DNA from: a virus
Lineage: Duplodnaviria > Heunggongvirae > Uroviricota > Caudoviricetes
Length of the DNA: 50,087 nt
IMG/VR virus record: IMGVR_UViG_2529292836_000016
Direction: 5' to 3' (one strand)
The translations under genes were made by a program, and so were the position numbers. This document shows positions 1 through 50,087 of this stretch, one piece after another. The notes under the pieces are model-generated. The model made no database searches. It saw nothing but the letters and a program-made list of their open reading frames with translations, and was not told the DNA's origin. The number at the start of each line of letters is the position of its first letter. Within the stretch, counting starts at the first letter, position 1.

Positions 1-843
1 AAGCGTTTCAGAATCACTGTTGGTGGCGCTACTGAGCTGAACAAGGCCTTTTCGCGTTGTGGTGGCGTCCTGTGCAGTGTATTTCCCGTTAGCAAGGTCA
101 TATGCTGCCTTTACCGCTTTCGGCGTTGCGGCGAGCGTTTCAGACGTGCTGTTGGTGGCACTACTGAGCTGGACAAGGCCTTTTCGCGCTATGGTGGCGT
201 CCTGTGCGGTATATTTCCCGTTAGCAAGGTCATACGCGGCCTTTACCGCTTTCGGCGTTGCGGCCAGTGTTTCAGACGTGCTGTTGGTGGCGCTACTGAG
301 TTGAACAAAGCCTTTTGCGGTCAGCGAGGCGTCCGGGTGACGTCGTGACTGTTCATGTTCTTTCAGTTTGTCATTCACGTAATCCACTGTGGCCATAACC
401 ATGGTGTTATCCACGGTAAGCGCCACGGTGGCAGTGCTGGATACGGTCAGAATGGTGCGAAATGTTTGTACACGTCCGGATCCTTCGGCAACGGCTGGCT
501 TGTAACTTTCCGCAGTATTGCCCACCGCGATCAAATCGCCGTGCTCATCAAATACACCAATTTCCCGGATCCAGAATCCGCCCGTTTCAGGAGGAATAAC
601 CAGCTCCGCAATAATGCGGTTCTGATGTGTTGCGTCCAGGATGACGCGATTAACAGTATGTCGCCACACCTCATGCACCAGACGGGTCTGCTTACTGTCT
701 GGTGTGGGCAACGTGCCGCCACCGTCGCCCACGGCCATATGAGTCAGGCGGACAGGCTTACCATCTGGCGCGGCTGCCTGAGCTAATTTTTTTGCACCCG
801 TATCGGTGATAACGGTTTTAAATTTTCGTGTTGTGGTACTCAT
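1..843 (-). CDS. H: Tail fibre protein, P2 gpH-like; N-terminal part only, gene continues past window start
   Basis: Minus-strand frame opens at ATG 841-843 (MSTTTRKFKTVITDTGAKKLAQAAAP...), an N-terminus typical of P2-family tail fibres; contains 42-aa repeats '...LSSATNSTSETLAATPKAVKAAYDLANGKYT...'. Absent from ORF track because it is edge-truncated. Sits directly downstream of gpI as in P2. Confidence 0.75.
   Translation of the reverse strand, partial: MSTTTRKFKTVITDTGAKKLAQAAAPDGKPVRLTHMAVGDGGGTLPTPDSKQTRLVHEVWRHTVNRVILDATHQNRIIAELVIPPETGGFWIREIGVFDEHGDLIAVGNTAESYKPAVAEGSGRVQTFRTILTVSSTATVALTVDNTMVMATVDYVNDKLKEHEQSRRHPDASLTAKGFVQLSSATNSTSETLAATPKAVKAAYDLANGKYTAQDATIARKGLVQLSSATNSTSETLAATPKAVKAAYDLANGKYTAQDATTTRKGLVQLSSATNSDSETL
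19..330. repeat. 126-bp tandem repeat, about 2.5 near-identical copies, inside the tail-fibre gene
   Basis: Units starting near 20, 146 and 272 ('gttggtggcgctactgagctgaacaaggccttttcgcg...') differ by only a few substitutions; period is a multiple of 3 and encodes a repeated 42-aa fibre motif on the minus strand. Confidence 0.8.
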
Positions 844-845
844 GC

Positions 846-1376
846 TTAATCGTCCGGATAAATGGTAATGACTTCACCGTCGTAAGTTGCTGCCGCCGCG
901 AAAATATCCCCCGGAATCTCCTGAATGATATTCAGCCCTGTCATGTGGCGGCTGACCGGGCGGGCATCAGCAATCAACCGCTCCATTTCCAGATACATTT
1001 CCTCCGTCACGCCACTGTCCAGCGTGCCCACTTCAACGGTAAATGTTCCCGGTTCTCCGCCGAACTCCCACCACTCAGACACACGAATGAGGTATCCCAG
1101 CGGCTCAATGGCCCGGCGCAGTGCGCTGATGGTTCCCTTGTGTCGGTGTATCAGCCATGCATCACGAATCACCTGTCGTTTTGTCTCTTCCGGCCAGTTG
1201 CGATCCCAGCGGTCAACGGAAAATGCCCAGGCGAGATAAGGCAGCAGGTGCACCGGGCAGGTGTCCGGCGACCACAGCGTGTTGAGGTCTACCGGGATGT
1301 CTGTAATGCGCGTTCCGACAGCTTCGGCACAACGCATGAAATTGCTGGCTGATGGCGGTAACAGTGAATTACTCAT
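846..1376 (-). CDS. I: Baseplate/tail protein gpI-like
   Basis: Track ORF 846..1409 trimmed to ATG at 1376 (MSNSLLPPSASNFMRCAEAV...); overlaps J stop by 8 nt; position between J and H as in P2. Confidence 0.8.
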   Translation of the reverse strand: MSNSLLPPSASNFMRCAEAVGTRITDIPVDLNTLWSPDTCPVHLLPYLAWAFSVDRWDRNWPEETKRQVIRDAWLIHRHKGTISALRRAIEPLGYLIRVSEWWEFGGEPGTFTVEVGTLDSGVTEEMYLEMERLIADARPVSRHMTGLNIIQEIPGDIFAAAATYDGEVITIYPDD

Positions 1377-2265
1377 TACGCCCACCTTCGCTGATGGTGA
1401 ATGACTCACAGCGCGCCGCCTGTATGTCGCTGATGGCCATATTCTGTGTGGGTTCGATTATCTCCACGCGTTGCACGCCGTGTACATGAAGTGCGGCAGC
1501 AATGGCGGACAACGCCACGTCCTGACCGATAAGCCCCTGTTCAGCCAGCCACTTCCTGAATGACGATTCCGCCGCGGCCAGAATAGGTTCGGATTCCGGA
1601 CCGGGGTAAAAGTACAGTTTTGCATTCAGCCGCCATGTCACGATGCTGGCGCTCTGTACGGTCAGGCGGTCGGCCACCGGGCGGGTATCCTCTGCATTCA
1701 GAACGGCGCGAACGGTATTAAGCAACGCCTCCGTTGCTGTGCCGTCGCCCTCAGTGGACAGGATGGAAACCGTCACGTTGGCCGGAGACGGGCTGATGGC
1801 CCGCGCATCGCGTACCAGACCGCTGGCGCTGCGTGCAAAATACTCGTATGCACCTGACGGGCCAGCAACACTCAGACCGTCATATGCCCGTTGCGCCCGT
1901 AGTCTCAGCGAGGTGTCACTTTCCATCACTGCGTCGGTGGTATCCGTTGCCGGAGTGATAACCAGGCGCTTTGTGTTCATATTGCCCGCGAGGTTGTCCA
2001 GGTCTGTCCCGGCGCTGTGGCTTAGCATGCAGGCGCGTGCACCCTCATTGACCCGCTGGCGTAACAGCATTTCACGAAACGACATGGTTTGAGCGATAAC
2101 GTTAAGGGGTTCCGATTCCAGCTCCAGCGCGGCGGAAACGGCTTCACGCTGTTCGGCGGGATAGGACGCAATCATCATGGCCTTTGTGTCAGCCAGAATT
2201 GCCTCAAAGTCAGGCTCCGCGATGATGGCGGGGTCCGGTAACTGTGAAAGGTCAACGGCAGGCAT
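1369..2265 (-). CDS. J: Baseplate assembly protein J-like
   Basis: 298-aa ORF; baseplate-J family composition; synteny W-J-I-H. Confidence 0.85.
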   Translation of the reverse strand: MPAVDLSQLPDPAIIAEPDFEAILADTKAMMIASYPAEQREAVSAALELESEPLNVIAQTMSFREMLLRQRVNEGARACMLSHSAGTDLDNLAGNMNTKRLVITPATDTTDAVMESDTSLRLRAQRAYDGLSVAGPSGAYEYFARSASGLVRDARAISPSPANVTVSILSTEGDGTATEALLNTVRAVLNAEDTRPVADRLTVQSASIVTWRLNAKLYFYPGPESEPILAAAESSFRKWLAEQGLIGQDVALSAIAAALHVHGVQRVEIIEPTQNMAISDIQAARCESFTISEGGRNE

Positions 2266-2268
2266 GAT

Positions 2269-2619
2269 TTACTCCCTCAGCGTGATGGTTAATTCAACAT
2301 TCTGCATGGTCTGCATGACAGTGCCCGACAGCGTCACCCCGGCGCGGCCTCCTGCCTTCCAGACAACGTCGATAGCGTCCAGGGCAATGCGGGGTTCCCA
2401 TCGTGTCAGCGCAATCACGGCAGCACTCATGCATTGCAGACGCGTGGTGTTATTCATGGGTTCGTCAATCAAATCAGGCACAAGGCTGCCATATTCCCGT
2501 CGCATAACCCGGCTGGCCAGCGGGGTGGTCAGGATGTCCCTGACTGACTGTTTCAGGTGCTCCATATCGTTCAGGTTTCCCGTTCCGTCCGGGTTCATTC
2601 CTGTGTAGCGGGTTGTCAC
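2269..2619 (-). CDS. W: Baseplate assembly protein W (GPW/gp25 family)
   Basis: 116 aa, 'MTTRYTGMN...RVMRREYGSLVPDLIDEP' resembles P2 gpW; adjacent to V and J. Confidence 0.85.
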   Translation of the reverse strand: MTTRYTGMNPDGTGNLNDMEHLKQSVRDILTTPLASRVMRREYGSLVPDLIDEPMNNTTRLQCMSAAVIALTRWEPRIALDAIDVVWKAGGRAGVTLSGTVMQTMQNVELTITLRE

Positions 2620-3197
2620 TGCGGGCCTCCTGTCGAATCGCTGCCACCTTTAACGCCACCGTGCTTATGCGTATGCACTGTGATGCCGTTTGAGGTGAAA
2701 TCGCCGCCGCTGTGCGTGATATTGCCGCTCATCTTTCCCCCTTTTGTGACGTCAAGCGTCGCTGTTCTCAGAAGGTTTGTGCATTCCACGACGGGCGTAT
2801 CCAGTGTCACGCTGACGGATGCCTGCAGGGTGGCTGTTTTCATGCCGCTGGCGCTCAGTGCGCCAGCGTCTGCGTCGTAGCGGAACACCGCGCCATCCGG
2901 CGCGCTGACCACGATTTCTTTCAGGCTTTTGCCGGGGGCCGGACTGGCATCACTCCACAGGCTGCCAATTATCATGGCGGTTTCCGGGTTGCCGCCAATG
3001 CAGGCAATTACCACCTGTTCGCCTGGTGATGGCGGCAGCCATACATTGAAGGCTCCCGCGCGCGTGGTGTTCCAGCGCAACCAGCCTGTTTCCAGTTCGC
3101 CGCTGCGAACGCGCACGCTCCAGGACTTCTCATCAACTTCAGAGATGATCCCGGTGCGGATGATATTGCTCAGCAGTCGCATGAGTTCTGCGCTCAC
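2616..3197 (-). CDS. V: Baseplate spike/assembly protein V
   Basis: 193 aa, Gly/Ser-rich C-terminus typical of gpV spike; 4-nt overlap with W. Confidence 0.8.
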   Translation of the reverse strand: MSAELMRLLSNIIRTGIISEVDEKSWSVRVRSGELETGWLRWNTTRAGAFNVWLPPSPGEQVVIACIGGNPETAMIIGSLWSDASPAPGKSLKEIVVSAPDGAVFRYDADAGALSASGMKTATLQASVSVTLDTPVVECTNLLRTATLDVTKGGKMSGNITHSGGDFTSNGITVHTHKHGGVKGGSDSTGGPQ

Positions 3198-3829
3198 CGT
3201 ACAGCCTCCGCAATCCGGCCCAGCACCGTGTTATAAATCAGGCGCTCATCTGCCTGGCTGATACCCAGCAGCTCACGTACCGGGTAATCGGTGAAAATGC
3301 CCGGCGCAACCTGATCGCGCTCACCGAACTGATGAACGCGGGCAATACGTGCGGCCACGCCGCTGTAACCCACCGTCACACCGGAAGCATCTGCACGGGC
3401 TTTCAGGTAGCGGGCGGTGCGCAGTTTTACGAACATGGGGACGCGCTTTGTGCTGTCCTGGTTGATGCGCCGGGTGCGTATTTCCAGAAAACGGTCGATG
3501 TCATCCCGGTAAAACGTGCGGATATTGTTTTTATCCTCATCCCACCCGGTAATGGTTCGCCCGTATTTCCCCGTGTCGTGATGCCAGTTTTTCAGCGTGC
3601 GTGCTTCGTTATTCCAGATAAAGCGAATGCGCTCCTGTATCCGGGTTACGCGGCGTCTGCGTGGTGTCCACGCGGTCCCGTCCGGCGCTTTCTGTGACCG
3701 GATACGCGCCTGCTGGGCGCGGCGTAAATCCTGTGTCAGCTTTCTGGCGATGTTATTGATGGCCTGCTGATTCAGGCTGTCGCGGATGGCCTCAAAGGTT
3801 TCATCCACGCGGGTGAATGCCTTATCCAT
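3194..3829 (-). CDS. S: Virion morphogenesis / tail completion protein at the gpS position
   Basis: Track ORF 3194..3838 trimmed to ATG (MDKAFTRVDETF...); follows R and precedes V as in P2. Longer than P2 gpS, so family assignment is by position. Confidence 0.6.
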   Translation of the reverse strand: MDKAFTRVDETFEAIRDSLNQQAINNIARKLTQDLRRAQQARIRSQKAPDGTAWTPRRRRVTRIQERIRFIWNNEARTLKNWHHDTGKYGRTITGWDEDKNNIRTFYRDDIDRFLEIRTRRINQDSTKRVPMFVKLRTARYLKARADASGVTVGYSGVAARIARVHQFGERDQVAPGIFTDYPVRELLGISQADERLIYNTVLGRIAEAVR

Positions 3830-4289
3830 CGCTTTCACCCCACGTCACATCCTGGAATACATGCGACCAGTCGCCTTCGGGAGATGGCAGGCGGGGTTTT
3901 GGCTCCGGCAGGTGTTCTGCCTGCGGTGTCCCCTGACTGCTGCGCGTGATGCGAACGCGTTCCCGCAGGGGGAGCGTAAACAGGAGATCGGCGCTGTCAT
4001 CGTCATTGATAACGGCGGAGAATTTGATGTCCTGATTACGCTCAGGGTTGAGCAACAACTGTGGCTGATTTTCGGATAACCACGCCAGCAGCGGCAGCGT
4101 GAGGTCGTCCAGCTCCCCGGCGTAATCCATGACAAACATCACCATCTGATAGCGGTAAACAAACGAGGGCGTTTCTCCGGTCGTTTCAATGTTGCCGCTC
4201 TCCACGAAAATGGTGAATTTTTCCGGGTTGGCCTGACACCATCGGCATGAACGGGTCATGGCTTCACGCAGGGAATCAGTTTTCAGCAT
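3822..4289 (-). CDS. R: Tail completion protein gpR-like
   Basis: 155 aa 'MLKTDSLREAMT...', same length and N-terminal pattern as P2 gpR. Confidence 0.75.
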   Translation of the reverse strand: MLKTDSLREAMTRSCRWCQANPEKFTIFVESGNIETTGETPSFVYRYQMVMFVMDYAGELDDLTLPLLAWLSENQPQLLLNPERNQDIKFSAVINDDDSADLLFTLPLRERVRITRSSQGTPQAEHLPEPKPRLPSPEGDWSHVFQDVTWGESDG

Positions 4290-4566
4290 GGTTGTTGTCC
4301 TCGTTGTTCAGTCGTTGCAGCCTGCGCTGTTCCAGTAATTCAATGGCCCGTTTATCCGCGTTACAGGTTTCCAGTGCATCCAGAAGGCGGTCGCCCCATA
4401 TACCGAGATTTCCCCATGTGGGAGTATCAGGGAAGGGGGGCGGCGTTACCGGTATGGTCAGCGTCTGCGGTATAAGCCGGACTGACGGCGCTGGCAGTGG
4501 CGCGTTCTGCGTGCCTGCGCAGCCTGTCAGTAAAACGAGCGTCAGGCAAAGCGTGGGCGCATTCAT
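4276..4566 (-). CDS. lysC: Outer-membrane spanin lipoprotein (LysC/Rz1-like)
   Basis: Trimmed to 'MNAPTLCLTLVLLTGCAG...' (lipobox LTGC); Pro-rich; embedded out of frame in the lysB 3' region. Confidence 0.7.
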   Translation of the reverse strand: MNAPTLCLTLVLLTGCAGTQNAPLPAPSVRLIPQTLTIPVTPPPFPDTPTWGNLGIWGDRLLDALETCNADKRAIELLEQRRLQRLNNEDNNHAEN

Positions 4567-4834
4567 CTTTTGCAATATCGTTGCGTAGCTGTTCACGTCT
4601 TACCTCTCCGTCCTGATTGCGTTGCTGATTTTCCACGCGGAGTTGCGCCAGCACCTGCTGCATATCCTGTACCCCGGCGCTGATGATATTCAGGGTGTCG
4701 GCGGTACGTTTCAGGGTGCTGGCCTGCGCTTCGTTTCTGGCGTTCTCCCGGCCCAGCGACCATGACAGACGCATGGATGTTCCCCATGCGGCAATCAGAA
4801 GGAAAGCGACACCCAGCGTGGGCCAGAGCTTCAT
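4427..4834 (-). CDS. lysB: Inner-membrane spanin (LysB/Rz-like)
   Basis: Trimmed to 'MKLWPTLGVAFLLIAAWG...' (N-terminal TM helix followed by coiled-coil-like region); start overlaps endolysin stop. Confidence 0.65.
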   Translation of the reverse strand: MKLWPTLGVAFLLIAAWGTSMRLSWSLGRENARNEAQASTLKRTADTLNIISAGVQDMQQVLAQLRVENQQRNQDGEVRREQLRNDIAKDECAHALPDARFTDRLRRHAERATASAVSPAYTADADHTGNAAPLP

Positions 4835-5223
4835 GCCGGATAGGCTCCGTGTGGTAACTGAAAATGCGGTCCGTCTTTCAGGGTCTTCCAGTCGCCGCCC
4901 CATTCCACCGGAATATTCAGCTCCCGGCTGGCCTGTCTGAATGCTGCTGCGATTTTTTCGTACAGCGGCCATTCCCATGACACCTGGCTGCCGATATAAG
5001 CCACAACATCCACGGCATGTCCCGTAAGGTGGCGGCTGTTCATGGTCTGGCTCTTACCTGTGGCCACAAGTTGCTTCTGGCGGTAACGGCTGCGCAACCC
5101 TTCGGTGATACCAAAATCCACTTCCGAAATTTCCAGTGCCCGTCGGGTCACTTTCACCAGATCAGGATTTACGCCCTGCAAATTCTTTTCGCTCCGACTG
5201 CTGAATTTAAATGTGTTGCTCAT
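4831..5223 (-). CDS. Endolysin, peptidase M15-type (L-alanyl-D-glutamate peptidase-like)
   Basis: 130 aa with 'SRHLTGHAVDV...' zinc-binding H-x6-D-type motif of M15 peptidases; located in the lysis cassette. Confidence 0.7.
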   Translation of the reverse strand: MSNTFKFSSRSEKNLQGVNPDLVKVTRRALEISEVDFGITEGLRSRYRQKQLVATGKSQTMNSRHLTGHAVDVVAYIGSQVSWEWPLYEKIAAAFRQASRELNIPVEWGGDWKTLKDGPHFQLPHGAYPA

Positions 5224-5543
5224 TCGTCCTTCCCCTTCACCCTGCGATTAAAGGCCGCAATAACCTTGTCGCGTGCTTTCTCTGCGCCCATAAAACCGAT
5301 TGATGCGCCGATAAACGTCACGGCATCTTCAGGAAACCCGAAGAAGCGCAACGACCCGGCCACGGCCATGGCAAGAACGCCGCACGCCAGCGATCCCGTT
5401 ACGGTCTGAACCAGTGTTCGTCCGTCATAAAGACTCATCAGCGCGGAAATGCTGACCGCCGCGCCTACTGCATACACCGTTGGCAGGTGGTCAAAGAGCC
5501 ACGCAATAACCTGCTCTGTGATCCCTGTTTGAATGGTGCTCAC
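5220..5543 (-). CDS. Holin (putative)
   Basis: Track ORF 5220..5762 trimmed to a GTG start just after gpX stop, preceded by a GGGGGGAG-like RBS; about 107 aa with hydrophobic segments (IAWLFDHLPTVYAVGAAVSISALM..., LACGVLAMAVAGSL...). Confidence 0.55.
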   Translation of the reverse strand: MSTIQTGITEQVIAWLFDHLPTVYAVGAAVSISALMSLYDGRTLVQTVTGSLACGVLAMAVAGSLRFFGFPEDAVTFIGASIGFMGAEKARDKVIAAFNRRVKGKDE

Positions 5544-5545
5544 TG

Positions 5546-5752
5546 CTACTCCCCCCACAACTGAATCATTTCTCGTTTCTTCTTCTCCGGCTCCGGCATC
5601 TCCACGTCCTGCCCGGCGTCCAGAAATACCTGCTGACAGAGTCCGGGGTTGGCATCCAGCACCTTTTCGGTGACGCCCTGCGTCGTGCCGTAGTACCGGA
5701 AACAGAGCGAATCCACGGTGTCGCCTTCCAGTGCCTTCACTTTCATCAGCAC
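5546..5752 (-). CDS. X: Tail protein X (gpX-like, LysM-like)
   Basis: 68 aa, same size and position as P2 gpX, between L and the holin. Confidence 0.75.
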   Translation of the reverse strand: MLMKVKALEGDTVDSLCFRYYGTTQGVTEKVLDANPGLCQQVFLDAGQDVEMPEPEKKKREMIQLWGE

Positions 5753-6249
5753 AGCTCCGCAAAAATTCGCGGGCGGCGCAGAATGTCAGAGATGGCCCAG
5801 CTCACATCGCGCCACAAATCCGATGTCTGTATATCCAGTGCGTCCGCCCGGCGGTCGCCCTTATCCGTTGTGTCCGCATCGCGGTAACGCTCCAGAATCA
5901 GGGCGCGCGTGGCGGTATAAACAGCATTGCGCCAGTGCCAGAGATTGACGCTTTCTCCGTTAATTACGGGTGCCGGAACATCGGCCAGCGTCTGATGGCC
6001 AGCTGCCTGCTGTTCCTGCTGCCATGCTTCCAGCTCGCGGGTAACGTGTGCCACAGCCCCGGTGGCAGTATGTAGCAGGCGGGAGGTGGTCACGCGGCCC
6101 GGCAGTCGTACCGCCAGACGCAGCTCGCGCAGCACAATATCCGGCCAGAATGCACCCGCTGAAATGCGGGTATCGCCATCATCGGTATCGGTGATGTCGT
6201 CCTCTGCGGGTCTGGGTTCAGTTCTGGCAACCATACTCATGGGGTTCAC
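5746..6249 (-). CDS. L: Head completion/stabilisation protein gpL-like
   Basis: 167 aa; position downstream of terminase small subunit M. Confidence 0.75.
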   Translation of the reverse strand: MNPMSMVARTEPRPAEDDITDTDDGDTRISAGAFWPDIVLRELRLAVRLPGRVTTSRLLHTATGAVAHVTRELEAWQQEQQAAGHQTLADVPAPVINGESVNLWHWRNAVYTATRALILERYRDADTTDKGDRRADALDIQTSDLWRDVSWAISDILRRPRIFAELC

Positions 6250-6261
6250 TCCTGAAAAAAA

Positions 6262-6326
6262 TCGGGCGGTGGGTGCGCGGTGTAAACGGTCACGGAGTCA
6301 AACCGGAACACCGCGCACGCCGCCCG
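6262..6326 (-). other. GC-rich imperfect palindrome (stem about 18 bp) between M and L
   Basis: 'gggcggtgggtgcgcggtgt' ... 'acaccgcgcacgccgcccg'; on the transcribed (minus) strand followed by a T-run just before the L start. Confidence 0.35.
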
Positions 6327-6342
6327 CTGACGGGGTCAGTCG

Positions 6343-7143
6343 TTAACCGCGCTTCGCCTTCTGCGTCGCGGTGGTTTTTCGTGTTGCAGGCTTCCGCGTT
6401 GTCTTTTTACTTTTGCTGCTTTCGTCCTGCGTCTGCTGTGCGCTGGCGTCTTCTGGTGCGGCTGCGGAATCGGCTTTTTTCAGGGCGCGGGAAAGGGTTG
6501 CAATCTCGCGTTTCACACCTGCGTTCGGGTTCAGGTGCATTGCTTCGCGCAGCAGCTTCAGTGACAGGGCCATGCTGTCCGTATCACTCAGGCCACGGCG
6601 GGCAAAGGCGCACGCTTTGCATAATTTGGCGCGCACTTCGTCCGGCATGTCCTGGTCGGTGACAATCTCCCGGAGGGTGTCCAGTGGTTCGATAAAGGCG
6701 GACAAATCCGCGTCGGCATCCGTCCCGGCCTGCGTCAGTACCGGATTACAGATTTCTTCGGTCAGTACCGTGGCAGCAGTACGTCCAAAGTTATCCGGCA
6801 TGATGAGGTTGTGACGGACCACATATGCACCAATACGCAGCGCCAGCGGAAGATCGCCGCAGTCAATCGCCCAGACCATCAGCGTGGCAATCACTTCATC
6901 CTGCTGCCCGCCGTCAGCCTCCAGCGTTCCCTCAATCCAGCCGGAAAAGTCCGGCAATAACTCTTTTTTGATGGCGGCTTTCGCGCTTCTGGCCTGTACG
7001 CCCTTAAGCCGGGCCTGTGCCAGACGCAGACGATACAGCACCTCTTCATGCGCGGTACGCGCGGCGTGGTCCACGCCTTCATTCGCCCGGCCTGCGCGCT
7101 GTGCCATCACGTTCTGCCAGTGTTGCTGTGCAGGAGTAATCAT
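6343..7143 (-). CDS. M: Terminase endonuclease (small) subunit gpM-like
   Basis: 266 aa with basic Lys/Thr-rich C-terminus; position N-M-L. Confidence 0.8.
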   Translation of the reverse strand: MITPAQQHWQNVMAQRAGRANEGVDHAARTAHEEVLYRLRLAQARLKGVQARSAKAAIKKELLPDFSGWIEGTLEADGGQQDEVIATLMVWAIDCGDLPLALRIGAYVVRHNLIMPDNFGRTAATVLTEEICNPVLTQAGTDADADLSAFIEPLDTLREIVTDQDMPDEVRAKLCKACAFARRGLSDTDSMALSLKLLREAMHLNPNAGVKREIATLSRALKKADSAAAPEDASAQQTQDESSKSKKTTRKPATRKTTATQKAKRG

Positions 7144-7188
7144 TTTTTCTCTCCGTTACAGACGGGCATGATGCCCGCCGTGAGGTGA

Positions 7189-8241
7189 TTAGCTGTCGGC
7201 GAACTTCAGGCCAGTGACCATCGCGCACTTGCCATAGTCTTCAACGACATAAGCGTCATTGATGGACTGGTAGGTGGCGATGCGGTTGTATTCCGGCTCG
7301 TCTTTCATCAGGCGACGCATTGTTCCTTTCTGCCAGTAAATTGACAGGTTGTTGAACGAGGTGATCAGCATCGTTGCATCCGGGAAGAACGGCGCAAGGA
7401 ATACATCCAGCCCGCCAATGGCGCGCGATGACAGGATGAGCTGTCCGGCAAGTAATTCCGCATTGGGATTCTGGCCGCTGATGCTGTTCAGCACGGGCAG
7501 ACGCAGCGAGTTAAACAGGTTGCGCCCCATAATCACCACGAGGTCGTCAGCTTCCTTGTGCCATTCATCCAGCAGGGATGAGCGCGCGTCCTGTACCAGT
7601 GCATCAGCGTTCGCATATTTACCCGCGTGCGCCACGGTGTTGTCCATGTTGCGGGAGGTCAGCGTTACATCATTCATAACGCGCTCGCTGGCGTCGGTTC
7701 TGATGTGCTCCAGCCATCCCACGTTAACGTCCTGAAGCAGCTTGTTAGTGCTGAAGTTGGACTCATCCGCGTGAGACGTGCCGTTGAAACCGATCATGAT
7801 GCGGTCAAGCGCCACCTGCCGGGCAATCTGTGTGCTGACGCGGGACTGAAAATCAGGGTGTGCCGCCCAGGCATCAAGCTGCGGATACGAAATAAACGTG
7901 TCGTAGTTCACCTGTTCGCACTGGTATTTGCGGTTTTTCAGATCAACCACGTTATTCGGGTTACGGCGTTTTGTGCCGTCATAACTGGTATTCGTGCGCG
8001 CAATCGGCCCGGTGGTGTCCAGGAGGATTTTTTCGCCTTTCTGGTCAGTCACACCGAACACGTTAATTTTTTTTGTAAATTCAGTGCTCTCCTTTACTGC
8101 GTTTTCAAAACGCTGCTGCACCGAGGGTTCCACGGTAAATCGCGATACCAGTGCAGATACCGGGATATTGTTAAGCGACGCCTGCTGCGCCATATAGCAA
8201 CCCAGCTTGTTGCGGGTAATATCTGACATCACCAGATTCAT
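7189..8241 (-). CDS. N: Major capsid protein gpN-like
   Basis: 350 aa; position O-N-M. Confidence 0.85.
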   Translation of the reverse strand: MNLVMSDITRNKLGCYMAQQASLNNIPVSALVSRFTVEPSVQQRFENAVKESTEFTKKINVFGVTDQKGEKILLDTTGPIARTNTSYDGTKRRNPNNVVDLKNRKYQCEQVNYDTFISYPQLDAWAAHPDFQSRVSTQIARQVALDRIMIGFNGTSHADESNFSTNKLLQDVNVGWLEHIRTDASERVMNDVTLTSRNMDNTVAHAGKYANADALVQDARSSLLDEWHKEADDLVVIMGRNLFNSLRLPVLNSISGQNPNAELLAGQLILSSRAIGGLDVFLAPFFPDATMLITSFNNLSIYWQKGTMRRLMKDEPEYNRIATYQSINDAYVVEDYGKCAMVTGLKFADS

Positions 8242-8263
8242 AAAAATTTGCTCCTTTGTCTTA

Positions 8264-9100
8264 TCAGAAGTCAGCCAGCTGGTCGGAGGCTGCGCCCGTT
8301 GCGGTGAAGCGGTTCTGCGGATCGCCGTCCTGCGTGCGCAGTTTTTCCTTCAGTGCTGTCAGCTCTGTGGTCAGTGACGTGATTTTCTGGCGGTCCTGCT
8401 GATGGCGGGTTTCCAGCACATTAAAACGGTCGATAATGTCGGCCTGTGACGTTGCGACGCCTTCCACCGCTTCCTGAATACGGGAGAAACTGGCGTCATC
8501 CGCTTTGCGGCCATGACCAATAATCCCCATTACGCGGTTAAACCACTGGGTGCCTTCTTCCTGGCGTTGTTCTGCCATTTCGATGATTTCAGACTCGATG
8601 GCTTCGGAAATGAGCGGTGCTTCACCCTGGACACTGTTGAACGTCATCACCGCCTGACGTTGCTGTGCCGTGAATTTCAGGCGCTCAGTGCCCAGGCTTG
8701 CCGGGGTGTCGGTCATCGCCAGCCCGACCAGATAGGCGCGCCCGTTAACGGAGAACTGCGGGTGCAGTTCGATACTGGAATAGATTTTCTTGCCGTCCGC
8801 GACAAGCTGCTTCATGCGCTCGGTCGGTTCGATTTCTGCATACAGCGCAGTACGTCCGGCCAGCGGACCTTCCGTAATGTCTTCCGTACTCAGTGCGGTG
8901 ACATCGCCCATTGCGGAAAATTCGCTTGACGGGCATGGCGAGAGATAGTGCTCAACGTTCACGCGGGCAGCGTAAACATCCGGGTTGAAGTTCTCGGCGG
9001 CTTCACGCAGATGCACCGGACTGATTTCACGGCCATCAACAGTTGATCCGGAGACAGCCACGCGAAACTTTTTGCGGAATGTCTTTTTTTCATTAGCCAT
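8264..9100 (-). CDS. O: Capsid scaffolding protein gpO-like
   Basis: Track ORF 8264..9133 trimmed to ATG 'MANEKKTFRKKFRVAVSG...' with a GAGGGG RBS; divergent from P as in P2. Confidence 0.8.
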   Translation of the reverse strand: MANEKKTFRKKFRVAVSGSTVDGREISPVHLREAAENFNPDVYAARVNVEHYLSPCPSSEFSAMGDVTALSTEDITEGPLAGRTALYAEIEPTERMKQLVADGKKIYSSIELHPQFSVNGRAYLVGLAMTDTPASLGTERLKFTAQQRQAVMTFNSVQGEAPLISEAIESEIIEMAEQRQEEGTQWFNRVMGIIGHGRKADDASFSRIQEAVEGVATSQADIIDRFNVLETRHQQDRQKITSLTTELTALKEKLRTQDGDPQNRFTATGAASDQLADF

Positions 9101-9133
9101 AGTTTTTGCCCCTCTGACTGGTTCTTCAGTCAT

Positions 9134-9254
9134 GATGGCAAAGCGTAACAGGCTGATACAAAGGGCTTTTGTTGTAAGAAAACGGCCAGAACAGGGGGTT
9201 AAGGAGAACGGTTTCGCGCGCGGGTAATCTTCCTGTAATTACTCAGGGGGAGCA
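9134..9254. promoter_or_regulatory. Divergent late-promoter region between O and P
   Basis: 121-bp intergenic region separating divergently transcribed capsid and terminase operons; contains TGT...ACA dyad-like elements. Positional inference only. Confidence 0.3.
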
Positions 9255-11006
9255 ATGATTCAGGACGCTTTTGTGCGCCAGCGTGCGCGGCAACTTTACT
9301 GGCAGGGTTATCCGCCCGCAGAAATATCACGTCTGATGGGAATAAACCCGAACACGATTTATGCGTGGAAAAAACGCGACCAGTGGGATGAAACGCCACC
9401 CGTGCAGCGTGTCACGCAGTCCATCGATGCGCGCCTCATCCAGCTTACTGAAAAACAGAATAAAACAGGTGGTGACTTTAAGGAAATAGACCTGCTGACC
9501 CGGCAGCTTAAAAAACTGCATGATGGCCAGCCGGATGCGACGGCCACAGGAAAGAAAGGCCGGGCGAAAAAACTTAAAAATCATTTCACGCCGGAGCAGA
9601 TTGCCGCACTGCGGGAAAAAATCATCAGCAGGCTGGAGTGGCATCAGCGGGGCTGGTTTGACTCCCTGACCCTTTGCAGTGAAGCCGGGATACGTAACAG
9701 GATGATCCTGAAATCCCGACAGATTGGGGCGACCTGGTATTTTGCACAGGAAGCACTGCTGATGGCGCTGCGTGACGATGTGGCACAACCTTACCAGCGT
9801 AACCAGATTTTTTTGTCTGCGTCGCGTCGTCAGGCGTTCCAGTTTAAAAGCATTATTCAGAAGGCCGCGGCTGAAGTTGATGTGGAGCTGAAAGGGGGCG
9901 ATAAAATCATCCTCTCCAACGGCGCAGAACTGCATTTTCTCGGTACTTCTGCTGCGACGGCACAGTCCTACACAGGTAATTTTTATTTTGATGAATTTTT
10001 CTGGGTCAGTCGCTTTGCTGAACTGCGCAAGGTGGCTGGCGCTATGGCAACCCTCAGCGGACTGCGGCGCACCTACTTCTCCACGCCATCCACCGAAACG
10101 CACGAGGCATACGTCTATTGGAACGGCGACCGCTGGAACGAGAAAAAGGCCGCGCATAAACGCCAGCGTTTTTCTGTGGACTGGAAAACGCTGCATAACG
10201 GACTTATCTGCCCCGACCGGACGTGGCGGCAAATTGTCACGCTGGAAGATGTGGTTAATCACGGCTGGAAACACACCGATATTGATGAAATTCGTGATGA
10301 AAACACCGAAGACGAGTTCCGCAATCTCTATATGTGTGAGTTTGTCCGCGAAGGGGAATCGGCATTTAACCTGAATATCCTGATTGGCTGCGGTGTTGAT
10401 GGATACGACGACTGGAAAGACTGGAAACCTTTTGCTCCCCGCCCGATGGGGAATCGTCCGGTATGGATTGGGTATGACGCAAACGGCAGCAGTGGAAACG
10501 GCGACAGCGGCGCGGTGTCCGTGGTGGTTCCTCCGGCTGTTCCTGGTGGCCGTTTTCGAACGGTGGAGACGCGACGCGTTCAGGGGCTGGAGTTTGAAGA
10601 ACAGGCCAGAGTCATTGAAGAGTTCACGTGTCGCTACAACGTGGAACACATCGGCATTGATGCGACTGGCGGGCACGGGGATGCCGTTTATCAGATAGTG
10701 AAACGGTTTTTCCCTGCTGCTATTCCGTACACCTTCACGCTGTCATCAAAACGGTCGCTGGTACTGAAAATGCTGCAAATAATGCGTGCCGGGCGGTGGG
10801 AATACGATCGTGCCGAACGCGAGCTGGTCGCGGCCTTTAACGCCGTGCGTAAGGTGAAAACACCGGGCGGCTTTATCACTTACGAAACGGACCGAGCGAG
10901 GGGGATCAGCCACGGCGACCTTGCGTGGGCAACCATGCTTGCTGTCATTAATGAACCGATTGGCGGCGAAGGAGAAAACGAGCGTTTCACGGTTATGGAG
11001 TTCTGA
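9255..11006 (+). CDS. P: Terminase ATPase (large) subunit gpP-like
   Basis: 583 aa; P-Q translational coupling (ATGA overlap at 11003-11008). Confidence 0.85.
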   Translation: MIQDAFVRQRARQLYWQGYPPAEISRLMGINPNTIYAWKKRDQWDETPPVQRVTQSIDARLIQLTEKQNKTGGDFKEIDLLTRQLKKLHDGQPDATATGKKGRAKKLKNHFTPEQIAALREKIISRLEWHQRGWFDSLTLCSEAGIRNRMILKSRQIGATWYFAQEALLMALRDDVAQPYQRNQIFLSASRRQAFQFKSIIQKAAAEVDVELKGGDKIILSNGAELHFLGTSAATAQSYTGNFYFDEFFWVSRFAELRKVAGAMATLSGLRRTYFSTPSTETHEAYVYWNGDRWNEKKAAHKRQRFSVDWKTLHNGLICPDRTWRQIVTLEDVVNHGWKHTDIDEIRDENTEDEFRNLYMCEFVREGESAFNLNILIGCGVDGYDDWKDWKPFAPRPMGNRPVWIGYDANGSSGNGDSGAVSVVVPPAVPGGRFRTVETRRVQGLEFEEQARVIEEFTCRYNVEHIGIDATGGHGDAVYQIVKRFFPAAIPYTFTLSSKRSLVLKMLQIMRAGRWEYDRAERELVAAFNAVRKVKTPGGFITYETDRARGISHGDLAWATMLAVINEPIGGEGENERFTVMEF

Positions 11007-12052
11007 TGAGCAGAAAAAATAAAAAAGTGCGCATGAGTTCACGCATTGATCTCGCTGATGCGCTCAGGAAAGAATCATCGCTCAGTGCATTCACATTTGA
11101 TGGTCCTTATCGCCTGACCGGGCATGACCTGCTGGACAATATGTACTGTGCTGATAACGGGCGGTGGTATGAAACCCCGGTGGACTGGTACGGTCTGGCA
11201 AGAGCTGCCCGGCAAACGTCCTGGCATCAGTCTGCGCTTTACTTTAAGCGCAATGTATTGCTCGGCTGCTATATTCCGCACCCGCTGCTTTCCCGGCAGG
11301 ATTTCTCGGCGCTGGCGCTGGACTGGTTTGTGTTCGGTAACGCATTCCTTGAGCTTCGGAGCAATATGCTCGGCGAACCGCTTAAATTACGGCACGCCCT
11401 GGCGAAATACATGCGACGCGGAAGCGATCTTGAATCATGGTGGTATGTGCAGGATGGCAAGGACGCGTTTCAGTTTCGTCCTGGCAAAGTGTGCCACCTG
11501 ATGAATCCGGATATTAACCAGGAAATCTACGGCATGCCGGAATATCTTGGCGCATTACTCTCGGCCAGCCTTTCTCATTCGGCGGACATGTTCAGAAAAC
11601 TGTACTACGACAACGGATCCCACGCCGGGTGCATCATCTACATCGGTGCAGCGCAGGTAAACCGCGAAAGCATGGACTCCCTGAAAGAAACGCTACAGGG
11701 GGCACGTGGTGGTGGTGCGTTTAAAAACGTGCTCATTCATGCGCCCAACGGGGGCAAAGAGGGGGTGCAAATTTTGCCGTTCCAGCAGATCACCGCAAAG
11801 GATGAGTTCATGAATGTTAAGGCGGCATCCCGTGATGATGTGCTGGCTGCGCACCGCGTTCCGCCGCAACTGATGGGGGCGATGCCGGGCGAAAAAAGTG
11901 CGTTTGGTGATGTGGAGAAGGCCGCGCGGGTTTACGCAATTAACGAGCTGATGCCCGTCATGGAGGCCATGAAGCACATCAATGACTGGCTTGGCGAAGA
12001 GGTGATCCGCTTTAACCCTTACGCACTGTTAGATACCCAGCCCACATCCTGA
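11006..12052 (+). CDS. Q: Portal vertex protein gpQ-like
   Basis: 348 aa; follows P; matches P2 Q in length and position. Confidence 0.85.
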   Translation: MSRKNKKVRMSSRIDLADALRKESSLSAFTFDGPYRLTGHDLLDNMYCADNGRWYETPVDWYGLARAARQTSWHQSALYFKRNVLLGCYIPHPLLSRQDFSALALDWFVFGNAFLELRSNMLGEPLKLRHALAKYMRRGSDLESWWYVQDGKDAFQFRPGKVCHLMNPDINQEIYGMPEYLGALLSASLSHSADMFRKLYYDNGSHAGCIIYIGAAQVNRESMDSLKETLQGARGGGAFKNVLIHAPNGGKEGVQILPFQQITAKDEFMNVKAASRDDVLAAHRVPPQLMGAMPGEKSAFGDVEKAARVYAINELMPVMEAMKHINDWLGEEVIRFNPYALLDTQPTS

Positions 12053-12662
12053 CGCGCTTCGCTTGTCTGCTGCTTCGCCGGGGCATAAAAAATTTATGCC
12101 CCGACTCTCCAGCTCCTGTATCAGTCAGATAATTTCACGACGCTTTCCTGCTTATTGCCATCATCGACGGTCAGATTCTTACGCAATCCCACTGCGCTGA
12201 CTGCATGTTCTCGCCGCCTCAGTGCGATTTTGACGGCCTTACCTTTCACCCCATCAAACCAGAATCCCTCACGTATTTTTCACGCTCAGCGTGAGAAATA
12301 CGGCCATTCTGTCGTGTCGCTGCGACATCGTTAAGGGAACGCTATTTACCCCCTGAAACGCGGGCTGTTCCCCCGTCCCCTGCGCGCAGAAAAAACGCGT
12401 TTTTTTGTGCACGCACGGATCCCTGACGGATCCAGCCGCCACGCGGGCCGGAAGGGCAAAAAGTCCTTCAAAAAAATTGTGCAAATTTGTGCACTATTGT
12501 GCAGTAGAGCGATACATGATTTTCGCCTTTATTTCAGTGTGTTCAGGTGGTCATTCTCAATACCCATTTGGTGAGAGACAGGAATAAAAATGATCTTTAT
12601 CAGTAGGTTATGTGTGTGATTAAATTAGATGCAGCACGTTTAGTCCCCAGAACCCAAGACCA
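12053..12662. other. Q-proximal noncoding region, probable cos/packaging region and cargo boundary
   Basis: In P2, cos lies just beyond the 3' end of Q. Region has a 25-bp palindrome (12079-12103), an imperfect palindrome (about 12276-12306), AAAAAACGCGTTTTTT (about 12390-12408) and three TTGTGCA repeats (about 12475-12505). No canonical P2 cos 19-mer recognised. Confidence 0.3.
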
Positions 12663-13469
12663 ATGAAAGATAACAATCAGAAAAAAATGATATGGCATGT
12701 TGCCTGTGATGAATCTGGCGTTGATGGGCAGCCATTCTACGGATTTGGGAGTCTCTGGATGAGCTATCAGAGGCGCGCTGAACTCACTCGCATGGTACAG
12801 GATTTGAGAAAAAAGCATGGATGCAGTGATGAGCTCAAATGGCAGAAAGCACATTCAAAGCGTAATGCAGCTTTTTATAGCGACGTCATTGATGTGTTTT
12901 TTAGGCACAACTGGATGGCTTTTCACTGTATTATTGTTGAGAAGTCTAAAGTAGAAAAATCATATCATGGTGGGGATTATGATCTTGCAATGCGTAAGCA
13001 TTTTTGCAAGCTTATTGAAACCAAAATAGGTAACGTGATCCAAAGGTGGCCTCATGCGGAATGTGAGTTCCTTATAGAAGTTGATCCCCTGCCATCTCGT
13101 TACAAAAAAGCCGATGAAGAGTTTCACATAATTGCCAACCATTCTCTGGCCCGAAAATATGGGCGCAAGGACATAATTAAACTAGTTGAAACAAAAGACT
13201 CAAAAACATCGGAACATATTCAGCTTGTCGATTTTTTATTAGGGGCTGTAATGTGTGCATATCAAAGGAAAGCCACTTCTCCAGCGAAACTGGCTATGGC
13301 AGAGAAAATCGCTTCTTATCTTGGGTGGGAATCATTACGGCACGATACCTGGCCGACAGAACGAAAATTCAATATCTGGTTGTTTTTTGATAAAAAGAAG
13401 GGGCCAAGAGATATTGAAACGAAAGAGGTTAATTTGCGATATAAATTACCCCCTTTGCGTAAAAAATAG
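12663..13469 (+). CDS. DUF3800-like protein (cargo at the P2 old/tin-equivalent locus)
   Basis: 268 aa; N-terminal 'IWHVACDESGVDGQP' resembles the DUF3800 D-E-S-G signature; markedly lower GC than flanking phage genes; convergent with parMR. Confidence 0.5.
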   Translation: MKDNNQKKMIWHVACDESGVDGQPFYGFGSLWMSYQRRAELTRMVQDLRKKHGCSDELKWQKAHSKRNAAFYSDVIDVFFRHNWMAFHCIIVEKSKVEKSYHGGDYDLAMRKHFCKLIETKIGNVIQRWPHAECEFLIEVDPLPSRYKKADEEFHIIANHSLARKYGRKDIIKLVETKDSKTSEHIQLVDFLLGAVMCAYQRKATSPAKLAMAEKIASYLGWESLRHDTWPTERKFNIWLFFDKKKGPRDIETKEVNLRYKLPPLRKK

Positions 13470-13700
13470 CGCCAACCTCTCAGCTGGCGTGGTTGGAGTC
13501 CCAGTCTGACGACGAAGTTACCAACTAGGCGGTATCAACTTTTGGGGGGCCGCCTCTAAATCCCCAAAACCTTGAAATCTGCGTAAAACATAACGTTGAA
13601 AACGTTTAAATTCAATAAATTTTTCTGTGAATCGGGGCGTCTATATCTGCCCCTCTTAAGTTTAGCTTCACTTCCCCTGGGGATGCTTCACCGTATTGCC

Positions 13701-14012
13701 TTATTCGGGGAATAACGCCCTGATATTTCCGGCCATCTGACTGGTTATCTGTGCGGTTGGTACTGGCTGTGACACGGGGCGTTCTGTCCTGGTTTGTGTC
13801 ACGGATAACGCCTCATCGTCAGCCCATGCAGCTAGTCGGTAAGCCTCTGCTGGATTCATTTTCAGAAGTGCCAGCCCAGCCAGAAAAGCCACGCGTTGGC
13901 CGCTTTTGCGGGCTTCTGGTGTAAGGCTGTCCAGCCAGGCGCATGCTTCGCTTTCGTTCTTGACGGCCGCAGGCTTCAGATAGAAACTTATCCGTCTGGT
14001 TGGTGTCGTCAT
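13701..14012 (-). CDS. parR: ParR-like partition adaptor
   Basis: Trimmed to 'MTTPTRRISFYLKPAAVKNESEACAWLDSLTPEARKSGQRVAFLAGLALL...', resembling plasmid R1 ParR N-terminal RHH region; immediately downstream of parM. Start uncertain. Confidence 0.55.
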   Translation of the reverse strand: MTTPTRRISFYLKPAAVKNESEACAWLDSLTPEARKSGQRVAFLAGLALLKMNPAEAYRLAAWADDEALSVTQTRTERPVSQPVPTAQITSQMAGNIRALFPE

Positions 14013-14016
14013 TGGT

Positions 14017-14976
14017 TTACTCCTTGTCCATTGCGTACAGCCCATTAACCAGAGCAAACTGTGGCACCCCGTCCGCGATGAAAGTCGCATTAACTCCGCA
14101 GGCTTCGCGGATAGCGGGTGCCACAATCTCCGCCCCTCCACCGACAACCATCACCCGCCCGTAACCGGAAAAACCCGCCAGCGCGCGGATCACTCGTTGT
14201 TTCAGTGTCTCCTCCTTTTCACGAATAACCGCCATCAGGCTGTTGTAATGCGCGTCATTGTGAATGTGCTGGCGCAGCCAGGCTTCATCGTGACGGTGCT
14301 CAATAATGGTATTGGCGATGTGGTGACTGGTACGCATACCGTTAGTGGCCATCACCGACAGTACGGCATCGGCCATCAGGGAAACGCCTACGTGTGGATC
14401 GCAAAACACCTGGCTGATACCTGCCAGTTGTCCCTGAACCTTTGCCACATCCAGCGTGGTTCCGCCTAAATCCACAATCAGCAGGGATTCAAACGGACTC
14501 ATGTCAGCCAGTGCCTTAAAGCCAGCCGGAATGGATTCAGGCATAACCCGTACATTACGGATAGTGAATGCTTCGCCGTTCTGGTATTCCACCGGGCGCA
14601 TAACGTTCGCTTTTTTGCGGTTGATGTTGGCCATGTCCGGCTGTGCGTTTGTGTCGAAATACTCGCTCAGTGGCAGGGTGACAACCACATCCACCTCCTG
14701 TGGCGTGATGCCTGATTTGACCAGCGCGTGATGAATGGCAATGACATTCACATCACTGTACTGATATTGCGTGTCAGTCGTCTGGACAAAGCGATCGCTG
14801 ACCGGATCAAAACCATAGCGCACGCTATCAAGCATGTAGTTCGCGGGCTGCGTGCCACCGAACGGCGCAGACCATTCCGACTTGAAGCTGTTCGGGCTGA
14901 TGGCGTTGCGGCGTTCGCCGTTCTCAGTCCATGCCAGCTTGATGTTGGTGGAGCCGTCGTCGATACAAATTTTCAT
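14017..14976 (-). CDS. parM: ParM/StbA-family actin-like segregation ATPase
   Basis: 319 aa; 'ICIDDGSTNIKLAW', 'YSDVNVIAIHHAL', 'VMPESIPAG', 'LIVDLGGTTLD', 'VMVVGGGAE' match ParM (plasmid R1) motifs throughout. Confidence 0.85.
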   Translation of the reverse strand: MKICIDDGSTNIKLAWTENGERRNAISPNSFKSEWSAPFGGTQPANYMLDSVRYGFDPVSDRFVQTTDTQYQYSDVNVIAIHHALVKSGITPQEVDVVVTLPLSEYFDTNAQPDMANINRKKANVMRPVEYQNGEAFTIRNVRVMPESIPAGFKALADMSPFESLLIVDLGGTTLDVAKVQGQLAGISQVFCDPHVGVSLMADAVLSVMATNGMRTSHHIANTIIEHRHDEAWLRQHIHNDAHYNSLMAVIREKEETLKQRVIRALAGFSGYGRVMVVGGGAEIVAPAIREACGVNATFIADGVPQFALVNGLYAMDKE

Positions 14977-15004
14977 GTCGATTTTCCTTATGTTGATTAA
15001 TTAA

Positions 15005-15118
15005 TCGTTTACGGGATTTTTAAATCCCGTTTTCGCCTGTTTTGTGCGCGCTTCATATATCGCGGCGCGTTTTTTGCTCATTTACGGGATTTGTGAATCC
15101 CGTTTCTGTCTGTTTTTT
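15005..15118. repeat. Two copies of an about 38-bp direct repeat, each with a TTACGGGATTT/AAATCCCGT palindrome
   Basis: Copy 1 about 15007-15045, copy 2 about 15078-15116; located at the parM 5' flank and gene A 3' end. Confidence 0.5.
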
Positions 15119-17875
15119 GTTTCTACTGGTCAGGCCACCCCGCAGCAGGTCTGCTTTGCGGCGGGCGCGTTCAGTTGTTTCACTGATTCTCTGTGCGTGC
15201 TCTGCGTCACGAATGGCGCGCAGCATGTCAGAAAGCACGGTAACGGGGGTTTTCATGGTGTTCTGGTCCTGCTGAAGTGTGGATGCCAGACGTGCGGCGG
15301 CTTCGGGGTCTGATGCCCCCAGCTGTTCCAGATAGCTGGCGACCGGGTTATGGCGGATCTCCGTGCTGCTTACGCCGTGATTACGGCTCAGGTGCTGCCA
15401 GAGCTGCGTGATTCGGCTGTCCGGGCGGGTATCCGGTTTGCGTACAATTTCAAATCCCTGTGGTGCAATGATGCTGCCGTCAACGTACAGGCTGCCGCCC
15501 CGTAACAGGTGCTGCATCTGCTGTTCACCGATATGCAGGCCGAGAGATTCGGCAGATTCCCGCCATTCTTTAGCGAGTAATTCGTGGTTATCAGGCAAAG
15601 GCCGTGGCTGTTTGCGGCTCTGTGTCCAGTTCTGCATTTCATCACTGCTGTTTTTTGCCTGCTTGTCACGCAGCGAACGCATCAGCGCCCGGCGTTCGTG
15701 CCGTTTCAGTGAGCGCATCCATTCGTTCACTTCAACGCCGTCAGGGAGCTGCGGCCACGGTGCTGGCCGTTCTTCCGGCTGTTCTGTCCCGTTGTTGCCT
15801 GTTTCCTGTACACGGGGACAGTTATTGCCACGAGTCCAAGGGGCGGCAGGGCCGCCCTGAAGGTCAAAACCATTTTCGCGGGCGCTGTCTTCCGCTTCCG
15901 GTTTGCGTCTTACCAGCTTCCAGTTATCCGGATGCGTGCACACACGGGAGGATTCCCCGATGAGTGGTGACCAGATCCCGTAAATCTGTACGCTCTGTTC
16001 GCCGTAATCGTTCAGCTCATCTGCGAGGTCGTAGGCGGTGCGAATCAGGTAGTCTTGGCGTGGAACAAGTACGCCGCCCTGTTTCTCTATGTAGGAGGCA
16101 AAACACCCGGCATCAGCGGCAGCGAGCACTGCATCCATTGCGTCATCCTTCAGCCGTTGCGGGCCTTCCGGGTTGCGTGCCATCTGGCTGGCAAGGCGGC
16201 GCAGTTCACGCCACACCTGACGGGAGGGGATGCCAAAGAACTGGAACTGGCGGACCCGGTGAAGGCGCGCCCAGCCGATGGCGCGCTCCACGCTCTCGGC
16301 CATTGATTTTCCGGTTTCGTGGTCAACGCGTGGCTTGCCCGTTTTCGGGTCGATACCATCCACGGCGCGGCTGTCCAGGTTCTTTCCGATGTAGGTGGCG
16401 ATGTAGCTGGTCGGTGTGCCTTTTGAGCCGTCGACGTACTCTGCCTTAAAGCGTGGGGTAATATCATCACCCAGCTCGTGACGATCTTCCTGAATGGCAA
16501 TATCGCGGGTGTGGGACACAATGGTGTCGATTTCTTCCGGATGAGCAAAGACCATCATATGCCAGTGCACGGTGCCGTCATGGTGAGGCTCCACCGTGCG
16601 GATGCCATACCAGCGCAGGCCGTCGCGGTTCAGTTTCTTGCGGACCGCCGCAAAAAACGAGTTAACCAGGTAATCGCTGGAGTCGCGCATAGTGGCCCCG
16701 TTCCATTTGGGATTCGGATGACCGTTCTCCGTTGTTGCGTGGTACTTCGAAGGGGTGGTGACAGTCAGAAACACCGCTCTGTCGCCACGGGCTTCGGCCA
16801 GAAGTTCCAGCCCCTTCATGGTGGCCATCATTTCTGCCTTACGGTGAACCGGGTTACTTACTCCCGCGTAATACACTGTCTCAAGATCAATCGTGAACCC
16901 GTCTTCGTTTTCCAGCATGAAACTTTTCAGGAAATCGCGTGTTTTCTCGCGCTGTGCGCGAAACTCGCTTAACGCATCCTGGCTCAGATAGGGCGATGTT
17001 TTTCTGGAAACCAGACAGGCGGCGCGGAGTTGTTCTTCTCTCCACTCGCAACGTAACAGCCACAGTTTGCGTTTCCACCATTCCGCACAGGTCAGGCGAA
17101 GGATTGCGCCCGGCAGCAGCTCCGTGTCTGGTTCGTTCCTCCGGCCTTTGTCTGTTGTCAGTGCGTCATAATGCGGAGGCATGGCGTGCAGGTGTAACGC
17201 CATGCGGGCCAGCATCTGATACGCCTTCAGCGTTACATCCATGGTCAGCTCGCCATCAGTCGCACCAAAGCCATCGCAGAGTTTTTCGAAGGTGCTGCTG
17301 AACATCGCCGCCGTCATGGTGGCCAGCGTCTGTATCTGGTGTTTGTTGAGCTGCGGCAGGTAAAGCAAATCGTCCAGGCGTTCGCGTCCGGCAAGGGAGC
17401 GATAACCCGGTGTCAGCCAGTGTCCGTCAGTGCGATCCAGACGTTCGAATATTTTGCGCAGGGTTCCGCGTGCATAGCGTTCTGCCTGCCAGCTCTTTTT
17501 GCCTTTCCGGCGATCGACTTCCTGTTTTTTGCGCAGGAAGGAGAGGTGGCGAATAAGCGGATCGCGCAGATAGGACGGCAGCAGGCGCAGCGAGGCCATG
17601 GCTTCATCCACCGCGCCGCGTGCCTGTCTTCTGGCGTCTCCTGCCAGCGTGATGGTTTTGTCCTGTTTTTCCTGTGCGTCCAGGCTTTTATTAATCAGGT
17701 TGCCCAGTGGCGTGGCAGAGAACGCCGCATCAGCCTTTTCCTGTCGGCGCTCGTTCTCTGCCTGGTAGGCATCCAGCCAGGAGGAAAGCGCGGATTCAGG
17801 TGCGGGGATCCCCGTTCCTTCACGCCCCACTGCGTGGCGCGGTTGTTGCCAGTCCCTGATGTACTCTGTCGTCAT
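15053..17875 (-). CDS. A: Replication initiation endonuclease gpA-like (rolling-circle Rep)
   Basis: 940-aa ORF (true start may be internal); 'VEPHHDGTVHWHMMVF' HUH-type motif and 'YIATYIGKN' tyrosine motif typical of P2 A family. Confidence 0.8.
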   Translation of the reverse strand: MTTEYIRDWQQPRHAVGREGTGIPAPESALSSWLDAYQAENERRQEKADAAFSATPLGNLINKSLDAQEKQDKTITLAGDARRQARGAVDEAMASLRLLPSYLRDPLIRHLSFLRKKQEVDRRKGKKSWQAERYARGTLRKIFERLDRTDGHWLTPGYRSLAGRERLDDLLYLPQLNKHQIQTLATMTAAMFSSTFEKLCDGFGATDGELTMDVTLKAYQMLARMALHLHAMPPHYDALTTDKGRRNEPDTELLPGAILRLTCAEWWKRKLWLLRCEWREEQLRAACLVSRKTSPYLSQDALSEFRAQREKTRDFLKSFMLENEDGFTIDLETVYYAGVSNPVHRKAEMMATMKGLELLAEARGDRAVFLTVTTPSKYHATTENGHPNPKWNGATMRDSSDYLVNSFFAAVRKKLNRDGLRWYGIRTVEPHHDGTVHWHMMVFAHPEEIDTIVSHTRDIAIQEDRHELGDDITPRFKAEYVDGSKGTPTSYIATYIGKNLDSRAVDGIDPKTGKPRVDHETGKSMAESVERAIGWARLHRVRQFQFFGIPSRQVWRELRRLASQMARNPEGPQRLKDDAMDAVLAAADAGCFASYIEKQGGVLVPRQDYLIRTAYDLADELNDYGEQSVQIYGIWSPLIGESSRVCTHPDNWKLVRRKPEAEDSARENGFDLQGGPAAPWTRGNNCPRVQETGNNGTEQPEERPAPWPQLPDGVEVNEWMRSLKRHERRALMRSLRDKQAKNSSDEMQNWTQSRKQPRPLPDNHELLAKEWRESAESLGLHIGEQQMQHLLRGGSLYVDGSIIAPQGFEIVRKPDTRPDSRITQLWQHLSRNHGVSSTEIRHNPVASYLEQLGASDPEAAARLASTLQQDQNTMKTPVTVLSDMLRAIRDAEHAQRISETTERARRKADLLRGGLTSRNKKQTETGFTNPVNEQKTRRDI

Positions 17876-17881
17876 ACTGAT

Positions 17882-18247
17882 TTACTGCGTCATACCGTTC
17901 AGGGTGTCACGGCAAACGGCAGCCAGCCGCTGAATTTCCAGCACGGTGTCTTCTGTGTCGGCATAGCGATGTGTGATGCGGATGCTGTCGGCAATCACAT
18001 CGACGATTGCAGAGGATGGGCGCTGGTAAATGCCAATAACGGACGGAGTGCCACCTTCAATGCGGTAAAGCCTGTAATTTCCCTCGTGGCTGTCAATCAT
18101 GTAGCGACCATCAATAACAATCTTTCCGTCAGCGAGCTGCGGTACAGGCAGGGATTTCAGGTACATGTCATAACGTTCACGCACGCGAACGGCAAGATCA
18201 CGCTCTGTGTTGAGCAGGTATTCAAGAAAGTCGTTGGCGAGAATCAT
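17882..18247 (-). CDS. Hypothetical early-operon protein
   Basis: 121-aa ORF ending 6 nt before gene A start. Confidence 0.5.
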   Translation of the reverse strand: MILANDFLEYLLNTERDLAVRVRERYDMYLKSLPVPQLADGKIVIDGRYMIDSHEGNYRLYRIEGGTPSVIGIYQRPSSAIVDVIADSIRITHRYADTEDTVLEIQRLAAVCRDTLNGMTQ

Positions 18248-18319
18248 TGCGGCAATCCTCTTGTTACAGATGTGCGAAGGCCTCCTGCCGCAAGGTGCAG
18301 GAAAGGCCCGGAACAGGAA

Positions 18320-18550
18320 TTAATGGAGTTTGTTTTGCTGCTGGATGAGCTGCTGAAGCTCGCGCAGATCATCCGCCAGATAACTGAAAACAGCGGATGA
18401 GTAGAGGTTTGAAAGTTCGCAGCTACGCTCATGCAGCATATTGATGTGCATGATTTTAGCGACGCGGAATGCGCGGGAAAGTCTGCGGTTGATTTCAGTC
18501 TGGATGTGACGACGCTCCGCGATAGCGCGGTGCTGTTTGCGGTTTGCCAT
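18320..18550 (-). CDS. Hypothetical small basic protein
   Basis: 76-aa ORF with ATG start (MANRKQHRAIAERRH...). Confidence 0.4.
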   Translation of the reverse strand: MANRKQHRAIAERRHIQTEINRRLSRAFRVAKIMHINMLHERSCELSNLYSSAVFSYLADDLRELQQLIQQQNKLH

Positions 18551-18717
18551 GGTGTGGCCTCTTTGGTTGTAAGTTTTGAAAACTCACCATCCAGAGCTGC
18601 GAAACTGTGGGTGGCGAGACGTACGGGGTTCGCAGTACCGGCAACCAAAGAACCCGGCCCGACCGAAGTCGGCCCCGTACGCCCCGCCATAATTCTGACG
18701 CGAAAAAAACGTGGCAA

Positions 18718-18745
18718 TACAGTACGCACAAAAAAACCGCTGGCG
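18718..18745 (-). terminator. Putative intrinsic terminator downstream of the SPFH cassette
   Basis: Stem aaccgc/gcggtt preceded on plus strand by an A-run (U-tract on minus strand); a second hairpin ccggccag...ctggccgg lies at about 18886-18912. Confidence 0.4.
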
Positions 18746-18917
18746 CGGTTGTGCGCTTTGGTTGTCAGCAGGCTGCGAAACCCGGCACCCGTTTTATGAG
18801 GTGCAGCGAAAATGTAACCTGACTGATTGCGGCATGGCAAGCGGTTTTTTTGTGAGAACGGCATACTAAAAAATCCTGATACTGCTCCGGCCAGCGGTTT
18901 GCACTGGCCGGGTGTCA

Positions 18918-19748
18918 TTACTTCACGGGAACGAACGGAACAGCGGTGTTACTGGTCATGTATTGCGGCAGCGTGCCGTTCCATTTGTTGATTGCTTCCA
19001 GCTCCATAACGCCGGGATTCTGGCGCAGAGCTTCGCCGCGTAAACGAATGGCGTCGGCTTCAGCCTGGGCTTTTGTGCGAATGGCATCGGCCTGTCCGGC
19101 AGCTTCTGCGCGCAACATGTTGGCTTCTGCTTCGCGCTGCTTGACTTCCTGTTCGCGTTGCAGGGTTTTCTGGTTTGCCGTGACTTTGGCGTTAATGCTG
19201 TCGATAACGGTTGGCGGATATTCCGGTTTACCGACATAAGAGAGGCTCATGACCTGAATACCGATGGGGGTCATCTCTTCCTGAATATCTTTAAGTGCTG
19301 AATCCAGCAGTTCAGACTTACCACCGTCGATAAACTTATCGGTGGTCATTTTGCTGGCCAGTCGGTTGAGTGCATCGGCGATCTTCTGGCGCAGGTCAGT
19401 GTCGGTAATGTCGTCCACGCCTTTGCGGTAGGTCTGAAACACCGTGGTAACTTTGGATGGATCAACTTTGTAGGCCACGCCGATGTGATAGCCGATGGTT
19501 GTGCCGTCACTCATCTGGAAGTTGAACGGCTCATCGTAACTCTTCATTTGTTTGAAGGTCGGGAAGATGTAACCCTCTGTATTCCAGCCTGTCCAGTAGC
19601 GGCCAACGCCAACCACTTCACCGACGCCTTTGTCGTCGCCCAGTTTGTTGACTTTGATGCCCACATTACCTGGCTCAACGCGATCGCAACCAACCAGCAG
19701 GATGGCGGCAAAAAGCGGGAGAATCTGAAAGAGTCTGAATTTCTTCAT
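18918..19748 (-). CDS. SPFH/band-7 (HflC-like) domain lipoprotein
   Basis: 276 aa; signal peptide with lipobox 'LLVGC'; C-terminal Ala/Glu/Gln-rich coiled coil typical of SPFH proteins. Confidence 0.65.
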   Translation of the reverse strand: MKKFRLFQILPLFAAILLVGCDRVEPGNVGIKVNKLGDDKGVGEVVGVGRYWTGWNTEGYIFPTFKQMKSYDEPFNFQMSDGTTIGYHIGVAYKVDPSKVTTVFQTYRKGVDDITDTDLRQKIADALNRLASKMTTDKFIDGGKSELLDSALKDIQEEMTPIGIQVMSLSYVGKPEYPPTVIDSINAKVTANQKTLQREQEVKQREAEANMLRAEAAGQADAIRTKAQAEADAIRLRGEALRQNPGVMELEAINKWNGTLPQYMTSNTAVPFVPVK

Positions 19749-19948
19749 TGTTTGATTTCCTTGATGTACTTACTGAAAAGGCGAACAACGCCTGCCGGGT
19801 ACAGCATGGCAATGAAAATTCCCAGCAATACCAGGAAGGAGCTGTCTGATGAAATCATTCGGGGGAGTAGTCCTGCATACAGAATGAGAGAGACGAGGAC
19901 GCATACCAGCGCCCACATGTATGCGCGAAACCAGGTCTTTTTGTTCAT
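19745..19948 (-). CDS. Small membrane protein (two predicted TM helices), partner of the SPFH gene
   Basis: 67 aa, hydrophobic (WALVCVLVSLILYAGLL..., VLLGIFIAMLYPAGVV); 4-nt overlap with SPFH gene. Confidence 0.55.
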   Translation of the reverse strand: MNKKTWFRAYMWALVCVLVSLILYAGLLPRMISSDSSFLVLLGIFIAMLYPAGVVRLFSKYIKEIKQ

Positions 19949-19959
19949 ATCGCGGTCCT

Positions 19960-20259
19960 TTACTGGTTAAGGAAAAAATCGAAAACGTTGTCGATGCGTT
20001 GCAGCGGCTCCTGCTGCATTGCTTCCGGCGTTTCTGATTCACCTGGTGACTCCAGCGTCGCGCAAAAATCCTTGATTTCATGATGGAGCGTCAGACGAAT
20101 GGCAGGAGCCATGGTTCTGGCGTGCTCCAGCTCATCCAGCAGTGCCAGCACGGCAGATGGCGAGAGCATTGCGCGAAACGCCAGTAATTTTTGATGCGTT
20201 GCCATTCGTTGCAGGTCAGTCGCCAGCTCGCGTAATTCCTGGTGGTTGATGGCGCTCAT
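19960..20259 (-). CDS. Hypothetical early-operon protein
   Basis: 99-aa ORF in a tightly packed co-oriented gene string. Confidence 0.5.
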   Translation of the reverse strand: MSAINHQELRELATDLQRMATHQKLLAFRAMLSPSAVLALLDELEHARTMAPAIRLTLHHEIKDFCATLESPGESETPEAMQQEPLQRIDNVFDFFLNQ

Positions 20260-20522
20260 GCTCTGGCTTCCTTCAGTAGCAGGTTAAACATGTGAGTAAG
20301 TGGATTGCTACACCCGAACGGCATCGGGTTTACGTGGTAAGAAGCCTGGCCTCCTGCTTTGCGAGCGCGACCACCTGTGCTGCGGTTTGTTCTGATGACT
20401 AAGCCGCCGCGCCAGAGTCGGCGTAACTCAGCATTGATGGCTGTGGTTGGGGTATTCAGTGCTGCGGCGATTTCTCCGCCGCTACAACCCGGATGGGTAG
20501 CGATGTAGTCCAGAATGGTCAT
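20256..20522 (-). CDS. Putative winged-helix DNA-binding protein
   Basis: 88 aa, 'ILDYIATHPGCSGGEIAAALNTPTTAINAELRRLWRGGLV' HTH-like. Confidence 0.5.
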   Translation of the reverse strand: MTILDYIATHPGCSGGEIAAALNTPTTAINAELRRLWRGGLVIRTNRSTGGRARKAGGQASYHVNPMPFGCSNPLTHMFNLLLKEARA

Positions 20523-20722
20523 CTGCGTGACTCCTGTACCTGTCGGATAAGGTTTACCCGCACCACATTCGTGGCGCAGAAGTAAGTGCCGTCAGTGAGA
20601 TAGATGTGATGTGCATCCTTTTCCGAACGATGTTTGTCGATAGTGGTAATCAGTCGTTCGTCGACCTCGTATTCGCGGTCTCTGGAGGTGAAGCGAACGA
20701 CAGGAAAATGCTTAATTGCCAT
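20519..20722 (-). CDS. Hypothetical early-operon protein
   Basis: 67-aa ORF with overlapping stop/start with neighbours. Confidence 0.45.
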   Translation of the reverse strand: MAIKHFPVVRFTSRDREYEVDERLITTIDKHRSEKDAHHIYLTDGTYFCATNVVRVNLIRQVQESRR

Positions 20723-21039
20723 TACCCCCTCTTGGCTTTATGTCTGTATTTGAGCTTTTCTATTTCTTCTTTTTGTTCTTTTAATGTTCTTATGGCTGTG
20801 AAAACATTAAAGCCCATAAAATGTGCTCTGTTCGCTAATGTAATACTGGCACCTTTGTTAGCTATATCATCTTCAATATCAGTGAAATACTGACTGATTT
20901 CTTTTAGTGCGGCGCAAAGCTTTGCGAGATCTCGCCCCCTGTCAAAATATGCATCCTTCAGTATTTTTTGATTTGTCCTGAGCATGCTAACCTCGTGTTT
21001 ATATATATGGATACCTCCGCGAGTGCGGATTGTTTTCAT
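20722..21039 (-). CDS. Hypothetical early-operon protein
   Basis: 105-aa ORF, lower GC than neighbours. Confidence 0.45.
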   Translation of the reverse strand: MKTIRTRGGIHIYKHEVSMLRTNQKILKDAYFDRGRDLAKLCAALKEISQYFTDIEDDIANKGASITLANRAHFMGFNVFTAIRTLKEQKEEIEKLKYRHKAKRG

Positions 21040-21184
21040 GTTTTCTTATTTAATCGTGTGTTTTATTTGTGCTGTTATTCTTCAGTGAAAAAACGCTCAA
21101 TCTTTTTTATTGAATGAATAATTCGCATAATCCCAATAGCGCAGGCCACCGAAATAATCAGAACAAGCCATGAGATAAATATAC

Positions 21185-21430
21185 TCATGCGATATTCCCC
21201 AGCTTATACGGTTCAATATGTTCCCCGCATTCTGCGGCACAGATCAGCTCGGAAAGTTCGTTAAGTGCATCCAGATCATCAGCGTAAAAAGCTACGTCAT
21301 ACAGACTTCGGATTGCTCTGGTCAATGAGTCACGGGCCGCACGTTCAGCATGAGCGCCTGATGCACTTAAGCGAAAATAAAAACGCTCAAGTGCTTTGTT
21401 AATGAGAGTTTTATATTCTTTGCCCATCAC
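21185..21430 (-). CDS. Hypothetical early-operon protein
   Basis: 81-aa ORF. Confidence 0.45.
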   Translation of the reverse strand: MMGKEYKTLINKALERFYFRLSASGAHAERAARDSLTRAIRSLYDVAFYADDLDALNELSELICAAECGEHIEPYKLGNIA

Positions 21431-21438
21431 AACGCCCT

Positions 21439-21726
21439 TTAATCTGCTTTCTGTATTTCAGCTTCTGAATCCATACAAATAATTTCGATATAGGGTTCAT
21501 CGCCATTAACCTGGCGTGCCTTTTCAGCTTCGCTAATGATTTCTCGTACGGTCTGGTACGGAAGTTCCACAAGCAGTCGCGTGCCGTTCAGATAAACGTA
21601 AGTGGCTTCGTCGGCTCCGTTTTTCCCCGCCGGAGTCACTCCGTCAATAGCGGATGCACGTAATAACAGTTCACCGCGAAAATCAATAAAACGGATAAAT
21701 ACACCTTGTGCATGGTCTTTGGTCAT
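21439..21726 (-). CDS. Hypothetical early-operon protein
   Basis: Track ORF 21439..21840 trimmed to 'MTKDHAQGVFIRF...' to avoid overlap with upstream gene. Confidence 0.45.
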   Translation of the reverse strand: MTKDHAQGVFIRFIDFRGELLLRASAIDGVTPAGKNGADEATYVYLNGTRLLVELPYQTVREIISEAEKARQVNGDEPYIEIICMDSEAEIQKAD

Positions 21727-21736
21727 AAAGCACCTG

Positions 21737-22087
21737 TTATAAATCAGCCTGTTTAATAAAACTTTGCCCGCGAAGCAGACGATCAACCGTGCGAAGTGCT
21801 TCGTATAATGTGAAATCCTGCCCGAACTGATTGTCGCCACTGCTTAGAGCAAAAATGCGGTTTCCGGTAAACGGATTGCGTGGGCATTTGTGGACCACGA
21901 TTCCAGCTTTCTCAATCAGCCAGGCATGCTCGCCGATTTGTTTTACAGCGTGGCCATCCGGTGTTGCGTGCGTCTCGTTCAGGTTATAGCGACTGTTACT
22001 ACGTGATGCACTGGTAGCGACGTGGTGTACATGGCGTTCTACGCCATTACGAAATTTGGAGTATGGATTATTAGCGTTTTTTTTCAT
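21737..22087 (-). CDS. Hypothetical early-operon protein
   Basis: 116-aa ORF. Confidence 0.45.
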   Translation of the reverse strand: MKKNANNPYSKFRNGVERHVHHVATSASRSNSRYNLNETHATPDGHAVKQIGEHAWLIEKAGIVVHKCPRNPFTGNRIFALSSGDNQFGQDFTLYEALRTVDRLLRGQSFIKQADL

Positions 22088-22108
22088 GATGGTGCTCTGT
22101 TCATTGTT

Positions 22109-22312
22109 TTAGCTGTTAGTCAAAGCGTCTTTTAACATCGCCACAAGGTTTACTTCAGGCTTTTCCATTTTGGCGCGTTTGGGGCGGATAATAATTCGAC
22201 CGTCAGCCAACATCTTTTTGCATGTATTAAGAGGGATACCTGTTATCTCTGCATATTTCTGCAGGGATACATAGGGGGCATTCACATTGATATTGATGGT
22301 TATACCTGACAT
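22109..22312 (-). CDS. Cox/Apl-like small HTH protein (excisionase/regulator type)
   Basis: 67 aa; 'YVSLQKYAEITGIPLNTCKKMLADGRI' HTH; second gene of the early operon, divergent from the repressor. Confidence 0.5.
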   Translation of the reverse strand: MSGITININVNAPYVSLQKYAEITGIPLNTCKKMLADGRIIIRPKRAKMEKPEVNLVAMLKDALTNS

Positions 22313-22328
22313 CCCACTAGCCTCTTGA

Positions 22329-22535
22329 TCAGGAAGATTTGTTTTGTTCTTTCTGGGTTAGTTCTAGGCCGCGAAGGAAGATCATGCGCGCCATGTTAGA
22401 GGATGAGCGTTGTTCTTTAGCTGCCATTTCATCAATGACGGCTCGCTCCTCGAGGGACAGCCGAAGTGCCAGTCTTGGACCTGTGGCGGTGTTACGCGGA
22501 ATGCGTGATCTGGTATCGTGAAGAACTTGTTTCAT
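22329..22535 (-). CDS. First early-operon gene; putative small regulator
   Basis: 68 aa; first ORF of the early operon, 75 bp from the divergent repressor gene. Confidence 0.45.
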   Translation of the reverse strand: MKQVLHDTRSRIPRNTATGPRLALRLSLEERAVIDEMAAKEQRSSSNMARMIFLRGLELTQKEQNKSS

Positions 22536-22610
22536 AGTGGTATATTGTGATCATCTAATAGCTCGTGAAATCATTTTGGTATCAAAAAAGATACCTGTCA
22601 AGGTTTTTGT
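22536..22610. promoter_or_regulatory. Lysis-lysogeny switch region (divergent early and repressor promoters)
   Basis: 75-bp intergenic spacer between divergent repressor and early operon; contains GGTATC-AAAAAA-GATACC dyad. Confidence 0.45.
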
Positions 22611-23015
22611 ATGAAAAATGATATTGGTCAGCGGTTGCGTGAGGAAAGGGAAAGATTGGGACTTAGTCAAGTTGCCATGAGCGACATTGGTGGAGTCAAA
22701 AAGCTAACTCAGCTTAGATATGAGAAAGGAGATAGCTTTCCTGATGCTGCGTATTTGGCAGCGCTGTCTCGTTTTGGCCTTGATGTTCAGTATGTTGTGT
22801 TGGGAATTCACTCACCTGAAACTTATAACGATGATGAGCAGGAGTTGATTACTCGCTTTCGAGCAGCTTCGTTAGATGTGAAAAACGCGGTGATTGGGGC
22901 TTTAAAAGGTGCGATCAGTGAAAAGGAAACTCAGCCATCAGGACGTGAGTTAAATATTTCTGGTGGTAATAACCGTATCGCTGGTCGTGACTATAACGAA
23001 ACTAAGGGCAGGTGA
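22611..23015 (+). CDS. Immunity repressor, XRE-family HTH (C/CI-like)
   Basis: 134 aa; 'IGQRLREERERLGLSQVAMSDIGGVKKLTQLRYEKG' HTH_XRE; divergent from early operon; upstream of int. Confidence 0.8.
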   Translation: MKNDIGQRLREERERLGLSQVAMSDIGGVKKLTQLRYEKGDSFPDAAYLAALSRFGLDVQYVVLGIHSPETYNDDEQELITRFRAASLDVKNAVIGALKGAISEKETQPSGRELNISGGNNRIAGRDYNETKGR

Positions 23016-23030
23016 TAGTAGGGAGGTGAC

Positions 23031-23681
23031 ATGGCCGTCAACTCAAACGGTTCAAACAATCGCGTTGCTGGGCGTGATTTTCACGAAAAGAATATTCAGA
23101 TAGAGCGATATGATGGTTCTCATACCGTCAATATCGCAATCCCTTCGAATAATGATGATGACGATCGCCCTTTGCTTAAGGCTCAGCGTAAGGAGCTAAA
23201 TAGCTTGGTTGCTGCTATTGCAGAAGCTAGCAATACTGAAGCGTTTATTATTTGGCAAAAAGTACATGCGGAGATTGGTGTAGCTGGTATTGATGATATG
23301 ACAGTAAATCAATATAAAACAGCGGAGAGTTTTCTGCATGCAATGCTTGAGCGATGTAAAGATCATGATGCCTGTAAGGCTCTTGTAAGTTTATTACTAC
23401 GTAACAGTGAAGACTGTGGACTTCGACAAAAACTTCTGCGGTATTGCCATATCAATTTCGGTACAGGACGTTTAAACGATCTTACTCGTTCTCAGTTACA
23501 GTCTGCATTGTCGTGGTTAGAGCAACAATCGGCATCAAGCCACACAGAGAGTTCGACCTTACCAGAAGTCCGACTTCGTGCTTCAGAATTAATCCGACTT
23601 TATCCAAAAGAAATAATATTCTTTATCTGCGTAGGGGGTTTGGTAGGCGGTGTCATTTCTAGAGCGTTTTTTAATTTGTAA
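23031..23681 (+). CDS. Hypothetical tail-anchored membrane protein (moron between repressor and integrase)
   Basis: 216 aa; C-terminal TM 'IIFFICVGGLVGGVISRAFF'; N-terminus repeats the repressor C-terminal motif NNR[IV]AGRD[YF]. Confidence 0.55.
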   Translation: MAVNSNGSNNRVAGRDFHEKNIQIERYDGSHTVNIAIPSNNDDDDRPLLKAQRKELNSLVAAIAEASNTEAFIIWQKVHAEIGVAGIDDMTVNQYKTAESFLHAMLERCKDHDACKALVSLLLRNSEDCGLRQKLLRYCHINFGTGRLNDLTRSQLQSALSWLEQQSASSHTESSTLPEVRLRASELIRLYPKEIIFFICVGGLVGGVISRAFFNL

Positions 23682-23710
23682 TCTTACTTGAGCTAAATTG
23701 AGGTAATGAT

Positions 23711-24058
23711 ATGAAAGTTAAAAAGGTTCAACTATTAGTTACTTTTTTATCTATGTTTTCTTTTTCCGCCGTCGCAATGCCTTTTAAAACCATTGAACGT
23801 GAGAGTTTCAATGGGGTGTGGCCATTTAATACTGATGAGGTTCAATTACAGTGTCTTGATGGTAATCCTTATGTAATGAATTTTGACGATAATAAGTTAT
23901 ATGCACTTACAGGTTTGGCTCGAATAAAAGGTAAAACATTTGGTGCGTTACCGTTAGATAACAATAATCCATTTTGGCTAGATAATGATGCCACCCCAGG
24001 GTTAAAAAAGAGTCTGGGGGATGTCACTAAGGCTGCATTTGATTTATGTGATAAGTAA
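23711..24058 (+). CDS. Hypothetical secreted protein (moron)
   Basis: 115 aa with cleavable-looking signal peptide 'MKVKKVQLLVTFLSMFSFSAVA'. Confidence 0.55.
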   Translation: MKVKKVQLLVTFLSMFSFSAVAMPFKTIERESFNGVWPFNTDEVQLQCLDGNPYVMNFDDNKLYALTGLARIKGKTFGALPLDNNNPFWLDNDATPGLKKSLGDVTKAAFDLCDK

Positions 24059-24063
24059 CTAAA

Positions 24064-25065
24064 ATGTCGGTTCGTAAGATTCCATCAGGTAAATGGCTTT
24101 GCGAATGTTATCCCTACGGGGCATCGGGAAAACGCATTCGTAAACAGTTTGCGACAAAAAGTGAGGCGCTCTCTTATGAGCGCCGTTTAATGAATAGTAG
24201 AGTTGGAGACGAGTTTCAAGATGGTTCTGGTCCTCGTCTTTCTGAGTTGATTGCTCGTTGGTTTGAGATGTACGGTAAAACCTTGTCCTCTGGTGCAGAG
24301 CGCAAAGTCAAACTTGAGGCGATTTGTTCCAGGCTGGGAGATCCATTTGCTTCGCAGTTTGACAAAAATATGTTTGCTACTTATCGGGAAAGAAGGCTAT
24401 CAGGAGAATGGAATCCCAAGGGGAAGAAAAAACTTAGTGAAGCAACCGTTAATCGCGAGCAGTCATATCTACATGCTGTTTTTGCCGAACTGAAGCGCCT
24501 TGGGGAGTGGTCTGGTGAAAACCCCCTGACTGGTATTCGCAAGTTTCGTGAGGAAGAAAAGGAACTGGCGTTTCTGTATGTAGATGAGATTGAACGCCTT
24601 CTGATTGCGTGTGATGAGTCACGGAATAAAGATTTGGGGGTTGTTGTCCGTATTGGGCTTGCGACTGGTGCTCGGTGGAGTGAAGCAGAAGGATTAAAGC
24701 AATCTCAAGTACTGCCCGGTCGAATCACATTTGTTAAAACTAAAGGAAAGAAGAACCGCACTGTACCGATTTCACCTCAATTGCAGGCTATGCTTCCTAA
24801 AAAACGAGGAGCGCTATTTTCACCATGTTATGAGGCTTTTGACGCTGCAATTAAGAGAGCGAAGATCGAGCTTCCTGATGGGCAATTAACTCATGTGCTA
24901 CGTCACACGTTTGCCAGTCATTTTATGATGCGGGGCGGAAATATTCTTGTGTTGCAAAAAATACTGGGGCATAGCGATATAAAAATGACTATGCGTTATG
25001 CGCATTTTGCTCCAGGTCATTTAGAGGCTGCTGTTGAATTGAACCCTTTTGACAATAGAGGGTAA
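24064..25065 (+). CDS. int: Prophage integrase, tyrosine recombinase
   Basis: 333 aa; 'HVLRHTFASHFMMRGGNILVLQKILGHSDIKMTMRYAHF' carries the catalytic R/H/Y box; adjacent to att. Confidence 0.9.
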   Translation: MSVRKIPSGKWLCECYPYGASGKRIRKQFATKSEALSYERRLMNSRVGDEFQDGSGPRLSELIARWFEMYGKTLSSGAERKVKLEAICSRLGDPFASQFDKNMFATYRERRLSGEWNPKGKKKLSEATVNREQSYLHAVFAELKRLGEWSGENPLTGIRKFREEEKELAFLYVDEIERLLIACDESRNKDLGVVVRIGLATGARWSEAEGLKQSQVLPGRITFVKTKGKKNRTVPISPQLQAMLPKKRGALFSPCYEAFDAAIKRAKIELPDGQLTHVLRHTFASHFMMRGGNILVLQKILGHSDIKMTMRYAHFAPGHLEAAVELNPFDNRG

Positions 25066-25171
25066 AAAGTGGCGATAAAAAGTGACAATAGATTCAAATG
25101 GCGTTGTATAGAGCCATTTTCAAAGTTAATAAAATCATAAGGTTATGATTTATAAATGGTGGTTGATAGTT

Positions 25172-25226
25172 TTTAAAATCCCTCGGCGTTCGCGCTGTGT
25201 GGGTTCAAGTCCCACTCCGGGTACCA
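25172..25226 (+). other. Partial tRNA-Leu (UAA-type, leuZ-like) 3' segment, anticodon loop to CCA; prophage att core
   Basis: 'ttaaaatccctcggcgttcgcgctgtgTgggttcaagtcccActccgggtacca' gives T-arm GTGGG/TTCAAGT/CCCAC, acceptor TCCGGGT, discriminator A, CCA. No 5' acceptor strand (ACCCGGA) upstream, so not a complete tRNA. Confidence 0.7.
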
Positions 25227-25268
25227 TGGGAAACATCAGAATAATCAAAGCAATAAGCAGTGTCGTGA

Positions 25269-25291
25269 AACCACCTTCGGGTGGTTTTTTT
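25269..25291 (+). terminator. Intrinsic terminator downstream of the tRNA-derived segment
   Basis: ccacc-ttcg-ggtgg hairpin (UUCG loop) followed by TTTTTTT. Confidence 0.75.
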
Positions 25292-25467
25292 GTGCATGCA
25301 ATTCACGCCCTGTGCATATCCTGTGCTCACGGGGTGCAATGAGCTGCAATCTACAGCCTGGCAATGCCGAATTGAACGTGTCGCCTCCAGCATAGAGAAC
25401 CAGGCCGCTTTGCCTGTTTTCCGGTACTCTTCCGGGAAGGGGGGCCTGCTGAGCAAACTGTAATGCT

Positions 25468-26208
25468 CTAGCCACCCTGAGTACAAAGTTGCTTAATTCG
25501 TGCAATCACCTCATCTCTGTACTTCTGGTGTCCGCGCATAGCCCTTGGATGGGCAATTCTGAAACAGATTGCATTACCTGTTTTGAACTCCCATAGCTTC
25601 CCCGGAATGACTGCAGAAGTCTCATAGCCGCCCAGCTCAGTAAGCACCTGTTTTATGATGTAGTCTGTTCTCCGGGCTCCAGATGCAAAGATGATGAAAT
25701 CAGGCTCAAGGTGTTTAATTTGTACCGACAGCAGCTTCAGCGAGGCTAATATAACTTCCTGCACTTCATTTTGAGGGCGATTGAGAGGGGTCAGTCCGTC
25801 GTAATCCCACGCCAGTAGATTGGCATACACGATTGCCTGGGGAGAAATATTAAGCTCCCGGGCCAGCCTGAAATGATATTGCGTGAAGCGGCTACGTGAT
25901 TTGAGGTTGGCGGTGCCATAATTTTGTACCGGAAGATGTTTCCTGTAACGATCTACAGCTTCTTCAACCACCTGCCCGATGGTGACGTCAGGTATAAGTC
26001 CCAACCCCCGTGATATCGTATTCTTACCATTCAGCGTATTCCAGCCTGCGGTTTCACGTCCAACCAGCATGATTTTTACCGGTGAATGCCAGTATTCTTC
26101 AAAGGGCACGGGTAAAAATACGCCTGAGTATTTATCCTCATTCAGGTTAAATGACTGGGCGTTAACTTCCTGCAATATCCGTTTGTACGCGTCTAATAGC
26201 TTTTCCAT
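25468..26208 (-). CDS. Hypothetical protein; possibly uracil-DNA-glycosylase superfamily
   Basis: 246 aa; weak N-terminal 'GRETAG' and C-terminal 'HPR' motifs at positions compatible with UDG motifs A/B; pipolins commonly carry a UDG. Low-confidence guess. Confidence 0.3.
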   Translation of the reverse strand: MEKLLDAYKRILQEVNAQSFNLNEDKYSGVFLPVPFEEYWHSPVKIMLVGRETAGWNTLNGKNTISRGLGLIPDVTIGQVVEEAVDRYRKHLPVQNYGTANLKSRSRFTQYHFRLARELNISPQAIVYANLLAWDYDGLTPLNRPQNEVQEVILASLKLLSVQIKHLEPDFIIFASGARRTDYIIKQVLTELGGYETSAVIPGKLWEFKTGNAICFRIAHPRAMRGHQKYRDEVIARIKQLCTQGG

Positions 26209-26288
26209 TCTTCAATCCTGCCCCGTAATAAAAACACCTTCAGATATATATTATTTTCATGATATCAATCAGATACATGAGGATAAAT

Positions 26289-27488
26289 ATGCAAAAATCC
26301 TTCCGATTCACCAATTCATCCATCAAAGCCCTTCCGGCAAACACAGATACCAGATCTACAGAGCTAGAGGTATCTGATACCGAAGTTATTGGACTCAAGT
26401 GCCTCTCAGGTCGAACAGGCAACAAGCGCTTCCTTCTGCGGTATACATTCCACGGTACCAAAAAAAGTATCAGTATTGGCAGATTTCCTGAAATTGATGT
26501 GGGAACAGCCCGGCAAATAGCCCGTCGTCACAAAGAAGCGATTGCGCTGGGAAATGACCCTAAAGCGGAGCGAGATAACTACCGCGCGATGCCAACACTT
26601 GGTGAGTTTTTCCATCAAACCTATGTTCCTTATATAAAGCGCCATAAAAAGTCATGGGATAAGGATGTTCAGCGTTTCACGCAATACATTGAACCTCGTC
26701 TGGGAAAGATACGTTACTGCGATCTCAGGGCCAGAGAGATACAACAGGTGCTGTTTGACATGCTGGAGGGGCGTATTCACGGGCAGCAATATGCGCCGTC
26801 TACCTGTAACAGAGCCCTTGCTATTCTGAAAACGATGGGGCGTTATGCGTTGCGACAGGATGTGCTGGAAAAGAATGAAGCCGATAAGATCCCTTTACTG
26901 AAAGAGAATAATCAGCGGACGCGCTTTTTTGATGCTGATGAGATCAGGCGCATTCTTGACGCTGCTACCCAATATCCCAACAAAGCTGCCGGGGGATTGA
27001 TAGCCATGTTGTTGTTAACCGGTACACGCAAATCAGAAATGCTTAATGTCAGGCATGAACATATCGACCGGGCCAATCGTACTCTGTTCATTCCTTATAC
27101 AAAAAATGGTCGCAGTCGGACGGTATATCTAAGCGATGCCGCATTATCGATTATTGATGCTATCCCACGAGTTGGCAGTAATCCGTATCTGTTCGCCATT
27201 AAGGATAATGGAAAACCGATATCGGAACCCCGATGGGCATATGAAAAAATACTGGCACAGTGCGGTATAGACAAGAATGAAGTCTGTTTTCACACCACAC
27301 GTCATTCTGTTGCCTCTTTACTGGTTTCGAGTGGTCAATTCAGCCTGTATGACGTTAAAGCCCAACTGGCGCATGCCAGTATTCAGAGTACAGAACGTTA
27401 CGCGAAATTAACACCGGAACGTATGCGTCAGACAGGGCAGGGAGTGACTGACCTGCTTCTGAATACTGCGGCTACGAAGCAGATGTGA
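26289..27488 (+). CDS. int: P4-type integrase (tyrosine recombinase with DUF4102-type arm-binding N-terminus)
   Basis: Trimmed to ATG with GAGGA RBS; N-terminal 'FTNSSIKALPAN...FLLRYTFHGTKKSISIGRFPEIDVGTARQIARRHKEAIALGNDP', C-terminal 'CFHTTRHSVASLL...ERYAKL'. Confidence 0.85.
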   Translation: MQKSFRFTNSSIKALPANTDTRSTELEVSDTEVIGLKCLSGRTGNKRFLLRYTFHGTKKSISIGRFPEIDVGTARQIARRHKEAIALGNDPKAERDNYRAMPTLGEFFHQTYVPYIKRHKKSWDKDVQRFTQYIEPRLGKIRYCDLRAREIQQVLFDMLEGRIHGQQYAPSTCNRALAILKTMGRYALRQDVLEKNEADKIPLLKENNQRTRFFDADEIRRILDAATQYPNKAAGGLIAMLLLTGTRKSEMLNVRHEHIDRANRTLFIPYTKNGRSRTVYLSDAALSIIDAIPRVGSNPYLFAIKDNGKPISEPRWAYEKILAQCGIDKNEVCFHTTRHSVASLLVSSGQFSLYDVKAQLAHASIQSTERYAKLTPERMRQTGQGVTDLLLNTAATKQM

Positions 27489-27518
27489 CTACTTTTTAGC
27501 AAACTATAAATATGGAGA

Positions 27519-27761
27519 ATGAGGATGCATTTAAAATGCCCACAGTGTGGCAGTTGTAATACATTGATAAGTTCAGCAGGAAAACTGCCATCAATAACCG
27601 ATAATAAACGCTCTGGGTATATTAGCCTGGAGTTTTTACCTGAAATACTGAAAGAAATTATTAAGGCTATTAAAAAACTATTTGGATTCCTTGAACAGTG
27701 TGAAAGGAATAATGCGCCAGTGCTTATCTGTATGGACTGTGGGTATTATGAAAGAATTTAA
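27519..27761 (+). CDS. Small zinc-ribbon protein (two CxxC pairs)
   Basis: 80 aa; 'CPQCGS' and 'CMDCGY'; immediately downstream of integrase, followed by a strong terminator. Confidence 0.5.
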   Translation: MRMHLKCPQCGSCNTLISSAGKLPSITDNKRSGYISLEFLPEILKEIIKAIKKLFGFLEQCERNNAPVLICMDCGYYERI

Positions 27762-27804
27762 ATAGAAAACCAATAACTGTAAATAATAGTTATGCGGATG
27801 TATA

Positions 27805-27838
27805 AAAACCCCGATACGTTAATCGTATCGGGGTTTTT
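27805..27838. terminator. Bidirectional intrinsic terminator
   Basis: 10-bp perfect stem ccccgatacg/cgtatcgggg with A-run before and T-run after. Confidence 0.75.
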
Positions 27839-27856
27839 GTTTATGAGGATTATTCA

Positions 27857-28228
27857 ATGAAATTTGTCTCGAACTGGCAAGACCTGCCGTCGCTCCTTCT
27901 TCCGGAGTCAGTAATGAGTCTGTTGAAAACAGAGCTGGTACTCCCATTTGAAGATGAATACTCTGCAATGAGTTTCTGGGATGAAGTCGGGGTGACATTA
28001 ATATATGTCGAGCCCGATGATGTGCCTGAAGATATTAAAGCGCAGGTATTAAATGTGATTCATCAGTTAATTGCAAATCCAGAATTTGTAGTCCGTCTGA
28101 CAGATGACTATTACCTGATGCTTTCTGTTACGGAAGATAACGGGAACGGTATTTATCTGTTATTTCACCCCGATTGCCCTCTGAAGGGTATTGATTTATT
28201 AGTTTCTATGGCCGAATCACGCTATTAA
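27857..28228 (+). CDS. Hypothetical protein (gene 1 of a three-gene cassette)
   Basis: 123 aa, acidic, AT-rich codon usage; no recognisable motif. Confidence 0.55.
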   Translation: MKFVSNWQDLPSLLLPESVMSLLKTELVLPFEDEYSAMSFWDEVGVTLIYVEPDDVPEDIKAQVLNVIHQLIANPEFVVRLTDDYYLMLSVTEDNGNGIYLLFHPDCPLKGIDLLVSMAESRY

Positions 28229-28253
28229 ACACAAGCAAAACCAGGAACGCAAA

Positions 28254-28787
28254 ATGAGTAAATCAAAATTAGTTAAAAATAATGTTGAGTCAGTTTCGAA
28301 GGAGATTAAAAATGAGGCAGAGGTTATTCATGAAAATCTCAGTGCAGATGAACAAACATTATCTGATGTAAAAGACTATCAGTTGCTCATTGAAACAGGC
28401 CAGGCAGAAAAAATCAGTCCTAAGGCAAGTGGTATGCTGACATGGCAACTGGCGATATCAGAGGTGGACAATGAACTTTATCTTCGTCTGGTGGCAAATG
28501 GCTGTGGAGGGTTGTTCTCTAAGGACTGGATCTCACTTTCAAAGATTGCATCTGTTCTGGAAACACAACCTGCTACCGGCTTCTCATCCGGAGTATTCAG
28601 GCCGCTATTCAAAGGGACAAGCGCCAACAATGCAGGTTTTCTGGCTGCAGTTTTACGCTCCCCGGATATATGTCTGCTGGAGGCACATCCAGAGAAGTTA
28701 TTTACTCATGTATTATACCCGGACTGGAGGGAGCGGTTGAATAAACTTAATACGATCAGTAGCCAGGAAAAGATTACAGAGGATTAA
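28254..28787 (+). CDS. Hypothetical protein (gene 2 of a three-gene cassette)
   Basis: 177-aa ORF, short intergenic gaps to neighbours. Confidence 0.55.
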   Translation: MSKSKLVKNNVESVSKEIKNEAEVIHENLSADEQTLSDVKDYQLLIETGQAEKISPKASGMLTWQLAISEVDNELYLRLVANGCGGLFSKDWISLSKIASVLETQPATGFSSGVFRPLFKGTSANNAGFLAAVLRSPDICLLEAHPEKLFTHVLYPDWRERLNKLNTISSQEKITED

Positions 28788-28859
28788 TTTATTTCCTGCA
28801 CTGTTATACAACCAGAAATCACCACACACCACTATTTACTTTCTAAAGGAAAATTTATT

Positions 28860-29294
28860 ATGCAAACCCAATATGCCTTAAAACAGGCAGGATTAACTCT
28901 GCCTGTTACTAAAGAATTTCAGCAGCATATTACTACTCTTCTGGCAAATCAGGTTTTACAAAAAATAACTGAGGCAGTGGTTATTAATTTCCGTGATCCG
29001 GACTACAGTGCAGAATCCGGGGGCTTTCATCCCGTTGAAATACGGTTTATCCGTAAGAATAATGAATGGTATTTTGATTATGTCACAGATTTTAGTTATA
29101 TGGGGCGTGTCTACCCTGAGCTGGAAAAAGAAATTGATTTTTGCTGGTCGGGGAATTATGTCTTCCATTATCTGATTGGGGATATTTCACTGGCAGCAGA
29201 GAGGAATGAACTCTGGTCCCTGTGGGAGCGTAATTTTATGGAATATCTCTCTATGGGGATTTACCGGGTAACGGTAACTGTGGAAAGTTGTTGA
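28860..29294 (+). CDS. Hypothetical protein (gene 3 of a three-gene cassette)
   Basis: 144-aa ORF; followed about 110 nt downstream by an intrinsic terminator. Confidence 0.55.
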   Translation: MQTQYALKQAGLTLPVTKEFQQHITTLLANQVLQKITEAVVINFRDPDYSAESGGFHPVEIRFIRKNNEWYFDYVTDFSYMGRVYPELEKEIDFCWSGNYVFHYLIGDISLAAERNELWSLWERNFMEYLSMGIYRVTVTVESC

Positions 29295-29407
29295 CCCGTT
29301 ATGAACAGGAAGAAAGCGGGCGGCTTTGTAATCTACTGTATGTGGCGTGCATCACAGCATGGAGATGATGTCTCTTTTTCCTGGCTGTTCGCATAAACAA
29401 GTGCAGA

Positions 29408-29439
29408 CACGGGGGATCTCAGATCCCTCGTGATTTTTG
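29408..29439 (+). terminator. Intrinsic terminator after the three-gene cassette
   Basis: cacgggggatct...agatccctcgtg stem followed by ATTTTTG. Confidence 0.6.
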
Positions 29440-29467
29440 CCCCCTATGGTGCATTCTCCAGTAGCAG

Positions 29468-29510
29468 GGTGATAACGGTTAATCCATTACCCCAACGACA
29501 GTATTACACC
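29468..29510. repeat. Copy 1 of an about 43-bp imperfect direct repeat (core CATTACCCCAACGNCAGTNTTACACC)
   Basis: 'ggtgataacggttaatccattaccccaacgacagtattacacc'; second copy at 40255-40297. Confidence 0.6.
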
Positions 29511-29595
29511 GGTAATAAATGTTCATGAATACAGTCAGTTATGTGGGTTTTGAGGTGGACTATGTCATCGTTGACGATAACTGAAGGTTTTACAG

Positions 29596-29823
29596 ATGTA
29601 TAAAACTCGCGGTGAAAGGATCGCAGAAAGGCTGTGCTGGATATTACTACAACTGTATACCGGTAATACGGTATCGGTTAATGATATATGTCAGCGTTTC
29701 GCGGTCAGTCGCCGAACCGGACAGCGTGATTTGTTGAGAGTTGAAATTGTAACGGAAACTATTTCACCTGGAAGGGTAAGGCTGGCAAATTTGATAAGGG
29801 AACGAGTTAGACGAAATTTTTAA
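29596..29823 (+). CDS. HTH-only ORF; possibly a truncated WYL-type regulator remnant
   Basis: 75 aa 'RIAERLCWILLQLYTGNTVSVNDICQRFAVSRRTGQRDL' resembles the N-terminal HTH of the regulator at 30785-31687 but lacks a WYL domain. Confidence 0.35.
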   Translation: MYKTRGERIAERLCWILLQLYTGNTVSVNDICQRFAVSRRTGQRDLLRVEIVTETISPGRVRLANLIRERVRRNF

Positions 29824-29904
29824 TCGAATCCATATCAATTCTATAAAATATGAAACTTAACGGGAGTAAATATACACTCCCGTTATAATGCAACCTTTTT
29901 TTAA

Positions 29905-30723
29905 CTACTCAAATGATATTAATTTGGGTGCGACAGTGTTTTTATGACATGTTAAATTCGTAAGATCAATAATATCATGAAACAATTTTATGTCGTCGTC
30001 AGTGAGCTCTACGTCTGGATCAGCTAAATCGGCACAGGTAACATTTAACCAGTGTGTTAATGAATCAATCCTGTTTGAAGTAATATATTCAGTGTGACCA
30101 ATATCCCACTTCCAGTTGATCACCCGAGCAGGTCTGAATCTCACCTCCCGAACCCCAATTGGCGTTACTGACTCTACGAGAGGGTATATCGTGTTAAGTA
30201 CTTTATCATGTTCACTGTAGATATTTAAATGCCCCATTTTTGAACCGTAAACCATTTTCATTATGTTCTCTGTATAACTTGTTATTGGGGTGGCTCCGGC
30301 CATAGAGATTGTTAAGAGAATATTATCATTTTTAATATAGGGTAATGTATTGTTTATTAATCGAGTCCCTAAAGAATGACCCATTATGATCACATTACGC
30401 TTTTCTTTAACGTATATTTCGTTTATTACGTGTGCTAATTTTTCTCTGTTATTAACTGCTGCTTTCGTTGCATTATACCAGGCCTGACGCGCTTTAAATG
30501 GAATGGAGATTGATGACAATAAAGGAGATGTTCTCAGGGGGAAGAGAGTATATAACCCCCACTTGTTCGCTATGTCAGAACTTAATATGGATAGTAGATT
30601 TGCCGATTCCCATTTATAGTATCTGACATCAAGGCCACACCCTGCTTTAATTCGGTTAAACCATGATATATCATTTTCGGTCAGAAACCCTGATACAACA
30701 AGAAGAACGGGGCATTTTTTCAT
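29905..30723 (-). CDS. Alpha/beta-hydrolase-fold protein (GHSLG nucleophile elbow)
   Basis: 272 aa; 'VIIMGHSLGTRL' GxSxG motif; AT-rich; immediately downstream of and co-oriented with the WYL regulator. Confidence 0.55.
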   Translation of the reverse strand: MKKCPVLLVVSGFLTENDISWFNRIKAGCGLDVRYYKWESANLLSILSSDIANKWGLYTLFPLRTSPLLSSISIPFKARQAWYNATKAAVNNREKLAHVINEIYVKEKRNVIIMGHSLGTRLINNTLPYIKNDNILLTISMAGATPITSYTENIMKMVYGSKMGHLNIYSEHDKVLNTIYPLVESVTPIGVREVRFRPARVINWKWDIGHTEYITSNRIDSLTHWLNVTCADLADPDVELTDDDIKLFHDIIDLTNLTCHKNTVAPKLISFE

Positions 30724-30784
30724 GGTAACTCCATTTTTTAGCTTACAAAAATAGCACTCAATGAAAATTATATTATCCGTGTCA

Positions 30785-31687
30785 TTACGGGGCGTTACTT
30801 GGCTGGGTGTAACGTTTCAGTGCGGATTGTATATCTTCAGCAAATTGTTGACGGATTGAGGCCGGTTGTATTACTTCGACATCCGGTATCCAGTATTTCA
30901 TTAAAGGCATTATCTGATCTGTGTGTGTTACACGTGATATCACCAGTAAATCGCCAGACCGGGAAGTATGAATTATTTCCTGTCCTGGCAATAGATGACG
31001 GTGGGTAAACCACGGAGCAACATGTGCGGAAACTGAAATAAGAACTTCGATAAGGTCTTCGCTATACCAGATACCATCTGTCTTTTCTATTTTTTCATTA
31101 ATTTCGGGGATTATCCTGAAAGAGATATTACTCATGCAAACGTCTTTGACAGATGAGATAACAAAGCTTTTTAATGTACTGTCATGGACGGCAGCGAGAT
31201 ACCACAATCCGTTGTCATTAACCAGTCTGTATGGCTCAACAGCCCGAAACTCTTTATCTTTGTAATTAAAATTTACTTTCTTCTGTGACAGGATGGCATC
31301 GGATAATACATTCAGAATTGACATGAATGATCCGCAGTTTTCGTATGGACGTTGTTTTATCAGAAACGGGTTGTTTTTCGTGTTACCTAACAAAATACTC
31401 AGTAGTCTGTCATCCCAGCGAGGGAACAGCCCTTCAATACCCAGGATGCGCGTGAAATGACGTAAATCAGCATTGCTGCGTTGACCGAGAACACCGTCAG
31501 ACAGGCGATAGCGACCATTTTGTCGAATCAGATTAAGATAGGACAGGCGCTGAGTAAGATCACGACGGATAGTTTTTTCGCAAACGTTAAATTCCTCAGA
31601 TAACTCCCGGACGGCTAGTGACTCACCATTGTTCAGGCGAGTTAATATCAATCCGAGTCGATATCCAAGTTTATCGTGCTTACCCAT
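30785..31687 (-). CDS. WYL-domain transcriptional regulator (HTH + WYL + C-terminal extension)
   Basis: 300 aa; N-terminal HTH '[21 protein letters not shown]'; central '[30 protein letters not shown]' WYL signature. Confidence 0.7.
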
Positions 31688-31737
31688 TCGTTTATCCGGT
31701 TAATGCCAGCGAAGAGGATATTTTCAGCAAAGTAACG

Positions 31738-31846
31738 GACAGGATGAGTCCACTTTTACTGTGACGGAGAAAAAAATTAACTCATTAATTATCAATATAT
31801 TAAAACATTACTGGAATCATCGAATAACATGTGGACTCATCCTGTC
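31738..31846. promoter_or_regulatory. 16-bp perfect inverted repeat pair (GACAGGATGAGTCCAC / GTGGACTCATCCTGTC) upstream of the WYL regulator
   Basis: Arms at about 31738-31753 and 31831-31846, 77-bp spacer, within the divergent promoter region 31688-32066. Confidence 0.4.
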
Positions 31847-32066
31847 CATGTGTATTTTTACGTTCAGGGTGATAATTATTATCCTGACCTGTACATGACA
31901 TGTTTTTGCTGCATATTTGACCATGCACTTTTGCCATCAAGTCGGAGAGGCAGGGGGGAACGTAAGATCCGAAGGTTAGAGAGGTTATCAGCAATTACAA
32001 TGATGATTAATATTTTCATAATATCGGAGAACATCATATTAGTTGAAATAACATAAAGGTGGTTCT

Positions 32067-32393
32067 ATGTATTTACATATCAGAAAGTATCAACTAGTAA
32101 ATGCGAGATGGCGTGATGTCATTGATCTGACAGATTATGAAGAAACAATCAGGCAGGTTGTCGGTACATTATTTGGAAATGATTTTATTGAGGTCAGCGT
32201 TGAAACAAATTGTTTTACTCTGACAGTAAACAGTACAAGCAGTAAAATACCACACGGCATACTGGTGAATATGGGGAAAAGGCTGGCGGCTAATCTCCAG
32301 AGTATCACCTGTCATGCCATGCGGATCTATCATGTAAATGGCCATCCTGACGCGCGGCAGTTATTTCACTGTTTTGATGCCGATTGCCTGTGA
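32067..32393 (+). CDS. Hypothetical protein
   Basis: 108-aa ORF, convergent with the polymerase gene. Confidence 0.4.
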   Translation: MYLHIRKYQLVNARWRDVIDLTDYEETIRQVVGTLFGNDFIEVSVETNCFTLTVNSTSSKIPHGILVNMGKRLAANLQSITCHAMRIYHVNGHPDARQLFHCFDADCL

Positions 32394-32441
32394 TTAAGCC
32401 CCCAACTTCTGTTAAAGGAGTTGGGGGAGATTTAACGGTTA

Positions 32442-35042
32442 TCAGACTGGAAGACAGAATGTCGGATATTTACGGGCTATGATATCCATCAGTGACTTCA
32501 TTCGCGGTGTTACAGAACTAAATTTCATTTGGGGTATTTTTGCTCTTACCGCATTTTTTACATCAGTCACCGTTACTGAATAGCCTTCTGACGTCAGCCA
32601 TTCAGCAACCTCTTTACAGGAATAACTTTTTTTATCTTTCAGCATAAGCCCCCATTGGCACTGAGTCAGCGCCCGGAGAAATAGTCTGACTAAAATATCA
32701 TCACTACGTTTGCTTCCGACTTTTAGTTTCATATCAGAAAACACCGTCCGGCAATAGAGAAAATCACCCCAGTCATCCCAGTCAGCCAGGGTCTTCAGTG
32801 TATGCGTTTGCCGCCAGTCGTCGAAAAGAGAGCGTTGCTGCAGAGCCTCTTCCATATTATCCCACGGGCGGGAAAACATCAGTAAATGCCCTTCATTCAT
32901 GGCGGGCTGTACGGGCTGGCGTTTGAAATCGAATTCCAGATTAAGACGGATATCCTGTTCCCGGGATACCAGATCGCTTTCCGACAGCCACATCTCACGC
33001 GTTGATATCAACGTACTTCGGGATAACGTCTGACCGGGTAAACGATTAAGGTAAAGATCTACCATATAGTCGTTATAGTCACTGCGTGGAATATCGGCAG
33101 GAGGTTTGACGCCAGCCCTGGCATGAACAACCGGTTTTCCCTGAATAGCTCTATAGGTTAACTGCCCCCGGGTTTTCATGGCGATAAGCTGGCTGACCTC
33201 ATGCTTACATGTCAACATTGATGAACCCGGATCAACAATATCGCACAGCGACTGGAAGCGGGAAGACAGTGGACCGCTCATGTTTATCTTGTCAAGTGGG
33301 CAATTTGTCAAAAAGCCATCGGTTGTGACGCTGACAACCGATGAATCAGAAGGCAAAGCATTCATGAGTTCCCCGACAACGGCCCGGATAAATCCCGTCA
33401 CATGCGCAGCAAAGAATGGCTGAGTAACCGATGATGGTGGGAGGGATCTGTTTAATCCACGGGCTGTATCAAAGGCGGTTTTGGCGCGAAGGCCCTGAGC
33501 AAGTTTACCATAAAGCGAGTTGCCAATTTCTTTCCAGAATTTCTCCTCCAGAGAACCTTTAATATGGCGATTACGGTTCTCACGGACCTGTTGAACAAAG
33601 GGAAGAAACACCGATGTTGATTCGCTGTTATGTGGGGAGGTGTCACAGATCCAGGGGACGATGATCCCATTATGGATCGTCATCTCTGCCCCGAGCGACA
33701 GAGCAAGTTCGATTTCAGGTGCCGTTGCCCATGATTCGCCACTTAATGGAAAGAATAACCCATATTGATCGGTCCGAACCGGCAGGCTGGGATAGGGAAC
33801 TGATTCCGGGAACCGAAATGTGACAAGCGCAAATCCCATTACATGCCCACAGTAATCGTCCGGATTTTTACTGAGGCGGATGTTCCCGTAATCGGGTGTG
33901 AGGATATCTAATAGCCCGGTGGTATACGCTCCAGCCAGATCGTAGTCATACCAGTGATCAGACGGTGTAACCCCCATCATAAAACACTCATTGCGTCCGC
34001 CGTGGTAACAGTTGATCGGGAACGTTTCAAACAACTCTCTTGAAGGAACACTGGCGGGGTTTTTAATCGTCCGGAATGCCTGTTTCTCCGTGAGCCAGAG
34101 TTCACGGGTTTTAATGTGTGTCCCAAGGCAGACTTCAGGAGAAATATTGTTTTCTTTAAGTGTTTTGGTGAACCGTGAAACTGCCATCGCCCCGATGGTG
34201 GCGGGGACACGATCAATCATCAGCTCCCGGGCGCAAAAATTGCGAACCTGTAAAGCATAACGAACCGCAATCTCGGCATCCCGCAGAGCATAGGCTTCAA
34301 ACCCTGCTCTGTCGCCCAGAAGATATTCACGCATATTGGTTATGGAATAAGGTGCAGGAATGGTGAGTTTGGGAAGACCCAGTAATTCACCACATTCAGC
34401 CAGACCCATACCCCCGGGAGTGATAAGCAGTGTATCGATGAAAGCTACGTTACTGCAACGCGGAGGGGAAGTTCGTTTGTCAAACATTATCTGTTCAGTC
34501 TTTACGCGACGTTCCTGCTGTTCATCAAAATCGATACCGTAACGATTTTTGAAGCTGCTGACAGTACCGCGTATTCCTTTCAGAAGAATTTTGTAGTCTG
34601 ACCAGAAATTGGCAAAGGAGGCGATATCCGCACGAATGAAATGCGCATATATATTAATAATACCGGGCCATTTTGTAATCACACCCGTTTCAAGAAGCGG
34701 TGTAATCGTTTGACAGAGAAATTCCTTAAAAGACAGCCGGGATTTTTTCTGTGAGTCAGGTGGATAGATAATGTTCGATATACCTGTATTATCGGGTAAG
34801 ACAACATAACTCTGATATGACAGAATATCATTCTGTCGTGTTTCAGGGTTGAAAACATATTCGGTATCAAAACCGATATGGAGTGTCAGGTCACTTGAAA
34901 TAACAGATACTTTTTTTGATGCAGGTGGTATCACAGGATAATCATCAAGCGTTTTAGGTCTTTTACGATTGAGCGCAGGCTCTGAAGTCACGGACTGATA
35001 CCCCGAGGCGGCAGCGAGGATGTCCTGCAAATTATTGCTCAT
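32442..35042 (-). CDS. Family-B DNA polymerase, primer-independent (piPolB-like)
   Basis: Trimmed to 'MSNNLQDIL...' (GGAG RBS); 'IGFDTEY' ExoI D-x-E, 'KEIGNSLYGKLAQ' motif B (Kx3NSxYG), 'VTTDGF' motif C-like, 'KTRG' KxY-like. About 866 aa. Confidence 0.7.
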   Translation of the reverse strand: MSNNLQDILAAASGYQSVTSEPALNRKRPKTLDDYPVIPPASKKVSVISSDLTLHIGFDTEYVFNPETRQNDILSYQSYVVLPDNTGISNIIYPPDSQKKSRLSFKEFLCQTITPLLETGVITKWPGIINIYAHFIRADIASFANFWSDYKILLKGIRGTVSSFKNRYGIDFDEQQERRVKTEQIMFDKRTSPPRCSNVAFIDTLLITPGGMGLAECGELLGLPKLTIPAPYSITNMREYLLGDRAGFEAYALRDAEIAVRYALQVRNFCARELMIDRVPATIGAMAVSRFTKTLKENNISPEVCLGTHIKTRELWLTEKQAFRTIKNPASVPSRELFETFPINCYHGGRNECFMMGVTPSDHWYDYDLAGAYTTGLLDILTPDYGNIRLSKNPDDYCGHVMGFALVTFRFPESVPYPSLPVRTDQYGLFFPLSGESWATAPEIELALSLGAEMTIHNGIIVPWICDTSPHNSESTSVFLPFVQQVRENRNRHIKGSLEEKFWKEIGNSLYGKLAQGLRAKTAFDTARGLNRSLPPSSVTQPFFAAHVTGFIRAVVGELMNALPSDSSVVSVTTDGFLTNCPLDKINMSGPLSSRFQSLCDIVDPGSSMLTCKHEVSQLIAMKTRGQLTYRAIQGKPVVHARAGVKPPADIPRSDYNDYMVDLYLNRLPGQTLSRSTLISTREMWLSESDLVSREQDIRLNLEFDFKRQPVQPAMNEGHLLMFSRPWDNMEEALQQRSLFDDWRQTHTLKTLADWDDWGDFLYCRTVFSDMKLKVGSKRSDDILVRLFLRALTQCQWGLMLKDKKSYSCKEVAEWLTSEGYSVTVTDVKNAVRAKIPQMKFSSVTPRMKSLMDIIARKYPTFCLPV

Positions 35043-35088
35043 AGTTAACTCCGAAAAAATGCCGGGAGCTGTGTCCCGGCATAAAGAA

Positions 35089-35727
35089 TCAAGATTTAAT
35101 AACATTTACTACAGATTTGAAAATATCGGTTTTGTGTGATTCATCATCTACATGGATAAAGGAAACGAGTTTCCTGCCTACTTTAATCAGGATACCGCGT
35201 TGCGTCTTTTCCACAGACGGGGTAACGTGTGCAGATAACAGACAATGTTCATGTAAATGAAGAAACTTTTTTGAGGCGTAGCCGCCATGTAATCGGGCTT
35301 GAATGTCAAGATACATATCATCAAGAGAACCGGGTTCTCCTGATTCACTCAATACCGGATAACCCTTCTTATCAAAGAGGTTAAGGATAGATTTACTATC
35401 ATGTTCGAACAGGGTAACACCGTAAATGTATTTCATTCGAAAGGTGAGGGAATCGGTGGTGTAGACCTCCTCCTGACGATTGAAATTTTTGAGACGCCTG
35501 GCTAATTCATTAAAAACAGCACGAGCAGTAGCCGTGTCCTGCAGGGTGTAGGTATAAAGTACGAAGCCATCTGTGCCGATGAGCTTTACTAAGTTGTCCA
35601 TAATCGTGATAGCGAGAACTAATGCAAAGGACAGATATTTTTCATCGTTGTCTACAGCTGTGTTTGCTGCTTCAGGAAGAATGTTCAGTGCATTATTAGC
35701 ATTATTTGCTGTGTTCTTAGTAACCAT
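35089..35727 (-). CDS. Hypothetical protein, co-transcribed between alpA-like gene and the polymerase
   Basis: 212-aa ORF, AT-rich. Confidence 0.5.
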   Translation of the reverse strand: MVTKNTANNANNALNILPEAANTAVDNDEKYLSFALVLAITIMDNLVKLIGTDGFVLYTYTLQDTATARAVFNELARRLKNFNRQEEVYTTDSLTFRMKYIYGVTLFEHDSKSILNLFDKKGYPVLSESGEPGSLDDMYLDIQARLHGGYASKKFLHLHEHCLLSAHVTPSVEKTQRGILIKVGRKLVSFIHVDDESHKTDIFKSVVNVIKS

Positions 35728-35917
35728 TTATATCACCTTTAAGTTTGTTTTGACGATGTGCATTTTCCCACTCAACAATATCATCAAGAGAGAATCGTAT
35801 AGCCCGCCCAATTCTGATGAAGGGCGGGAGTTTTCCTGGGTTGCGCGATATATCTGACGCAACCGTGGATGCGGAAAGATTAAATCTTTCTGCAAACTGC
35901 TTAATGGTTAAATACAT
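35717..35917 (-). CDS. AlpA-family HTH regulator / excisionase-like
   Basis: 66 aa; 'LTIKQFAERFNLSASTVASDISRNPGKLPPFIRIGRAIRFSLDDIVEWE' matches the AlpA/Xis pattern. Confidence 0.65.
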   Translation of the reverse strand: MYLTIKQFAERFNLSASTVASDISRNPGKLPPFIRIGRAIRFSLDDIVEWENAHRQNKLKGDINGY

Positions 35918-36059
35918 AAACCTCCGGTTTTAGAGAAGAAGAAACCACGCGGATTTAATATCAATCCACATTCTTTGATGACTTAATGCAGGGCCCTGCA
36001 GAAGCATGCAATGACAATACCGTCCTTAAACGAGTGTTGCATCAATCACGAATCACAGA

Positions 36060-37196
36060 TCATAGGTTCATTTTTGTGTCATAACTTTCTATGACCTGAG
36101 AAACCACTGCGTGTGATGTCGCTGCATTGTGAAAAGCGTAGCGACGGGTCGCCGTGAGTGAATGGTGATTTAGCAGATGGGAAGCGATTGCAATATCCCC
36201 GGTCGCCTGTAGTACCCGGGTGGCAAAGGTACGGCGCAGGTCATGCATCCGCAGGTTATCAATGTTGGCATCCCGACAAATACGGGCAAAGGTTGCACGC
36301 GGATATGCCAGAGGGCGGGCATTGTCGGTTAGTTGTGGAAAAATGTAAGTTTTGCTGAGCATCAGGTCTTGCTGGCACTCGACAACTGCAATGGCTGGAG
36401 GTGCAAGTGGGCAGGTGAAAGGGTGTCCGGACTTTGTATCAGGCAGTATGAGTTGATGCATATCCGGGTGCCAGTACTCCCATTTCAGGGTACATACCTC
36501 ACCAATACGCATCCCCGTATAAAGAGCAAGCAATATAGAATCAGCTGCCGGTGTTTGCAGCGCTGTTGCCGCGTTAATAAAGCGCGGGATTTCTGTCGCT
36601 GACAGTGTGCGATAGCGAATGTTATTTTCTTTCAGATAGCGGACATGTGTCATCGGGGAATGCGTGATCCATCCAGCACGTACTGCCAGAGAGCATATTT
36701 TGGACAATATTGCGAGGATACGGTTTACTGTTGACGGACGTAATTTTTCCCGTAAGCCAGCAGCATATTGTTCTAGTTCTCCTGCCGTGATGTCGCGAAG
36801 TTGCCGCTTGCCCCAGAACGGGCGAACGTAGAGGTTGAGTTTTGACAACTCTGACTGAGGACTCTTTTTATACAACTGCAAATCCGGTAGCCACAGGTCA
36901 TTGATGGCCTGTTCCACAGTTAATCGACGGGACTGAACCGCAAGACGATTTTTATCAGCAAGCAGTTTCATCACATGCTGACGGGCATCCTCAACGCAGA
37001 GCTGAGGGAACTGACCCAGGGTTTCATATATACGCTGATTGTTTATAGTGGCACGAAAGGCCAGCGTGATCCGATTGGGATACACCAGAGCACGCAGGTT
37101 TTGGCAGTGAATATCACGGTATTCCTGACAACCCGTGAGGGGATGTGGAAGTTGGTGAAGTGATTTGTTGCTGAAACGCAGATCCAGAATAGGCAT
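36060..37196 (-). CDS. Tyrosine recombinase (XerC/D-like)
   Basis: 378 aa; 'LRMHDLRRTFATRVL...ASHLLNHHSLTATRRYAFH' catalytic R-H-R-Y box. Confidence 0.8.
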   Translation of the reverse strand: MPILDLRFSNKSLHQLPHPLTGCQEYRDIHCQNLRALVYPNRITLAFRATINNQRIYETLGQFPQLCVEDARQHVMKLLADKNRLAVQSRRLTVEQAINDLWLPDLQLYKKSPQSELSKLNLYVRPFWGKRQLRDITAGELEQYAAGLREKLRPSTVNRILAILSKICSLAVRAGWITHSPMTHVRYLKENNIRYRTLSATEIPRFINAATALQTPAADSILLALYTGMRIGEVCTLKWEYWHPDMHQLILPDTKSGHPFTCPLAPPAIAVVECQQDLMLSKTYIFPQLTDNARPLAYPRATFARICRDANIDNLRMHDLRRTFATRVLQATGDIAIASHLLNHHSLTATRRYAFHNAATSHAVVSQVIESYDTKMNL

Positions 37197-37339
37197 CGTA
37201 TTTCTCCTGTAAATGACACTGGAAAAATACGATGTGAGGTTATAGTCTGCCAGTTACAGCTTTCACAGTTCATCAGGTGAAAAAACGCAGATTCGGATAT
37301 AATGGCAACACAATTCCATGTCGCCATTATATTAAGAAA

Positions 37340-38470
37340 CTACAGTTTCATGATCTTGTTCGCTATTTTTTCGAAGTAAACCTCATTCTTAAGAAGAGTG
37401 ATATTGTTTGTTTGAACACCCAGACCACTGGAGGTTGACTGGAAGTTGAGTGAACCACTTATCACTGTGGACTTTCCTGATAAAAAGGAAATCAACTCCT
37501 TGGAAGATGGTGCCCACTCAGGGTTTAAGAGTAATGCAATATAGATATATGTCTTACGAAGCAATTGTTCTATATCTTTTTTATGCCCTGTAGTGTTTTG
37601 CTTACCTTTAATGCAAATAGATTTGATTATGAACTCATCAGGGCTGGTTAAAGGCGTTTTAAACTCACTCAGTGATCCATCGTTATGAATGACTTCATAA
37701 GGCAGCATAGATAAAATGATCAATGCAATCATTTTAGGATGATAAAGGTAGTTATCACGAATGATTTTTCCTGCCTTCATTGTATTGAGCGTTGTTTGAA
37801 TAAATACAAAAAGATATTCAGAGCAAAAGTAACAAAACACAAGCCAGGATAGGTCAATGGATGGAATGTTAATATCCTTAGGTAGTTTGTTTAGCCAGTA
37901 TTCAGACTTCAAAAAGGTCCTGATTTCAACAGTATATTCATGCATTTTTGCGCTGAAATCAAGCATTGCTACTTGACCTGATTGTTCCGTAACTGTGTGG
38001 TCTATAAATGTTAGTGTATTGCACATTTTATCCAGCGTGTTTTGAAAACAAGAAAGGAGTTCGGCATTATTATTACCATTAACCGCAGATGAAAGTTCAG
38101 TTTTAATAAATGCATCCAGTAGCATACAGATTTCTTTCGGAATGACATTTTTACGGGATTGCTGTGAATAGAAATGTACTGCCAGTAAATTAAAGGCAGT
38201 GCACTCCTTTTTTAACCATTGTTCGAGCACTGGGACGTGCTGAAAAAAATTGATATGCTTAGCAGTAGATGCTGATGGAGATAGTACATGAAGAATATCT
38301 ACAGCAGGCTTCATTTGCAATATTTGATCGGATTCGGTAGTCGTCATTAGTTCCAGTAATTGCTGTTCAGAAAATAGTTTAGACAGGTGATCAATGTCTT
38401 TTTGGTATTGATTAAGTTTTGTTAAATTCCCCGGTATACGGGTTACATTGTTTTTCATTTTCTCGAACAT
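37340..38470 (-). CDS. Hypothetical protein (AT-rich orphan)
   Basis: 376-aa ORF, very AT-rich; no recognisable motif. Confidence 0.5.
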   Translation of the reverse strand: MFEKMKNNVTRIPGNLTKLNQYQKDIDHLSKLFSEQQLLELMTTTESDQILQMKPAVDILHVLSPSASTAKHINFFQHVPVLEQWLKKECTAFNLLAVHFYSQQSRKNVIPKEICMLLDAFIKTELSSAVNGNNNAELLSCFQNTLDKMCNTLTFIDHTVTEQSGQVAMLDFSAKMHEYTVEIRTFLKSEYWLNKLPKDINIPSIDLSWLVFCYFCSEYLFVFIQTTLNTMKAGKIIRDNYLYHPKMIALIILSMLPYEVIHNDGSLSEFKTPLTSPDEFIIKSICIKGKQNTTGHKKDIEQLLRKTYIYIALLLNPEWAPSSKELISFLSGKSTVISGSLNFQSTSSGLGVQTNNITLLKNEVYFEKIANKIMKL

Positions 38471-38976
38471 AATTTTATCCTCGTTTGAATTATTACACTG
38501 ATTTAAAAAGTAGCATGTCGTGTTAGCGAGGTAATCCTAAAACGTGAATGGCAGCAGGGGCAAGCTTGAATCTGCGTAAGGATATGGCTTGAATTTAATG
38601 GTGTAATCAGTGAGTTAGAGGCTTATAGCCATTTAAATACAATAAGTTATGATAATATATGGCGGGTGTAAATCGGTTAGTTTTTATGGTTAAAATATGA
38701 GCATTGTGAGATTTGAGATATGATGGTTTTTAAATTACATACAAGTTACCCCTGATGATCAGTATTAATACCAGAATGATACATGCGAGCAGCACCCAAT
38801 CCTGTACTATTTATGATGGCTATACAAGGCTGAAACTTTGAGTCGTATGTTGCCAGGAGGATTAATGTCCACAAGGCCCAGATAGAATGATTTCTCAGAT
38901 ATTAAAGTTGAAACTTATTAACTATGTGAGAGGCTGATATTTATTCAGTCTCTCATTTGTTTTTATCGTTTTAAAG

Positions 38977-40212
38977 TTAAAAGGAAATAAATAATGCCTT
39001 CCGCCGATGAATCAGTGTACTGATTTCTCGAAAATCAGCCTCAATACTACCAACATCACCAAAGACTTCACCACTAATCTCTCTTCGATTTTTCATGAAA
39101 TTGGTGCTTAATAAGCTTTCTTTTTTTAGTGTCACTAATTTTGGTTTTATATCGTTATAGAAATGCTTACGGCTTACCCTGATGCTATGAATCGAGTAGT
39201 AAACTGTTTTATACATCAAAAATATAAGTAACTGGCCGAGAAGATATTCTTTTTCAATGTATTTATATTGAGAGGATTTTTCGCGTTTCGCCAGGTAGAA
39301 AACATGAGGTGCGATGATGGTGGGGATGAAATCCAGTGCTGGAGAGGTTTTTGTTTTTTCTGTTTTTCTTCCGGATTGAAGATGTTGAAGTACAGAGTAT
39401 ACAATGCTTAATATTATGGCATTGCTTATATTATTAATTTCAGTTGGGTAAATATGCAGGTTGCTTATCAATTCTGAAAGGCAAAGTAAAACACCAGTGA
39501 TGTTGGGTTTTCTGCCAGAGATTGTGGTGCTGTTGAAAATGTGACGATTCTTACGACTTATATTGACAAGTTTATGAGTGCAGAACTCTATATGTTCGAC
39601 GATTTTATCTTGACTATTTTTAATGTATTTTGAAATGTTAGTGATCCGGCCATTCAACGTTAGTTCATCAAGCAATATATCATTTTTAATATTGCGAATT
39701 TCATCGCAATGTTCACATTGAGAAACTATCTCATGTAATACATAACTCGACGTATTGCGGGGTGACGCTGATATGTAATCTAAAATAGAAGGTTCGATTT
39801 TGATTTTTTGTTTGTATTTTTTAATGCACTGTTTGATTGTTTTTTGTAGAGTATTTGAGATGTGTTTTTTATATTCTTTTAGAAAATCTTGCTCTAAAAA
39901 GAGTGAGGAGAAGATCAACTGCTGGCGAGATAATTTAATCTCAGGCTTGATCAATTTAATCCGAAAAACTCTTCCCTCCAACTCATAGCTGAACATGGAA
40001 GATAAGTCATAGTGGGGTGATAAATGTTCGAGTAACGACATTCGTGTATTCATTAGCCGCTTGAATTTATGGTCAGCATACATAAGTGTTTTTTTTATTT
40101 GCTCATCATAAAGTGGGCCGATAGCGCAGTTGGCAATACTCATTCTATCCGGAGACCTCCAGTCAGCAGGGGAATCACATTGACGGTCATCATTACTATC
40201 AAAGGGCATCAA
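38977..40212 (-). CDS. Hypothetical protein (AT-rich orphan)
   Basis: 411-aa ORF, Lys/Ile/Asn-rich; no recognisable motif. Confidence 0.5.
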   Translation of the reverse strand: MMPFDSNDDRQCDSPADWRSPDRMSIANCAIGPLYDEQIKKTLMYADHKFKRLMNTRMSLLEHLSPHYDLSSMFSYELEGRVFRIKLIKPEIKLSRQQLIFSSLFLEQDFLKEYKKHISNTLQKTIKQCIKKYKQKIKIEPSILDYISASPRNTSSYVLHEIVSQCEHCDEIRNIKNDILLDELTLNGRITNISKYIKNSQDKIVEHIEFCTHKLVNISRKNRHIFNSTTISGRKPNITGVLLCLSELISNLHIYPTEINNISNAIILSIVYSVLQHLQSGRKTEKTKTSPALDFIPTIIAPHVFYLAKREKSSQYKYIEKEYLLGQLLIFLMYKTVYYSIHSIRVSRKHFYNDIKPKLVTLKKESLLSTNFMKNRREISGEVFGDVGSIEADFREISTLIHRRKALFISF

Positions 40213-40254
40213 CGTTGCCGATTATGGATCATGTCAGCTCCACACACCAGAACG

Positions 40255-40297
40255 GGTGATATATGGATCATCATTACCCCAACGGCAGTTTTACACC
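40255..40297. repeat. Copy 2 of the about 43-bp imperfect direct repeat
   Basis: 'ggtgatatatggatcatcattaccccaacggcagttttacacc'; pairs with 29468-29510. Confidence 0.6.
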
Positions 40298-40515
40298 ATG
40301 GCTAATATGGATGCTATCTTACTAAGATAATTGGTTTTTAGCGAGTGACGAGCCAGGTTGTGTCAGTCTGTCTCATGTCGATATTACGGGGATGATGCAA
40401 ACCTGAATGCTGCGATATTGGCGTGTCAGGGGAGGCATCTTACGGTATCATTTACCGCAATTTTTAAGATGCAAAGCCCTGCATCGCTAGCTTTTTCTTC
40501 AGACCAGGATGATTC

Positions 40516-42039
40516 ATGAACGACAAAATCAGTCAGGACACGATCAACAAAGCCCTGTGGGCCGCGTGTGATACGTTCCGTGGCACCATCAGTGCTGATA
40601 CCTATAAAGACTTTATCCTTACCATGCTGTTCCTCAAGTACATTTCAGATGTCTGGCAGGATCACTATGACGAATACAAAGAACAGTATGGCGATGCGCC
40701 GGAACTGATTGAAGCGATGATGGCCAACGAGCGTTTTGTACTGCCAAAAAGTGCCAGCTTTTATGCGCTGTACGAACGCCGCCATGAGCCGGGTAACGGT
40801 GAGCGTATCGATCAGGCGCTGCATGCGATTGAAGAAGCCAACGGCACCAAACTGAAAGATGCCGGGAAAAGCGTGTTCCAGGATATTTCGTTTAACACTG
40901 ACCGCTTGGGTGAAGAAAAACAGAAGAACACCATCCTGCGCCAGCTGCTGGAAGACTTTGCCGGTGAAGATCTTAACCTGAAGCCAAGCCGTGTAGGTAC
41001 GCTGGACGTTATCGGTAATGCCTACGAATATCTGATTAAAAACTTTGCCGCCAGCGGTGGGCAGAAAGCCGGGGAATTCTATACGCCGCCGGAAGTTTCG
41101 GACCTGATTGCAGAACTGCTCGATCCGCAACCGGGTGATACCATCTGTGACCCTGCCTGTGGTTCTGGTTCGTTGTTAATGAAGTGCGGGCGTAAGATTG
41201 TCTCCGGGCATGAAAGCCGTAACTATGCTTTGTTCGGTCAGGAAGCGATTGGCTCCACGTGGTCGCTGGCGAAAATGAACATGTTTCTTCACGGCGAAGA
41301 CAACCACAAAATCGAGTGGGGCGATACCATTCGTAACCCGAAGCTACTCGATAAAAATGGCGACCTGATGCTGTTTGATATCGTTACCGCTAACCCGCCG
41401 TTCAGTCTGGATAAGTGGGGCCATGATGAGGCCGAGAACGATAAGTTTGGTCGTTTCCGTCGCGGTGTACCGCCGAAGACTAAAGGAGATTACGCCTTTA
41501 TCTCGCATATGATAGAAACCCTGAAACCGGGAACGGGTCGTATGGGCGTAGTTGTGCCACACGGTGTGCTTTTCCGTGGCTCCAGCGAAGGTAAAATTCG
41601 CCAGAAACTGATCGACGAAAATTTGCTGGATGCGGTAATTGGTCTGCCGGAAAAACTGTTCTACGGTACGGGGATTCCGGCTGCGATTCTGATTTTCAAA
41701 AAGCAGAAAGTTGATGATAAGGTGCTGTTTATCGATGCCAGCCGTGAATTCAAGGCAGGTAAAAACCAGAACCAGCTTAGCGAAGAAAACATTAAGAAAA
41801 TCGTCAAGACCTACCGTGATGGCGATAACGTCGAGAAATACGCCTATCTTGCCAGCCTGAAAGAGATTCAGGACAACGATTACAACCTCAATATTCCGCG
41901 CTATGTCGATACCTTTGAAGAAGAGGAAGAGATCGATTTGCTGGTCGTTCACGCTGAGCGGGAGGAATTGAAAGCGGAACTGGCGAAGCTGGAAACGGAG
42001 ATGGAAGGGTATTTGAAGGAGTTGGGTTATGGCGTTTAA
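40516..42039 (+). CDS. hsdM: Type I restriction-modification methyltransferase subunit
   Basis: 507 aa; 'DPACGSGSLL' AdoMet motif I and 'NPPF' N6-adenine motif IV; overlaps hsdS start. Confidence 0.9.
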   Translation: MNDKISQDTINKALWAACDTFRGTISADTYKDFILTMLFLKYISDVWQDHYDEYKEQYGDAPELIEAMMANERFVLPKSASFYALYERRHEPGNGERIDQALHAIEEANGTKLKDAGKSVFQDISFNTDRLGEEKQKNTILRQLLEDFAGEDLNLKPSRVGTLDVIGNAYEYLIKNFAASGGQKAGEFYTPPEVSDLIAELLDPQPGDTICDPACGSGSLLMKCGRKIVSGHESRNYALFGQEAIGSTWSLAKMNMFLHGEDNHKIEWGDTIRNPKLLDKNGDLMLFDIVTANPPFSLDKWGHDEAENDKFGRFRRGVPPKTKGDYAFISHMIETLKPGTGRMGVVVPHGVLFRGSSEGKIRQKLIDENLLDAVIGLPEKLFYGTGIPAAILIFKKQKVDDKVLFIDASREFKAGKNQNQLSEENIKKIVKTYRDGDNVEKYAYLASLKEIQDNDYNLNIPRYVDTFEEEEEIDLLVVHAEREELKAELAKLETEMEGYLKELGYGV

Positions 42040-43252
42040 TTACGAGATAAATCAACTAGAATTGATGCAGGCAAGAATTAAAAGCGTGCCTCACGGGTGG
42101 CAATTCACTTATGTAGGTAAGGCGTTTTGCATCCGTAATAACTTACGGAAGCCGATTAGCGAAGAAGAACGTAGTATGAGTCCGGGCAACTATCCTTATT
42201 ACGGACCGACTAAGATCCAAGGTTATATTGGCACTTTTGAACAAGATGGAAGTTATGCTTTGATTGGAGAAGATGGTGATCACTTCCTGAAGTTTGAAAA
42301 ACATTCAATGACGCAGTTGGTGGATGGGAAATGTACAGTTAATAACCATGCTCATATTATTGAAGGAACGAAAGAGGCCTCAAGAGAATGGTTTTACTAC
42401 TATTTTATGCATAGGGACATTTTCAGTTTCTTGAGTCGGCAAGGGGCGGGTAGGTACAAGCTAAACAAAGCATCCCTTGAAAAAATGCCTTTGTTGCTCC
42501 CTCCTATCGTTGAGCAAAAGAAAATCGCCCAAATCCTGTCAACCTGGGATAAGGCGATTTCGGTGACGGAAAAGCTTCTCGCCAACAGCCAGCAGCAGAA
42601 AAAAGCCCTGATGCAGCAATTGCTTACCGGGAAGAAACGGTTGCTGGATGAGAATGGGGTGAGGTTTAGTGGGGAGTGGTGTACGTGCACTTTGTCTGAA
42701 GTAGCACATATTATTATGGGATCATCACCTAAATCCGAAGCCTACAACGATAATGGCTTAGGTTTGCCATTAATACAGGGTAATGCCGATATAAAGTGCC
42801 GAGTTTCATGTCCCAGAGTTTATACGTCTGACATTACGAAAGAATGTACTCCTGGAGATATTCTTCTAAGTGTCAGGGCACCTGTAGGTACTGTTGCACT
42901 TTCTCAACATAAAGCATGTATAGGGCGTGGTATATCGGCTATAAAATCCAAGAGAAAAATGAGTCAATCATTTCTTTATCAATGGTTTCTTTGGTTTGAA
43001 CCAAAATGGTGTTACCTATCACAAGGTAGCACATTTGAATCAATTAATAGTGATGATATAAAGACATTAAAATTATCAGTGCCCAATTTTGAAGAACAAC
43101 AAAAAATTGCCGCCGTTCTGTCCGCAGCCGATGCTGAAATATCCACGCTGGAGAAAAAACTCGCCTGCCTGAGAGATGAGAAAAAAGCCCTGATGCAACA
43201 GCTACTGACTGGCAAACGTCGTGTTAAGGTCGATGAGGCGGTTGCCGAATGA
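42029..43252 (+). CDS. hsdS: Type I restriction-modification specificity subunit (two TRDs)
   Basis: 407 aa; conserved repeats 'KKALMQQLLTGKKRL' (central) and 'KKALMQQLLTGKRRV' (C-terminal) flanking two variable domains. Confidence 0.85.
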   Translation: MAFNYEINQLELMQARIKSVPHGWQFTYVGKAFCIRNNLRKPISEEERSMSPGNYPYYGPTKIQGYIGTFEQDGSYALIGEDGDHFLKFEKHSMTQLVDGKCTVNNHAHIIEGTKEASREWFYYYFMHRDIFSFLSRQGAGRYKLNKASLEKMPLLLPPIVEQKKIAQILSTWDKAISVTEKLLANSQQQKKALMQQLLTGKKRLLDENGVRFSGEWCTCTLSEVAHIIMGSSPKSEAYNDNGLGLPLIQGNADIKCRVSCPRVYTSDITKECTPGDILLSVRAPVGTVALSQHKACIGRGISAIKSKRKMSQSFLYQWFLWFEPKWCYLSQGSTFESINSDDIKTLKLSVPNFEEQQKIAAVLSAADAEISTLEKKLACLRDEKKALMQQLLTGKRRVKVDEAVAE

Positions 43253-43932
43253 AACTGACGAAAAGCGGGCCGCTGATTGACCGGGAAATCGACTGGCTGG
43301 AAGAGGTGTTGCTGAAATACGGCAATGATGACTCTGTGCTCTGTTTCTCTGAGCTGGATGGCTTTCTGACAGCGATTGTCTCTGGCCCGAATATGATCCC
43401 CCCTAATACCTGGCTTAGTGCTATCTGGGGGCGAGGTGATTACCACCCTCGCTGGACTACTGAAAAAGAGATGACGCGTTTTGTGGGGCTGTGTTTTCAG
43501 CATATGAACGATATCGCTGGCTGCCTGTATGAGGCCCCTGAACAGTTTGAACCGATTTTCAATGGACGTGAGGTGAAGGGGAAGACATATACCATCGTCG
43601 AAGAGTGGTGTTTCGGGTATATGAAAGGTCGGTCTCTGGATGACTGGTCAGCCTTGCCAGAGGCCTTACGTCCCTCGCTGGAGGCGATAGCCCTTCATGG
43701 TATTGAAAAGAACTTCCCAGTGGTTGAGAAAATGTCACCTGTTCAATTTGAACAGAGTATTACTCTCATTCAGCCTGCGGCACTGGCGCTTTACCAGCAC
43801 TGGTTGTCGGTGAGAATGTCAGAGGCATCATCCCGGCCTGTTCCCGTGAAGGGGGCAGAAAAACTGCCCGGTCGTAATGACCCGTGTCAGTGTGGCAGTG
43901 GTAAAAAATTTAAAAAGTGCTGCCTGCACTGA
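43249..43932 (+). CDS. YecA-like protein (UPF0149-type domain with C-terminal SEC-C metal-binding motif)
   Basis: 227 aa; C-terminal 'GRNDPCQCGSGKKFKKCCLH' is a SecA-type SEC-C motif; ATGA overlap with hsdS stop. Domain call from memory, not searched. Confidence 0.6.
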   Translation: MKLTKSGPLIDREIDWLEEVLLKYGNDDSVLCFSELDGFLTAIVSGPNMIPPNTWLSAIWGRGDYHPRWTTEKEMTRFVGLCFQHMNDIAGCLYEAPEQFEPIFNGREVKGKTYTIVEEWCFGYMKGRSLDDWSALPEALRPSLEAIALHGIEKNFPVVEKMSPVQFEQSITLIQPAALALYQHWLSVRMSEASSRPVPVKGAEKLPGRNDPCQCGSGKKFKKCCLH

Positions 43933-43954
43933 CAAAGCGGAAGGGGGCTTGCTC

Positions 43955-45739
43955 ATGGCAGTGAACAATCTGGATCGTTCCCGGTGGTACATGGGAAATG
44001 TTCTCTGGTTCGGAGGCTACAACAGCAAAACGGATCGGGAGAATAACTTTGGCTTTCTCTTATCAGAGAATGGTAATGAGCTGTTTTTTCATAAGAATGA
44101 GATAAGCCGGAACTATACACCCGCTGACAATGCACCTGTGCTGTTCAGGGAAGGTACAGGTAAAAATGGTAAGCCTACGGCTTTTAATGTTCACATTCTT
44201 GATAAAACAGATGAGGAGACGGCTGAGCTCCTTATTGAATATCTCCGGGCTATTATTGAGGAGGGCGTTGATTTCGCTCGTTGGCGTTATCGTGACTGCG
44301 TTATTAATTTTCTCACTCAGTCCTTTGGCGAAAGGGCTATAATTCGGTTAGTTACCAGTGATATAGCTGCTACAAAAGTCTTGCCGCTATTTTTAAAATC
44401 ACGTAACTACGATAACCAGTTTGCACTTTTCGCCTCTGATAAGAATTTTGATGATTTGACCGCACAACAAATATCTCCTGCGGTCATGCCTTCGTCATTT
44501 ATCGATAATAACATTGATCAGTTCGCTGTTTGGGTGAAAAGGTGTTCTGCGGCTACGGATTGCCAGGGGGCTTCAACATCGGACATCATCAATGAATTAC
44601 TCAGCCATATATCTATAAGTGCTATTCTCTACCTGGCATTTTACGATTGTATAAGCAGCGAGCGGATTCTTGAACATCGGCATGATGATATAGAGAATTT
44701 TGTTCGACGTAGTTTCACGAAAAATAAAATGGATATACAACCATTTGTCCGTGATGCCTATCAGCAGAAATTCTCATCGAGAGAGCAATTTTATAAACAT
44801 TCCGTGATTAGTCCTTTTGTCAATAATTATTTGATTAAACAGAAGATGTTTAGGAAAGATTTCAGTTTTGTTAATGATATTGAGTCGAATACTGAAATTT
44901 CTTCTGACCCTGAATACTTTATTCTGAGTAAATTGTTACCGCTGATTGGGCGTAACGATGAACAGTCCGTTCTGAGTATTATTCTGCATGAGATATGGCA
45001 GGGGGTGTTGTCGGGTAAAATCCCGGTAAGCCATCCTTCTGTTTTCAAATTGTTCCCACAGTGTAGCTCATTGAAAATTCGTTCCCGGAATTTAAAATTA
45101 TCCTGTGAGGCATTTCACTGGAATGCAAAACAACCTGACGGAACGATAGAGAAAAAATTCCTTTGTCGTTCGAAAATCTGCCATGATCCGCAGGTACTGC
45201 CCGACCTCAGTCGGGATTACATCGACTTCACTATTTATGACTGGCTTTCCCACTATGGCATGACCTATCTGATTGCAGGCGAACCTTCTAAGCGGGATTT
45301 CCCAATTAAACTGGCTGGGTATTTCAATCGTATCAGAGAATTACATTCCCGCTTGCATTGCCGAAGTTGTGGGGTGCTGATGGTTCCAGATATGAAATAT
45401 GCTCGTGTGGAAGTCAGCGTCTGGGATACAAAGTCGAAAGGATTTGTGAAAAAACCTTTCCAGGCCGCGTATCGCCTGACCGTCTTTAAATGTGCCAGTC
45501 ATTCGTGCGAACAGTTTGGTATCGGGCATTACATTAATCACTGTATTGGTTACAAATGCAGCGAAATAATTGACGCCAGGGATTTGCATGAAAAATGTTC
45601 AGAAGGACGATTTATTTGTGCATCCTGTGGTTCCTGCTGTACGACGCATCAGGAGAAATTTGGTAATGTAAACAAGGGCGAAACAGAACAGGTCAAGTAC
45701 AATCGCCTTTATCGGGACTCGCCGTTCTTTTCATCATAA
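43955..45739 (+). CDS. Large protein with cold-shock-like N-terminal OB fold and Cys/His-rich C-terminal putative zinc-binding module
   Basis: Track ORF 43877..45739 trimmed to ATG at 43955 (GGAAGGGGG RBS). N-terminus 'GNVLWFGGYNSKTDRENNFGFLLSENGNELFFHKNEI...KPTAFNVHIL' follows the CSD pattern; C-terminus 'CRSCG...CASHSC...GHYINHC...CASCGSCC'. Confidence 0.7.
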   Translation: MAVNNLDRSRWYMGNVLWFGGYNSKTDRENNFGFLLSENGNELFFHKNEISRNYTPADNAPVLFREGTGKNGKPTAFNVHILDKTDEETAELLIEYLRAIIEEGVDFARWRYRDCVINFLTQSFGERAIIRLVTSDIAATKVLPLFLKSRNYDNQFALFASDKNFDDLTAQQISPAVMPSSFIDNNIDQFAVWVKRCSAATDCQGASTSDIINELLSHISISAILYLAFYDCISSERILEHRHDDIENFVRRSFTKNKMDIQPFVRDAYQQKFSSREQFYKHSVISPFVNNYLIKQKMFRKDFSFVNDIESNTEISSDPEYFILSKLLPLIGRNDEQSVLSIILHEIWQGVLSGKIPVSHPSVFKLFPQCSSLKIRSRNLKLSCEAFHWNAKQPDGTIEKKFLCRSKICHDPQVLPDLSRDYIDFTIYDWLSHYGMTYLIAGEPSKRDFPIKLAGYFNRIRELHSRLHCRSCGVLMVPDMKYARVEVSVWDTKSKGFVKKPFQAAYRLTVFKCASHSCEQFGIGHYINHCIGYKCSEIIDARDLHEKCSEGRFICASCGSCCTTHQEKFGNVNKGETEQVKYNRLYRDSPFFSS

Positions 45740-45808
45740 GTCTTCGTTCATTTTGAGTATGTCCGTAAGGACATACAGTTTCACCTCTTAGCCAAGAAGG
45801 ATTACCGG

Positions 45809-48800
45809 GTGGATAAGCACTACCAACCTAAATTCCAGGAAGAATACAGCGCCAAAATTCCGGCACTGACGTTACTGACCAGCCTCGGCTGGACGTTTTT
45901 ATCTCCGAAACAGATTATGGATTACCGGGGCTATAAACAGGATGAGGTGGTGCTGCGTCCGGTTCTGCGTGAAGAGCTGTCGAAGCGTTCCTTTATGGCG
46001 GGTGGCAAAACCTGCCAGTTATCGGAAAAAGCACTGGATAACCTGATATCACAGGTCTGTTCTCCGGCGCTGAATGAAGGGCTGCTCAAAGCCAATGAAC
46101 GGATGTATAACCATCTGCTCTACGGTATCACCGTCACGGAGTTTGTCGATGGCAAGAAGGTCAACCCCCCCATTGCGCTGATCGACTGGGAACATCCGGA
46201 AAATAACCAGTTCCATTTTACCGAAGAATTTACGGTATTGCGGTCAGGCGGTGTCGAAACCCGCAGGCCGGATATTGTATGTTTTGTGAATGGTATCCCG
46301 CTGGCCGTCATTGAAGCGAAAAGCCCGGCGGGTCACGGCAAGAAAGGGCCAACCATTGACGAAGGGATATCCCAGAGTATCCGCAATCAGCTCAACGACG
46401 AAATCCCGCAGCTGTTTGCTTACAGCCAGATATTACTGTCGATTAACGGGCATGACGGGCGCTACGGTACCTGTCATACACCAATGAAATTCTGGGCGGC
46501 ATGGCGCGAAGAAGATATTACTTACGCGCAGATGTATGCGCTGCGCAACCATAAGTTATCGACTGAACAAATTCATGCGTTGTTTGATCATCGTCCTTCA
46601 GTCGATCTCAACTGGTATCAACAGTTAATCGATGGGGGGGAACTGGCAGTCAGCGGGCAGGATAAGCTGCTCATCAGTCTGCTTTCACCGGAACGTCTGC
46701 TGGAGATGACCCGCTTCTTCACCCTGTTTGATAAAAAAACCGGAAAAATTGTTGCCCGCTATCAGCAGGTGTTCGGGATAAAAAGACTGCTGGAACGCAT
46801 CAGTACCCGCAGACCAGACGGGGGCAGGGAAGGGGGGGTGATCTGGCATACCACGGGGTCAGGTAAATCTTACACCATGGTGTTCCTCAGCAAGGCGCTG
46901 ATTCTTCATGACAGCCTGAAGCGGTGTCGTATCGTGGTGGTGACGGACCGTATCGATCTTGAAGAACAGCTCAGCAATACCTTTGCATCCGGCGGCGAGT
47001 TGGCCGGGAAAAAAGACAAAGCCAATGCAATGGCGACATCCGGGCAGATGCTGGCGAAACAGATTGGCTCCGGTAAAGAACGCATCATTTTCACCCTAAT
47101 CCAGAAATTTAATTCAGCGACAAAACTTCCTGAATGCGTCAATACCAGCCCCGATATCATCGTTCTGATTGATGAAGGACACCGTAGCCAGGGTGGTGAG
47201 AACCATGTGCGAATGAAACTGGCACTGCCGAACGCCGCCTTTGTAGCATTTACTGGTACGCCATTGCTAAAAGAAGATAAGACCACCAATAAATTCGGAC
47301 CGATTGTCCACGCTTATACCATGCAGCGAGCGGTAGAAGATAAAGCCGTTACACCTTTGCTGTATGAAGAACGTATTCCCGACCTTGAGGTTAACGATCG
47401 GGCAATAGATGCCTGGTTTGATCGTATTACCGATGGGTTAAGCGAAGCGCAAAAAGCCGACCTTAAGCGTAAATATGCCCGTAAAGGTGAGGTTTATAGT
47501 GCAGATGATCGCATCCGTCTGATCGCACTCGATATCGCCACGCACTTCTCGAAGAATATTGATGAGGGACTGAAAGGCCAGCTTGCCTGCGACAGCAAGA
47601 TTTCCGCCATCAAATATAAAAAGTATCTTGATGAAGCCGGGTTGTTTGAGTCAGCTGTAGTTATCAGCCCGCCGGATACCCGGGAAGGGAATACTGAGGT
47701 GGATGAAAGCAAACTGCCGGAAGTGACGAAATGGTGGAAAGATAACGTCGGCACGCAGGATGAGTCTGTGTATACCCGCAATATCATCAGTCGTTTCGAT
47801 ACCGATGAGAAGCTCAAATTGCTGATAGTCGTTGATAAACTGCTCACCGGGTTTGATGAGCCGAAGAATACCGTGCTGTATATCGACAAGCCGCTTAAGT
47901 CCCACAACCTTATCCAGGCGATTGCGCGGGTGAACCGACTGCATCCACTAAAAAAGTTCGGTCTGCTGATTGATTATCGCGGTATTCTGGCTGAGCTGGA
48001 CACGACTATCGGCAAATATCAGGACCTCGCCTCCCGAACTCAGGGCGGATACGACATCAAAGATATTGACGGGCTGTACAGCGCCATGAGCTCTGAATAC
48101 AAGCGCCTGCCGCATCTGTATAACCAGCTGTGGGCCATATTTGCTGGTGTCAAAAACAAAAATGATACTGAGCAGTTACGTGCGGTACTGGTGCCTAAAA
48201 TGGAAGAACGTGACGGAGAGATGGTCGATATCCATCAGAAAACCCGTGATGATTTCTTCGAGGCGTTAACGGCCTTTGCCGGATGCCTGAAAGTGGCACT
48301 GCAGTCCGCCACCTTCTTCACCGACAAGAGCTTTACGGAACAAGACCGAAATCTCTATAAAGAAACCGTAAAACAGATGTCCAGCCTGCGCCAGTGGGCG
48401 ATGCAGGTAAGTGGAGAGCAGGTCAATTATGACGACTACGCTGAGCAGGTGAAAAAACTGCTGGATAAGCATGTCACCGGCGTTGAGGTTCGTGAACCGG
48501 ATGGCGTGTATGAAGTCGGTAAAATGGGCAAGAGCGAAAAGCCCGAAGAGTGGGACAACAATAAAACCCGCAATGAAACCGACATCATTAAAACCCGTGT
48601 GACAAAGATGATTGAGCAGGAGCTGCGTGATGACCCGTATGCTCAGGAAGCCTTTTCAAAACTCCTGCGTATGGCTATTGAAGAGGCTGAAAAACTGTTC
48701 GACCATCCGTTGAAACAGTATCTCTTGTTCCGTGAATTTGAAGAACAGGTTGAAGCCCGTAAGCTCAGCGATATCCCGGATGCACTGGCGGTAAACAAGC

Positions 48801-49093
48801 ATGCTCAGGCGTATTACGGTGTATTTAAAAAAGAGCTACCTGAGGTTTTTGCGGTAAACGACGTTCAGGTGCAGGATAAGTGGACGAAGCTGGCCTTTGA
48901 AGTGGACAGCATTATCGTTAGAGCGGTGGAAGAAAACTCCCTGAACCCTCAGGATATTGAGAAAGCCGTTAAGACTAATCTGTTACCGCTGCTGTTTACG
49001 GCCTGCCGGGAGATGGGTGCCGGAATGAATCAGGTAAACCGTATCGTGGAAACTATCATCCAGATCCTGCGCGTTGGTTTGATGAAATCATGA
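45809..49093 (+). CDS. hsdR: Type I restriction endonuclease/helicase subunit
   Basis: 1094 aa; Walker A 'TTGSGKS', 'DEGHRSQ' DEAD-box-like motif; probable GTG start. Confidence 0.9.
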   Translation: MDKHYQPKFQEEYSAKIPALTLLTSLGWTFLSPKQIMDYRGYKQDEVVLRPVLREELSKRSFMAGGKTCQLSEKALDNLISQVCSPALNEGLLKANERMYNHLLYGITVTEFVDGKKVNPPIALIDWEHPENNQFHFTEEFTVLRSGGVETRRPDIVCFVNGIPLAVIEAKSPAGHGKKGPTIDEGISQSIRNQLNDEIPQLFAYSQILLSINGHDGRYGTCHTPMKFWAAWREEDITYAQMYALRNHKLSTEQIHALFDHRPSVDLNWYQQLIDGGELAVSGQDKLLISLLSPERLLEMTRFFTLFDKKTGKIVARYQQVFGIKRLLERISTRRPDGGREGGVIWHTTGSGKSYTMVFLSKALILHDSLKRCRIVVVTDRIDLEEQLSNTFASGGELAGKKDKANAMATSGQMLAKQIGSGKERIIFTLIQKFNSATKLPECVNTSPDIIVLIDEGHRSQGGENHVRMKLALPNAAFVAFTGTPLLKEDKTTNKFGPIVHAYTMQRAVEDKAVTPLLYEERIPDLEVNDRAIDAWFDRITDGLSEAQKADLKRKYARKGEVYSADDRIRLIALDIATHFSKNIDEGLKGQLACDSKISAIKYKKYLDEAGLFESAVVISPPDTREGNTEVDESKLPEVTKWWKDNVGTQDESVYTRNIISRFDTDEKLKLLIVVDKLLTGFDEPKNTVLYIDKPLKSHNLIQAIARVNRLHPLKKFGLLIDYRGILAELDTTIGKYQDLASRTQGGYDIKDIDGLYSAMSSEYKRLPHLYNQLWAIFAGVKNKNDTEQLRAVLVPKMEERDGEMVDIHQKTRDDFFEALTAFAGCLKVALQSATFFTDKSFTEQDRNLYKETVKQMSSLRQWAMQVSGEQVNYDDYAEQVKKLLDKHVTGVEVREPDGVYEVGKMGKSEKPEEWDNNKTRNETDIIKTRVTKMIEQELRDDPYAQEAFSKLLRMAIEEAEKLFDHPLKQYLLFREFEEQVEARKLSDIPDALAVNKHAQAYYGVFKKELPEVFAVNDVQVQDKWTKLAFEVDSIIVRAVEENSLNPQDIEKAVKTNLLPLLFTACREMGAGMNQVNRIVETIIQILRVGLMKS

Positions 49094-49845
49094 GTGAAAA
49101 AGAGTCGCCAGCAATGAAAGCGTTACGCATTGTTTATGGTGATGAGGTCATCACCGTACAGTGTGTTCCGCGTCAGGTCGTAAAGGGCAGGGTGCTCATC
49201 AAGGTTTATCCGGACTGCCGGGTTGTGGCCTCTGTACCGCCTGAAACACCGGAGCACGAGGTATTGTCTGCGCTGAAAAAACGAGGGCGCTGGATATACC
49301 AGCAACTGCGTGATTTCAGGGAGCAACAGACACACATTGTTCCGCGTCAGTATGTCAGCGGAGAAAGCCATTATTATCTCGGTAAGCAATATCAGTTGAA
49401 AGTGACAGAAGACGCTACTGTGCCGCAACGAGTGAAAATGTTGCGTGGGCGTCTGGAAGTGACTGTCAGACACAAATCGGCAGAAAAGATTAAAGCCTTG
49501 CTGGCTGAATGGTATCGGGAACGTGCCAGAGATGTTTTTCAGCGCAGGCTTGATTTACTGATTCCGCAGACCCTTTGGGTCAGTGAGCGTCCTCCGATAC
49601 GTCTGCGGGCGATGCAAACGCAATGGGGCAACTGTTCAGCAAAAGGCTGTCTGACCCTGAATCCATGGCTGGTTAAGGCATCCTCAGAATGTATCGATTA
49701 TGTTTTGCTACATGAGTTATGCCATGTGGCTGAGCACAACCACAGCGAGGAGTTTTACCGTCTGATGGGGCAGGTTATGCCGGGCTGGGAAAAGGTTAAG
49801 AAGCGACTGGATGGTATGGCTGGGATGTTGTTGGCAGATATGTAG
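49090..49845 (+). CDS. DUF45/YgjP-like (WLM-type) zinc metallopeptidase
   Basis: 251 aa; 'LLHELCHVAEHNHSEEF' HExxH zinc motif; ATGA overlap with hsdR stop. Confidence 0.65.
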   Translation: MSEKESPAMKALRIVYGDEVITVQCVPRQVVKGRVLIKVYPDCRVVASVPPETPEHEVLSALKKRGRWIYQQLRDFREQQTHIVPRQYVSGESHYYLGKQYQLKVTEDATVPQRVKMLRGRLEVTVRHKSAEKIKALLAEWYRERARDVFQRRLDLLIPQTLWVSERPPIRLRAMQTQWGNCSAKGCLTLNPWLVKASSECIDYVLLHELCHVAEHNHSEEFYRLMGQVMPGWEKVKKRLDGMAGMLLADM

Positions 49846-49876
49846 TTTCTAACTTATTCCAATGGGCTCATTTGTC

Positions 49877-50087
49877 GGTGATGCTGCCAACTTACTGATT
49901 TAGTGTATGATGGTGTTTTTGAGGTGCTCCAGTGGCTTCCATTTCCATCAGATGTCCTTCCTGCTCCGCTACTGAAGGCGTGGTGCGTAACGGCAAAAGC
50001 ACTGCCGGACATCAGCGCTATCTCTGCTCTCACTGCCGTAAAACATGGCAACTGCAGTTCACTTACACCGCTTCTCAACCCGGTACG
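49877..50087 (+). mobile_element. IS1 insertion sequence, left end (element continues past window end)
   Basis: Left inverted repeat 'GGTGATGCTGCCAACTTACTGAT' at 49877-49899 followed by the insA frame. Confidence 0.85.
49932..50087 (+). CDS. insA: IS1 InsA (N-terminal part, truncated by window end)
   Basis: GTG start; translation '[52 protein letters not shown]' matches IS1 InsA zinc-finger region. Confidence 0.85.

What the first reader, a model, noticed from the sequence alone, without database searches (positions are those of the whole stretch)
12663..13469. Low-GC DUF3800-like gene at the P2 old/tin-equivalent cargo locus
Seen: a single AT-rich gene between the cos side of Q and the end of the replication module, opposite in orientation to gene A. 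Established: in P2-like phages this position holds old or tin and is a documented hotspot for anti-phage cargo. Inference: candidate defence or exclusion gene. I cannot place it in a named system from memory.
Basis: partly seen in the sequence, partly recalled or inferred. Interest (0 to 1): 0.65.

Follow-up and report, generated by a model that had tools for sequence, protein, structure and literature searches.

The report
Prophage nuclease gene paired with lambda-6S-like RNA
A self-contained cargo gene for an RNase H-like nuclease sits in the known defence hotspot of a P2-family prophage, and it is always paired in enteric bacteria with a structured small RNA that turns out to be a relative of phage lambda's 6S RNA, a transcript known since 1971 with no assigned function.

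Summary
ORF 12663-13469 (+) is a real 268-aa gene, a Pfam DUF3800 member at about 40% GC against about 55% in the flanks. It lies in a 1.2-kb variable slot (12505-13700) between portal gene Q/cos and parR-parM-gpA of a P88-like (Xuanwuvirus) prophage. Relatives carry other cargo there.

A 115-nt structured RNA with a pseudoknot lies convergent to the gene at 13466-13585 (-). Covariation is strong. Its terminator overlaps the stop codon.
- **Linkage.** The RNA follows 67 of 67 testable enteric phage copies of the gene, and it also occurs alone.
- **Identity.** It is homologous to the lambda 6S (pR' leader) RNA (91.6 bits).

A defence role is plausible but untested. I favour a nuclease held in check by, or working with, the 6S-like RNA.

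The parts
12505..13700 (.). Variable cargo slot of the P88-like prophage. The whole module lies inside it.
   Evidence: blastn against P88, Shae_phiSM, 520873, 569R5 and Entero_P88 loses homology at 12503-12505 and regains it at 13701. The relatives carry unrelated genes there.
12597..12625 (+). Predicted sigma-70 promoter of the DUF3800 gene: -35 TTATCA (12597-12602), 17-nt spacer ending in TGA (extended -10), -10 TTAAAT (12620-12625).
   Evidence: The block AAAACGATCTTTATCA-N17-TTAAAT is conserved upstream of the gene in 13 Enterobacterales loci whose surroundings are otherwise unrelated. Promoter function is inferred.
12663..13469 (+). DUF3800 gene, 268 aa, predicted RNase H2-like nuclease. 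Invariant residues are D16, E17, D141, D151, E152, D179, Q187 and D190.
13466..13585 (-). Lambda-6S-like structured small RNA, convergent to the gene.
   Evidence: Covariance model R1 scores 117 bits, E=9e-31, and this is the only hit in the window. G-U wobbles favour this strand, 22 against 5. Homology to lambda 6S RNA is shown.
13540..13569 (-). Hairpin S2 of the RNA (UUUUGGGG 13569-13562 pairs with CCCCAAAA 13547-13540). Its loop carries GGCGG (13554-13550).
   Evidence: Fully compensatory variants occur in other copies, for example GUGAGUUAGG/CCUAACUCAC and GGUAGUGAG/CUUACUACC in lambda.
13528..13554 (-). Pseudoknot helix S1: GGCGG (13554-13550) pairs with CCGCC (13532-13528).
   Evidence: Both strands are invariant in 60 distinct sequences and 99.7% paired. 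There is no covariation, so this helix is supported by conservation and geometry only.
13492..13525 (-). Helix P2 (GUUGG 13525-13521 / CCAAC 13496-13492) enclosing hairpin P3 (13513-13511 / 13506-13504) and conserved internal loops UMACUUCG and CUGGRACU.
   Evidence: P2 shows a compensatory G-C to C-G change in 12 divergent copies. P3 shows changes on both sides at all three pairs.
13461..13489 (-). Hairpin P1 (CGCCA 13489-13485 / UGGCG 13474-13470) capped by GCU-GAGA-GGU, followed by a U-run. This is the terminator of the RNA, and it is complementary to the last codons AAA AAA TAG of the DUF3800 gene.
   Evidence: It was flagged as a terminator-like site on the - strand. All four P1 pairs covary. 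Tetraloop variants GAGA, GUGA, GAAA and GGGA keep the GNRA form.
13587..13615 (-). Predicted promoter of the RNA: -35 TTGAAT (13615-13610), 17-nt spacer, -10 TATGTT (13592-13587).
   Evidence: Sequence. Sigma-70-like hexamers (TTGACT-17-TAGATT and similar) lie at about the same distance from the RNA in many linked loci and in lambda pR'. Inferred.
13634..13663 (+). Terminator-like hairpin on the gene strand, downstream of the RNA gene. If used, the DUF3800 mRNA 3' UTR would be fully antisense to the RNA.
   Evidence: Inference only.
11006..12052 (+). Portal gene Q, the left conserved flank. The Q-proximal intergenic region 12053-12503 is conserved among P88-like phages and probably holds cos.
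   Evidence: The linear record NC_049391 is split near window 12459, which is consistent with cos there. The P2 cos 19-mer recalled from memory was not found.
13701..14976 (-). parR (13701-14012) and parM (14017-14976), the right conserved flank, followed by gpA 15053-17875.
   Evidence: Pfam Plasmid_stab_B, StbA_N/ParM and Phage_GPA. Annotation of relatives.

Best explanation
The slot holds an autonomous two-part cargo module.

- **Part 1** is a gene with its own promoter for a single-domain DUF3800 protein. This is a metal-dependent nuclease with an RNase H2-like fold and an intact set of invariant acidic residues. Its arrangement suggests it is expressed in the lysogen.
- **Part 2** is a convergent, separately promoted, roughly 115-nt pseudoknotted RNA of the lambda 6S RNA family. 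Its terminator abuts the stop codon of the gene.

I propose that the nuclease is a prophage-borne anti-phage (exclusion or abortive-infection) effector that cuts RNA or RNA-DNA hybrids. I further propose that the 6S-like RNA is its partner, most likely a restraining, antitoxin-like RNA. It would act by binding the protein or by antisense pairing with the 3' end of the mRNA.

Under this view, free-standing 6S leaders in lambda-like phages would double as an antidote.

**Shown:** the gene, the fold, the motifs, the hotspot location, the RNA structure, the linkage and the homology to lambda 6S.
**Inferred:** nuclease activity, the defence role, and any protein-RNA interaction.
For: Gene and fold:
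- DUF3800 hit.
- Confident model, pLDDT 90.2.
- Best fold matches are RNase HII/H2A/HIII, then PIWI and RuvC domains.
- D16-E17, D141, D151-E152, D179 and Q187xxD190 are invariant in 35 homologues down to 44% identity.

Cargo and defence context:
- Variable slot between gpQ/cos and gpA, a documented hotspot (PMC9122126).
- PADLOC PDC-M04A at E=2.6e-35.
- Homologues lie between Q and holin of lambdoid prophages in reverse orientation, beside a 186-like prophage end, on conjugative plasmids, and as single-gene integron cassettes.
- Flanking ORFs include type II/III methyltransferases, PD-Lambda-1, mad2, McrBC and TOTE genes. No shared neighbour exists: 91 of 111 flanking ORFs are singletons.
- DUF3800 domains are effectors or accessories in retron type VII and in Cas12a2/a3, Cas13 and type III loci (PMC7736814, PMC10910872, PMC13594972, PMC12669027).

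RNA:
- 93.9% of cells paired against 79.0% in shuffles.
- 206 double-change cells against 53.
- Covariation score 0.374 against 0.116 (0/500 shuffles reach it); slid controls are at most 0.078 (independent MAFFT alignment).

Linkage:
- 67 of 75 IMG/VR loci of this protein clade have the RNA. Seven of the other eight end at the contig edge and one is a Vibrio type.
- 14 of 16 Enterobacterales genome loci have it.
- The RNA is 77-89% identical where the proteins are only 61-76% identical.
- The reverse does not hold: 37 viral contigs and most of 269 E. coli genomes carry the RNA without the gene. That asymmetry is what a toxin-antidote pair would give.
- DUF3800 genes are already known to associate with 11 other structured RNA classes, in either orientation, often with terminators (PMC5737381).
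Against: - No experiment on this protein or on any close relative was found.
- PDC-M04 is only a candidate and is defined as multi-gene; no B partner is present.
- Close homologues (60-65% identity) in Vibrio, Colwellia, Shewanella and Psychromonas lack the RNA and sit alone in integron cassettes. The protein therefore does not need this RNA everywhere.
- The RNA has a life of its own as the late-operon leader of lambda and as a lone element in P2-like hotspots. The linkage could reflect co-transfer of neighbours.
- No pairing between the RNA and the DUF3800 5' UTR beyond shuffled controls.
- No sequence-level relation to RNase HII, so the assignment of catalytic residues is by position only.
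Confidence: 0.4

Rival explanations
1. The nuclease is a stand-alone defence or exclusion gene. The 6S-like RNA is an independent phage small RNA, for example an Hfq-dependent regulator or simply a leader/terminator module. It happens to be the gene's neighbour because the gene was first inserted just after a lambdoid pR' leader, and the two have since moved together.
For: The RNA occurs alone in lambda, other lambdoid phages and P2/P88-like hotspots. Lambda 6S RNA binds Hfq and has its own RNA targets (10.1101/2024.10.31.621285). Marine homologues of the protein work without it as single-gene cassettes. Four linked loci are still next to Q genes.
Against: The pair stays together in non-lambdoid settings: the P88-like hotspot, plasmids, and chromosomal islands next to IS elements or methyltransferases. 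This holds over divergence down to about 60% protein identity. The RNA keeps its helices through compensatory changes. No testable enteric phage-borne copy of the gene has lost the RNA, and only two of 16 enteric genome loci lack it.
Confidence: 0.3
2. The module is an addiction (toxin-antitoxin) element that stabilises the prophage or plasmid, not a defence against other phages.
For: The architecture is nuclease plus convergent RNA. The gene never occurs without the RNA in enterics while the RNA occurs alone. It is present on large conjugative plasmids and in integron arrays, where toxin-antitoxin cassettes are common. It lies next to parMR in the window.
Against: Most P88-like relatives lack it and carry other cargo in the same slot. 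The slot and the lambdoid Q-holin region are known for defence and moron cargo. Toxin-antitoxin and abortive-infection roles are not mutually exclusive.
Confidence: 0.12
3. The nuclease serves the phage itself or counters host immunity. For example, it could degrade RNA-DNA hybrids such as retron msDNA, process phage transcripts, or mature the 6S-like RNA.
For: The RNase H-like fold. Phage-borne location. The lambda 6S RNA is seen as 194-nt and about 121-nt species, so something processes or terminates it.
Against: The gene has its own promoter and points against the neighbouring phage operons, as lysogen-expressed morons do. It also occurs outside phages, in integron cassettes, next to restriction-modification genes and on plasmids. 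Lambda makes both 6S species without any DUF3800 gene.
Confidence: 0.1

Closest known systems
Pfam DUF3800 (PF12686) proteins, including the retron type VII effector and the TPR-DUF3800 accessory proteins of Cas12a2/Cas12a3, Cas13 and type III CRISPR loci
   Same: Same domain, with the N-terminal DE and C-terminal QxxD motifs and an RNase H-like fold (PMC7736814, PMC10910872, PMC12669027). Same immune or mobile-element context. Same tendency to sit beside a structured non-coding RNA (PMC5737381).
   Different: Here the domain stands alone at 268 aa, with no reverse transcriptase, no TPR domain and no CRISPR locus. None of these relatives has a demonstrated biochemical activity either.
PADLOC phage-defence candidate PDC-M04 (gene A)
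   Same: Strong match to both PDC-M04A profiles, E=2.6e-35 and 1.9e-18.
   Different: PDC-M04 is catalogued as a multi-gene candidate. No second PADLOC-recognised gene is adjacent in the window, and no conserved protein neighbour exists in 60 related loci. No paper on PDC-M04 was found.
Phage lambda 6S RNA (pR'-tR' leader transcript; Lebowitz et al. 1971, as cited in PMC7547250)
   Same: The window RNA and lambda nucleotides 44599-44718 fit one covariance model, at 117 and 91.6 bits. They share the same helices, the same conserved loops and a promoter at the same distance.
   Different: In lambda the RNA is the leader of the late operon, downstream of Q, and ends at tR' 60 nt further on. In the window it is a free-standing gene in a P2-family phage that has no Q. 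It ends at its own P1 hairpin, convergent to a nuclease gene. Lambda 6S has no assigned function.
DUF3800-I to DUF3800-XI RNA motifs (Weinberg et al. 2017; at least two of them, DUF3800-I and -IX, are confirmed to be in Rfam)
   Same: A structured RNA next to a DUF3800 gene, in either orientation, often ending in a terminator, with unknown function.
   Different: No Rfam 15 family, including those motifs, matches this RNA at E<=10 in the window or at E<=1 in four other loci. This one also occurs widely without a DUF3800 gene.
Toxin-antitoxin systems with RNA antitoxins: type III ToxIN, and type I pairs with 3'-overlapping antisense RNAs such as TxpA/RatA of Bacillus prophages
   Same: A nuclease gene plus a pseudoknotted RNA. 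The arrangement is convergent, with probable 3' overlap. The RNA can occur alone but the protein gene does not (in enterics). From my own knowledge, phage-encoded mimics of the antitoxin RNA are a known escape route for ToxIN.
   Different: There is no tandem-repeat RNA array upstream of the gene as in type III. The protein is not a small membrane peptide as in type I. No evidence yet of toxicity or binding.
old and tin of phage P2, and the validated cargo of the P2 cos-proximal hotspot (Rousset et al. 2022)
   Same: Same genomic slot between gpA and gpQ next to cos, the same reverse orientation as old, and the same turnover among related phages.
   Different: Unrelated protein family. In P88-like phages the slot is separated from gpA by parMR. 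No phenotype is known.

Membership tests
Pfam DUF3800 (PF12686) | Profile match above the curated gathering score | tested here: met
   41.2 bits against a cut-off of 21, E=3.5e-10, residues 15-196 on profile positions 4-146 of 149.
Pfam DUF3800 (PF12686) | N-terminal DE motif and C-terminal QxxD motif (as described in PMC7736814) | tested here: met
   D16-E17 and Q187-x-x-D190 are invariant in 35 homologues.
RNase H-like superfamily, type 2 RNase H branch | RNase H fold | tested here: met
RNase H-like superfamily, type 2 RNase H branch | Detectable sequence homology to RNase HII/H2 | tested here: not met
   No PDB sequence hit by sequence or by profile. hhalign of the family profile against E. 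coli RnhB gives probability 0.2.
RNase H-like superfamily, type 2 RNase H branch | Four active-site carboxylates at the canonical structural positions, and cleavage of the RNA strand of hybrids | not testable with these tools
   Invariant acidic residues lie at the ends of strand 1 (D16, E17) and of the strand at 133-140 (D141), and in or near later helices (D151, D179, D190). Activity needs biochemistry.
PADLOC PDC-M04 candidate system | Gene A profile match | tested here: met
   PDLC04353 at E=2.6e-35 and PDLC04354 at E=1.9e-18.
PADLOC PDC-M04 candidate system | Presence of the partner gene(s) of the multi-gene candidate | tested here: not met
   The neighbours parR and parM have no PADLOC hit. 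PDC-M04B is not among the 25 most frequent families matched by 102 flanking ORFs of related loci. No conserved neighbour was found.
P2-family cos-proximal defence hotspot cargo (Rousset et al. 2022) | Located between gpA and gpQ next to cos, with content varying among related phages | tested here: met
   Caveat: parMR lies between the slot and gpA, and the cos position is inferred.
P2-family cos-proximal defence hotspot cargo (Rousset et al. 2022) | Confers resistance to phages | not testable with these tools
   Needs cloning and plaque assays.
Retron type VII | Reverse transcriptase and msr/msd RNA next to the DUF3800 gene | tested here: not met
   The slot holds only the gene and the 6S-like RNA. 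The neighbours are the portal gene and parR. No retron or RT-associated Rfam family was found.
Lambda 6S RNA family (defined here by model R1) | Shared sequence and structure with lambda 44599-44718 | tested here: met
   Window 117 bits, lambda 91.6 bits on the same model. blastn links a lambdoid prophage copy to lambda at 97.9%.
Lambda 6S RNA family (defined here by model R1) | Position as leader of the late operon between Q/pR' and tR' | tested here: not met
   The window is a P2-family phage without Q. The RNA lies between parR and the DUF3800 gene with its own predicted promoter.
Rfam DUF3800-associated RNA motifs and all other Rfam 15 families | Covariance-model match | tested here: not met
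   No match at E<=10 over 11900-14200. None at gathering score in the window apart from C4 and isrK elsewhere. None at E<=1 in four further loci that carry the RNA.
Type III toxin-antitoxin (ToxIN-like) | Tandem repeats of the antitoxin RNA upstream of the toxin gene on the same strand | tested here: not met
   There is a single RNA copy, downstream and convergent.
Type III toxin-antitoxin (ToxIN-like) | Pseudoknotted RNA that binds and inhibits the nuclease | tested here: inconclusive
   The pseudoknot is supported by geometry and invariant GGCGG/CCGCC. Binding is not testable here.

The most novel reading that the evidence does not exclude
The lambda 6S RNA family is the RNA partner of a clade of DUF3800 nucleases. 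In prophage and plasmid modules like this one, the RNA restrains or guides an RNase H-like immune nuclease. The constitutive 6S leader carried by lambda and many other temperate phages would then be a built-in antidote or decoy against that nuclease. This would give lambda 6S RNA its first function. It would also give the DUF3800-associated RNAs, unexplained since 2017, a mechanism that can be tested in E. coli.
Probability: 0.2. Interest if true: 0.85.

Novelty: new variant of a known kind. Interest (0 to 1): 0.68.

Why it matters
Two old loose ends meet here in a tractable organism.

- DUF3800 nucleases turn up in retrons, CRISPR loci and defence islands. They were linked in 2017 to eleven unexplained structured RNAs, and no activity or role has been shown for them.
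- Lambda 6S RNA has been known since 1971. It is abundant in lysogens, binds Hfq and has no assigned function.

The window shows an E. coli prophage module in which a member of each family is fused tail to tail. Comparative data show that the nuclease gene is essentially never without the RNA in enteric bacteria, whereas the RNA is often alone. If the two interact, three things follow. It would define a new RNA-controlled immune nuclease. It would explain a conserved feature of lambdoid late leaders. It would point to an RNA-based counter-defence carried by many temperate phages. Even if they do not interact, the conserved pseudoknotted fold of the lambda 6S leader and its spread to P2-family phages and plasmids are worth recording.

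Tried and rejected
- **Rfam.** Three scans found no family for the RNA.
- **tRNA or tRNA-like gene.** An early idea from a T-loop-like GGUUGGAGUCC. ARAGORN found nothing, and that stretch is part of helix P2.
- **RNA on the gene strand as a 3' UTR element.** This was my first orientation. It was rejected because promoters and terminators in lambdoid loci read the other way, and G-U wobbles favour the opposite strand 22 to 5.
- **Identity with StxS, the known pR' small RNA of Stx phages.** The model finds nothing in the Sakai Sp5 Q-stx2 region.
- **Trans pairing of the RNA with the DUF3800 5' UTR.** Duplex energies are no better than for shuffled targets in 9 loci.
- **Sequence-level link to RNase HII or to any solved structure.** None found.
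- **A conserved partner protein (PDC-M04B or other).** None among the flanking ORFs.
- **P2 cos 19-mer recalled from memory.** Absent from the window, so the cos position is inferred from synteny and from a record break near 12459.
- **Literature on PDC-M04 or PF12686.** Nothing useful.
- **Supplement of Weinberg 2017.** Not held.
- **2026 preprint mentioning DUF3800.** Could not be read.
- **AlphaFold-database fold search.** Unavailable.
- **Single-sequence folding energy of the RNA.** Not unusual (z=-0.26). The case for structure rests on covariation.
Full report
**1. The observation**

ORF 12663-13469 (+) exists as described. It has an ATG start, encodes 268 aa, and the end coordinate includes the stop codon. 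GC is 0.39-0.43 across it, against 0.51-0.57 in the portal gene to the left and 0.55-0.57 in the partition genes to the right.

It is a real gene. It matches Pfam DUF3800 above the curated cut-off (41.2 against 21 bits). It matches PHROG 3732, of unknown function, at E=7e-133. It has 184 homologue clusters.

The window is a P88-like prophage (Xuanwuvirus, Peduoviridae). The nearest record is Escherichia phage Chuche, 98% identical over 12000-15100. The local order is scaffold O(-), terminase P(+), portal Q(+), the ORF(+), parR(-), parM(-), replication gene A(-). This is the P2 gpQ-cos-[old, tin]-gpA arrangement read from the other strand, with a ParMR partition pair added.

**2. The slot is a cargo hotspot**

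blastn against five P88-like relatives loses homology at 12503-12505 and regains it exactly at the parR stop codon, 13701. In that interval the relatives carry unrelated genes. These include a small 'carboxylate-amine ligase' plus hypotheticals, a membrane protein, and a DUF4760 protein plus another gene.

Rousset et al. 2022 showed that the gpA-gpQ cos-proximal region of E. coli P2-like phages is a hotspot rich in anti-phage systems (PMC9122126).

**3. The protein**

An alignment of 35 homologues down to 44% identity shows these residues invariant: D16-E17, E57, K59, W60, H88, D141, D151-E152, D179-S-K, and Q187-x-x-D190. These include the DE and QxxD motifs that define DUF3800 (PMC7736814).

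There is no sequence-level link to RNase HII or to any solved structure. The protein is therefore RNase H2-like by fold, not a member of that family by sequence. This agrees with published remarks that DUF3800 is an RNase H-fold nuclease (PMC10910872, PMC12669027). Nuclease activity is inferred and not shown.

**4. It is a self-contained single-protein unit**

A promoter-like block lies upstream of the gene: TTATCA, a 17-nt spacer with TGA, then TTAAAT, at 12597-12625. It is conserved in 13 Enterobacterales loci whose wider surroundings differ.

Homologues occur in these contexts:
- between antiterminator Q and the holin of lambdoid prophages, in reverse orientation (63% identity);
- beside the integrase end of a 186-like Salmonella prophage, next to an IS element (76%);
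- on large conjugative Salmonella plasmids and an E. coli plasmid;
- in Colwellia and Psychromonas, as a single-gene cassette between attC-like repeats of a chromosomal integron array.

Among 111 ORFs flanking 60 related loci there is no shared neighbour, and 91 are singletons. Several neighbours are defence genes: type II and III methyltransferases, PD-Lambda-1, mad2, McrBC and TOTE.

PADLOC recognises the protein as gene A of candidate PDC-M04 (E=2.6e-35). The partner implied by the 'M' (multi-gene) label is absent, and I found no paper on that candidate.

**5.

The roughly 110 nt right after the stop codon are 77-89% identical in loci whose proteins are only 61-76% identical. A 20-nt core pattern taken from this stretch hits 95 IMG/VR contigs. 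Fifty of the hits have this DUF3800 clade immediately beside them, and 37 have none.

Every copy shows the same architecture:
- a hairpin (S2) whose loop carries GGCGG;
- that GGCGG pairs with a downstream CCGCC (S1, an H-type pseudoknot);
- a second helix (P2) encloses a small hairpin (P3) between two conserved internal loops;
- a final hairpin (P1) is capped by GCU-GNRA-GGU.

| Measure | MAFFT alignment, 35 seqs | Model-based alignment, 60 distinct seqs |
|---|---|---|
| Cells forming standard pairs | 92.5% vs 81.8% in shuffles | 93.9% vs 79.0% |
| Double-change cells | 105 vs 37 | 206 vs 53 |
| Covariation score | 0.315 vs 0.135 | 0.374 vs 0.116 |
| Slid registers (covariation score) | at most 0.098 | at most 0.078 |

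No shuffle of 500 reached the observed percentage paired, double-change cell count or covariation score in either alignment. The second alignment includes a divergent subgroup with a compensatory G-C to C-G change in P2. It is fitted to the model, which favours the structure. The MAFFT result shows the signal does not depend on that.

S1 is invariant, so it is supported only by conservation and geometry. Single-sequence folding energy is unremarkable.

**6. Strand and transcription unit**

I first read the element on the gene strand. Three lines of evidence reverse that:
- In lambdoid loci read in the Q direction, the order is Q stop codon, a sigma-70 promoter (TTGACT-17-TAGATT), the element, then an intrinsic terminator.
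- Sigma-70-like promoter hexamers lie at about the same distance from the RNA in many DUF3800-linked loci. In the window they are TTGAAT-17-TATGTT at 13615-13587.
- G-U wobbles outnumber A-C mismatches 22 to 5 on that strand, and 10 to 0 in P1.

The RNA is therefore on the window's minus strand, roughly 13580 to 13462, convergent to the gene. Its P1 hairpin and U-run were flagged as a terminator. The U-run is the complement of the gene's last codons, AAA AAA TAG. All linked copies have this A-run.

A terminator-like hairpin on the gene strand lies beyond the RNA gene at 13634-13663. If it is used, the mRNA 3' end would be antisense to the whole RNA. That point is inference.

**7. Identity of the RNA**

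No Rfam 15 family matches it. RefSeq annotates nothing at its 280 places in 269 of 5426 complete E. coli genomes.

A lambdoid prophage copy is 97.9% identical to phage lambda 44586-44725. The covariance model scores lambda 44599-44718 at 91.6 bits, E=3e-25. In lambda this stretch lies just after pR' (TTGACT-17-TAAATT) and before tR'. It is therefore the body of the classical 194-nt lambda 6S RNA.

A 2024 preprint reports for lambda 6S:
- species of about 194 nt and about 121 nt;
- Hfq binding;
- presence in lysogens;
- a role that 'has yet to be determined' (10.1101/2024.10.31.621285).

The 121-nt species is compatible with an end at P1. Sy et al. [quoted passage not shown] Their StxS RNA, from the same position in Stx phages, is unrelated, because the model finds nothing in Sakai Sp5.

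The RNA sits next to Q genes of three Pfam families (PF03589, PF06323, PF06530) and of a fourth group with no Pfam hit. It also occurs without Q in P2- and P88-like hotspots.

**8. Linkage**

Starting from the protein, 75 IMG/VR loci of this clade were fetched. Sixty-seven have the RNA in the same convergent position. Seven of the other eight are cut at the contig end directly after the gene, and the eighth is a Vibrio-type copy with an attC-like flank.

In one genome per species, 14 Enterobacterales loci have the RNA. Two do not: a probably frameshifted Pantoea copy and a 49%-identical Serratia copy. None of the marine, myxobacterial or acidobacterial loci has it. The whole unit from the gene's promoter to the RNA is also what is shared with plasmids.

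In enteric bacteria, then, the gene is essentially never without the RNA, whereas the RNA is often without the gene.

**9. Interpretation**

- **Firm.** This is an autonomous cargo module in a known hotspot. It encodes an RNase H2-like DUF3800 protein with an intact conserved acidic site, fused tail to tail with a lambda-6S-family structured RNA.
- **Likely but untested.** The protein is a nuclease that serves the lysogen against other mobile elements. Supporting points are the context, the PADLOC candidate status, and DUF3800's repeated appearance as an effector or accessory in retron VII and in Cas12a2/a3, Cas13 and type III loci.
- **Speculative.** The one-sided dependence suggests that the RNA restrains or assists the nuclease. 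A known precedent is that eleven other RNA classes accompany DUF3800 genes. Orphan 6S leaders in lambdoid phages could then act as an antidote.

Against this speculation, marine homologues manage without the RNA. The RNA clearly has an independent existence. I also found no extra pairing with the gene's 5' UTR.

The main rival is that the two are merely co-travelling neighbours. Lesser rivals are an addiction module and a phage-serving or counter-defence nuclease.

**10. Verdict**

As a gene it is a new member of a known, uncharacterised kind. With the 6S-like RNA it is a new variant that ties together two unexplained families in E. coli, where the decisive experiments are simple.

Noticed in passing
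window 13466-13585 (-); lambda J02459 44599-44718 (L260 800-919): The body of the classical lambda 6S RNA (pR' leader) has a conserved pseudoknotted fold with strong covariation. It is not in Rfam and is unannotated in RefSeq. It is present in 269 of 5426 complete E. coli genomes and spread beyond lambdoid late operons to P2/P88-like hotspots and plasmids.
   Followed up: yes
window 13701-14976 (-): A ParR/ParM (StbB/StbA) plasmid-type partition pair sits between replication gene A and the cargo slot. It is conserved in P88-like phages, which is unusual for an integrating P2-family phage. Its role, such as an episomal stage, was not examined.
   Followed up: partly
window 18607-18694 (-) and 18730-18804 (-): Rfam finds a C4 antisense RNA (87 bits) and an isrK-like RNA (66 bits) side by side. 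The same pair is seen in a lambdoid E. coli prophage locus (L010 10572-10772). It is presumably part of an immunity or antirepressor control region.
   Followed up: no
L019 5879-6874; L029 5150-7516: In Colwellia and Psychromonas the DUF3800 homologue is a single-gene cassette between attC-like repeats (TAACAAG...GCCCnTTAAnnGGGCGTTAT) of a long chromosomal integron array. Vibrio, Ferrimonas and Salinivibrio-type copies have similar 3' flanks.
   Followed up: partly
window 12587-12625 (+): A 39-nt block upstream of the gene, conserved across otherwise unrelated loci, reads as a sigma-70 promoter with an extended -10. This marks the gene as a classic moron with its own expression signals.
   Followed up: yes
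L182 3035-3892 (E. coli ECL27829 P88-like prophage): Another P88-like prophage has the 6S-like RNA in the same slot without DUF3800. A 95-aa ORF with no Pfam hit precedes it, and a convergent Ogr/Delta-like zinc-finger gene follows it.
   Followed up: partly
L242, L257, L245, L243, L211, L229, L210, L219, L221, L252, L240 (about 3786-3900, -): A divergent subgroup of the RNA (34-43 bits) beside DUF3800 genes has a much shorter S2 loop and a longer P3. A terminator hairpin sits directly upstream in place of a promoter, so it may be expressed differently.
   Followed up: no
L092 (IMGVR_UViG_3300007505_000673, 2118 nt): Two identical copies of the RNA lie 1571 nt apart in a 2.1-kb contig. This is probably a circular or concatemeric assembly artefact.
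   Followed up: no
phage record MW057783.1 (Campylobacter phage CJLB-4): This record matches lambda 44586-44725 at 97.9% at lambda-like coordinates. That suggests it is lambda sequence filed under another name.
   Followed up: no

Follow-up and report, generated by a model that had tools for sequence, protein, structure and literature searches.

The ParMRC (StbA/StbB) systems of the low-copy plasmids R1 and NR1 have the order parC-parM-parR, the cis site lying directly upstream of parM, as it does in other type II partition systems. In R1, this centromere consists of ten 11-bp direct iterons that flank the promoter. An R1-family ParM (StbA) is also borne by the P1-like phage-plasmid D6, which is a 91-kb obligate plasmid prophage, so that partition there has an ordinary plasmid role. 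Burkholderia phage KS14, a P2-like phage and a proven plasmid prophage, combines P2-type morphogenesis genes with a partition function; it is episomal and carries RepB, a type I ParA and a serine recombinase, with neither gene A nor a tyrosine integrase (PMC3091744). In the integrated prophage CGP3 of Corynebacterium glutamicum, the actin-like protein AlpC and its adaptor AlpA are switched on early after induction, act on the excised phage circle and are required for it to replicate efficiently; AlpA is co-transcribed with AlpC and binds upstream of its own operon (PMC4446434).

The gpA-gpQ region of P2-like phages has been described as a defence hotspot, with a partition system counted among its "systems" (Rousset 2022, PMC9122126). 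Both Rousset 2022 and Pfeifer 2021 had suggested that such phages may be maintained as plasmids; these two speculative remarks are all that was found in the literature on P88-type parMR, and no experimental work on it was found.

The locus described here lies in a window of 50,087 nucleotides, the whole stretch of DNA that was analysed, which carries an integrase-bearing P88-like (Xuanwuvirus) P2-like prophage of the Escherichia coli chromosome, integrated beside yecA. The intact integrase gene (~24064-25065) is next to yecA according to the RefSeq annotation of an identical prophage. An earlier note on this DNA had reported a ParM/ParR pair beside gene A in the cos-proximal cargo locus of an integrative P2-like prophage, and the coordinates given below bear this out. 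The presence of parMR in P88-like prophages is real but common; it is already annotated (RefSeq, PHROGs; phage P88, EDL933) and has been remarked on in print. What is new here is the evidence of constraint and native composition, the palindromes as a candidate parC, the position beside a defence slot, and the same gene order in Serratia and Enterobacter.

The parM and parR genes and their products

The parM gene (14017-14976, minus strand) encodes an actin-fold segregation ATPase of 319 aa, with the Pfam domains StbA_N (8e-82, 273 bits) and ParM C-terminal (1e-68). In a PDB sequence search the product matched structures of R1 ParM from end to end (1mwk, E 7e-92), and it is 46% identical to R1 ParM over the full length. 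Residues D6, D7, G8, S9, T10, N11, K13, E147, D169, G171, G172, T173, T174, D176, G279-G281 and A282 are invariant in an alignment with R1-type and IncI1-type plasmid ParMs, and the phosphate-1, phosphate-2, catalytic Glu and adenosine motifs are all kept. The earlier note had made a strong ParM call and had proposed that the call would fall if ATPase residues were lacking on alignment; since all are present, the call stands. The nearest plasmid ParMs are 46-52% identical to that of the prophage, the closest found being from IncI1-type plasmids (~52%; e.g., pUMNK88_Hly), and the ParM of D6 is 48% identical. The protein also matches phrog_691 ("partition protein" in PHROGs). Against Pfam ALP_N it scores 25.2 bits, under the cut-off of 26.3, and is thus not placed in the AlpC actin-like family by Pfam; the resemblance of parMR to AlpAC is functional, not familial. 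A scan of genome contigs with ParM alone returned just 3 near-identical loci. One of these 3 is labelled Vagococcus, probably through contamination.

The parR gene (13701-14012, minus strand) follows after a gap of 4 nt from the parM stop codon. Its start is taken as the ATG at 14012, and a mechanically called TTG open reading frame reaching 14147 was rejected as a gene. The product, an adaptor of 103 aa, has a predicted ribbon-helix-helix-type N-terminal domain and was described earlier as ParR-like, which the profile comparisons confirm: it matches Pfam Plasmid_stab_B (1.7e-24), phrog_2515 in PHROGs, and R1 ParR over residues 5-67 with an hhalign probability of 97%, the same probability applying to its N-terminal domain against those of both R1 and IncI1 ParR. 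By sequence, then, it is an R1-family ParR lying directly downstream of parM; the fold itself is a prediction, and a sequence search of the PDB gave zero matches at E up to 1.

In ParR, a hypervariable linker joins a conserved DNA-binding domain at the N terminus to a conserved C-terminal helix ending in NIRALFPE, and the strand R(R/K)ISFYLKP is retained in all four diverged ParRs compared. An AF2 monomer model of low confidence (pLDDT 55.7) predicts helices at 20-29, 32-52, 54-61 and 87-100, the last of which would terminate in the conserved NIRALFPE; residues ~62-86 have no predicted helices, again at low confidence (pLDDT <50 at 66-88). R1 ParR is longer (116 aa) and ends in KKNAMKLIN, without the C-terminal NIxxLFP motif of the prophage protein. 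This motif, together with a similar beta-strand, is shared with IncI1-type plasmid ParR, which differs in having 140 aa and, upstream of its genes, a T/G-rich repeat array that does not contain the phage palindrome described below.

Sequence variation suggests that parMR is functional and constrained. The dN/dS of parM is 0.054 over 70 alleles, and the gene is full length in 92 of 93 copies. For parR, pN/pS is 0.14 in the N-terminal part, 0.46 in the linker and 0.05 in the C-terminal part, as would be expected if the DNA-binding and C-terminal parts were held in place and the linker floated. We are nearly certain that parM and parR form a complete type II partition cassette of the R1 family, with ParM as actin-like ATPase and ParR as adaptor.

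Prophage setting and distribution

The parMR genes are flanked by replication gene A on one side and by the cos/portal end of the prophage on the other. This interval, from gene A to portal Q/cos, is that of the P2 tin/old locus and the gpA-gpQ hotspot (PMC9122126). Gene A (15053-17875, minus strand) encodes a P2-type rolling-circle replication endonuclease of 940 aa (Pfam Phage_GPA, 9e-130) and is located 76 bp upstream of parM; portal gene Q ends at 12052. The last ~30 codons of gene A belong to the par module, as its alignment with that of a par-less prophage diverges from ~15190-15112 onward. On the minus strand of the gpA-parM interval neither a promoter-like nor a terminator-like site was found, the best match of sigma-70 scans upstream of parM being 8/12; the prophage parMR differs in this from R1/NR1 ParMRC in having no clear promoter of its own. 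A weak ParR-controlled promoter (TTTAAA-17-ATTAAT) may be present upstream of parM, and parMR could therefore be on in lysogens. Downstream of parR, a putative terminator, a hairpin with a T-run that matches the consensus (13460-13489, minus strand), would serve the convergent DUF3800 gene as well.

That gene (12663-13469, plus strand) occupies a variable cargo slot outside the par module. In the slot of other loci AbiL, Iet, Rmr and PDC-M11 systems are found, and the distance from parR to the portal gene ranges from 486 to 4167 bp across related loci. PADLOC has no family for ParM or ParR, which show no similarity there to known or candidate defence proteins, and matches the DUF3800 neighbour to candidate PDC-M04A. 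The parR stop codon is the exact point at which related phages cease to be homologous. Compared with hotspot cargo, parMR thus behaves as a fixed block abutting gpA: it sits in the right interval, but variability begins only after parR. The module adjoins the hypervariable defence slot and is not part of it. Base composition agrees, as GC and GC3 of parMR match those of gpA and the portal gene and are unlike those of the neighbouring cargo (GC 0.405 for the DUF3800 gene versus 0.546 for parM).

The gpA-parM-parR block, counted as present when a match covered at least 80% of the gpA-parMR query, occurs in 1265 of 5426 complete E. coli genomes (~23%) at 95-97% identity, among them O157:H7 EDL933, where it is intact in a defective prophage. 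Because the block is so frequent and was already annotated in P88, EDL933 and others, the earlier description of this segregation system as unexpected does not hold. Altogether 1437 genomes match the query, 172 of them below 80% coverage; two such low-coverage matches that were inspected contain the gpA part only, and one of these, prophage L016, was confirmed to be without parMR. Since some prophages that match in gpA, such as L016, are without it, parMR is dispensable. A single genome may hold as many as 4 copies that share their palindromes. The order gpA-parM-parR-cargo-Q-P is also seen in P2-like prophages of Serratia and of Lelliottia/Enterobacter, whose gpA is 46% and 30% identical, respectively, to that of the window.

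A hybrid phage-plasmid ancestry, one of the explanations offered earlier, is not supported in a recent form, and a recent transfer of parMR from plasmid to phage is rejected, because plasmid ParMs are at most 52% identical and the base composition is that of the phage backbone. The parMR genes are a native, strongly constrained and long-resident accessory module of the P88-like (Xuanwuvirus) replication region.

Two palindromes upstream of parM

The upstream repeats to which the earlier note referred are real. They form a 42-nt direct repeat in two copies, neither assigned to a strand, each with a perfect 20-bp palindrome. Repeat 1 (15078-15119; palindrome ACGGGATTTGTGAATCCCGT at 15084-15103) is within the last codons of gene A. 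Repeat 2 (15005-15046; palindrome ACGGGATTTTTAAATCCCGT at 15011-15030) is 73 bp away, in the 76-bp gpA-parM spacer and ~35 nt ahead of the parM ATG, and has a weak -35-like TTTAAA at its centre. These two palindromes are the only ones of their kind in the whole window, and in ~1 Mb of related loci all 168 occurrences are within 200 nt of a parM start. A spacing of 73 bp (~7 helical turns) separates the two in 83 of 84 loci and also in a diverged Hafnia phage, where the gpA stop codon falls in the centre of a palindrome; in diverged lineages it is 83-84 bp. Single-base variants turn up now and then in the largely conserved palindrome arms, whereas the 4-bp centres vary. The only 7-mers common to all four diverged upstream regions are those of the AAAACGGGA family.

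The par-less sibling L016 does not have the repeat, and its homology with the window stops just upstream of repeat 1. The two palindromes are thus gained and lost with parMR as one unit, and are proposed as a candidate parC to which ParR would bind. Placed directly upstream of parM, this candidate would give the prophage locus the gene order of R1/NR1, with two palindromes 73 bp apart in place of an R1-like iteron array and with a weak (8/12) promoter overlap. None of the plasmid par loci examined, of R1 type and of IncI1 type, contains the palindrome. No co-variation was found between ParR allele classes and palindrome variants. An origin for gene A was also considered as a role for the palindromes and was rejected, because the sibling phage is without them while its gpA is ~95% identical in nucleotide sequence over the shared part.

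Possible roles of parMR

Among the options named in the earlier note, a repurposed function is the reading favoured here. Specifically, we tentatively prefer, as a reading with something near but short of an even chance, that parMR moves or segregates a circular phage replicon for as long as the early operon is active, and is not a device for stable plasmid upkeep. ParR dimers on the two phased palindromes would give the phage DNA a small partition complex, ParM filaments would be caught at their ends by the conserved C-terminal helix of ParR, and ATP-driven polymerisation of ParM would move or separate the ParR-bound circles. Expression of parMR with the early (replication) operon is proposed because the genes are on the same strand as gene A, 76 bp from it, with no promoter or terminator detected between. 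The target would be the extrachromosomal circular replicon that exists after infection or induction, and parMR might keep replicating circles in place or apart, so that fewer are lost before they integrate or are packaged, in the manner of AlpAC in CGP3. AlpAC is the preferred functional model, being likewise an actin-like protein with a DNA-binding adaptor in an integrated prophage; it differs in actin-like family, host phylum and phage type, and its function is experimental whereas we infer that of parMR. Points counted against the proposed role are the weak promoter that may keep parMR on in lysogens, the difference between two palindromes and the ten direct iterons of R1-type parC, the U-runs that follow the palindromes, the dispensability of parMR, the single 34.5-kb circle discussed below, and P2 itself, which replicates well with no partition system. 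Besides AlpAC there is a precedent in Sakai, where Sp13, the prophage that corresponds to the par-bearing P2-like one of EDL933, responds to mitomycin C by excision, circularisation and replication (PMC2669165).

Plasmid maintenance is the canonical task of ParMRC, and P88-like phages might lead a dual life in which parMRC lets them persist as low-copy plasmids (e.g., when no attB is free), alternating with integration, as suggested by Rousset 2022 and Pfeifer 2021. The proven plasmid state of P2-like KS14 and the 48%-identical ParM of phage-plasmid D6 are in keeping with this, as is a PLSDB record, NZ_CP148288.1, a circle of 34,461 bp that is a complete P88-like genome with integrase and whose host strain is outside the E. 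coli genome set used. This is, however, the sole free circle among 72,556 plasmids, and it could simply be excised DNA of an induced phage. ParR matches only 7 PLSDB records, three of them closely; the second close match is chromosomal DNA with housekeeping genes and a prophage, and the third is listed as a 1.4-Mb "plasmid". R1 and NR1 are low-copy plasmids, whereas the carrier here is an integrating phage, and in the 5426 complete genomes the block has 1632 chromosomal places versus 2 on plasmids. KS14 has exchanged gene A for RepB and ParA and has no tyrosine integrase, whereas the phage here retains gene A and its integrase and is found integrated; judged from the RefSeq annotation of the identical prophage, gene A is its only replication gene, with no plasmid-type (theta) initiator annotated. 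The up to 4 copies per genome with the same palindromes would be incompatible if episomal, and gene A of P2 is part of a repressor-controlled early operon, which also counts against persistence as a plasmid. Chromosomal dominance, the intact integrase and the lack of an annotated plasmid-type replicon thus argue against a stable plasmid lifestyle, so that the plasmid-like state raised in the earlier note is not upheld as the main one, and we consider the dual lifestyle unlikely. Another proposal, that ParMRC separates sister chromosomal loci or is a silent hitch-hiker linked to gene A, would fit the overwhelmingly chromosomal location and the intact genes in the defective EDL933 prophage. We hold it to be highly improbable: the low dN/dS and near-universal intactness are unlike those of a silent relic, and type II systems are not known to segregate chromosomal loci.

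The location in the gpA-Q hotspot of Rousset 2022 (PMC9122126), beside a slot with candidate or known defence systems here and in siblings, and the dispensability of parMR might instead indicate cargo with a competitive role, through partition incompatibility with incoming plasmids or phages that have a related centromere, or through other defence or exclusion. Such a role seems very unlikely for a module that is nearly fixed in its lineage, always abuts gpA, has backbone composition and finds no PADLOC match; neither the DNA-binding strand of ParR nor the palindromes have diversified, ParR classes and site variants do not co-vary, and the plasmid par loci examined do not have the palindrome. 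A further explanation concerns the repeats only, which might act in tandem as intrinsic terminators (or attenuators) of antisense transcription that enters on the plus strand from the parM side, with the ParR site elsewhere or reduced to a single operator. The hairpins have energies of -10 to -11.6 kcal/mol, and a U-run comes after each of them on the plus strand, resembling that of an intrinsic terminator for antisense transcripts; the T-rich tails are retained in Hafnia too, the arms tolerate single-transition variants, and a short hairpin, GCCGTTTAAACGGC, stands at the equivalent position in the Serratia locus, with a short T-run after it on the antisense strand (read by eye). Compensatory double changes in the arms that would signal RNA structure were not found and arm identity is kept rather than pairing, but the variants are single transitions only, so this comparison is uninformative. 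Cooperative protein binding accounts more easily for the exact helical phasing, the palindromes occupy the parC position of the R1-type locus examined, and they come and go with parMR; termination as their sole function is accordingly judged improbable.

Action on a transient circular replicon, the reading preferred here, can be widened to a more general proposal, which is possible but somewhat less probable. In small temperate P2-like phages of Enterobacterales, an R1-type ParM and a minimal two-palindrome centromere might constitute a phage-owned cytoskeleton that is coupled to the rolling-circle initiator gene A and works solely on the phage circle that exists briefly during establishment or induction, as a Gram-negative counterpart of AlpAC and not as a plasmid-maintenance device.

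Roughly one in four sequenced E. coli strains has this plasmid-partition cassette in an integrated prophage. P88 is a genetically tractable phage, and the ParM family concerned is the best-understood one. Should a facultative plasmid state prove true, E. coli would have a very common phage-plasmid hybrid in the P88-like phages. If parMR serves a transient circular replicon, the use of an actin-like cytoskeleton by phages would extend beyond AlpAC of CGP3 to the best-studied bacterial host.

The prophage and its par genes

The window derives from an E. coli chromosome (100% identical to TW10722 and NCCP 13717 across the 3 kb tested) and carries a P88-like prophage of the genus Xuanwuvirus, Peduoviridae. 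Tail and head genes come first, followed by terminase P with portal Q (9255-12052, plus strand), cos, a DUF3800 gene (12663-13469, plus strand, between the cos region and parR), parR, parM and gene A (15053-17875, minus strand; Phage_GPA, 9e-130); after these come the early and immunity genes, an integrase (approximately 24064-25065) and host yecA. The earlier note, which placed a par pair in a cos-proximal locus beside gene A of an integrase-bearing P2-like prophage, was accurate in this respect. Gene A encodes 940 aa, compared with 761 aa for gpA of P2. The Phage_GPA domain spans residues 179-503 only, leaving about 440 C-terminal residues without a Pfam assignment, and the final ~30 codons are specific to par-bearing phages.

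Both par genes lie on the minus strand and fill the interval flagged in the earlier note. parM (14017-14976; 319 aa) matches Pfam StbA_N (8e-82) and the ParM C-terminal domain (1e-68), and parR (13701-14012; 103 aa) matches Plasmid_stab_B (1.7e-24). The start of parR is the ATG at 14012, 4 nt past the parM stop; a TTG start at 14147, taken from a mechanical ORF list, was rejected. The sequence of the R1 ParM crystal structure aligns end to end with ParM of the window (E 7e-92). Across five aligned ParMs, R1-type and IncI1-type plasmid proteins among them, all nucleotide-binding motifs are invariant, so that the ATPase residues, whose loss the earlier note named as a refutation, have been retained: the phosphate-1 loop (D6, D7, G8, S9, T10, N11, K13), the catalytic E147, the phosphate-2 loop (D169, G171, G172, T173, T174, D176) and the adenosine motif (G279-G281, A282). 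In hhalign, the ParR profile aligns to the DNA-binding N-terminal domain of R1 ParR at 97% probability. Together, these matches confirm the ParM/ParR pair.

Judged by its two proteins, the cassette is classed with the R1-family type II partition systems. However, the low-copy plasmid residence and iteron-array parC of that family are not found here in classical form. ParM does not belong to the AlpC family (Pfam ALP_N is below cut-off), and the prophage is not of the type of KS14, a P2-like plasmid prophage with RepB and ParA and no gene A (PMC3091744).

Further features were observed in the window. A C4 antisense RNA (18607-18694; Rfam, 87 bits) and isrK (18730-18804; Rfam, 66 bits) lie on the minus strand within 18320-18804, and directly downstream of them is a 76-aa “derepression protein” ORF (18320-18550, minus strand; PF25738). 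Together they resemble a P1 c4-type or P4 epsilon-type antirepressor module, here within a P2-like prophage, and may be connected with the mitomycin inducibility reported for prophage Sp13 of strain Sakai. A mechanical 224-aa ORF (18244-18918, minus strand) overlaps both RNAs and is probably not protein-coding; RefSeq has only a partial pseudogene in this region. Outside the prophage, past the host ara genes, lies another integrative island (36060-42039), in which families were assigned by eye. It includes a tyrosine integrase (36060-37196, minus strand), two low-GC ORFs (0.34-0.39; 376 and 411 aa) of no obvious function, and an ORF resembling an HsdM-like type I restriction-modification methylase (40516-42039, plus strand).

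A candidate centromere of two phased palindromes

Upstream of parM there are two copies of a 42-nt direct repeat (15005-15046 and 15078-15119; 83% identical), each holding a perfect 20-bp palindrome, ACGGGATT-N4-AATCCCGT, at 15011-15030 and 15084-15103. The palindromes are spaced by 73 bp, or about 7 helical turns, and occur nowhere else in the 50-kb window; a complete 34.5-kb phage genome likewise has only two. In approximately 1 Mb of fetched loci, all 168 occurrences are less than 200 nt from a parM start, and the palindrome is absent from a par-less sibling prophage (L016) and from the R1-type and IncI1-type plasmid par loci examined. The 73-bp spacing is kept in 83 of 84 loci, and also in a diverged Hafnia phage in which the flanks differ and the gpA stop falls in the centre of palindrome 1. 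The arms are largely conserved, tolerating single transitions, and the 4-bp centres vary. This is evidence that the palindromes belong to the par module. When the repeats are considered on their own they could also be read as intrinsic terminators, given that the hairpins (-10 to -11.6 kcal/mol) are followed by U-runs on the plus (antisense) strand.

The gpA-parM-parR-cargo-Q-P order recurs in P2-like prophages of Serratia (L100) and Lelliottia/Enterobacter (L099), with identities to the window of 46% and 30% for gpA, 58% and 53% for ParM, and 39% and 43% for ParR, respectively. Their ParRs are 133 aa long and keep the strand RKISFYLKP. The only 7-mers common to all four upstream regions are of the AAAACGGGA family, found at -128 and -55 in the P88 type; L099 and L100 have them near -122 and, in the form AAACGGC, near -39, a spacing of 83-84 bp or ~8 turns. 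Our inference is that (A)ACGG(G) is the half-site for ParR and that the pair of phased dyads forms a compact candidate parC, in contrast to R1 parC, where ten 11-bp direct iterons surround the promoter.

Selection, module boundaries and distribution

Full-length ParM is encoded by 92 of 93 parM copies collected from the window, public records and IMG/VR contigs. Among 70 distinct alleles dS is 0.084 and dN 0.0045 (dN/dS 0.054), and 144 of 196 segregating sites are at third codon positions. ParR, by contrast, is a mosaic: ParM is 98-100% identical and the palindromes are unchanged, while ParR residues 18-42 fall into two or more allele classes and the hypervariable linker (residues 65-92) exists in many unrelated versions. 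In one related locus (L008, 8001-8312) ParR falls to 52-53% identity, with ParM still at 99%. The first ~17 residues (strand RRISFYLKP), an AFLAGLAL helix and the last eight residues (NIRALFPE) are fixed. When alleles of a single ParR class are compared, pN/pS is higher in the linker (0.46) than in the N-terminal (0.14) and C-terminal (0.05) parts. Such a distribution is in keeping with the established layout of ParR, in which a flexible linker joins the domain that binds DNA to a C-terminal helix that docks onto ParM. A low-confidence AF2 model (helices 20-29, 32-52, 54-61 and 87-100; ~62-86 of low confidence, no predicted helix) agrees with the same three-part layout. No association was found between ParR class and palindrome variant in the related loci compared.

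The GC content of parM (0.546; GC3 0.64) and parR (0.548) resembles that of the backbone genes gpA (0.577; GC3 0.64) and portal (0.539; GC3 0.62), supporting long residence in this phage lineage, whereas the neighbouring DUF3800 gene is at 0.405 (GC3 0.39).

In related phages homology ends precisely at the parR stop codon. The portal gene lies a further 486 to 4167 bp away, in many arrangements, with AbiL, Iet, Rmr, PDC-M11, DUF4760 or other cargo in sibling phages. The gpA(3')-parM-parR block is found at ≥80% coverage in 1265 of 5426 complete E. coli genomes, among them O157:H7 EDL933, where a defective P2-like prophage retains both par genes intact. For 172 of 1437 matching genomes, coverage of the query stays below 80%, and those inspected (H141, H142) align over the gpA part only. 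L016, one of these, was confirmed to lack parMR, its homology to the window fading from ~15190 to 15112, within the 3' end of gene A and just upstream of the first repeat. Because homology stops at the parR stop codon, the slot beyond varies in length and content, and L016 has no parMR, parMR is a dispensable yet nearly fixed block adjoining gene A, and the true hypervariable defence slot is the parR-to-cos interval.

In the window this slot is occupied by the 268-aa DUF3800 protein (PADLOC candidate defence family PDC-M04A, 2.6e-35; phrog_3732). L008 has, just past parR, a 42-aa ORF (8309-8437) that is a fragment of ParM (…VEVDVVITLPLSEYFDT…, ~residues 93-108), which suggests a scar of past recombination involving par sequences at the hotspot edge. 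The slot of L099 (7638-10620) has two large ORFs (412 and 586 aa), suspected from their sequences to be a SIR2-like and HerA-like defence pair; beyond them are a further 412-aa ORF and a 257-aa ORF resembling a DNA methyltransferase.

The pair itself is already known: RefSeq names the proteins “plasmid segregation protein ParM” and “plasmid partitioning/stability family protein”, and PHROGs has families for both (phrog_691 and phrog_2515). Plasmid maintenance, the leading interpretation of the earlier note, is also in print for such phages, as speculative remarks by Rousset et al. (PMC9122126) and Pfeifer et al. A literature search found no experimental study of P88-type parMR. This analysis adds the module boundaries, a candidate centromere of two palindromes whose helical phasing is conserved, the pattern of selection, a distinction between parMR and the defence slot beside it, and a wider spread that takes in P2-like prophages from Serratia, Enterobacter and Hafnia. 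One contig of 226 kb, assigned to Vagococcus sp. (Firmicutes; NZ_JBQPOM010000071.1), encodes a ParM that shares 97% identity with the protein of the E. coli phage and has an identical upstream region; contamination of the assembly or mislabelling is most likely.

Possible roles: plasmid state, defence or coupling of phage circles

A plasmid-like state as a stable lifestyle, as published and as raised in the earlier note, is less likely than the role preferred below, though still a serious contender. In the 5426 genomes the block is at 1632 chromosomal places versus 2 on plasmids (up to 4 copies per genome), and a single genome can hold several copies with the same palindromes. The prophage retains an intact integrase, and its sole annotated replication gene is the rolling-circle gene A, which in P2 belongs to the repressor-controlled early operon. 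ParR matches only 7 of 72,556 PLSDB plasmids; one close match carries chromosomal housekeeping genes and a prophage, and another is a 1.4-Mb “plasmid” record. There is one genuine circle, deposited as plasmid pZ1323PEC0009-2 (NZ_CP148288.1; 34,461 bp) from a host strain outside the E. coli genome set. It is a complete P88-like genome in which integrase, cox, gene A and parMR accompany the structural genes, and it may be merely excised phage DNA. In a 272-kb Salmonella “IncHI2 plasmid” record (NZ_CP110658.1, 99428-139736), a P88-like prophage carrying sopE and IS26 adjoins chromosomal ffh, rpsP, trmD, pheA and tyrA; this is either a chromosome segment captured by a plasmid or a misassembly. A defence or cargo function would accord with the neighbouring hotspot, but neither protein has a PADLOC match, the module is nearly fixed in the lineage with native composition and no diversified specificity, and its position next to gpA is constant across diverged lineages.

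In the window parM is 76 bp past gene A on the same strand; the gap contains neither a terminator nor a sigma-70 match above 8 of 12, the first terminator-like site following parR. The gpA-parMR linkage is kept across P2-like lineages. Prophage Sp13 of Sakai, the counterpart of the par-bearing P2-like prophage in EDL933, excises, circularises and amplifies on mitomycin C (PMC2669165). In the Corynebacterium prophage CGP3, AlpC and its adaptor AlpA are induced early, tether circular phage DNA and are required for efficient replication (PMC4446434); AlpAC is the closest functional analogue of parMR, not a family relative. Because of this linkage, the 76-bp gap and the two precedents, and because of the evidence against a stable plasmid lifestyle and a defence or cargo role, we tentatively prefer a role in coupling and positioning phage circles during early-operon activity. 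With ParR on both palindromes, the circles would be linked to ParM filaments for that period, and this coupling would position or separate them, cutting their loss before integration or packaging.

What the first reader, a model, noticed from the sequence alone, without database searches (positions are those of the whole stretch)
15005..15118. Paired palindrome-containing direct repeats at the parM 5' flank and gene A 3' end
Two about 38-bp units, each with a 9-bp palindrome (ACGGGATTT..AAATCCCGT). Their position upstream of parM suggests a parC-like centromere or ParR operator; alternatively a gene A 3' end structure or origin element.
Basis: seen in the sequence. Interest (0 to 1): 0.45.

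Follow-up and report, generated by a model that had tools for sequence, protein, structure and literature searches.

The report
Probable ParR centromere in P2-like prophage
Two 42-bp repeats, each centred on a GGG-N10-CCC dyad, lie just upstream of an actin-like parM gene in an integrated P2-family prophage. They are most likely the docking site (centromere and operator) for the ParR adaptor of a plasmid-type partition system. This is an expected kind of element with an unusual two-dyad layout, and no binding has been shown.

Summary
Two 42-nt direct repeats (15005-15046 and 15078-15119) share 35/42 bases and start 73 bp apart. Each holds a palindrome: ACGGGATTT-TT-AAATCCCGT is perfect, and the other matches 8/9. 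Shuffled sequence gives none.

All genes here are on the minus strand, in the order gpA, repeats, parM, parR. The element is a P88-like (Xuanwuvirus) prophage integrated next to yecA.

The best reading is a parC-like ParR-binding site. Three points support it:
- Hafnia and Plesiomonas P2-like prophages (ParM 62-63% identical) keep two GGG-N10-CCC dyads at the same distances from the parM start and 72-73 bp apart. The coding sequence upstream of them is unrelated.
- The half-sites are 11 bp apart and resemble plasmid iteron cores.
- The region carries the strongest 10.5-bp-phased A-tract array in the 50-kb window, as R1-type parC does in its own locus.

The origin alternative is rejected, because the P2 ori nick core lies about 700 bp away, inside gpA. 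Hairpin and terminator readings are not conserved outside the P88 clade.

It is not a canonical R1-type parC: there are no 5+5 direct iterons, and no good promoter lies between the units. ParR binding and partition activity are untested. The gene pair in P2-like phages has already been noted in the literature; the cis site has not.

The parts
15078..15119 (-). Distal 42-nt repeat unit. It lies inside the last ~22 codons of gpA.
   Evidence: family D1. The gpA tail is polymorphic, with frameshift variants at the A6 tract in related prophages, so protein coding does not explain why the unit is kept.
15084..15103 (.). Distal dyad ACGGGATTT-GT-GAATCCCGT (core GGG-N10-CCC). Proposed binding site for two ParR dimers.
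   Evidence: GGG-N10-CCC sits at -125 from the parM ATG, matched at -128 in Hafnia and -131 in Plesiomonas.
15047..15077 (-). 31-bp spacer between the units. It is variable in the population and holds the gpA stop codon (15055-15053).
   Evidence: pi 0.06. No conserved sigma-70 promoter is found here.
15005..15046 (-). Proximal 42-nt repeat unit, intergenic between gpA and parM.
   Evidence: family D1.
15011..15030 (.). Proximal dyad ACGGGATTT-TT-AAATCCCGT (perfect 9+2+9). Half-site centres are 11 bp apart.
   Evidence: GGG-N10-CCC sits at -52 from the ATG, matched at -55 in Hafnia and -59 in Plesiomonas.
14996..15024 (-). Weak candidate parM promoter: -35 TTTAAA (15024-15019, in the centre of the proximal dyad), 17-bp spacer, -10 ATTAAT (15001-14996). 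The ATTAATCAA box (15001-14993) is conserved across lineages.
   Evidence: My own PWM scan: score 5.8, 99.87th percentile. The stricter scan does not call it. Hafnia has the equivalent TTCATT-18-TATATT. The box is invariant in alignment A4. This part is inferred only.
14990..15122 (-). Array of A-tracts (AAAC motifs on the minus strand at 15115, 15105, 15072, 15042, 15032 and 15010) phased at about 10.5 bp. This predicts bent DNA.
   Evidence: One search gives the positions. One search shows the strongest 10.5-bp AAA periodicity of the whole 50-kb window, in the 126-bp frame that starts at 14990.
14017..14976 (-). parM, an actin-like segregation ATPase (319 aa).
   Evidence: Pfam StbA_N and ParM_N. 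E 7e-92 to R1 ParM PDB entry 1mwk. 46-52% identical to plasmid ParMs.
13701..14012 (-). parR-like adaptor (103 aa). The N-terminal TRRISFYLKP is the presumed ribbon strand, and the C-terminal NIRALFPE is the presumed ParM-binding tail.
   Evidence: PF10784, E 4e-24. Alignment with R1-type and other ParRs.
13470..13489 (-). Terminator-like hairpin plus T-run on the minus strand, downstream of parR. Probable end of the gpA-parM-parR transcript.

Best explanation
The two repeat units are the cis-acting site (parC-like centromere and operator) of a type II ParMRC partition module. The module sits next to gpA in the gpA-to-portal accessory region of an integrated P88-like, P2-family prophage.

Proposed mechanism (inferred):
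- ParR is a ribbon-helix-helix family dimer. It reads the ATCCC/GGGAT half-sites.
- Each dyad offers two inverted half-sites 11 bp apart, that is, on one face of the helix.
- The two dyads lie 73 bp apart, about 7 helical turns, within a run of helically phased A-tracts. Bound ParR and bent DNA could therefore form one wrapped or U-shaped complex.
- The ParR C-terminal tails would then capture ParM filament ends, which push copies of the DNA apart.
- The proximal dyad overlaps the -35 of a weak candidate parM promoter, which would give ParR autoregulation.

What is shown: the repeats, their position, the identity of ParM and ParR, the conservation of the two-dyad layout with the par module, and the A-tract phasing.

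What is inferred: ParR binding, complex geometry, promoter use and partition activity. Also inferred is that the DNA acted on is the excised or replicating circular phage genome rather than the integrated prophage.
For: 1. Gene context. ParM and ParR-family PF10784 lie directly downstream. That is the position of parC in R1 and in every plasmid locus examined (PMC2241845).

2. Conservation with the module, not with gpA. GGG-N10-CCC occurs at -125/-52 (window), -128/-55 (Hafnia L091) and -131/-59 (Plesiomonas L094) relative to the parM ATG, with spacings of 73/73/72 bp. ParM is only 62-63% identical in those lineages. The upstream coding sequence is non-homologous: the window has a gpA C-terminus and Hafnia has a separate 167-aa ORF. 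The motif is rare, with 5 copies in the 50-kb window and 2 of them here.

3. ParR ribbon strand and site layout change together.
- TRR[IV]SFYL goes with the two-dyad layout (window, Hafnia, Plesiomonas).
- NRKISFYL in Serratia and Enterobacter-type prophages goes with one large GGGAAC...GTTCCC inverted repeat.
- RRKITFYL plasmids have GTTCTC iterons and R1 has AAACCC.
The AATCCC half-site fits this family of cores.

4. Half-site centres are 11 bp apart (15015 and 15026), which is the R1 iteron period (PMC2241845).

5. A-tract phasing. The strongest 10.5-bp-phased A-tract signal of the whole window is here. R1-type, IncL/M and other parC regions, and the Serratia and Enterobacter-type prophage loci, are likewise top-percentile in their own loci. 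R1 parC is reported to be strongly curved (PMC2241845).

6. In the population sample, the first 15 ParR residues vary at only a few positions in a few sequences, while the rest of ParR falls into strongly divergent allelic classes, and the dyad core CGGGAyT..AATCCyG is retained.
Against: - There is no binding or partition assay.
- There are only two dyads (four half-sites). R1 has 10 direct iterons and other plasmids have 3+3. No ParR-family member examined here uses inverted repeats.
- A PWM built from R1 iterons does not single the region out.
- No convincing sigma-70 promoter lies between the units, and the best candidate has a poor -10.
- Within the P88 population the palindromes are not better conserved than their flanks: pi is 0.10 for the proximal palindrome against 0.02 for parM. 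The GGG/CCC core is less variable than the rest of the array only non-significantly (0.041 vs 0.072, p = 0.19). One CCC is CCT in about 25% of loci.
- Only three independent lineages share the layout.
- A-tract phasing is weak in Hafnia and absent in Plesiomonas.
- The prophage is integrated in nearly all genomes (1441 chromosomal places against 2 on plasmids), so a need for a centromere is not obvious.
Confidence: 0.68

Rival explanations
1. The palindromes act as RNA or DNA hairpins that terminate plus-strand transcription. That transcription would be antisense to parM and run toward gpA, for example read-through from the convergent cargo gene. On this reading ParR is not involved.
For: On the plus strand both hairpins are followed by T-rich tails. 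One search lists 15084-15103 as terminator-like, and the commonest haplotype of the proximal unit reads ...AATCCCGTTTTTGCC. Both strands fold far better than shuffles, with z scores of -4.4 and -5.9.
Against: - The cargo gene already has a terminator-like site at 13470-13489, 1.5 kb earlier.
- In Hafnia and Plesiomonas only 3-4 bp (GGG/CCC) can pair and there is no T-run, yet dyad position and spacing are kept.
- Population variants break pairs on either strand without a consistent pattern.
- Any palindrome folds well, so the z-scores do not discriminate.
- There is no Rfam match.
Confidence: 0.07
2. The units are a replication element of the phage. They would act as hairpins in the strand displaced from the gpA nick and serve as a lagging-strand priming signal, or as part of ori.
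For: The units lie about 700-840 bp downstream of the ori-like nick core on the strand that rolling-circle synthesis would displace (from the P2 annotation and the match). Palindromes of this size can fold in single-stranded DNA.
Against: - The P2 nick-site core (GCCGCGCCTCGGAGTCCTGTCAATAACTGT) is conserved at 15818-15847 and in Hafnia gpA, and it is separate from the repeats.
- The units co-occur with parMR and keep a fixed distance to the parM ATG, not to gpA or ori, and the upstream context is non-homologous.
- Hairpin potential is not conserved.
- The P2 annotation marks the nick site at ori as a single point inside gene A and lists no separate origin element after gene A.
Confidence: 0.05
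3. The dyads are only a transcriptional operator with no centromere role. They are bound by ParR or by another phage or host dimeric regulator. On this reading the par genes are relict cargo or have been repurposed.
For: The proximal dyad overlaps the -35 of the best candidate promoter in the window and in Hafnia. Only four half-sites are present, fewer than in any plasmid parC examined. The prophage is integrated, so partition is not required for inheritance.
Against: - ParM is under strong purifying selection (99% amino-acid identity; pi 0.02) and the ParR tail motif N..LFP is kept. This argues that the machine is functional.
- In R1 the operator and the centromere are the same DNA (PMC2241845).
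- The distal dyad, 73 bp upstream, and the phased A-tracts have no obvious role in simple repression.
- No other regulator is implicated by any test here.
Confidence: 0.15
4. The repeat is a functionless relic of a local duplication.
For: Polymorphism within the units is high. The distal copy is simply read through by gpA.
Against: The two-dyad layout, its spacing and its position are conserved across lineages with about 60% ParM identity and unrelated flanks. The GGG/CCC cores and the A-tract phasing are retained.
Confidence: 0.04

Closest known systems
Plasmid R1 parC-ParR-ParM (type II partition; Dam & Gerdes 1994; Hoischen et al. 2008, PMC2241845)
   Same: - The order is cis site, then parM, then parR.
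- ParM is a close homologue (E 7e-92 to R1 ParM structures).
- ParR belongs to the same Pfam family, with a conserved N-terminal strand and a C-terminal N..LF tail.
- The site has two blocks separated by a spacer, an 11-bp sub-site period, a CCC-containing A-rich core, and strongly phased A-tracts (R1 parC is curved).
   Different: - R1 has 2 x 5 direct 11-bp iterons flanking a 39-bp promoter segment (159 bp in all). Here there are 2 x 1 inverted-repeat dyads 73 bp apart (about 115 bp in all), a 31-bp spacer and no good promoter.
- ParR is only 26% identical, and the R1 iteron PWM does not pick the site out.
- The host replicon is an integrating phage, not a low-copy plasmid.
Enterobacterial plasmid parMRC loci with GTTCTC, TCTCA or TTTTCTCT iterons (loci L103, L162-L182; phage-plasmid D6, L086)
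   Same: Homologous ParM (50-54% identical to Hafnia ParM, which was the query). ParR ribbon strand of the form xRKI[TQ]FY[LI]. Iteron core TTCTC is similar to the ATCCC and TTCCC cores of the phage loci.
   Different: The plasmid loci have three or more direct iterons on each side of a near-consensus promoter. The prophage site has inverted half-sites and only a weak promoter.
ParMR modules of other P2-like prophages (Hafnia L091, Plesiomonas L094, Serratia L095/L100, Enterobacter-type L097-L099 and L106)
   Same: The same genomic slot: gpA, then parM and parR, then variable cargo, then the portal gene on the opposite strand. Hafnia and Plesiomonas share the two GGG-N10-CCC dyads at the same positions.
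   Different: Only the P88 clade extends the dyads to 8-9-bp palindromes. The Serratia and Enterobacter-type loci instead use one inverted repeat of about 66 bp (GGGAACGAAATAGAAAAAT...ATTTTTCTATTTCGTTCCC) plus a second palindrome, GCCGTTTAAACGGC.
CGP3 prophage AlpC/AlpA/alpS of Corynebacterium glutamicum (PMC4446434)
   Same: An actin-like filament plus a DNA-binding adaptor, encoded by an integrated prophage. The adaptor binds repeats upstream of its own operon. It was shown to aid replication of the excised circular phage DNA rather than plasmid inheritance.
   Different: The proteins are unrelated in sequence. The gene order is reversed (adaptor first). The cis site is 24 short TTAAnnG repeats.
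Note in Rousset et al. 2022 (PMC9122126) on the P2 gpA-gpQ hotspot
   Same: States that about a quarter of E. coli P2-like phages carry a putative plasmid partitioning system at this locus. That matches 1304 of 5426 complete E. coli genomes here.
   Different: That paper mentions only the genes and speculates about plasmid maintenance. No cis site, architecture or mechanism is described.
RHH centromere-binding proteins that accept direct or inverted sub-sites (omega of pSM19035, ParG of TP228). This comparison rests on my own knowledge and was not tested here.
   Same: Dimeric ribbon-helix-helix adaptors that bind short sub-sites about one helical turn apart, in either orientation.
   Different: They belong to type Ib (ParA Walker ATPase) systems, a different protein family.

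Membership tests
Type II (ParMRC) partition locus | Actin-like ParM ATPase encoded in the locus | tested here: met
   PF06406 (E 8e-82) and PF21523 (E 1e-68). E 7e-92 over the full length to R1 ParM, PDB 1mwk.
Type II (ParMRC) partition locus | ParR adaptor gene directly after parM, with an N-terminal DNA-binding strand and a C-terminal ParM-binding tail | tested here: met
   PF10784, E 4e-24. The alignment with R1-type ParR conserves the RRxxxFxLxP and N..LFP motifs. The fold was not confirmed: the AF2 monomer has pLDDT 48 and there is no PDB sequence hit.
R1-type parC centromere | cis site immediately upstream of parM | tested here: met
   The units lie 29-143 bp upstream of the parM ATG.
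R1-type parC centromere | Two sets of several direct ~11-bp iterons (5+5 in R1) | tested here: not met
   There are only two units, each an inverted pair of half-sites 11 bp apart. Extra AAAC-type sub-repeats are degenerate. The R1 iteron PWM gives no standout. Plasmid loci show the canonical arrays.
R1-type parC centromere | par promoter located between the iteron sets and repressed by ParR | tested here: inconclusive
   No minus-strand promoter is called. My own PWM finds only a weak candidate, TTTAAA-17-ATTAAT, overlapping the proximal dyad. Plasmid parCs score far higher.
R1-type parC centromere | Intrinsically curved DNA with helically phased A-tracts (reported for R1 parC; a supporting feature, not strictly defining) | tested here: met
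   The global maximum of 10.5-bp AAA periodicity in the 50-kb window is at 14990-15115. The R1-type locus L085 is also the maximum of its own locus.
R1-type parC centromere | Specific cooperative ParR binding | not testable with these tools
   Needs EMSA, footprinting or ChIP.
R1-type parC centromere | cis-acting plasmid stabilisation and incompatibility | not testable with these tools
   Needs plasmid-loss assays.
P2-type origin (gpA nick site) | Conserved nick-site core sequence | tested here: not met
   The core is found at 15818-15847 inside gpA, not in the repeats.
Intrinsic (Rho-independent) terminator | GC-rich hairpin followed by a U-tract on the transcribed strand, conserved among relatives | tested here: not met
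   The sense (minus) strand has no U-tract. The plus strand is terminator-like in the P88 clade only. Hairpin and T-run are both absent in Hafnia and Plesiomonas.
Known structured RNA family (Rfam) | Covariance-model match | tested here: not met
   No match with E up to 1 in 14600-15500 on either strand.

The most novel reading that the evidence does not exclude
A minimal two-dyad centromere lets an integrating P2-family phage use a plasmid-type actin machine (ParMRC) on its own excised, monomeric circular genomes. This would happen during induction or infection and would position or disperse replicating phage DNA, as CGP3 AlpAC does. Alternatively, it could act on the chromosome locus in lysogens. 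About a quarter of E. coli genomes would then carry a chromosomal ParMRC centromere whose role is not plasmid inheritance.
Probability: 0.25. Interest if true: 0.65.

Novelty: new variant of a known kind. Interest (0 to 1): 0.4.

Why it matters
ParMRC is the textbook actin-like DNA segregation machine, and it has been studied almost entirely on plasmids. Here the same machine, with ParM highly conserved, sits in an integrating P2-like prophage carried by about 24% of complete E. coli genomes. Its likely cis site has a compact layout of two inverted-repeat dyads 7 helical turns apart, not the usual long array of direct iterons.

If ParR does bind here, two things follow. First, it defines a minimal natural centromere that is useful for dissecting how few ParR dimers can cap a ParM filament. 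Second, it gives a handle (mutate GGG/CCC) for asking what a partition system does for an integrating phage. The candidates are plasmid-like carriage of the excised circle, positioning of replicating genomes, or nothing.

If ParR does not bind, the element is just a pair of hairpins in a variable junction.

Tried and rejected
- **R1-iteron PWM scan of the window.** The A/C-rich model is non-specific: 464 hits score at least 6, and the region does not stand out. I therefore claim only a family resemblance of cores (ATCCC, TTCCC, TTCTC, AACCC) and no sequence-level match to R1 parC.
- **Within-clade conservation.** I expected the dyads to be colder than their flanks. They are not. The core-versus-rest difference is non-significant (p = 0.19).
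- **ParR allele class against dyad haplotype.** There is no association. ParR differs mainly after residue 16.
- **RNA covariation reading of the variants.** Some changes are G.U-compatible on the minus strand and others only on the plus strand. There is no consistent signal.
- **ParR structure.** The AF2 monomer has pLDDT 48, so I did no fold search. The PDB sequence search returned nothing.
- **Rfam.** Nothing found.
- **More lineages with the two-dyad layout.**
  - The genome-contig scan gave only 3 near-identical loci.
  - Viral scans with Hafnia and Plesiomonas ParM gave 0 and 1 locus.
  - The metagenome scan gave P88-like or plasmid-type loci only.
  - The intermediate 81% ParM (P0018) is cut at a contig end.
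- **A natural control of gpA C-terminus without parMR.** None exists in the phage collection.
- **26-aa ORF spanning the spacer and proximal unit (15081..15001).** It is intact in 82/84 loci, but it lies on a T-poor strand where stop codons rarely arise, carries many non-synonymous changes and has no SD. I judged it not to be a gene.
- **Half-site ACGGGATTT with up to 1 mismatch.** It is over-represented in the window (28 against 12.6 expected). Most copies are in the host flank, so I attribute this to composition.
- **Other DNA motifs.** Cox-box, Ogr late-promoter dyad (TGT-N12-ACA), LexA, IHF and TyrR motifs were compared by eye from memory. None fits.

Full report
**What is in the sequence.** The repeat finder finds one clear direct-repeat family in 14600-15600. 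The copies are at 15005-15046 and 15078-15119; they are 42 nt long, share 35/42 bases and start 73 bp apart. Each copy holds a palindrome. ACGGGATTT-TT-AAATCCCGT (15011-15030) is perfect. ACGGGATTT-GT-GAATCCCGT (15084-15103) matches 8/9. The 20-mer with up to 3 mismatches occurs nowhere else in the 50-kb window, against 0.03 expected. A scan for any 42-nt pair of this quality at offsets of 43-200 bp finds this pair and one inside the tape-measure gene, and none in 30 shuffles.

**Context.** All relevant genes are on the minus strand.
- ORF 17875..15053 is a 940-aa P2-type replication protein gpA (PF05840).
- ORF 14976..14017 is ParM (PF06406 and PF21523; E 7e-92 to R1 ParM structures).
- ORF 14012..13701 is a ParR-family protein (PF10784).
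- The gpA stop is at 15055-15053. The distal unit therefore lies in the last ~22 codons of gpA and the proximal unit is intergenic.
- A terminator-like site on the minus strand follows parR at 13489-13470. No sense-strand terminator lies between gpA and parM.

The region is 96-97% identical to Escherichia phage P88 and other Xuanwuvirus records. In a genome with a 100% match to the 201-bp region around the repeats, it is a prophage with integrase inserted next to yecA and tyrP. The 201-bp region around the repeats occurs in 1304 of 5426 complete E. coli genomes, with 1441 places on chromosomes and 2 on plasmids. Rousset et al. already noted that about a quarter of P2-like phages carry 'a putative plasmid partitioning system' at this gpA-gpQ hotspot (PMC9122126). 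I found no paper describing its cis site.

**The repeats are not the origin.** P2 records its ori nick inside gene A. The surrounding core, GCCGCGCCTCGGAGTCCTGTCAATAACTGT, aligns with GCCGCCCCTTGGACTCGTGGCAATAACTGT in the window's gpA at 15818-15847, and with the Hafnia gpA. That is about 700 bp from the repeats.

**Hairpin and terminator readings are not conserved.** On the sense strand the hairpins are followed by A-rich sequence, not U. On the plus strand they look terminator-like, and both strands fold much better than shuffles, as any palindrome would. There is no Rfam match. The decisive point is comparative and follows below.

**Relatives.** ParM proteins 53-63% identical to this one are encoded in P2-like prophages of Hafnia, Plesiomonas, Serratia and an Enterobacter-type lineage. 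All sit in the same slot, after gpA and before the oppositely oriented portal gene.

In Hafnia and Plesiomonas the upstream region again holds two units 73 and 72 bp apart. GGG-N10-CCC lies at -128/-55 and -131/-59 from the parM ATG, against -125/-52 in the window. Alignment A4 shows GGGA, AA.CCC and an ATTAAT.AA box as invariant.

In those two lineages only GGG/CCC can pair, so a hairpin or terminator is not what is conserved. The sequence upstream of the units is unrelated. In Hafnia both units lie in the 3' end of a separate 167-aa ORF that has no similarity to the window's gpA C-terminus. The gpA C-terminal 200 aa are confined to the P88 clade. In a few P88-like loci the gpA tail is frameshifted at the A6 tract. 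The units therefore belong to the par module, and gpA merely reads into them.

**Resemblance to known centromeres.** R1 parC is two sets of five direct 11-bp iterons around a 39-bp promoter segment. It is bound at about one ParR dimer per iteron, is strongly curved, and forms a U-shaped complex (PMC2241845). The R1-type locus L085 shows exactly that array. Many plasmid-type loci from metagenomes show 3+3 direct 11-bp iterons (GTTCTC, TCTCA) around near-consensus promoters.

The window differs. It has two dyads, each made of two inverted half-sites whose centres are 11 bp apart. The spacer is 31 bp, is variable, and has no good promoter.

The similarities are as follows.
- Position upstream of parM.
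- The 11-bp sub-site period.
- A core (AATCCC) that fits the series AAACCC (R1), GTTCTC (plasmids) and GTTCCC (Serratia-type phages).
- A ParR ribbon strand that changes in step with the site type: TRR[IV]SFYL with two dyads, NRKISFYL with one large GGGAAC...GTTCCC inverted repeat, RRKITFYL with GTTCTC, and RRTIAFKL with AAACCC.
- A-tract phasing. AAAC motifs on the minus strand at 15115, 15105, 15072, 15042, 15032 and 15010 are spaced by multiples of about 10.5 bp. The 10.5-bp AAA periodicity statistic reaches its maximum for the whole 50-kb window exactly here. R1-type, IncL/M, L103 and the Serratia and Enterobacter-type phage loci are also top-percentile in their own loci. Hafnia is at the 95th percentile and Plesiomonas shows no signal.

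**Weaknesses.**
- A PWM made from the R1 iterons does not pick the region out.
- Among 84-137 P88-like loci the palindromes are not colder than their flanks (pi 0.10 for the proximal palindrome, 0.05 for gpA, 0.02 for parM).
- The GGG/CCC core is lower than the rest of the array only non-significantly (0.041 vs 0.072, p = 0.19).
- One CCC is CCT in about a quarter of loci, and the window's perfect palindrome is a minority haplotype.
- ParR falls into strongly divergent allelic classes after residue 16, while residues 1-15 vary at only a few positions in a few sequences. There is no association between ParR class and dyad haplotype.
- These within-clade data neither support nor refute binding.

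**Promoter.** The strict scan finds nothing on the minus strand. My own PWM finds TTTAAA (15024-15019, the centre of the proximal dyad), a 17-bp spacer and ATTAAT (15001-14996), at the 99.87th percentile but with a poor -10. Hafnia has TTCATT-18-TATATT at the equivalent place. The Enterobacter-type loci have TTTAAA-17-TATAAA centred on their second palindrome. This suggests an operator overlapping a weak promoter. Expression may depend largely on read-through from the early gpA transcript, which would fit a role after induction. This paragraph is inference.

**Mechanism proposed.** ParR dimers occupy the four half-sites. The two dyads, 7 helical turns apart on bent DNA, form one complex. The ParR C-terminal tails (N..LFP, conserved) couple that complex to ParM filaments.

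P2-type phages replicate to monomeric circles (established P2 biology, from my own knowledge). The natural substrate would therefore be excised or replicating circles. This parallels the prophage CGP3 AlpAC/alpS system, which aids replication of excised phage DNA (PMC4446434). One complete P88-like genome is deposited as a 34.5-kb circular 'plasmid', joined between int and the methyltransferase/ogr end, as expected of an excised circle. This does not prove stable carriage.

**Verdict.** The repeats are real and are most probably the ParR-binding site of a prophage ParMRC module (confidence about 0.7). This is a known kind of system whose gene pair has already been noticed in P2-like phages. 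The cis-site layout is non-canonical and previously undescribed, and its biological role is unresolved. Interest is moderate.

Noticed in passing
window 13701-14012 (parR) and loci L002-L081: ParR is highly polymorphic among otherwise near-identical prophages. There are at least 2-3 strongly divergent allelic classes after residue 16, while ParM stays about 99% identical and ParR residues 1-15 and the terminal N..LFP are kept.
   Followed up: partly
window 15111-15117 (A-run in the gpA tail) and related loci: In 3-4 of 84 related loci a length change near the A6 run shifts the gpA frame. gpA then ends about 9 codons earlier, at a stop that overlaps the ATG of the small ORF. The last ~20 residues of gpA seem dispensable.
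   Followed up: partly
window 15001-15081, minus strand: A 26-codon ORF (MSKKRAAIYEARTKQAKTGFKNPVND) spans the spacer and proximal unit in the +1 frame relative to gpA. It is intact in 82/84 loci, but it lies on a T-poor strand, has no SD and carries many non-synonymous changes. It is probably not a gene.
   Followed up: partly
window 15818-15847, minus strand: Conserved counterpart of the P2 ori nick-site core lies inside gpA. It is also present in the Hafnia prophage gpA.
   Followed up: yes
window 14993-15001: An ATTAATCAA box just upstream of the parM Shine-Dalgarno is conserved in the window, Hafnia and Plesiomonas despite about 60% ParM identity. It may be a -10 region or a leader element.
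   Followed up: partly
window 1-42 and 133-174: The only other 42-nt direct repeat of similar quality in the window (35/42, offset 132). It lies at the window start, inside the tail tape-measure gene, and is probably a coding repeat.
   Followed up: no
window 12663-13469 (+): A DUF3800 gene convergent with parR occupies the variable cargo slot of the gpA-portal hotspot. Relatives carry other cargo there: HicAB, a KAP NTPase, a methyltransferase, and an HTH plus Peptidase_M78 (PF06114) protein.
   Followed up: no
L187 (NZ_CP148288.1, 34,461 bp): A complete P88-like phage genome with int, cox and repressor genes is deposited as a circular E. coli 'plasmid'. Its junction is between int and the methyltransferase/ogr end, as expected of an excised circle. 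This bears on whether these phages can persist extrachromosomally.
   Followed up: partly
L090 (NZ_JBQPOM010000071.1, Vagococcus sp. WN89Y): A P88-like parM locus with ParM 97% identical appears on a 226-kb contig of an assembly labelled Vagococcus, a Firmicute. This is probably contamination or mislabelling.
   Followed up: no
L095, L097, L099, L100, L106 (upstream of parM): Serratia and Enterobacter-type P2-like prophages have a different presumptive par site. It is a ~20-nt-arm inverted repeat (GGGAACGAAATAGAAAAAT...ATTTTTCTATTTCGTTCCC, 66 bp from GGG to CCC) plus a second palindrome, GCCGTTTAAACGGC, whose centre carries a -35-like TTTAAA.
   Followed up: partly

Follow-up and report, generated by a model that had tools for sequence, protein, structure and literature searches.

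Why does a P2-like prophage carry, among its early genes, a lipoprotein with an SPFH (Band-7) domain and a small membrane protein? The original prediction, made from the 50,087-nt stretch of viral DNA analyzed here (hereafter the window), regarded such membrane-scaffold cargo as atypical for P2 and proposed that it could act in superinfection exclusion or membrane remodelling. SPFH proteins (HflK/C, prohibitins, stomatins and flotillins) form membrane cages with debated roles, and a version encoded by phages themselves occurs across many phage lifestyles. This phage version sits in a large PHROG family; its role is still described as unclear in genome papers as recent as 2026.

Layout and occurrence of the cassette

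Both ORFs were found on the minus strand in the ORF list of the window. The SPFH lipoprotein gene and the 67-aa partner gene overlap by 4 bp, with the stop codon of the partner and the start codon of the SPFH gene joined in ATGA, and AGGA motifs lie 9–10 nt ahead of both start codons. The cassette begins 11 bp past the preceding gene. The features of the region are, in the direction of the minus strand:

19960–20259 (−), Ead/Ea22-like early gene, the upstream boundary (phrog_4144, 2.6e-60; weak Pfam Ead_Ea22 match); its stop codon marks the slot
18855–19959 (−), whole accessory cassette, 1105 bp: an 11-bp spacer with the RBS, two overlapping genes and a 63-bp 3′ tail
19745–19948 (−), gene of the 67-aa inner-membrane partner (ORF; phrog_1130)
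18918–19748 (−), gene of the 276-aa SPFH/Band-7 lipoprotein (ORF; PF01145, phrog_200)
18887–18911 (−), 10-bp GC-rich hairpin, CCGGCCAGUG-CAAAC-CGCUGGCCGG, 6 nt past the SPFH stop codon
18730–18804 (−), isrK-like RNA (Rfam RF01394, 65.9 bits, above gathering)
18607–18694 (−), C4 antisense RNA (Rfam RF01695, 87.1 bits, above gathering)
18320–18550 (−), 'derepression protein' gene, 76 aa (PF25738 Derepression, 6e-07)
15053–17875, gpA (Phage_GPA, E 9e-130)

The cassette is flanked by the Ead/Ea22-like gene upstream and by the isrK/C4 RNAs and the derepression gene downstream, all of them upstream of gene A; past the derepression gene come a 121-aa ORF and then gpA. The original placement of the pair, between small early genes and gene A, holds as to position but is incomplete, as the two RNAs, the derepression gene and the 121-aa ORF intervene. 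Hairpins had also been said to follow the pair. A 10-bp hairpin is indeed present, but the 'hairpins' are mostly two known structured RNAs, because the isrK-like and C4 RNAs score above gathering.

The fold of 18850–18925 (−), which spans the 10-bp hairpin, gave −23.6 kcal/mol (z −2.37), and the same hairpin was found in P88. Its U-run starts ~13 nt past the stem, so that it is not a canonical intrinsic terminator, and it was not among the terminator-scan calls; a role as operon terminator was rejected on these two grounds. A 224-aa ORF at 18244–18918 (−) and the publicly annotated CDSs there (a 'transcriptional regulator' and an 'ash family' pseudogene) were judged spurious, because they overlie the isrK/C4 RNAs and the derepression gene.

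No sigma70-like site was detected on the minus strand of 19949–20600 (~650 bp upstream) in a crude consensus scan that a weak internal promoter could escape; sigma70-like matches precede the isrK-like RNA and the C4 RNA each. By this insensitive scan the pair lacks the promoter and terminator of its own that would mark a moron, there being no promoter-like site and no U-tract adjacent to the hairpin. The pair is co-oriented with the neighboring early genes in the temperate phages checked (P88-type, phiP27 and P1-like). We infer from the sequence that it would be expressed early in the lytic cycle.

The early lytic operon of this P88-type (Xuanwuvirus, P2-like) E. coli prophage carries the cassette as optional cargo. 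The cassette was found in phage P88 and in 145 of 5426 complete E. coli genomes, ETEC and UPEC strains among them; about 950–955 E. coli genomes have a cassette-less junction, with the slot empty or nearly so, and ~13% of the occupied-or-empty E. coli slots carry the cassette. In 42 of 44 sampled rows 18 bp replace the 1105 bp, another lineage has a 183-aa ORF in the slot, and the homology of the flanks to cassette-free relatives ends at 18854 and restarts at 19960. The slot is also empty or nearly so in sister Xuanwuviruses, and the cassette was absent from the P2 early operon when the P2 early region was compared. Presence or absence is polymorphic between otherwise collinear phages, and damaged copies occur (IS1 in place of the partner at loci L104/L105, and one frameshifted partner). 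The possibility raised alongside the original prediction, that the pair is a conserved core component of this lineage with a replication role, does not hold, because the slot is empty or nearly so in relatives and in ~950 E. coli genomes.

The cassette is already catalogued: RefSeq E. coli genomes and P88 both have it annotated. P88 gp11 (membrane protein) and gp12 (lipoprotein / putative SPFH domain protein) (NC_026014 / KP063541) are the same cassette in the same slot and lineage; the DNA is 95.3% identical to that of the window over 1801 bp and the proteins are 98.5–98.6% identical, with no difference of substance. In this window, the cassette is ordinary, already-annotated cargo of a catalogued but uncharacterized family.

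The SPFH lipoprotein and its two-TM partner

Residues 23–209 of the 276-aa protein matched positions 2–176 of 176 of Pfam Band_7/SPFH (PF01145) with E 6e-30 and 105 bits (gathering score 23.6), which places the protein in the SPFH/Band-7 superfamily above the curated threshold. It matched phrog_200 'lipoprotein' with E 1.7e-110, aligning to positions 82–359 of 379; the ~80-residue N-terminal extension of this profile is consistent with the fused members described below. Residues ~180–245 form a long coiled-coil helix, and a C-terminal KWNGxLP motif is conserved.

The N-terminus, MKKFRLFQILPLFAAILLVG-C21-D22, was read as a signal peptide; its lipobox is L-V-G-C and the +2 residue is Asp (...AAILLVG-C21-D22-R23), the pattern sought being [LVI][ASTVI][GAS]C with Asp at +2. 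In E. coli, Asp at +2 leads to Lol avoidance and thus to retention of a lipoprotein in the inner membrane. With its signal peptide, lipobox and Asp at +2, the window protein has the sequence features of an inner-membrane lipoprotein. Lipoboxes were found in at least 104 of 140 representatives of the family, with T (25), S (23), D (13) and G (13) at +2. The window protein and four of six enterobacterial-phage copies have Asp at +2, and two Erwinia phage copies have Tyr; Asp is not kept family-wide, T and S being the commonest +2 residues of the 104 lipobox-bearing representatives. Family members that lack the lipobox Cys have an uncleaved N-terminal TM in its place. A Pasteurella multocida prophage HflK/C-like protein, PM0222 (OAZ06802.1), likened to the window protein by description only, is found in outer-membrane vesicles, a possible counter-example to inner-membrane retention; it signals via TLR1/2, and its deletion attenuates virulence (PMC9872710).

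An AF2 monomer model was made for P0001, a fused homologue 95% identical to the window SPFH protein. The model (pLDDT 90.2) has a beta-rich domain followed by a single 65-residue helix (250–314). In Foldseek it matched best the cages of HflK/C, prohibitin, erlin and stomatin (E 4e-13 to 1e-10), with a probability of 1.00 for HflK/C, prohibitin, erlin, stomatin and flotillin, and QmcA matched with E 1e-7. By sequence, HflK was the sole PDB match of the lipoprotein (E 0.002). The modeled monomer shows the SPFH cage-type fold, that is the alpha/beta domain and long coiled-coil helix of cage-forming members, and by its likeness to these the lipoprotein would assemble into an oligomeric cage. The SPFH domain and coiled coil originally ascribed to the lipoprotein were borne out by the PF01145 match, the lipobox and the AF2 helix.

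E. coli HflK/HflC–FtsH (PDB 7vhq, 7wi3, 9cz2) shares with the window protein the SPFH1/2 domains, the long coiled-coil helix and the C-terminal segment, at 17–19% identity. The window protein is anchored by lipid (lipobox LVGC), whereas HflK/C is anchored by an N-terminal TM helix, and one SPFH gene with a separate two-TM partner contrasts with the heteromeric SPFH pair of HflK/C. Membership in HflK or HflC was rejected, the scores being 25.7 bits against a cutoff of 134.4 for TIGR01932 (HflC) and 22.4 against 159.4 for TIGR01933 (HflK). As in HflK/C, the SPFH domain is predicted to lie on the periplasmic side of the inner membrane, as suggested by the signal peptide and by the topology of natural fusions (2TM-SP-SPFH). 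In at least 17 of the 140 representatives (50% identity) a single ORF runs from the two-TM partner through the signal peptide and lipobox to the SPFH domain; with the order TM1, loop motif, TM2, signal-peptide helix, SPFH, both the SPFH domain and the conserved loop would come to lie outside the cytoplasm.

The 67-aa partner matched phrog_1130 'membrane protein' with E 1.3e-22, which PHROGs assigns to the category 'moron, auxiliary metabolic gene and host takeover'. It has two hydrophobic segments (~9–28 and ~38–55), positively charged ends and the loop PRMISSDSS, so that the predicted 67-aa two-TM partner stands on the ORF, the hydropathy and the PHROG match. The loop motif P-x-[LM]-[IV]-S-x-x-[DS] is conserved in the homologue alignment (A2) and in the fused forms, and the likely topology is an N-in/C-in helical hairpin with a periplasmic loop. 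No Pfam family was found for the partner at E ≤ 0.01, and six homologues searched at E ≤ 10 gave no NfeD, Imm or other exclusion family. Their best match, the RseC_MucC TM hairpin (E 0.03), is sub-threshold and was treated as a compositional resemblance; assignment of the partner to NfeD, to a T4 Imm-type or to another family was rejected.

SPFH–NfeD operons (QmcA–YbbJ, PDB 8z5g; YqiK–YqiJ; archaeal stomatin with an NfeD-type protease) likewise combine an SPFH scaffold gene with a co-transcribed small membrane-protein gene, and the window has their arrangement of adjacent and co-oriented genes. Unlike in those operons, the partner gene comes first and its product has no NfeD/OB-fold domain. 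The SPFH domain of QmcA is cytoplasmic, whereas that of the window protein is predicted to be periplasmic.

Spread of the pair among phages

The pair, with the small two-TM gene first, is found in lambdoid (phiP27/Stx), P1-like, virulent N4-like (S6, Fifi011, Pylas and Paxi), Burkholderia (Karil-Mokiny) and Myxococcus (Mx1) phages, and also in Yersinia, Kluyvera, Pantoea and Lelliottia genomes. A two-TM ORF lies directly upstream of the SPFH gene in 79 of the best 80 IMG/VR loci (56 P88-like and 21 P1-like by context); in SPLA5a it is one gene away. A scan of the genome collection with alignment A1 gave 11 loci, all in Enterobacterales save one in a MAG labelled archaeal. The partner is absent or swapped for unrelated small proteins in DL54, Harbringer, Kayvirus (MbpV) and Schiekvirus. 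The pair is horizontally mobile and its synteny is conserved. The original view that it is atypical for P2 stands in that the cassette is accessory and missing from the P2 early region, but the pair is no peculiarity of this lineage, being present in lambdoid, P1-like and virulent phages.

The SPFH family comprises 213 clusters (50% identity) at E < 1e-30 and 773 phage records, with many strictly virulent carriers. It is carried by temperate as well as virulent phages that infect Proteobacteria and Myxococcota, and more distant relatives occur in Gram-positive and archaeal (haloarchaeal) viruses; among the virulent carriers are phages of staphylococci, soil bacteria and plant pathogens. Coliphage copies are 69–74% identical in amino acids to those of Erwinia/Klebsiella N4-like phages.

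The SPFH lipoproteins of phiP27 (L05), of Stx2 phages (annotated as 'serine protease' genes) and of the P1-like phage vB_EcoM-Ro157c2YLVW are 91–92% identical to that of the window. In phiP27 an unannotated 62-aa two-TM ORF overlaps the SPFH start by 4 bp, and the phiP27 and P1-like partners are 22–45% identical to the window partner. At the DNA level, phiP27/Stx2 homology to the window (92%) covers the mature SPFH part only (window 18951–19688 vs. phiP27). The phage backbones differ from that of the window, and so do the slots: the phiP27 pair is close to int-xis, and the P1-like phages have it between the tRNA genes and ban.

Canonical P1 has the unrelated plp-upl-tci in the tRNA–ban slot, and the SPFH pair there is limited to variant P1-like phages. 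P1 upl/plp was rejected as a named equivalent, since Plp (125 aa) and Upl (63 aa), whose genes are on the opposite strand, have no similarity to the pair (best E 1.7); no SPFH gene was found in P1 60–72 kb. The CRISPRi essentiality map of P1 concerns plp/upl, which are unrelated to the SPFH pair.

In the strictly virulent Staphylococcus phages K, A5W and G1, Kayvirus MbpS is a distant SPFH homologue (24–25% identity) encoded behind a small membrane-protein gene, mbpV. MbpS has an N-terminal TM or an atypical lipobox, and MbpV, with one TM and a charged tail, is unrelated to the two-TM partner. The two genes adjoin the lysis genes, and a literature search found no expression-timing data for mbpS.

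Candidate roles of the pair

We favor, with a probability of roughly 55%, a mobile, early-lytic two-gene module whose products form an HflK/C-like assembly at the inner membrane, on its periplasmic face. Two co-translated membrane proteins, without a promoter of their own, would ride in the early lytic operon. The 67-aa protein would insert in the inner membrane as an N-in/C-in helical hairpin, with the periplasmic loop as its sole conserved exposed feature. The SPFH protein would be exported, lipidated at Cys21 and, because of Asp at +2, most likely retained on the periplasmic face of the inner membrane; this retention is only presumed, because the +2 residue varies and sorting rules differ between taxa. 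Most likely it would then oligomerize with the partner, covering a patch of membrane with a ring or cage like that of HflK/C. Action in lytic growth rather than in the lysogen is most likely, because virulent phages keep the pair, and any role must also pay in lytic growth, since strictly virulent phages carry it too.

We consider it unlikely that the pair is made in the lysogen for superinfection exclusion or anti-phage defense, blocking adsorption or DNA entry as do P22 SieA, T4 Imm/Sp and T5 Llp. T4 Imm is a two-TM inner-membrane protein, and Imm and Sp are expressed early and act in superinfection exclusion. T5 Llp is a lipoprotein of early superinfection exclusion in a lytic phage (PMC9586334). 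A small two-TM protein with a periplasmic membrane-anchored protein may look like such proteins, but with T4 Imm/Sp and T5 Llp the likeness is one of analogy, no sequence or family relation having been detected and none being an SPFH protein. The cassette is an accessory presence/absence element, the PHROGs category of the partner includes morons and host takeover, and the int-to-gpA interval holds 8% of known P2 defense systems (bioRxiv 10.64898/2026.02.27.708500), because of which position alone does not speak against a defense role. Membership in a defense system was nevertheless rejected, as PADLOC-DB v2 gave no match for the SPFH protein and only a 21-residue PDC-M18B match (E 0.008) for the partner; no Pfam Imm or other exclusion family appeared at E ≤ 10. 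The main defense hotspot of P2-like phages, gpA-portal (PMC9122126), lies elsewhere in the same prophage and holds a PDC-M04A candidate, genes beside the repressor (23031–24058) are better placed for expression in the lysogen, and the many virulent carriers have no lysogen to protect. The superinfection exclusion originally proposed fits poorly as the work of a prophage-expressed moron, given an early lytic operon without a promoter-like site and outside the hotspot; exclusion or membrane remodelling during infection is possible.

Similarly improbable is a mimic of HflK/C, that is, a phage cage that captures or shields host FtsH or competes with HflK/C and stabilizes phage regulatory or membrane proteins, thereby biasing the lysis–lysogeny decision or the timing of lysis. 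This idea was raised in genome papers (PMC10269572, PMC8540360, PMC4936722). HflK is the only solved structure matched by sequence and HflK/C the top structural match, the predicted periplasmic orientation is the same, and sub-threshold HflC/HflK NCBIfam matches were obtained. These scores, however, fall far below the equivalog cutoff (25.7 vs. 134 bits), identity is low, and the N-terminal TM helix of HflK/C is missing. Prohibitin, erlin and stomatin match about equally, and the resemblance is therefore to cage-forming SPFH proteins in general. We know of no CII-like FtsH substrate in P2-like phages, which we count against a mimic, as we do the distant homologues in haloarchaeal viruses; haloarchaea, to our knowledge, lack FtsH. 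A lysogenic-conversion or virulence lipoprotein, whose role would be to modify the envelope of the host bacterium or to act on its animal host, e.g., as a TLR2 agonist in vesicles, is very unlikely. The vesicle protein PM0222, again likened by description only, and the ETEC and UPEC carriers of the cassette might suggest it, but a host-virulence role cannot explain a family also found in virulent phages whose hosts are plant pathogens, soil bacteria and staphylococci, and the conserved two-TM partner and operon position point to a function in the phage cycle. Least credible is selfish or neutral passenger DNA without a role for phage or host, as the ~13% occupancy and the damaged copies might indicate. 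The dN/dS was 0.045–0.084 vs. the P88, phiP27 and P1-like copies, at dS up to 1.1; such strong purifying selection (0.05–0.08) shows that the cassette is not a chance ORF and argues against a passenger, as do the identity kept between coliphage and N4-like copies, the gene order conserved across phage families and the repeated fusion.

For the periplasmic early-lytic assembly that we favor, our guess is that the phage benefits by conditioning or protecting the inner membrane of the infected cell. The membrane might be kept intact and energized until programmed lysis, and/or genome entry of a second phage might be blocked. Only tentatively do we extend this to one widespread, uncharacterized phage membrane system, a virus-encoded cage that resembles HflK/C and would sit on the outer side of the cytoplasmic membrane and actively control the membrane of the infected cell. 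Such a cage might resist membrane-depolarizing abortive-infection effectors or secondary DNA injection, or capture FtsH; if true, it would be a new general class of phage host-takeover or counter-defense device.

The searchable literature gave annotation and speculation on the SPFH pair, and no functional test was found there; authors call its role unclear or merely speculate on it (PMC13239085, PMC7150955, PMC10269572, PMC8540360). Hinderhofer (2009), on prokaryotic SPFH evolution, makes no mention of phage or lipoprotein forms. What is added here is a conserved, sometimes fused, pair with a small two-TM protein, predicted to face the periplasm and, in the temperate phages checked, running in the same direction as early lytic genes. 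It comes with a concrete hypothesis and a small genetic system, as E. coli P88-type prophages occur naturally with and without the clean 1.1-kb cassette.

The gene pair and its slot in the early operon

The window DNA is 99.9% identical to that of E. coli strain TW10722, and contains a P88-type (Xuanwuvirus, Peduoviridae) P2-like prophage adjoining yecA. The minus strand carries the early genes, separated by small gaps or none, starting at the immunity region (~22.5 kb) and reaching down to replication gene A; they include:

19745..19948 (-), partner ORF, 67 aa
18918..19748 (-), SPFH ORF, 276 aa
18730-18804 (-), isrK-like RNA, above the Rfam gathering threshold
18607-18694 (-), C4 antisense RNA, above the Rfam gathering threshold
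18320-18550 (-), 'derepression protein' gene, 76 aa, PF25738
15053..17875 (-), gene A (replication), Phage_GPA, E 9e-130

The partner and SPFH ORFs overlap by 4 bp (ATGA), and an AGGA motif lies 9-10 nt 5' of each start codon. The SPFH protein has a full-length SPFH/Band-7 domain (Pfam PF01145, 105 bits, E 6e-30), begins with a lipoprotein signal peptide (MKKFRLFQILPLFAAILLVG-C-D; lipobox, Asp at +2) and matched phrog_200 'lipoprotein' (PHROG profile, E 1.7e-110). The near-invariant motif KW-x-G-x-LP marks the C-terminus of its family. The partner consists of two hydrophobic helices joined by a short loop (PRMISSDSS), with both ends positively charged; it matched phrog_1130 'membrane protein' (PHROG profile, E 1.3e-22), and no convincing family match was found in Pfam, NCBIfam or PADLOC. 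The original prediction of an SPFH lipoprotein with a 67-aa two-TM partner was borne out in every detail. With synonymous divergence reaching 1.1, dN/dS is 0.045-0.084, which shows strong purifying selection.

Flank homology to P88_4B11 and an O145 prophage extends up to window position 18854 and resumes at 19960. The slot holds 1105 bp in the window versus 18 bp in those two, and a 183-aa ORF in another lineage. It starts directly past the stop codon of an Ead/Ea22-like gene and ends at the conserved sequence opening the isrK-like RNA, followed by the C4 RNA; each RNA is preceded by a sigma70-like site. Past the C4 RNA come the 'derepression protein' gene, a 121-aa ORF and gene A. A 10-bp GC-rich stem (18887-18911; -23.6 kcal/mol, z -2.4) lies six bases past the SPFH stop; it has no adjacent U-tract and the terminator scan did not call a terminator there. 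Of the hairpins predicted to follow the pair, this stem was confirmed, and the rest are the two known structured RNAs.

These RNAs lie directly upstream of the 'derepression protein' gene inside a P2-like early operon, and the layout (18607-18804, 18320-18550) resembles the c4/antirepressor arrangement of P1 immI. A weak c4-a1b1 target match was found at 18765-18817. Public records place CDSs over the isrK/C4 region (window 18244-18918(-); comparison loci L002 3745-4362, L005 3102-3362 and L006 20102-20419). P88_4B11 has a 'transcriptional regulator' here, and RefSeq lists pseudogenes called 'hypothetical' or 'ash family protein'; the CDSs look spurious. A 34-nt stretch (18771-18804) recurs with 100% identity in genes that many other E. 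coli genomes annotate as 'ash family protein'.

Distribution of the pair in phages and genomes

The cassette was detected in 145 of 5426 complete E. coli genomes, and a synthetic cassette-less junction was matched (coverage >=80%) in 955. Of 44 junction rows sampled evenly through the ranking, 42 were unbroken 714-bp matches and hence empty sites. Therefore, ~1 in 8 prophages of the lineage carry the cassette; it is accessory and not a conserved core component. The P2 early region has no such gene pair; its absence there, and its presence or absence at one slot, agree with the proposal that it is cargo atypical for P2. The identical cassette is already annotated as gp11/gp12 of phage P88 (95.3% DNA identity).

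The pair extends beyond this lineage. The lambdoid phages phiP27 and Stx2 phages carry, near int-xis, a gene whose mature SPFH part is 91-92% identical at the DNA level; the phiP27 copy comes with an unannotated two-TM ORF of 62 aa that shares 4 bp with the SPFH start. In P1-like phages (e.g. vB_EcoM-Ro157c2YLVW) the pair is located between the tRNA genes and ban, where canonical P1 has the unrelated plp-upl-tci genes; upl/plp, a candidate name for the pair, was tested and rejected. Strictly virulent N4-like phages (Erwinia S6 and Fifi011, Klebsiella Pylas, Stenotrophomonas Paxi), one Burkholderia phage and Myxococcus phage Mx1 share both genes and their order; in a Vequintavirinae phage the partner is one gene removed from the SPFH gene. 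Between coliphage and N4-like copies, identity is 69-74% for the SPFH protein. The partner is only 22-45% identical among the copies compared, yet retains its two TM helices and the loop motif P-x-[LM]-[IV]-S-x-x-[DS]. Of the 80 closest IMG/VR loci, 56 lie in P88-like and 21 in P1-like contexts, and 79 have the partner immediately upstream of the SPFH gene.

Among species-representative genomes, the pair was found in Salmonella, Pantoea, Yersinia, Kluyvera, Buttiauxella and Lelliottia, and in two Shigella/E. coli loci IS1 has presumably replaced the partner. In these two (L104 and L105, ~2650-2990; Shigella flexneri, E. coli), an ORF that by eye resembles IS1 InsA occupies the partner site, and the SPFH gene stands alone. 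Clustered at 50% identity, the wider family comprises 213 clusters at E<1e-30, rising to 913 at E<1e-10. By tblastn it was present in 773 of the 50,697 phage records, with Kayvirus (MbpS), phiCbK, jumbo phages and haloarchaeal viruses among the carriers; in some distant lineages the small upstream gene is different or missing.

The P88-type and phiP27-type mature SPFH parts are ~92% identical (window 18951-19688 vs. L003 2514-3253), and the signal peptide and partner are swapped for versions only ~22% identical as proteins. This mosaic points to recombination inside the pair.

Predicted topology and fold

A single ORF encodes both proteins in at least 17 of the 140 full-length representatives (P0001, P0124, P0135, P0136, P0140, P0144, P0149, P0167, P0168, P0171, P0178, P0208, P0211 and others), in which the two-TM partner with its loop motif is followed by a signal-peptide-like helix with a lipobox and then SPFH. 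P0001 is 95% identical to the window SPFH protein, and the phrog_200 profile has its own N-terminal extension of ~80 residues. These natural fusions suggest that the partner and the SPFH protein work together. A fused chain has three membrane crossings, and would therefore place the SPFH domain and the conserved loop on one, extracytoplasmic, side. Cleavage at the internal lipobox by lipoprotein signal peptidase, if it occurs, would split a single translation product into the two proteins. Cys-less representatives have an uncleaved N-terminal TM immediately before the conserved V-P-x-G-x-V-G-V strand, which again would place SPFH outside and anchored in the cytoplasmic membrane. In E. coli, Asp at +2 retains lipoproteins in the inner membrane (Lol-avoidance rule), and the window protein is probably kept there, although the +2 residue varies across the family (commonest T, S, D, G).

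The AlphaFold2 monomer model of P0001 (141 sequences) was confident (pLDDT 90.2, pTM 0.71), with three N-terminal helices, a beta-rich SPFH domain, more helices, a 65-residue helix and a short C-terminal helix. Foldseek against the PDB ranked HflK/HflC top (E 4e-13), then prohibitin, erlin and stomatin, with flotillin, QmcA and vault lower; the best matches of the predicted fold are cage-forming SPFH proteins. In sequence searches HflK was the only solved relative (E 0.002). [quoted passage not shown]

The pair represents a variation on the known theme of an SPFH protein with a small partner, set apart by its predicted lipid anchor and extracytoplasmic orientation and by its non-NfeD partner; the phage family is catalogued and uncharacterised.

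Likely expression timing and possible roles

The cassette starts 11 bp past the preceding early gene, and a consensus scan of ~650 bp upstream found no promoter-like site on its strand. The pair is co-oriented with the int-xis-proximal early genes in phiP27 and with the tRNA-ban early genes in P1-like phages; canonical P1 has a C1-controlled operator ahead of its ban region. The short gap, the lack of a promoter-like site, the shared orientation and the virulent carriers favour a role in the lytic cycle over one in the resting lysogen.

Superinfection exclusion, a function offered in the original prediction, would be poorly served in a lysogen by this position. The canonical P2 defence hotspot is the interval from gene A to the portal gene (PMC9122126); here it holds ParM/partition genes and a DUF3800 protein (12663-13469(+), 13701-14976(-)), the latter matching PADLOC candidate PDC-M04A (E 2.6e-35). 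On the repressor side are:

22611-23015 (+), immunity repressor, same strand as the integrase
23031-23681 (+), 216-aa membrane protein, between repressor and integrase
23711-24058 (+), DUF2511 protein, 115 aa, between repressor and integrase

The latter two, without PADLOC match, share the repressor/integrase strand and therefore are probably lysogen-expressed. The hotspot and the repressor operon are where prophage-expressed exclusion genes would be expected, the repressor-side site being a more typical position for superinfection exclusion than the slot of the cassette. A 2026 preprint assigns 8% of P2 defence systems to the stretch from int to gene A (10.64898/2026.02.27.708500), and position alone is therefore not decisive. 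We consider lysogen-expressed exclusion unlikely. The original interpretation is partly right: the pair is cargo and atypical for P2; it was already annotated, is wider than the lineage and is ill-placed for exclusion in a lysogen.

No functional study of the family or pair was found in the searchable literature. Genome papers call the protein a band-7 protein, a lipoprotein or a 'serine protease', the last name being inherited from 'membrane protease subunit', and speculate on lysogeny control via FtsH (PMC10269572, PMC8540360, PMC4936722), aid to lytic-enzyme secretion (PMC7150955) or adsorption and entry; a 2026 paper states that why phage genomes have the gene 'remains unclear' (PMC13239085). 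FtsH modulation by the pair is, with lysogen-expressed exclusion, the main rival reading, and strikes us as about as unlikely.

We favour (i) a mobile, promoter-less, early-lytic two-protein module that would assemble an HflK/C-like structure on the periplasmic face of the inner membrane, with a probability of ~0.55 for the structural and timing part; and (ii) as a guess, membrane protection or exclusion during infection as its benefit to the phage.

A Pasteurella multocida prophage HflK/C-like protein behaves as a vesicle-borne, TLR1/2-activating virulence factor (PMC9872710). Three genes upstream of the pair, S6-like N4 phages of Erwinia have a gene that is annotated as 'CLP protease' in Fifi011 (L007 681-1430, L008 689-1438); this is reminiscent of archaeal stomatins, whose long NfeD partners contain a protease, and may be a coincidence. 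A contig from a MAG labelled archaeon (L113, JANQNF010000027.1) encodes an enterobacterial-type partner and the SPFH lipoprotein up to residue 82 (64% identity), and is probably phage or bacterial DNA mis-binned into the MAG.
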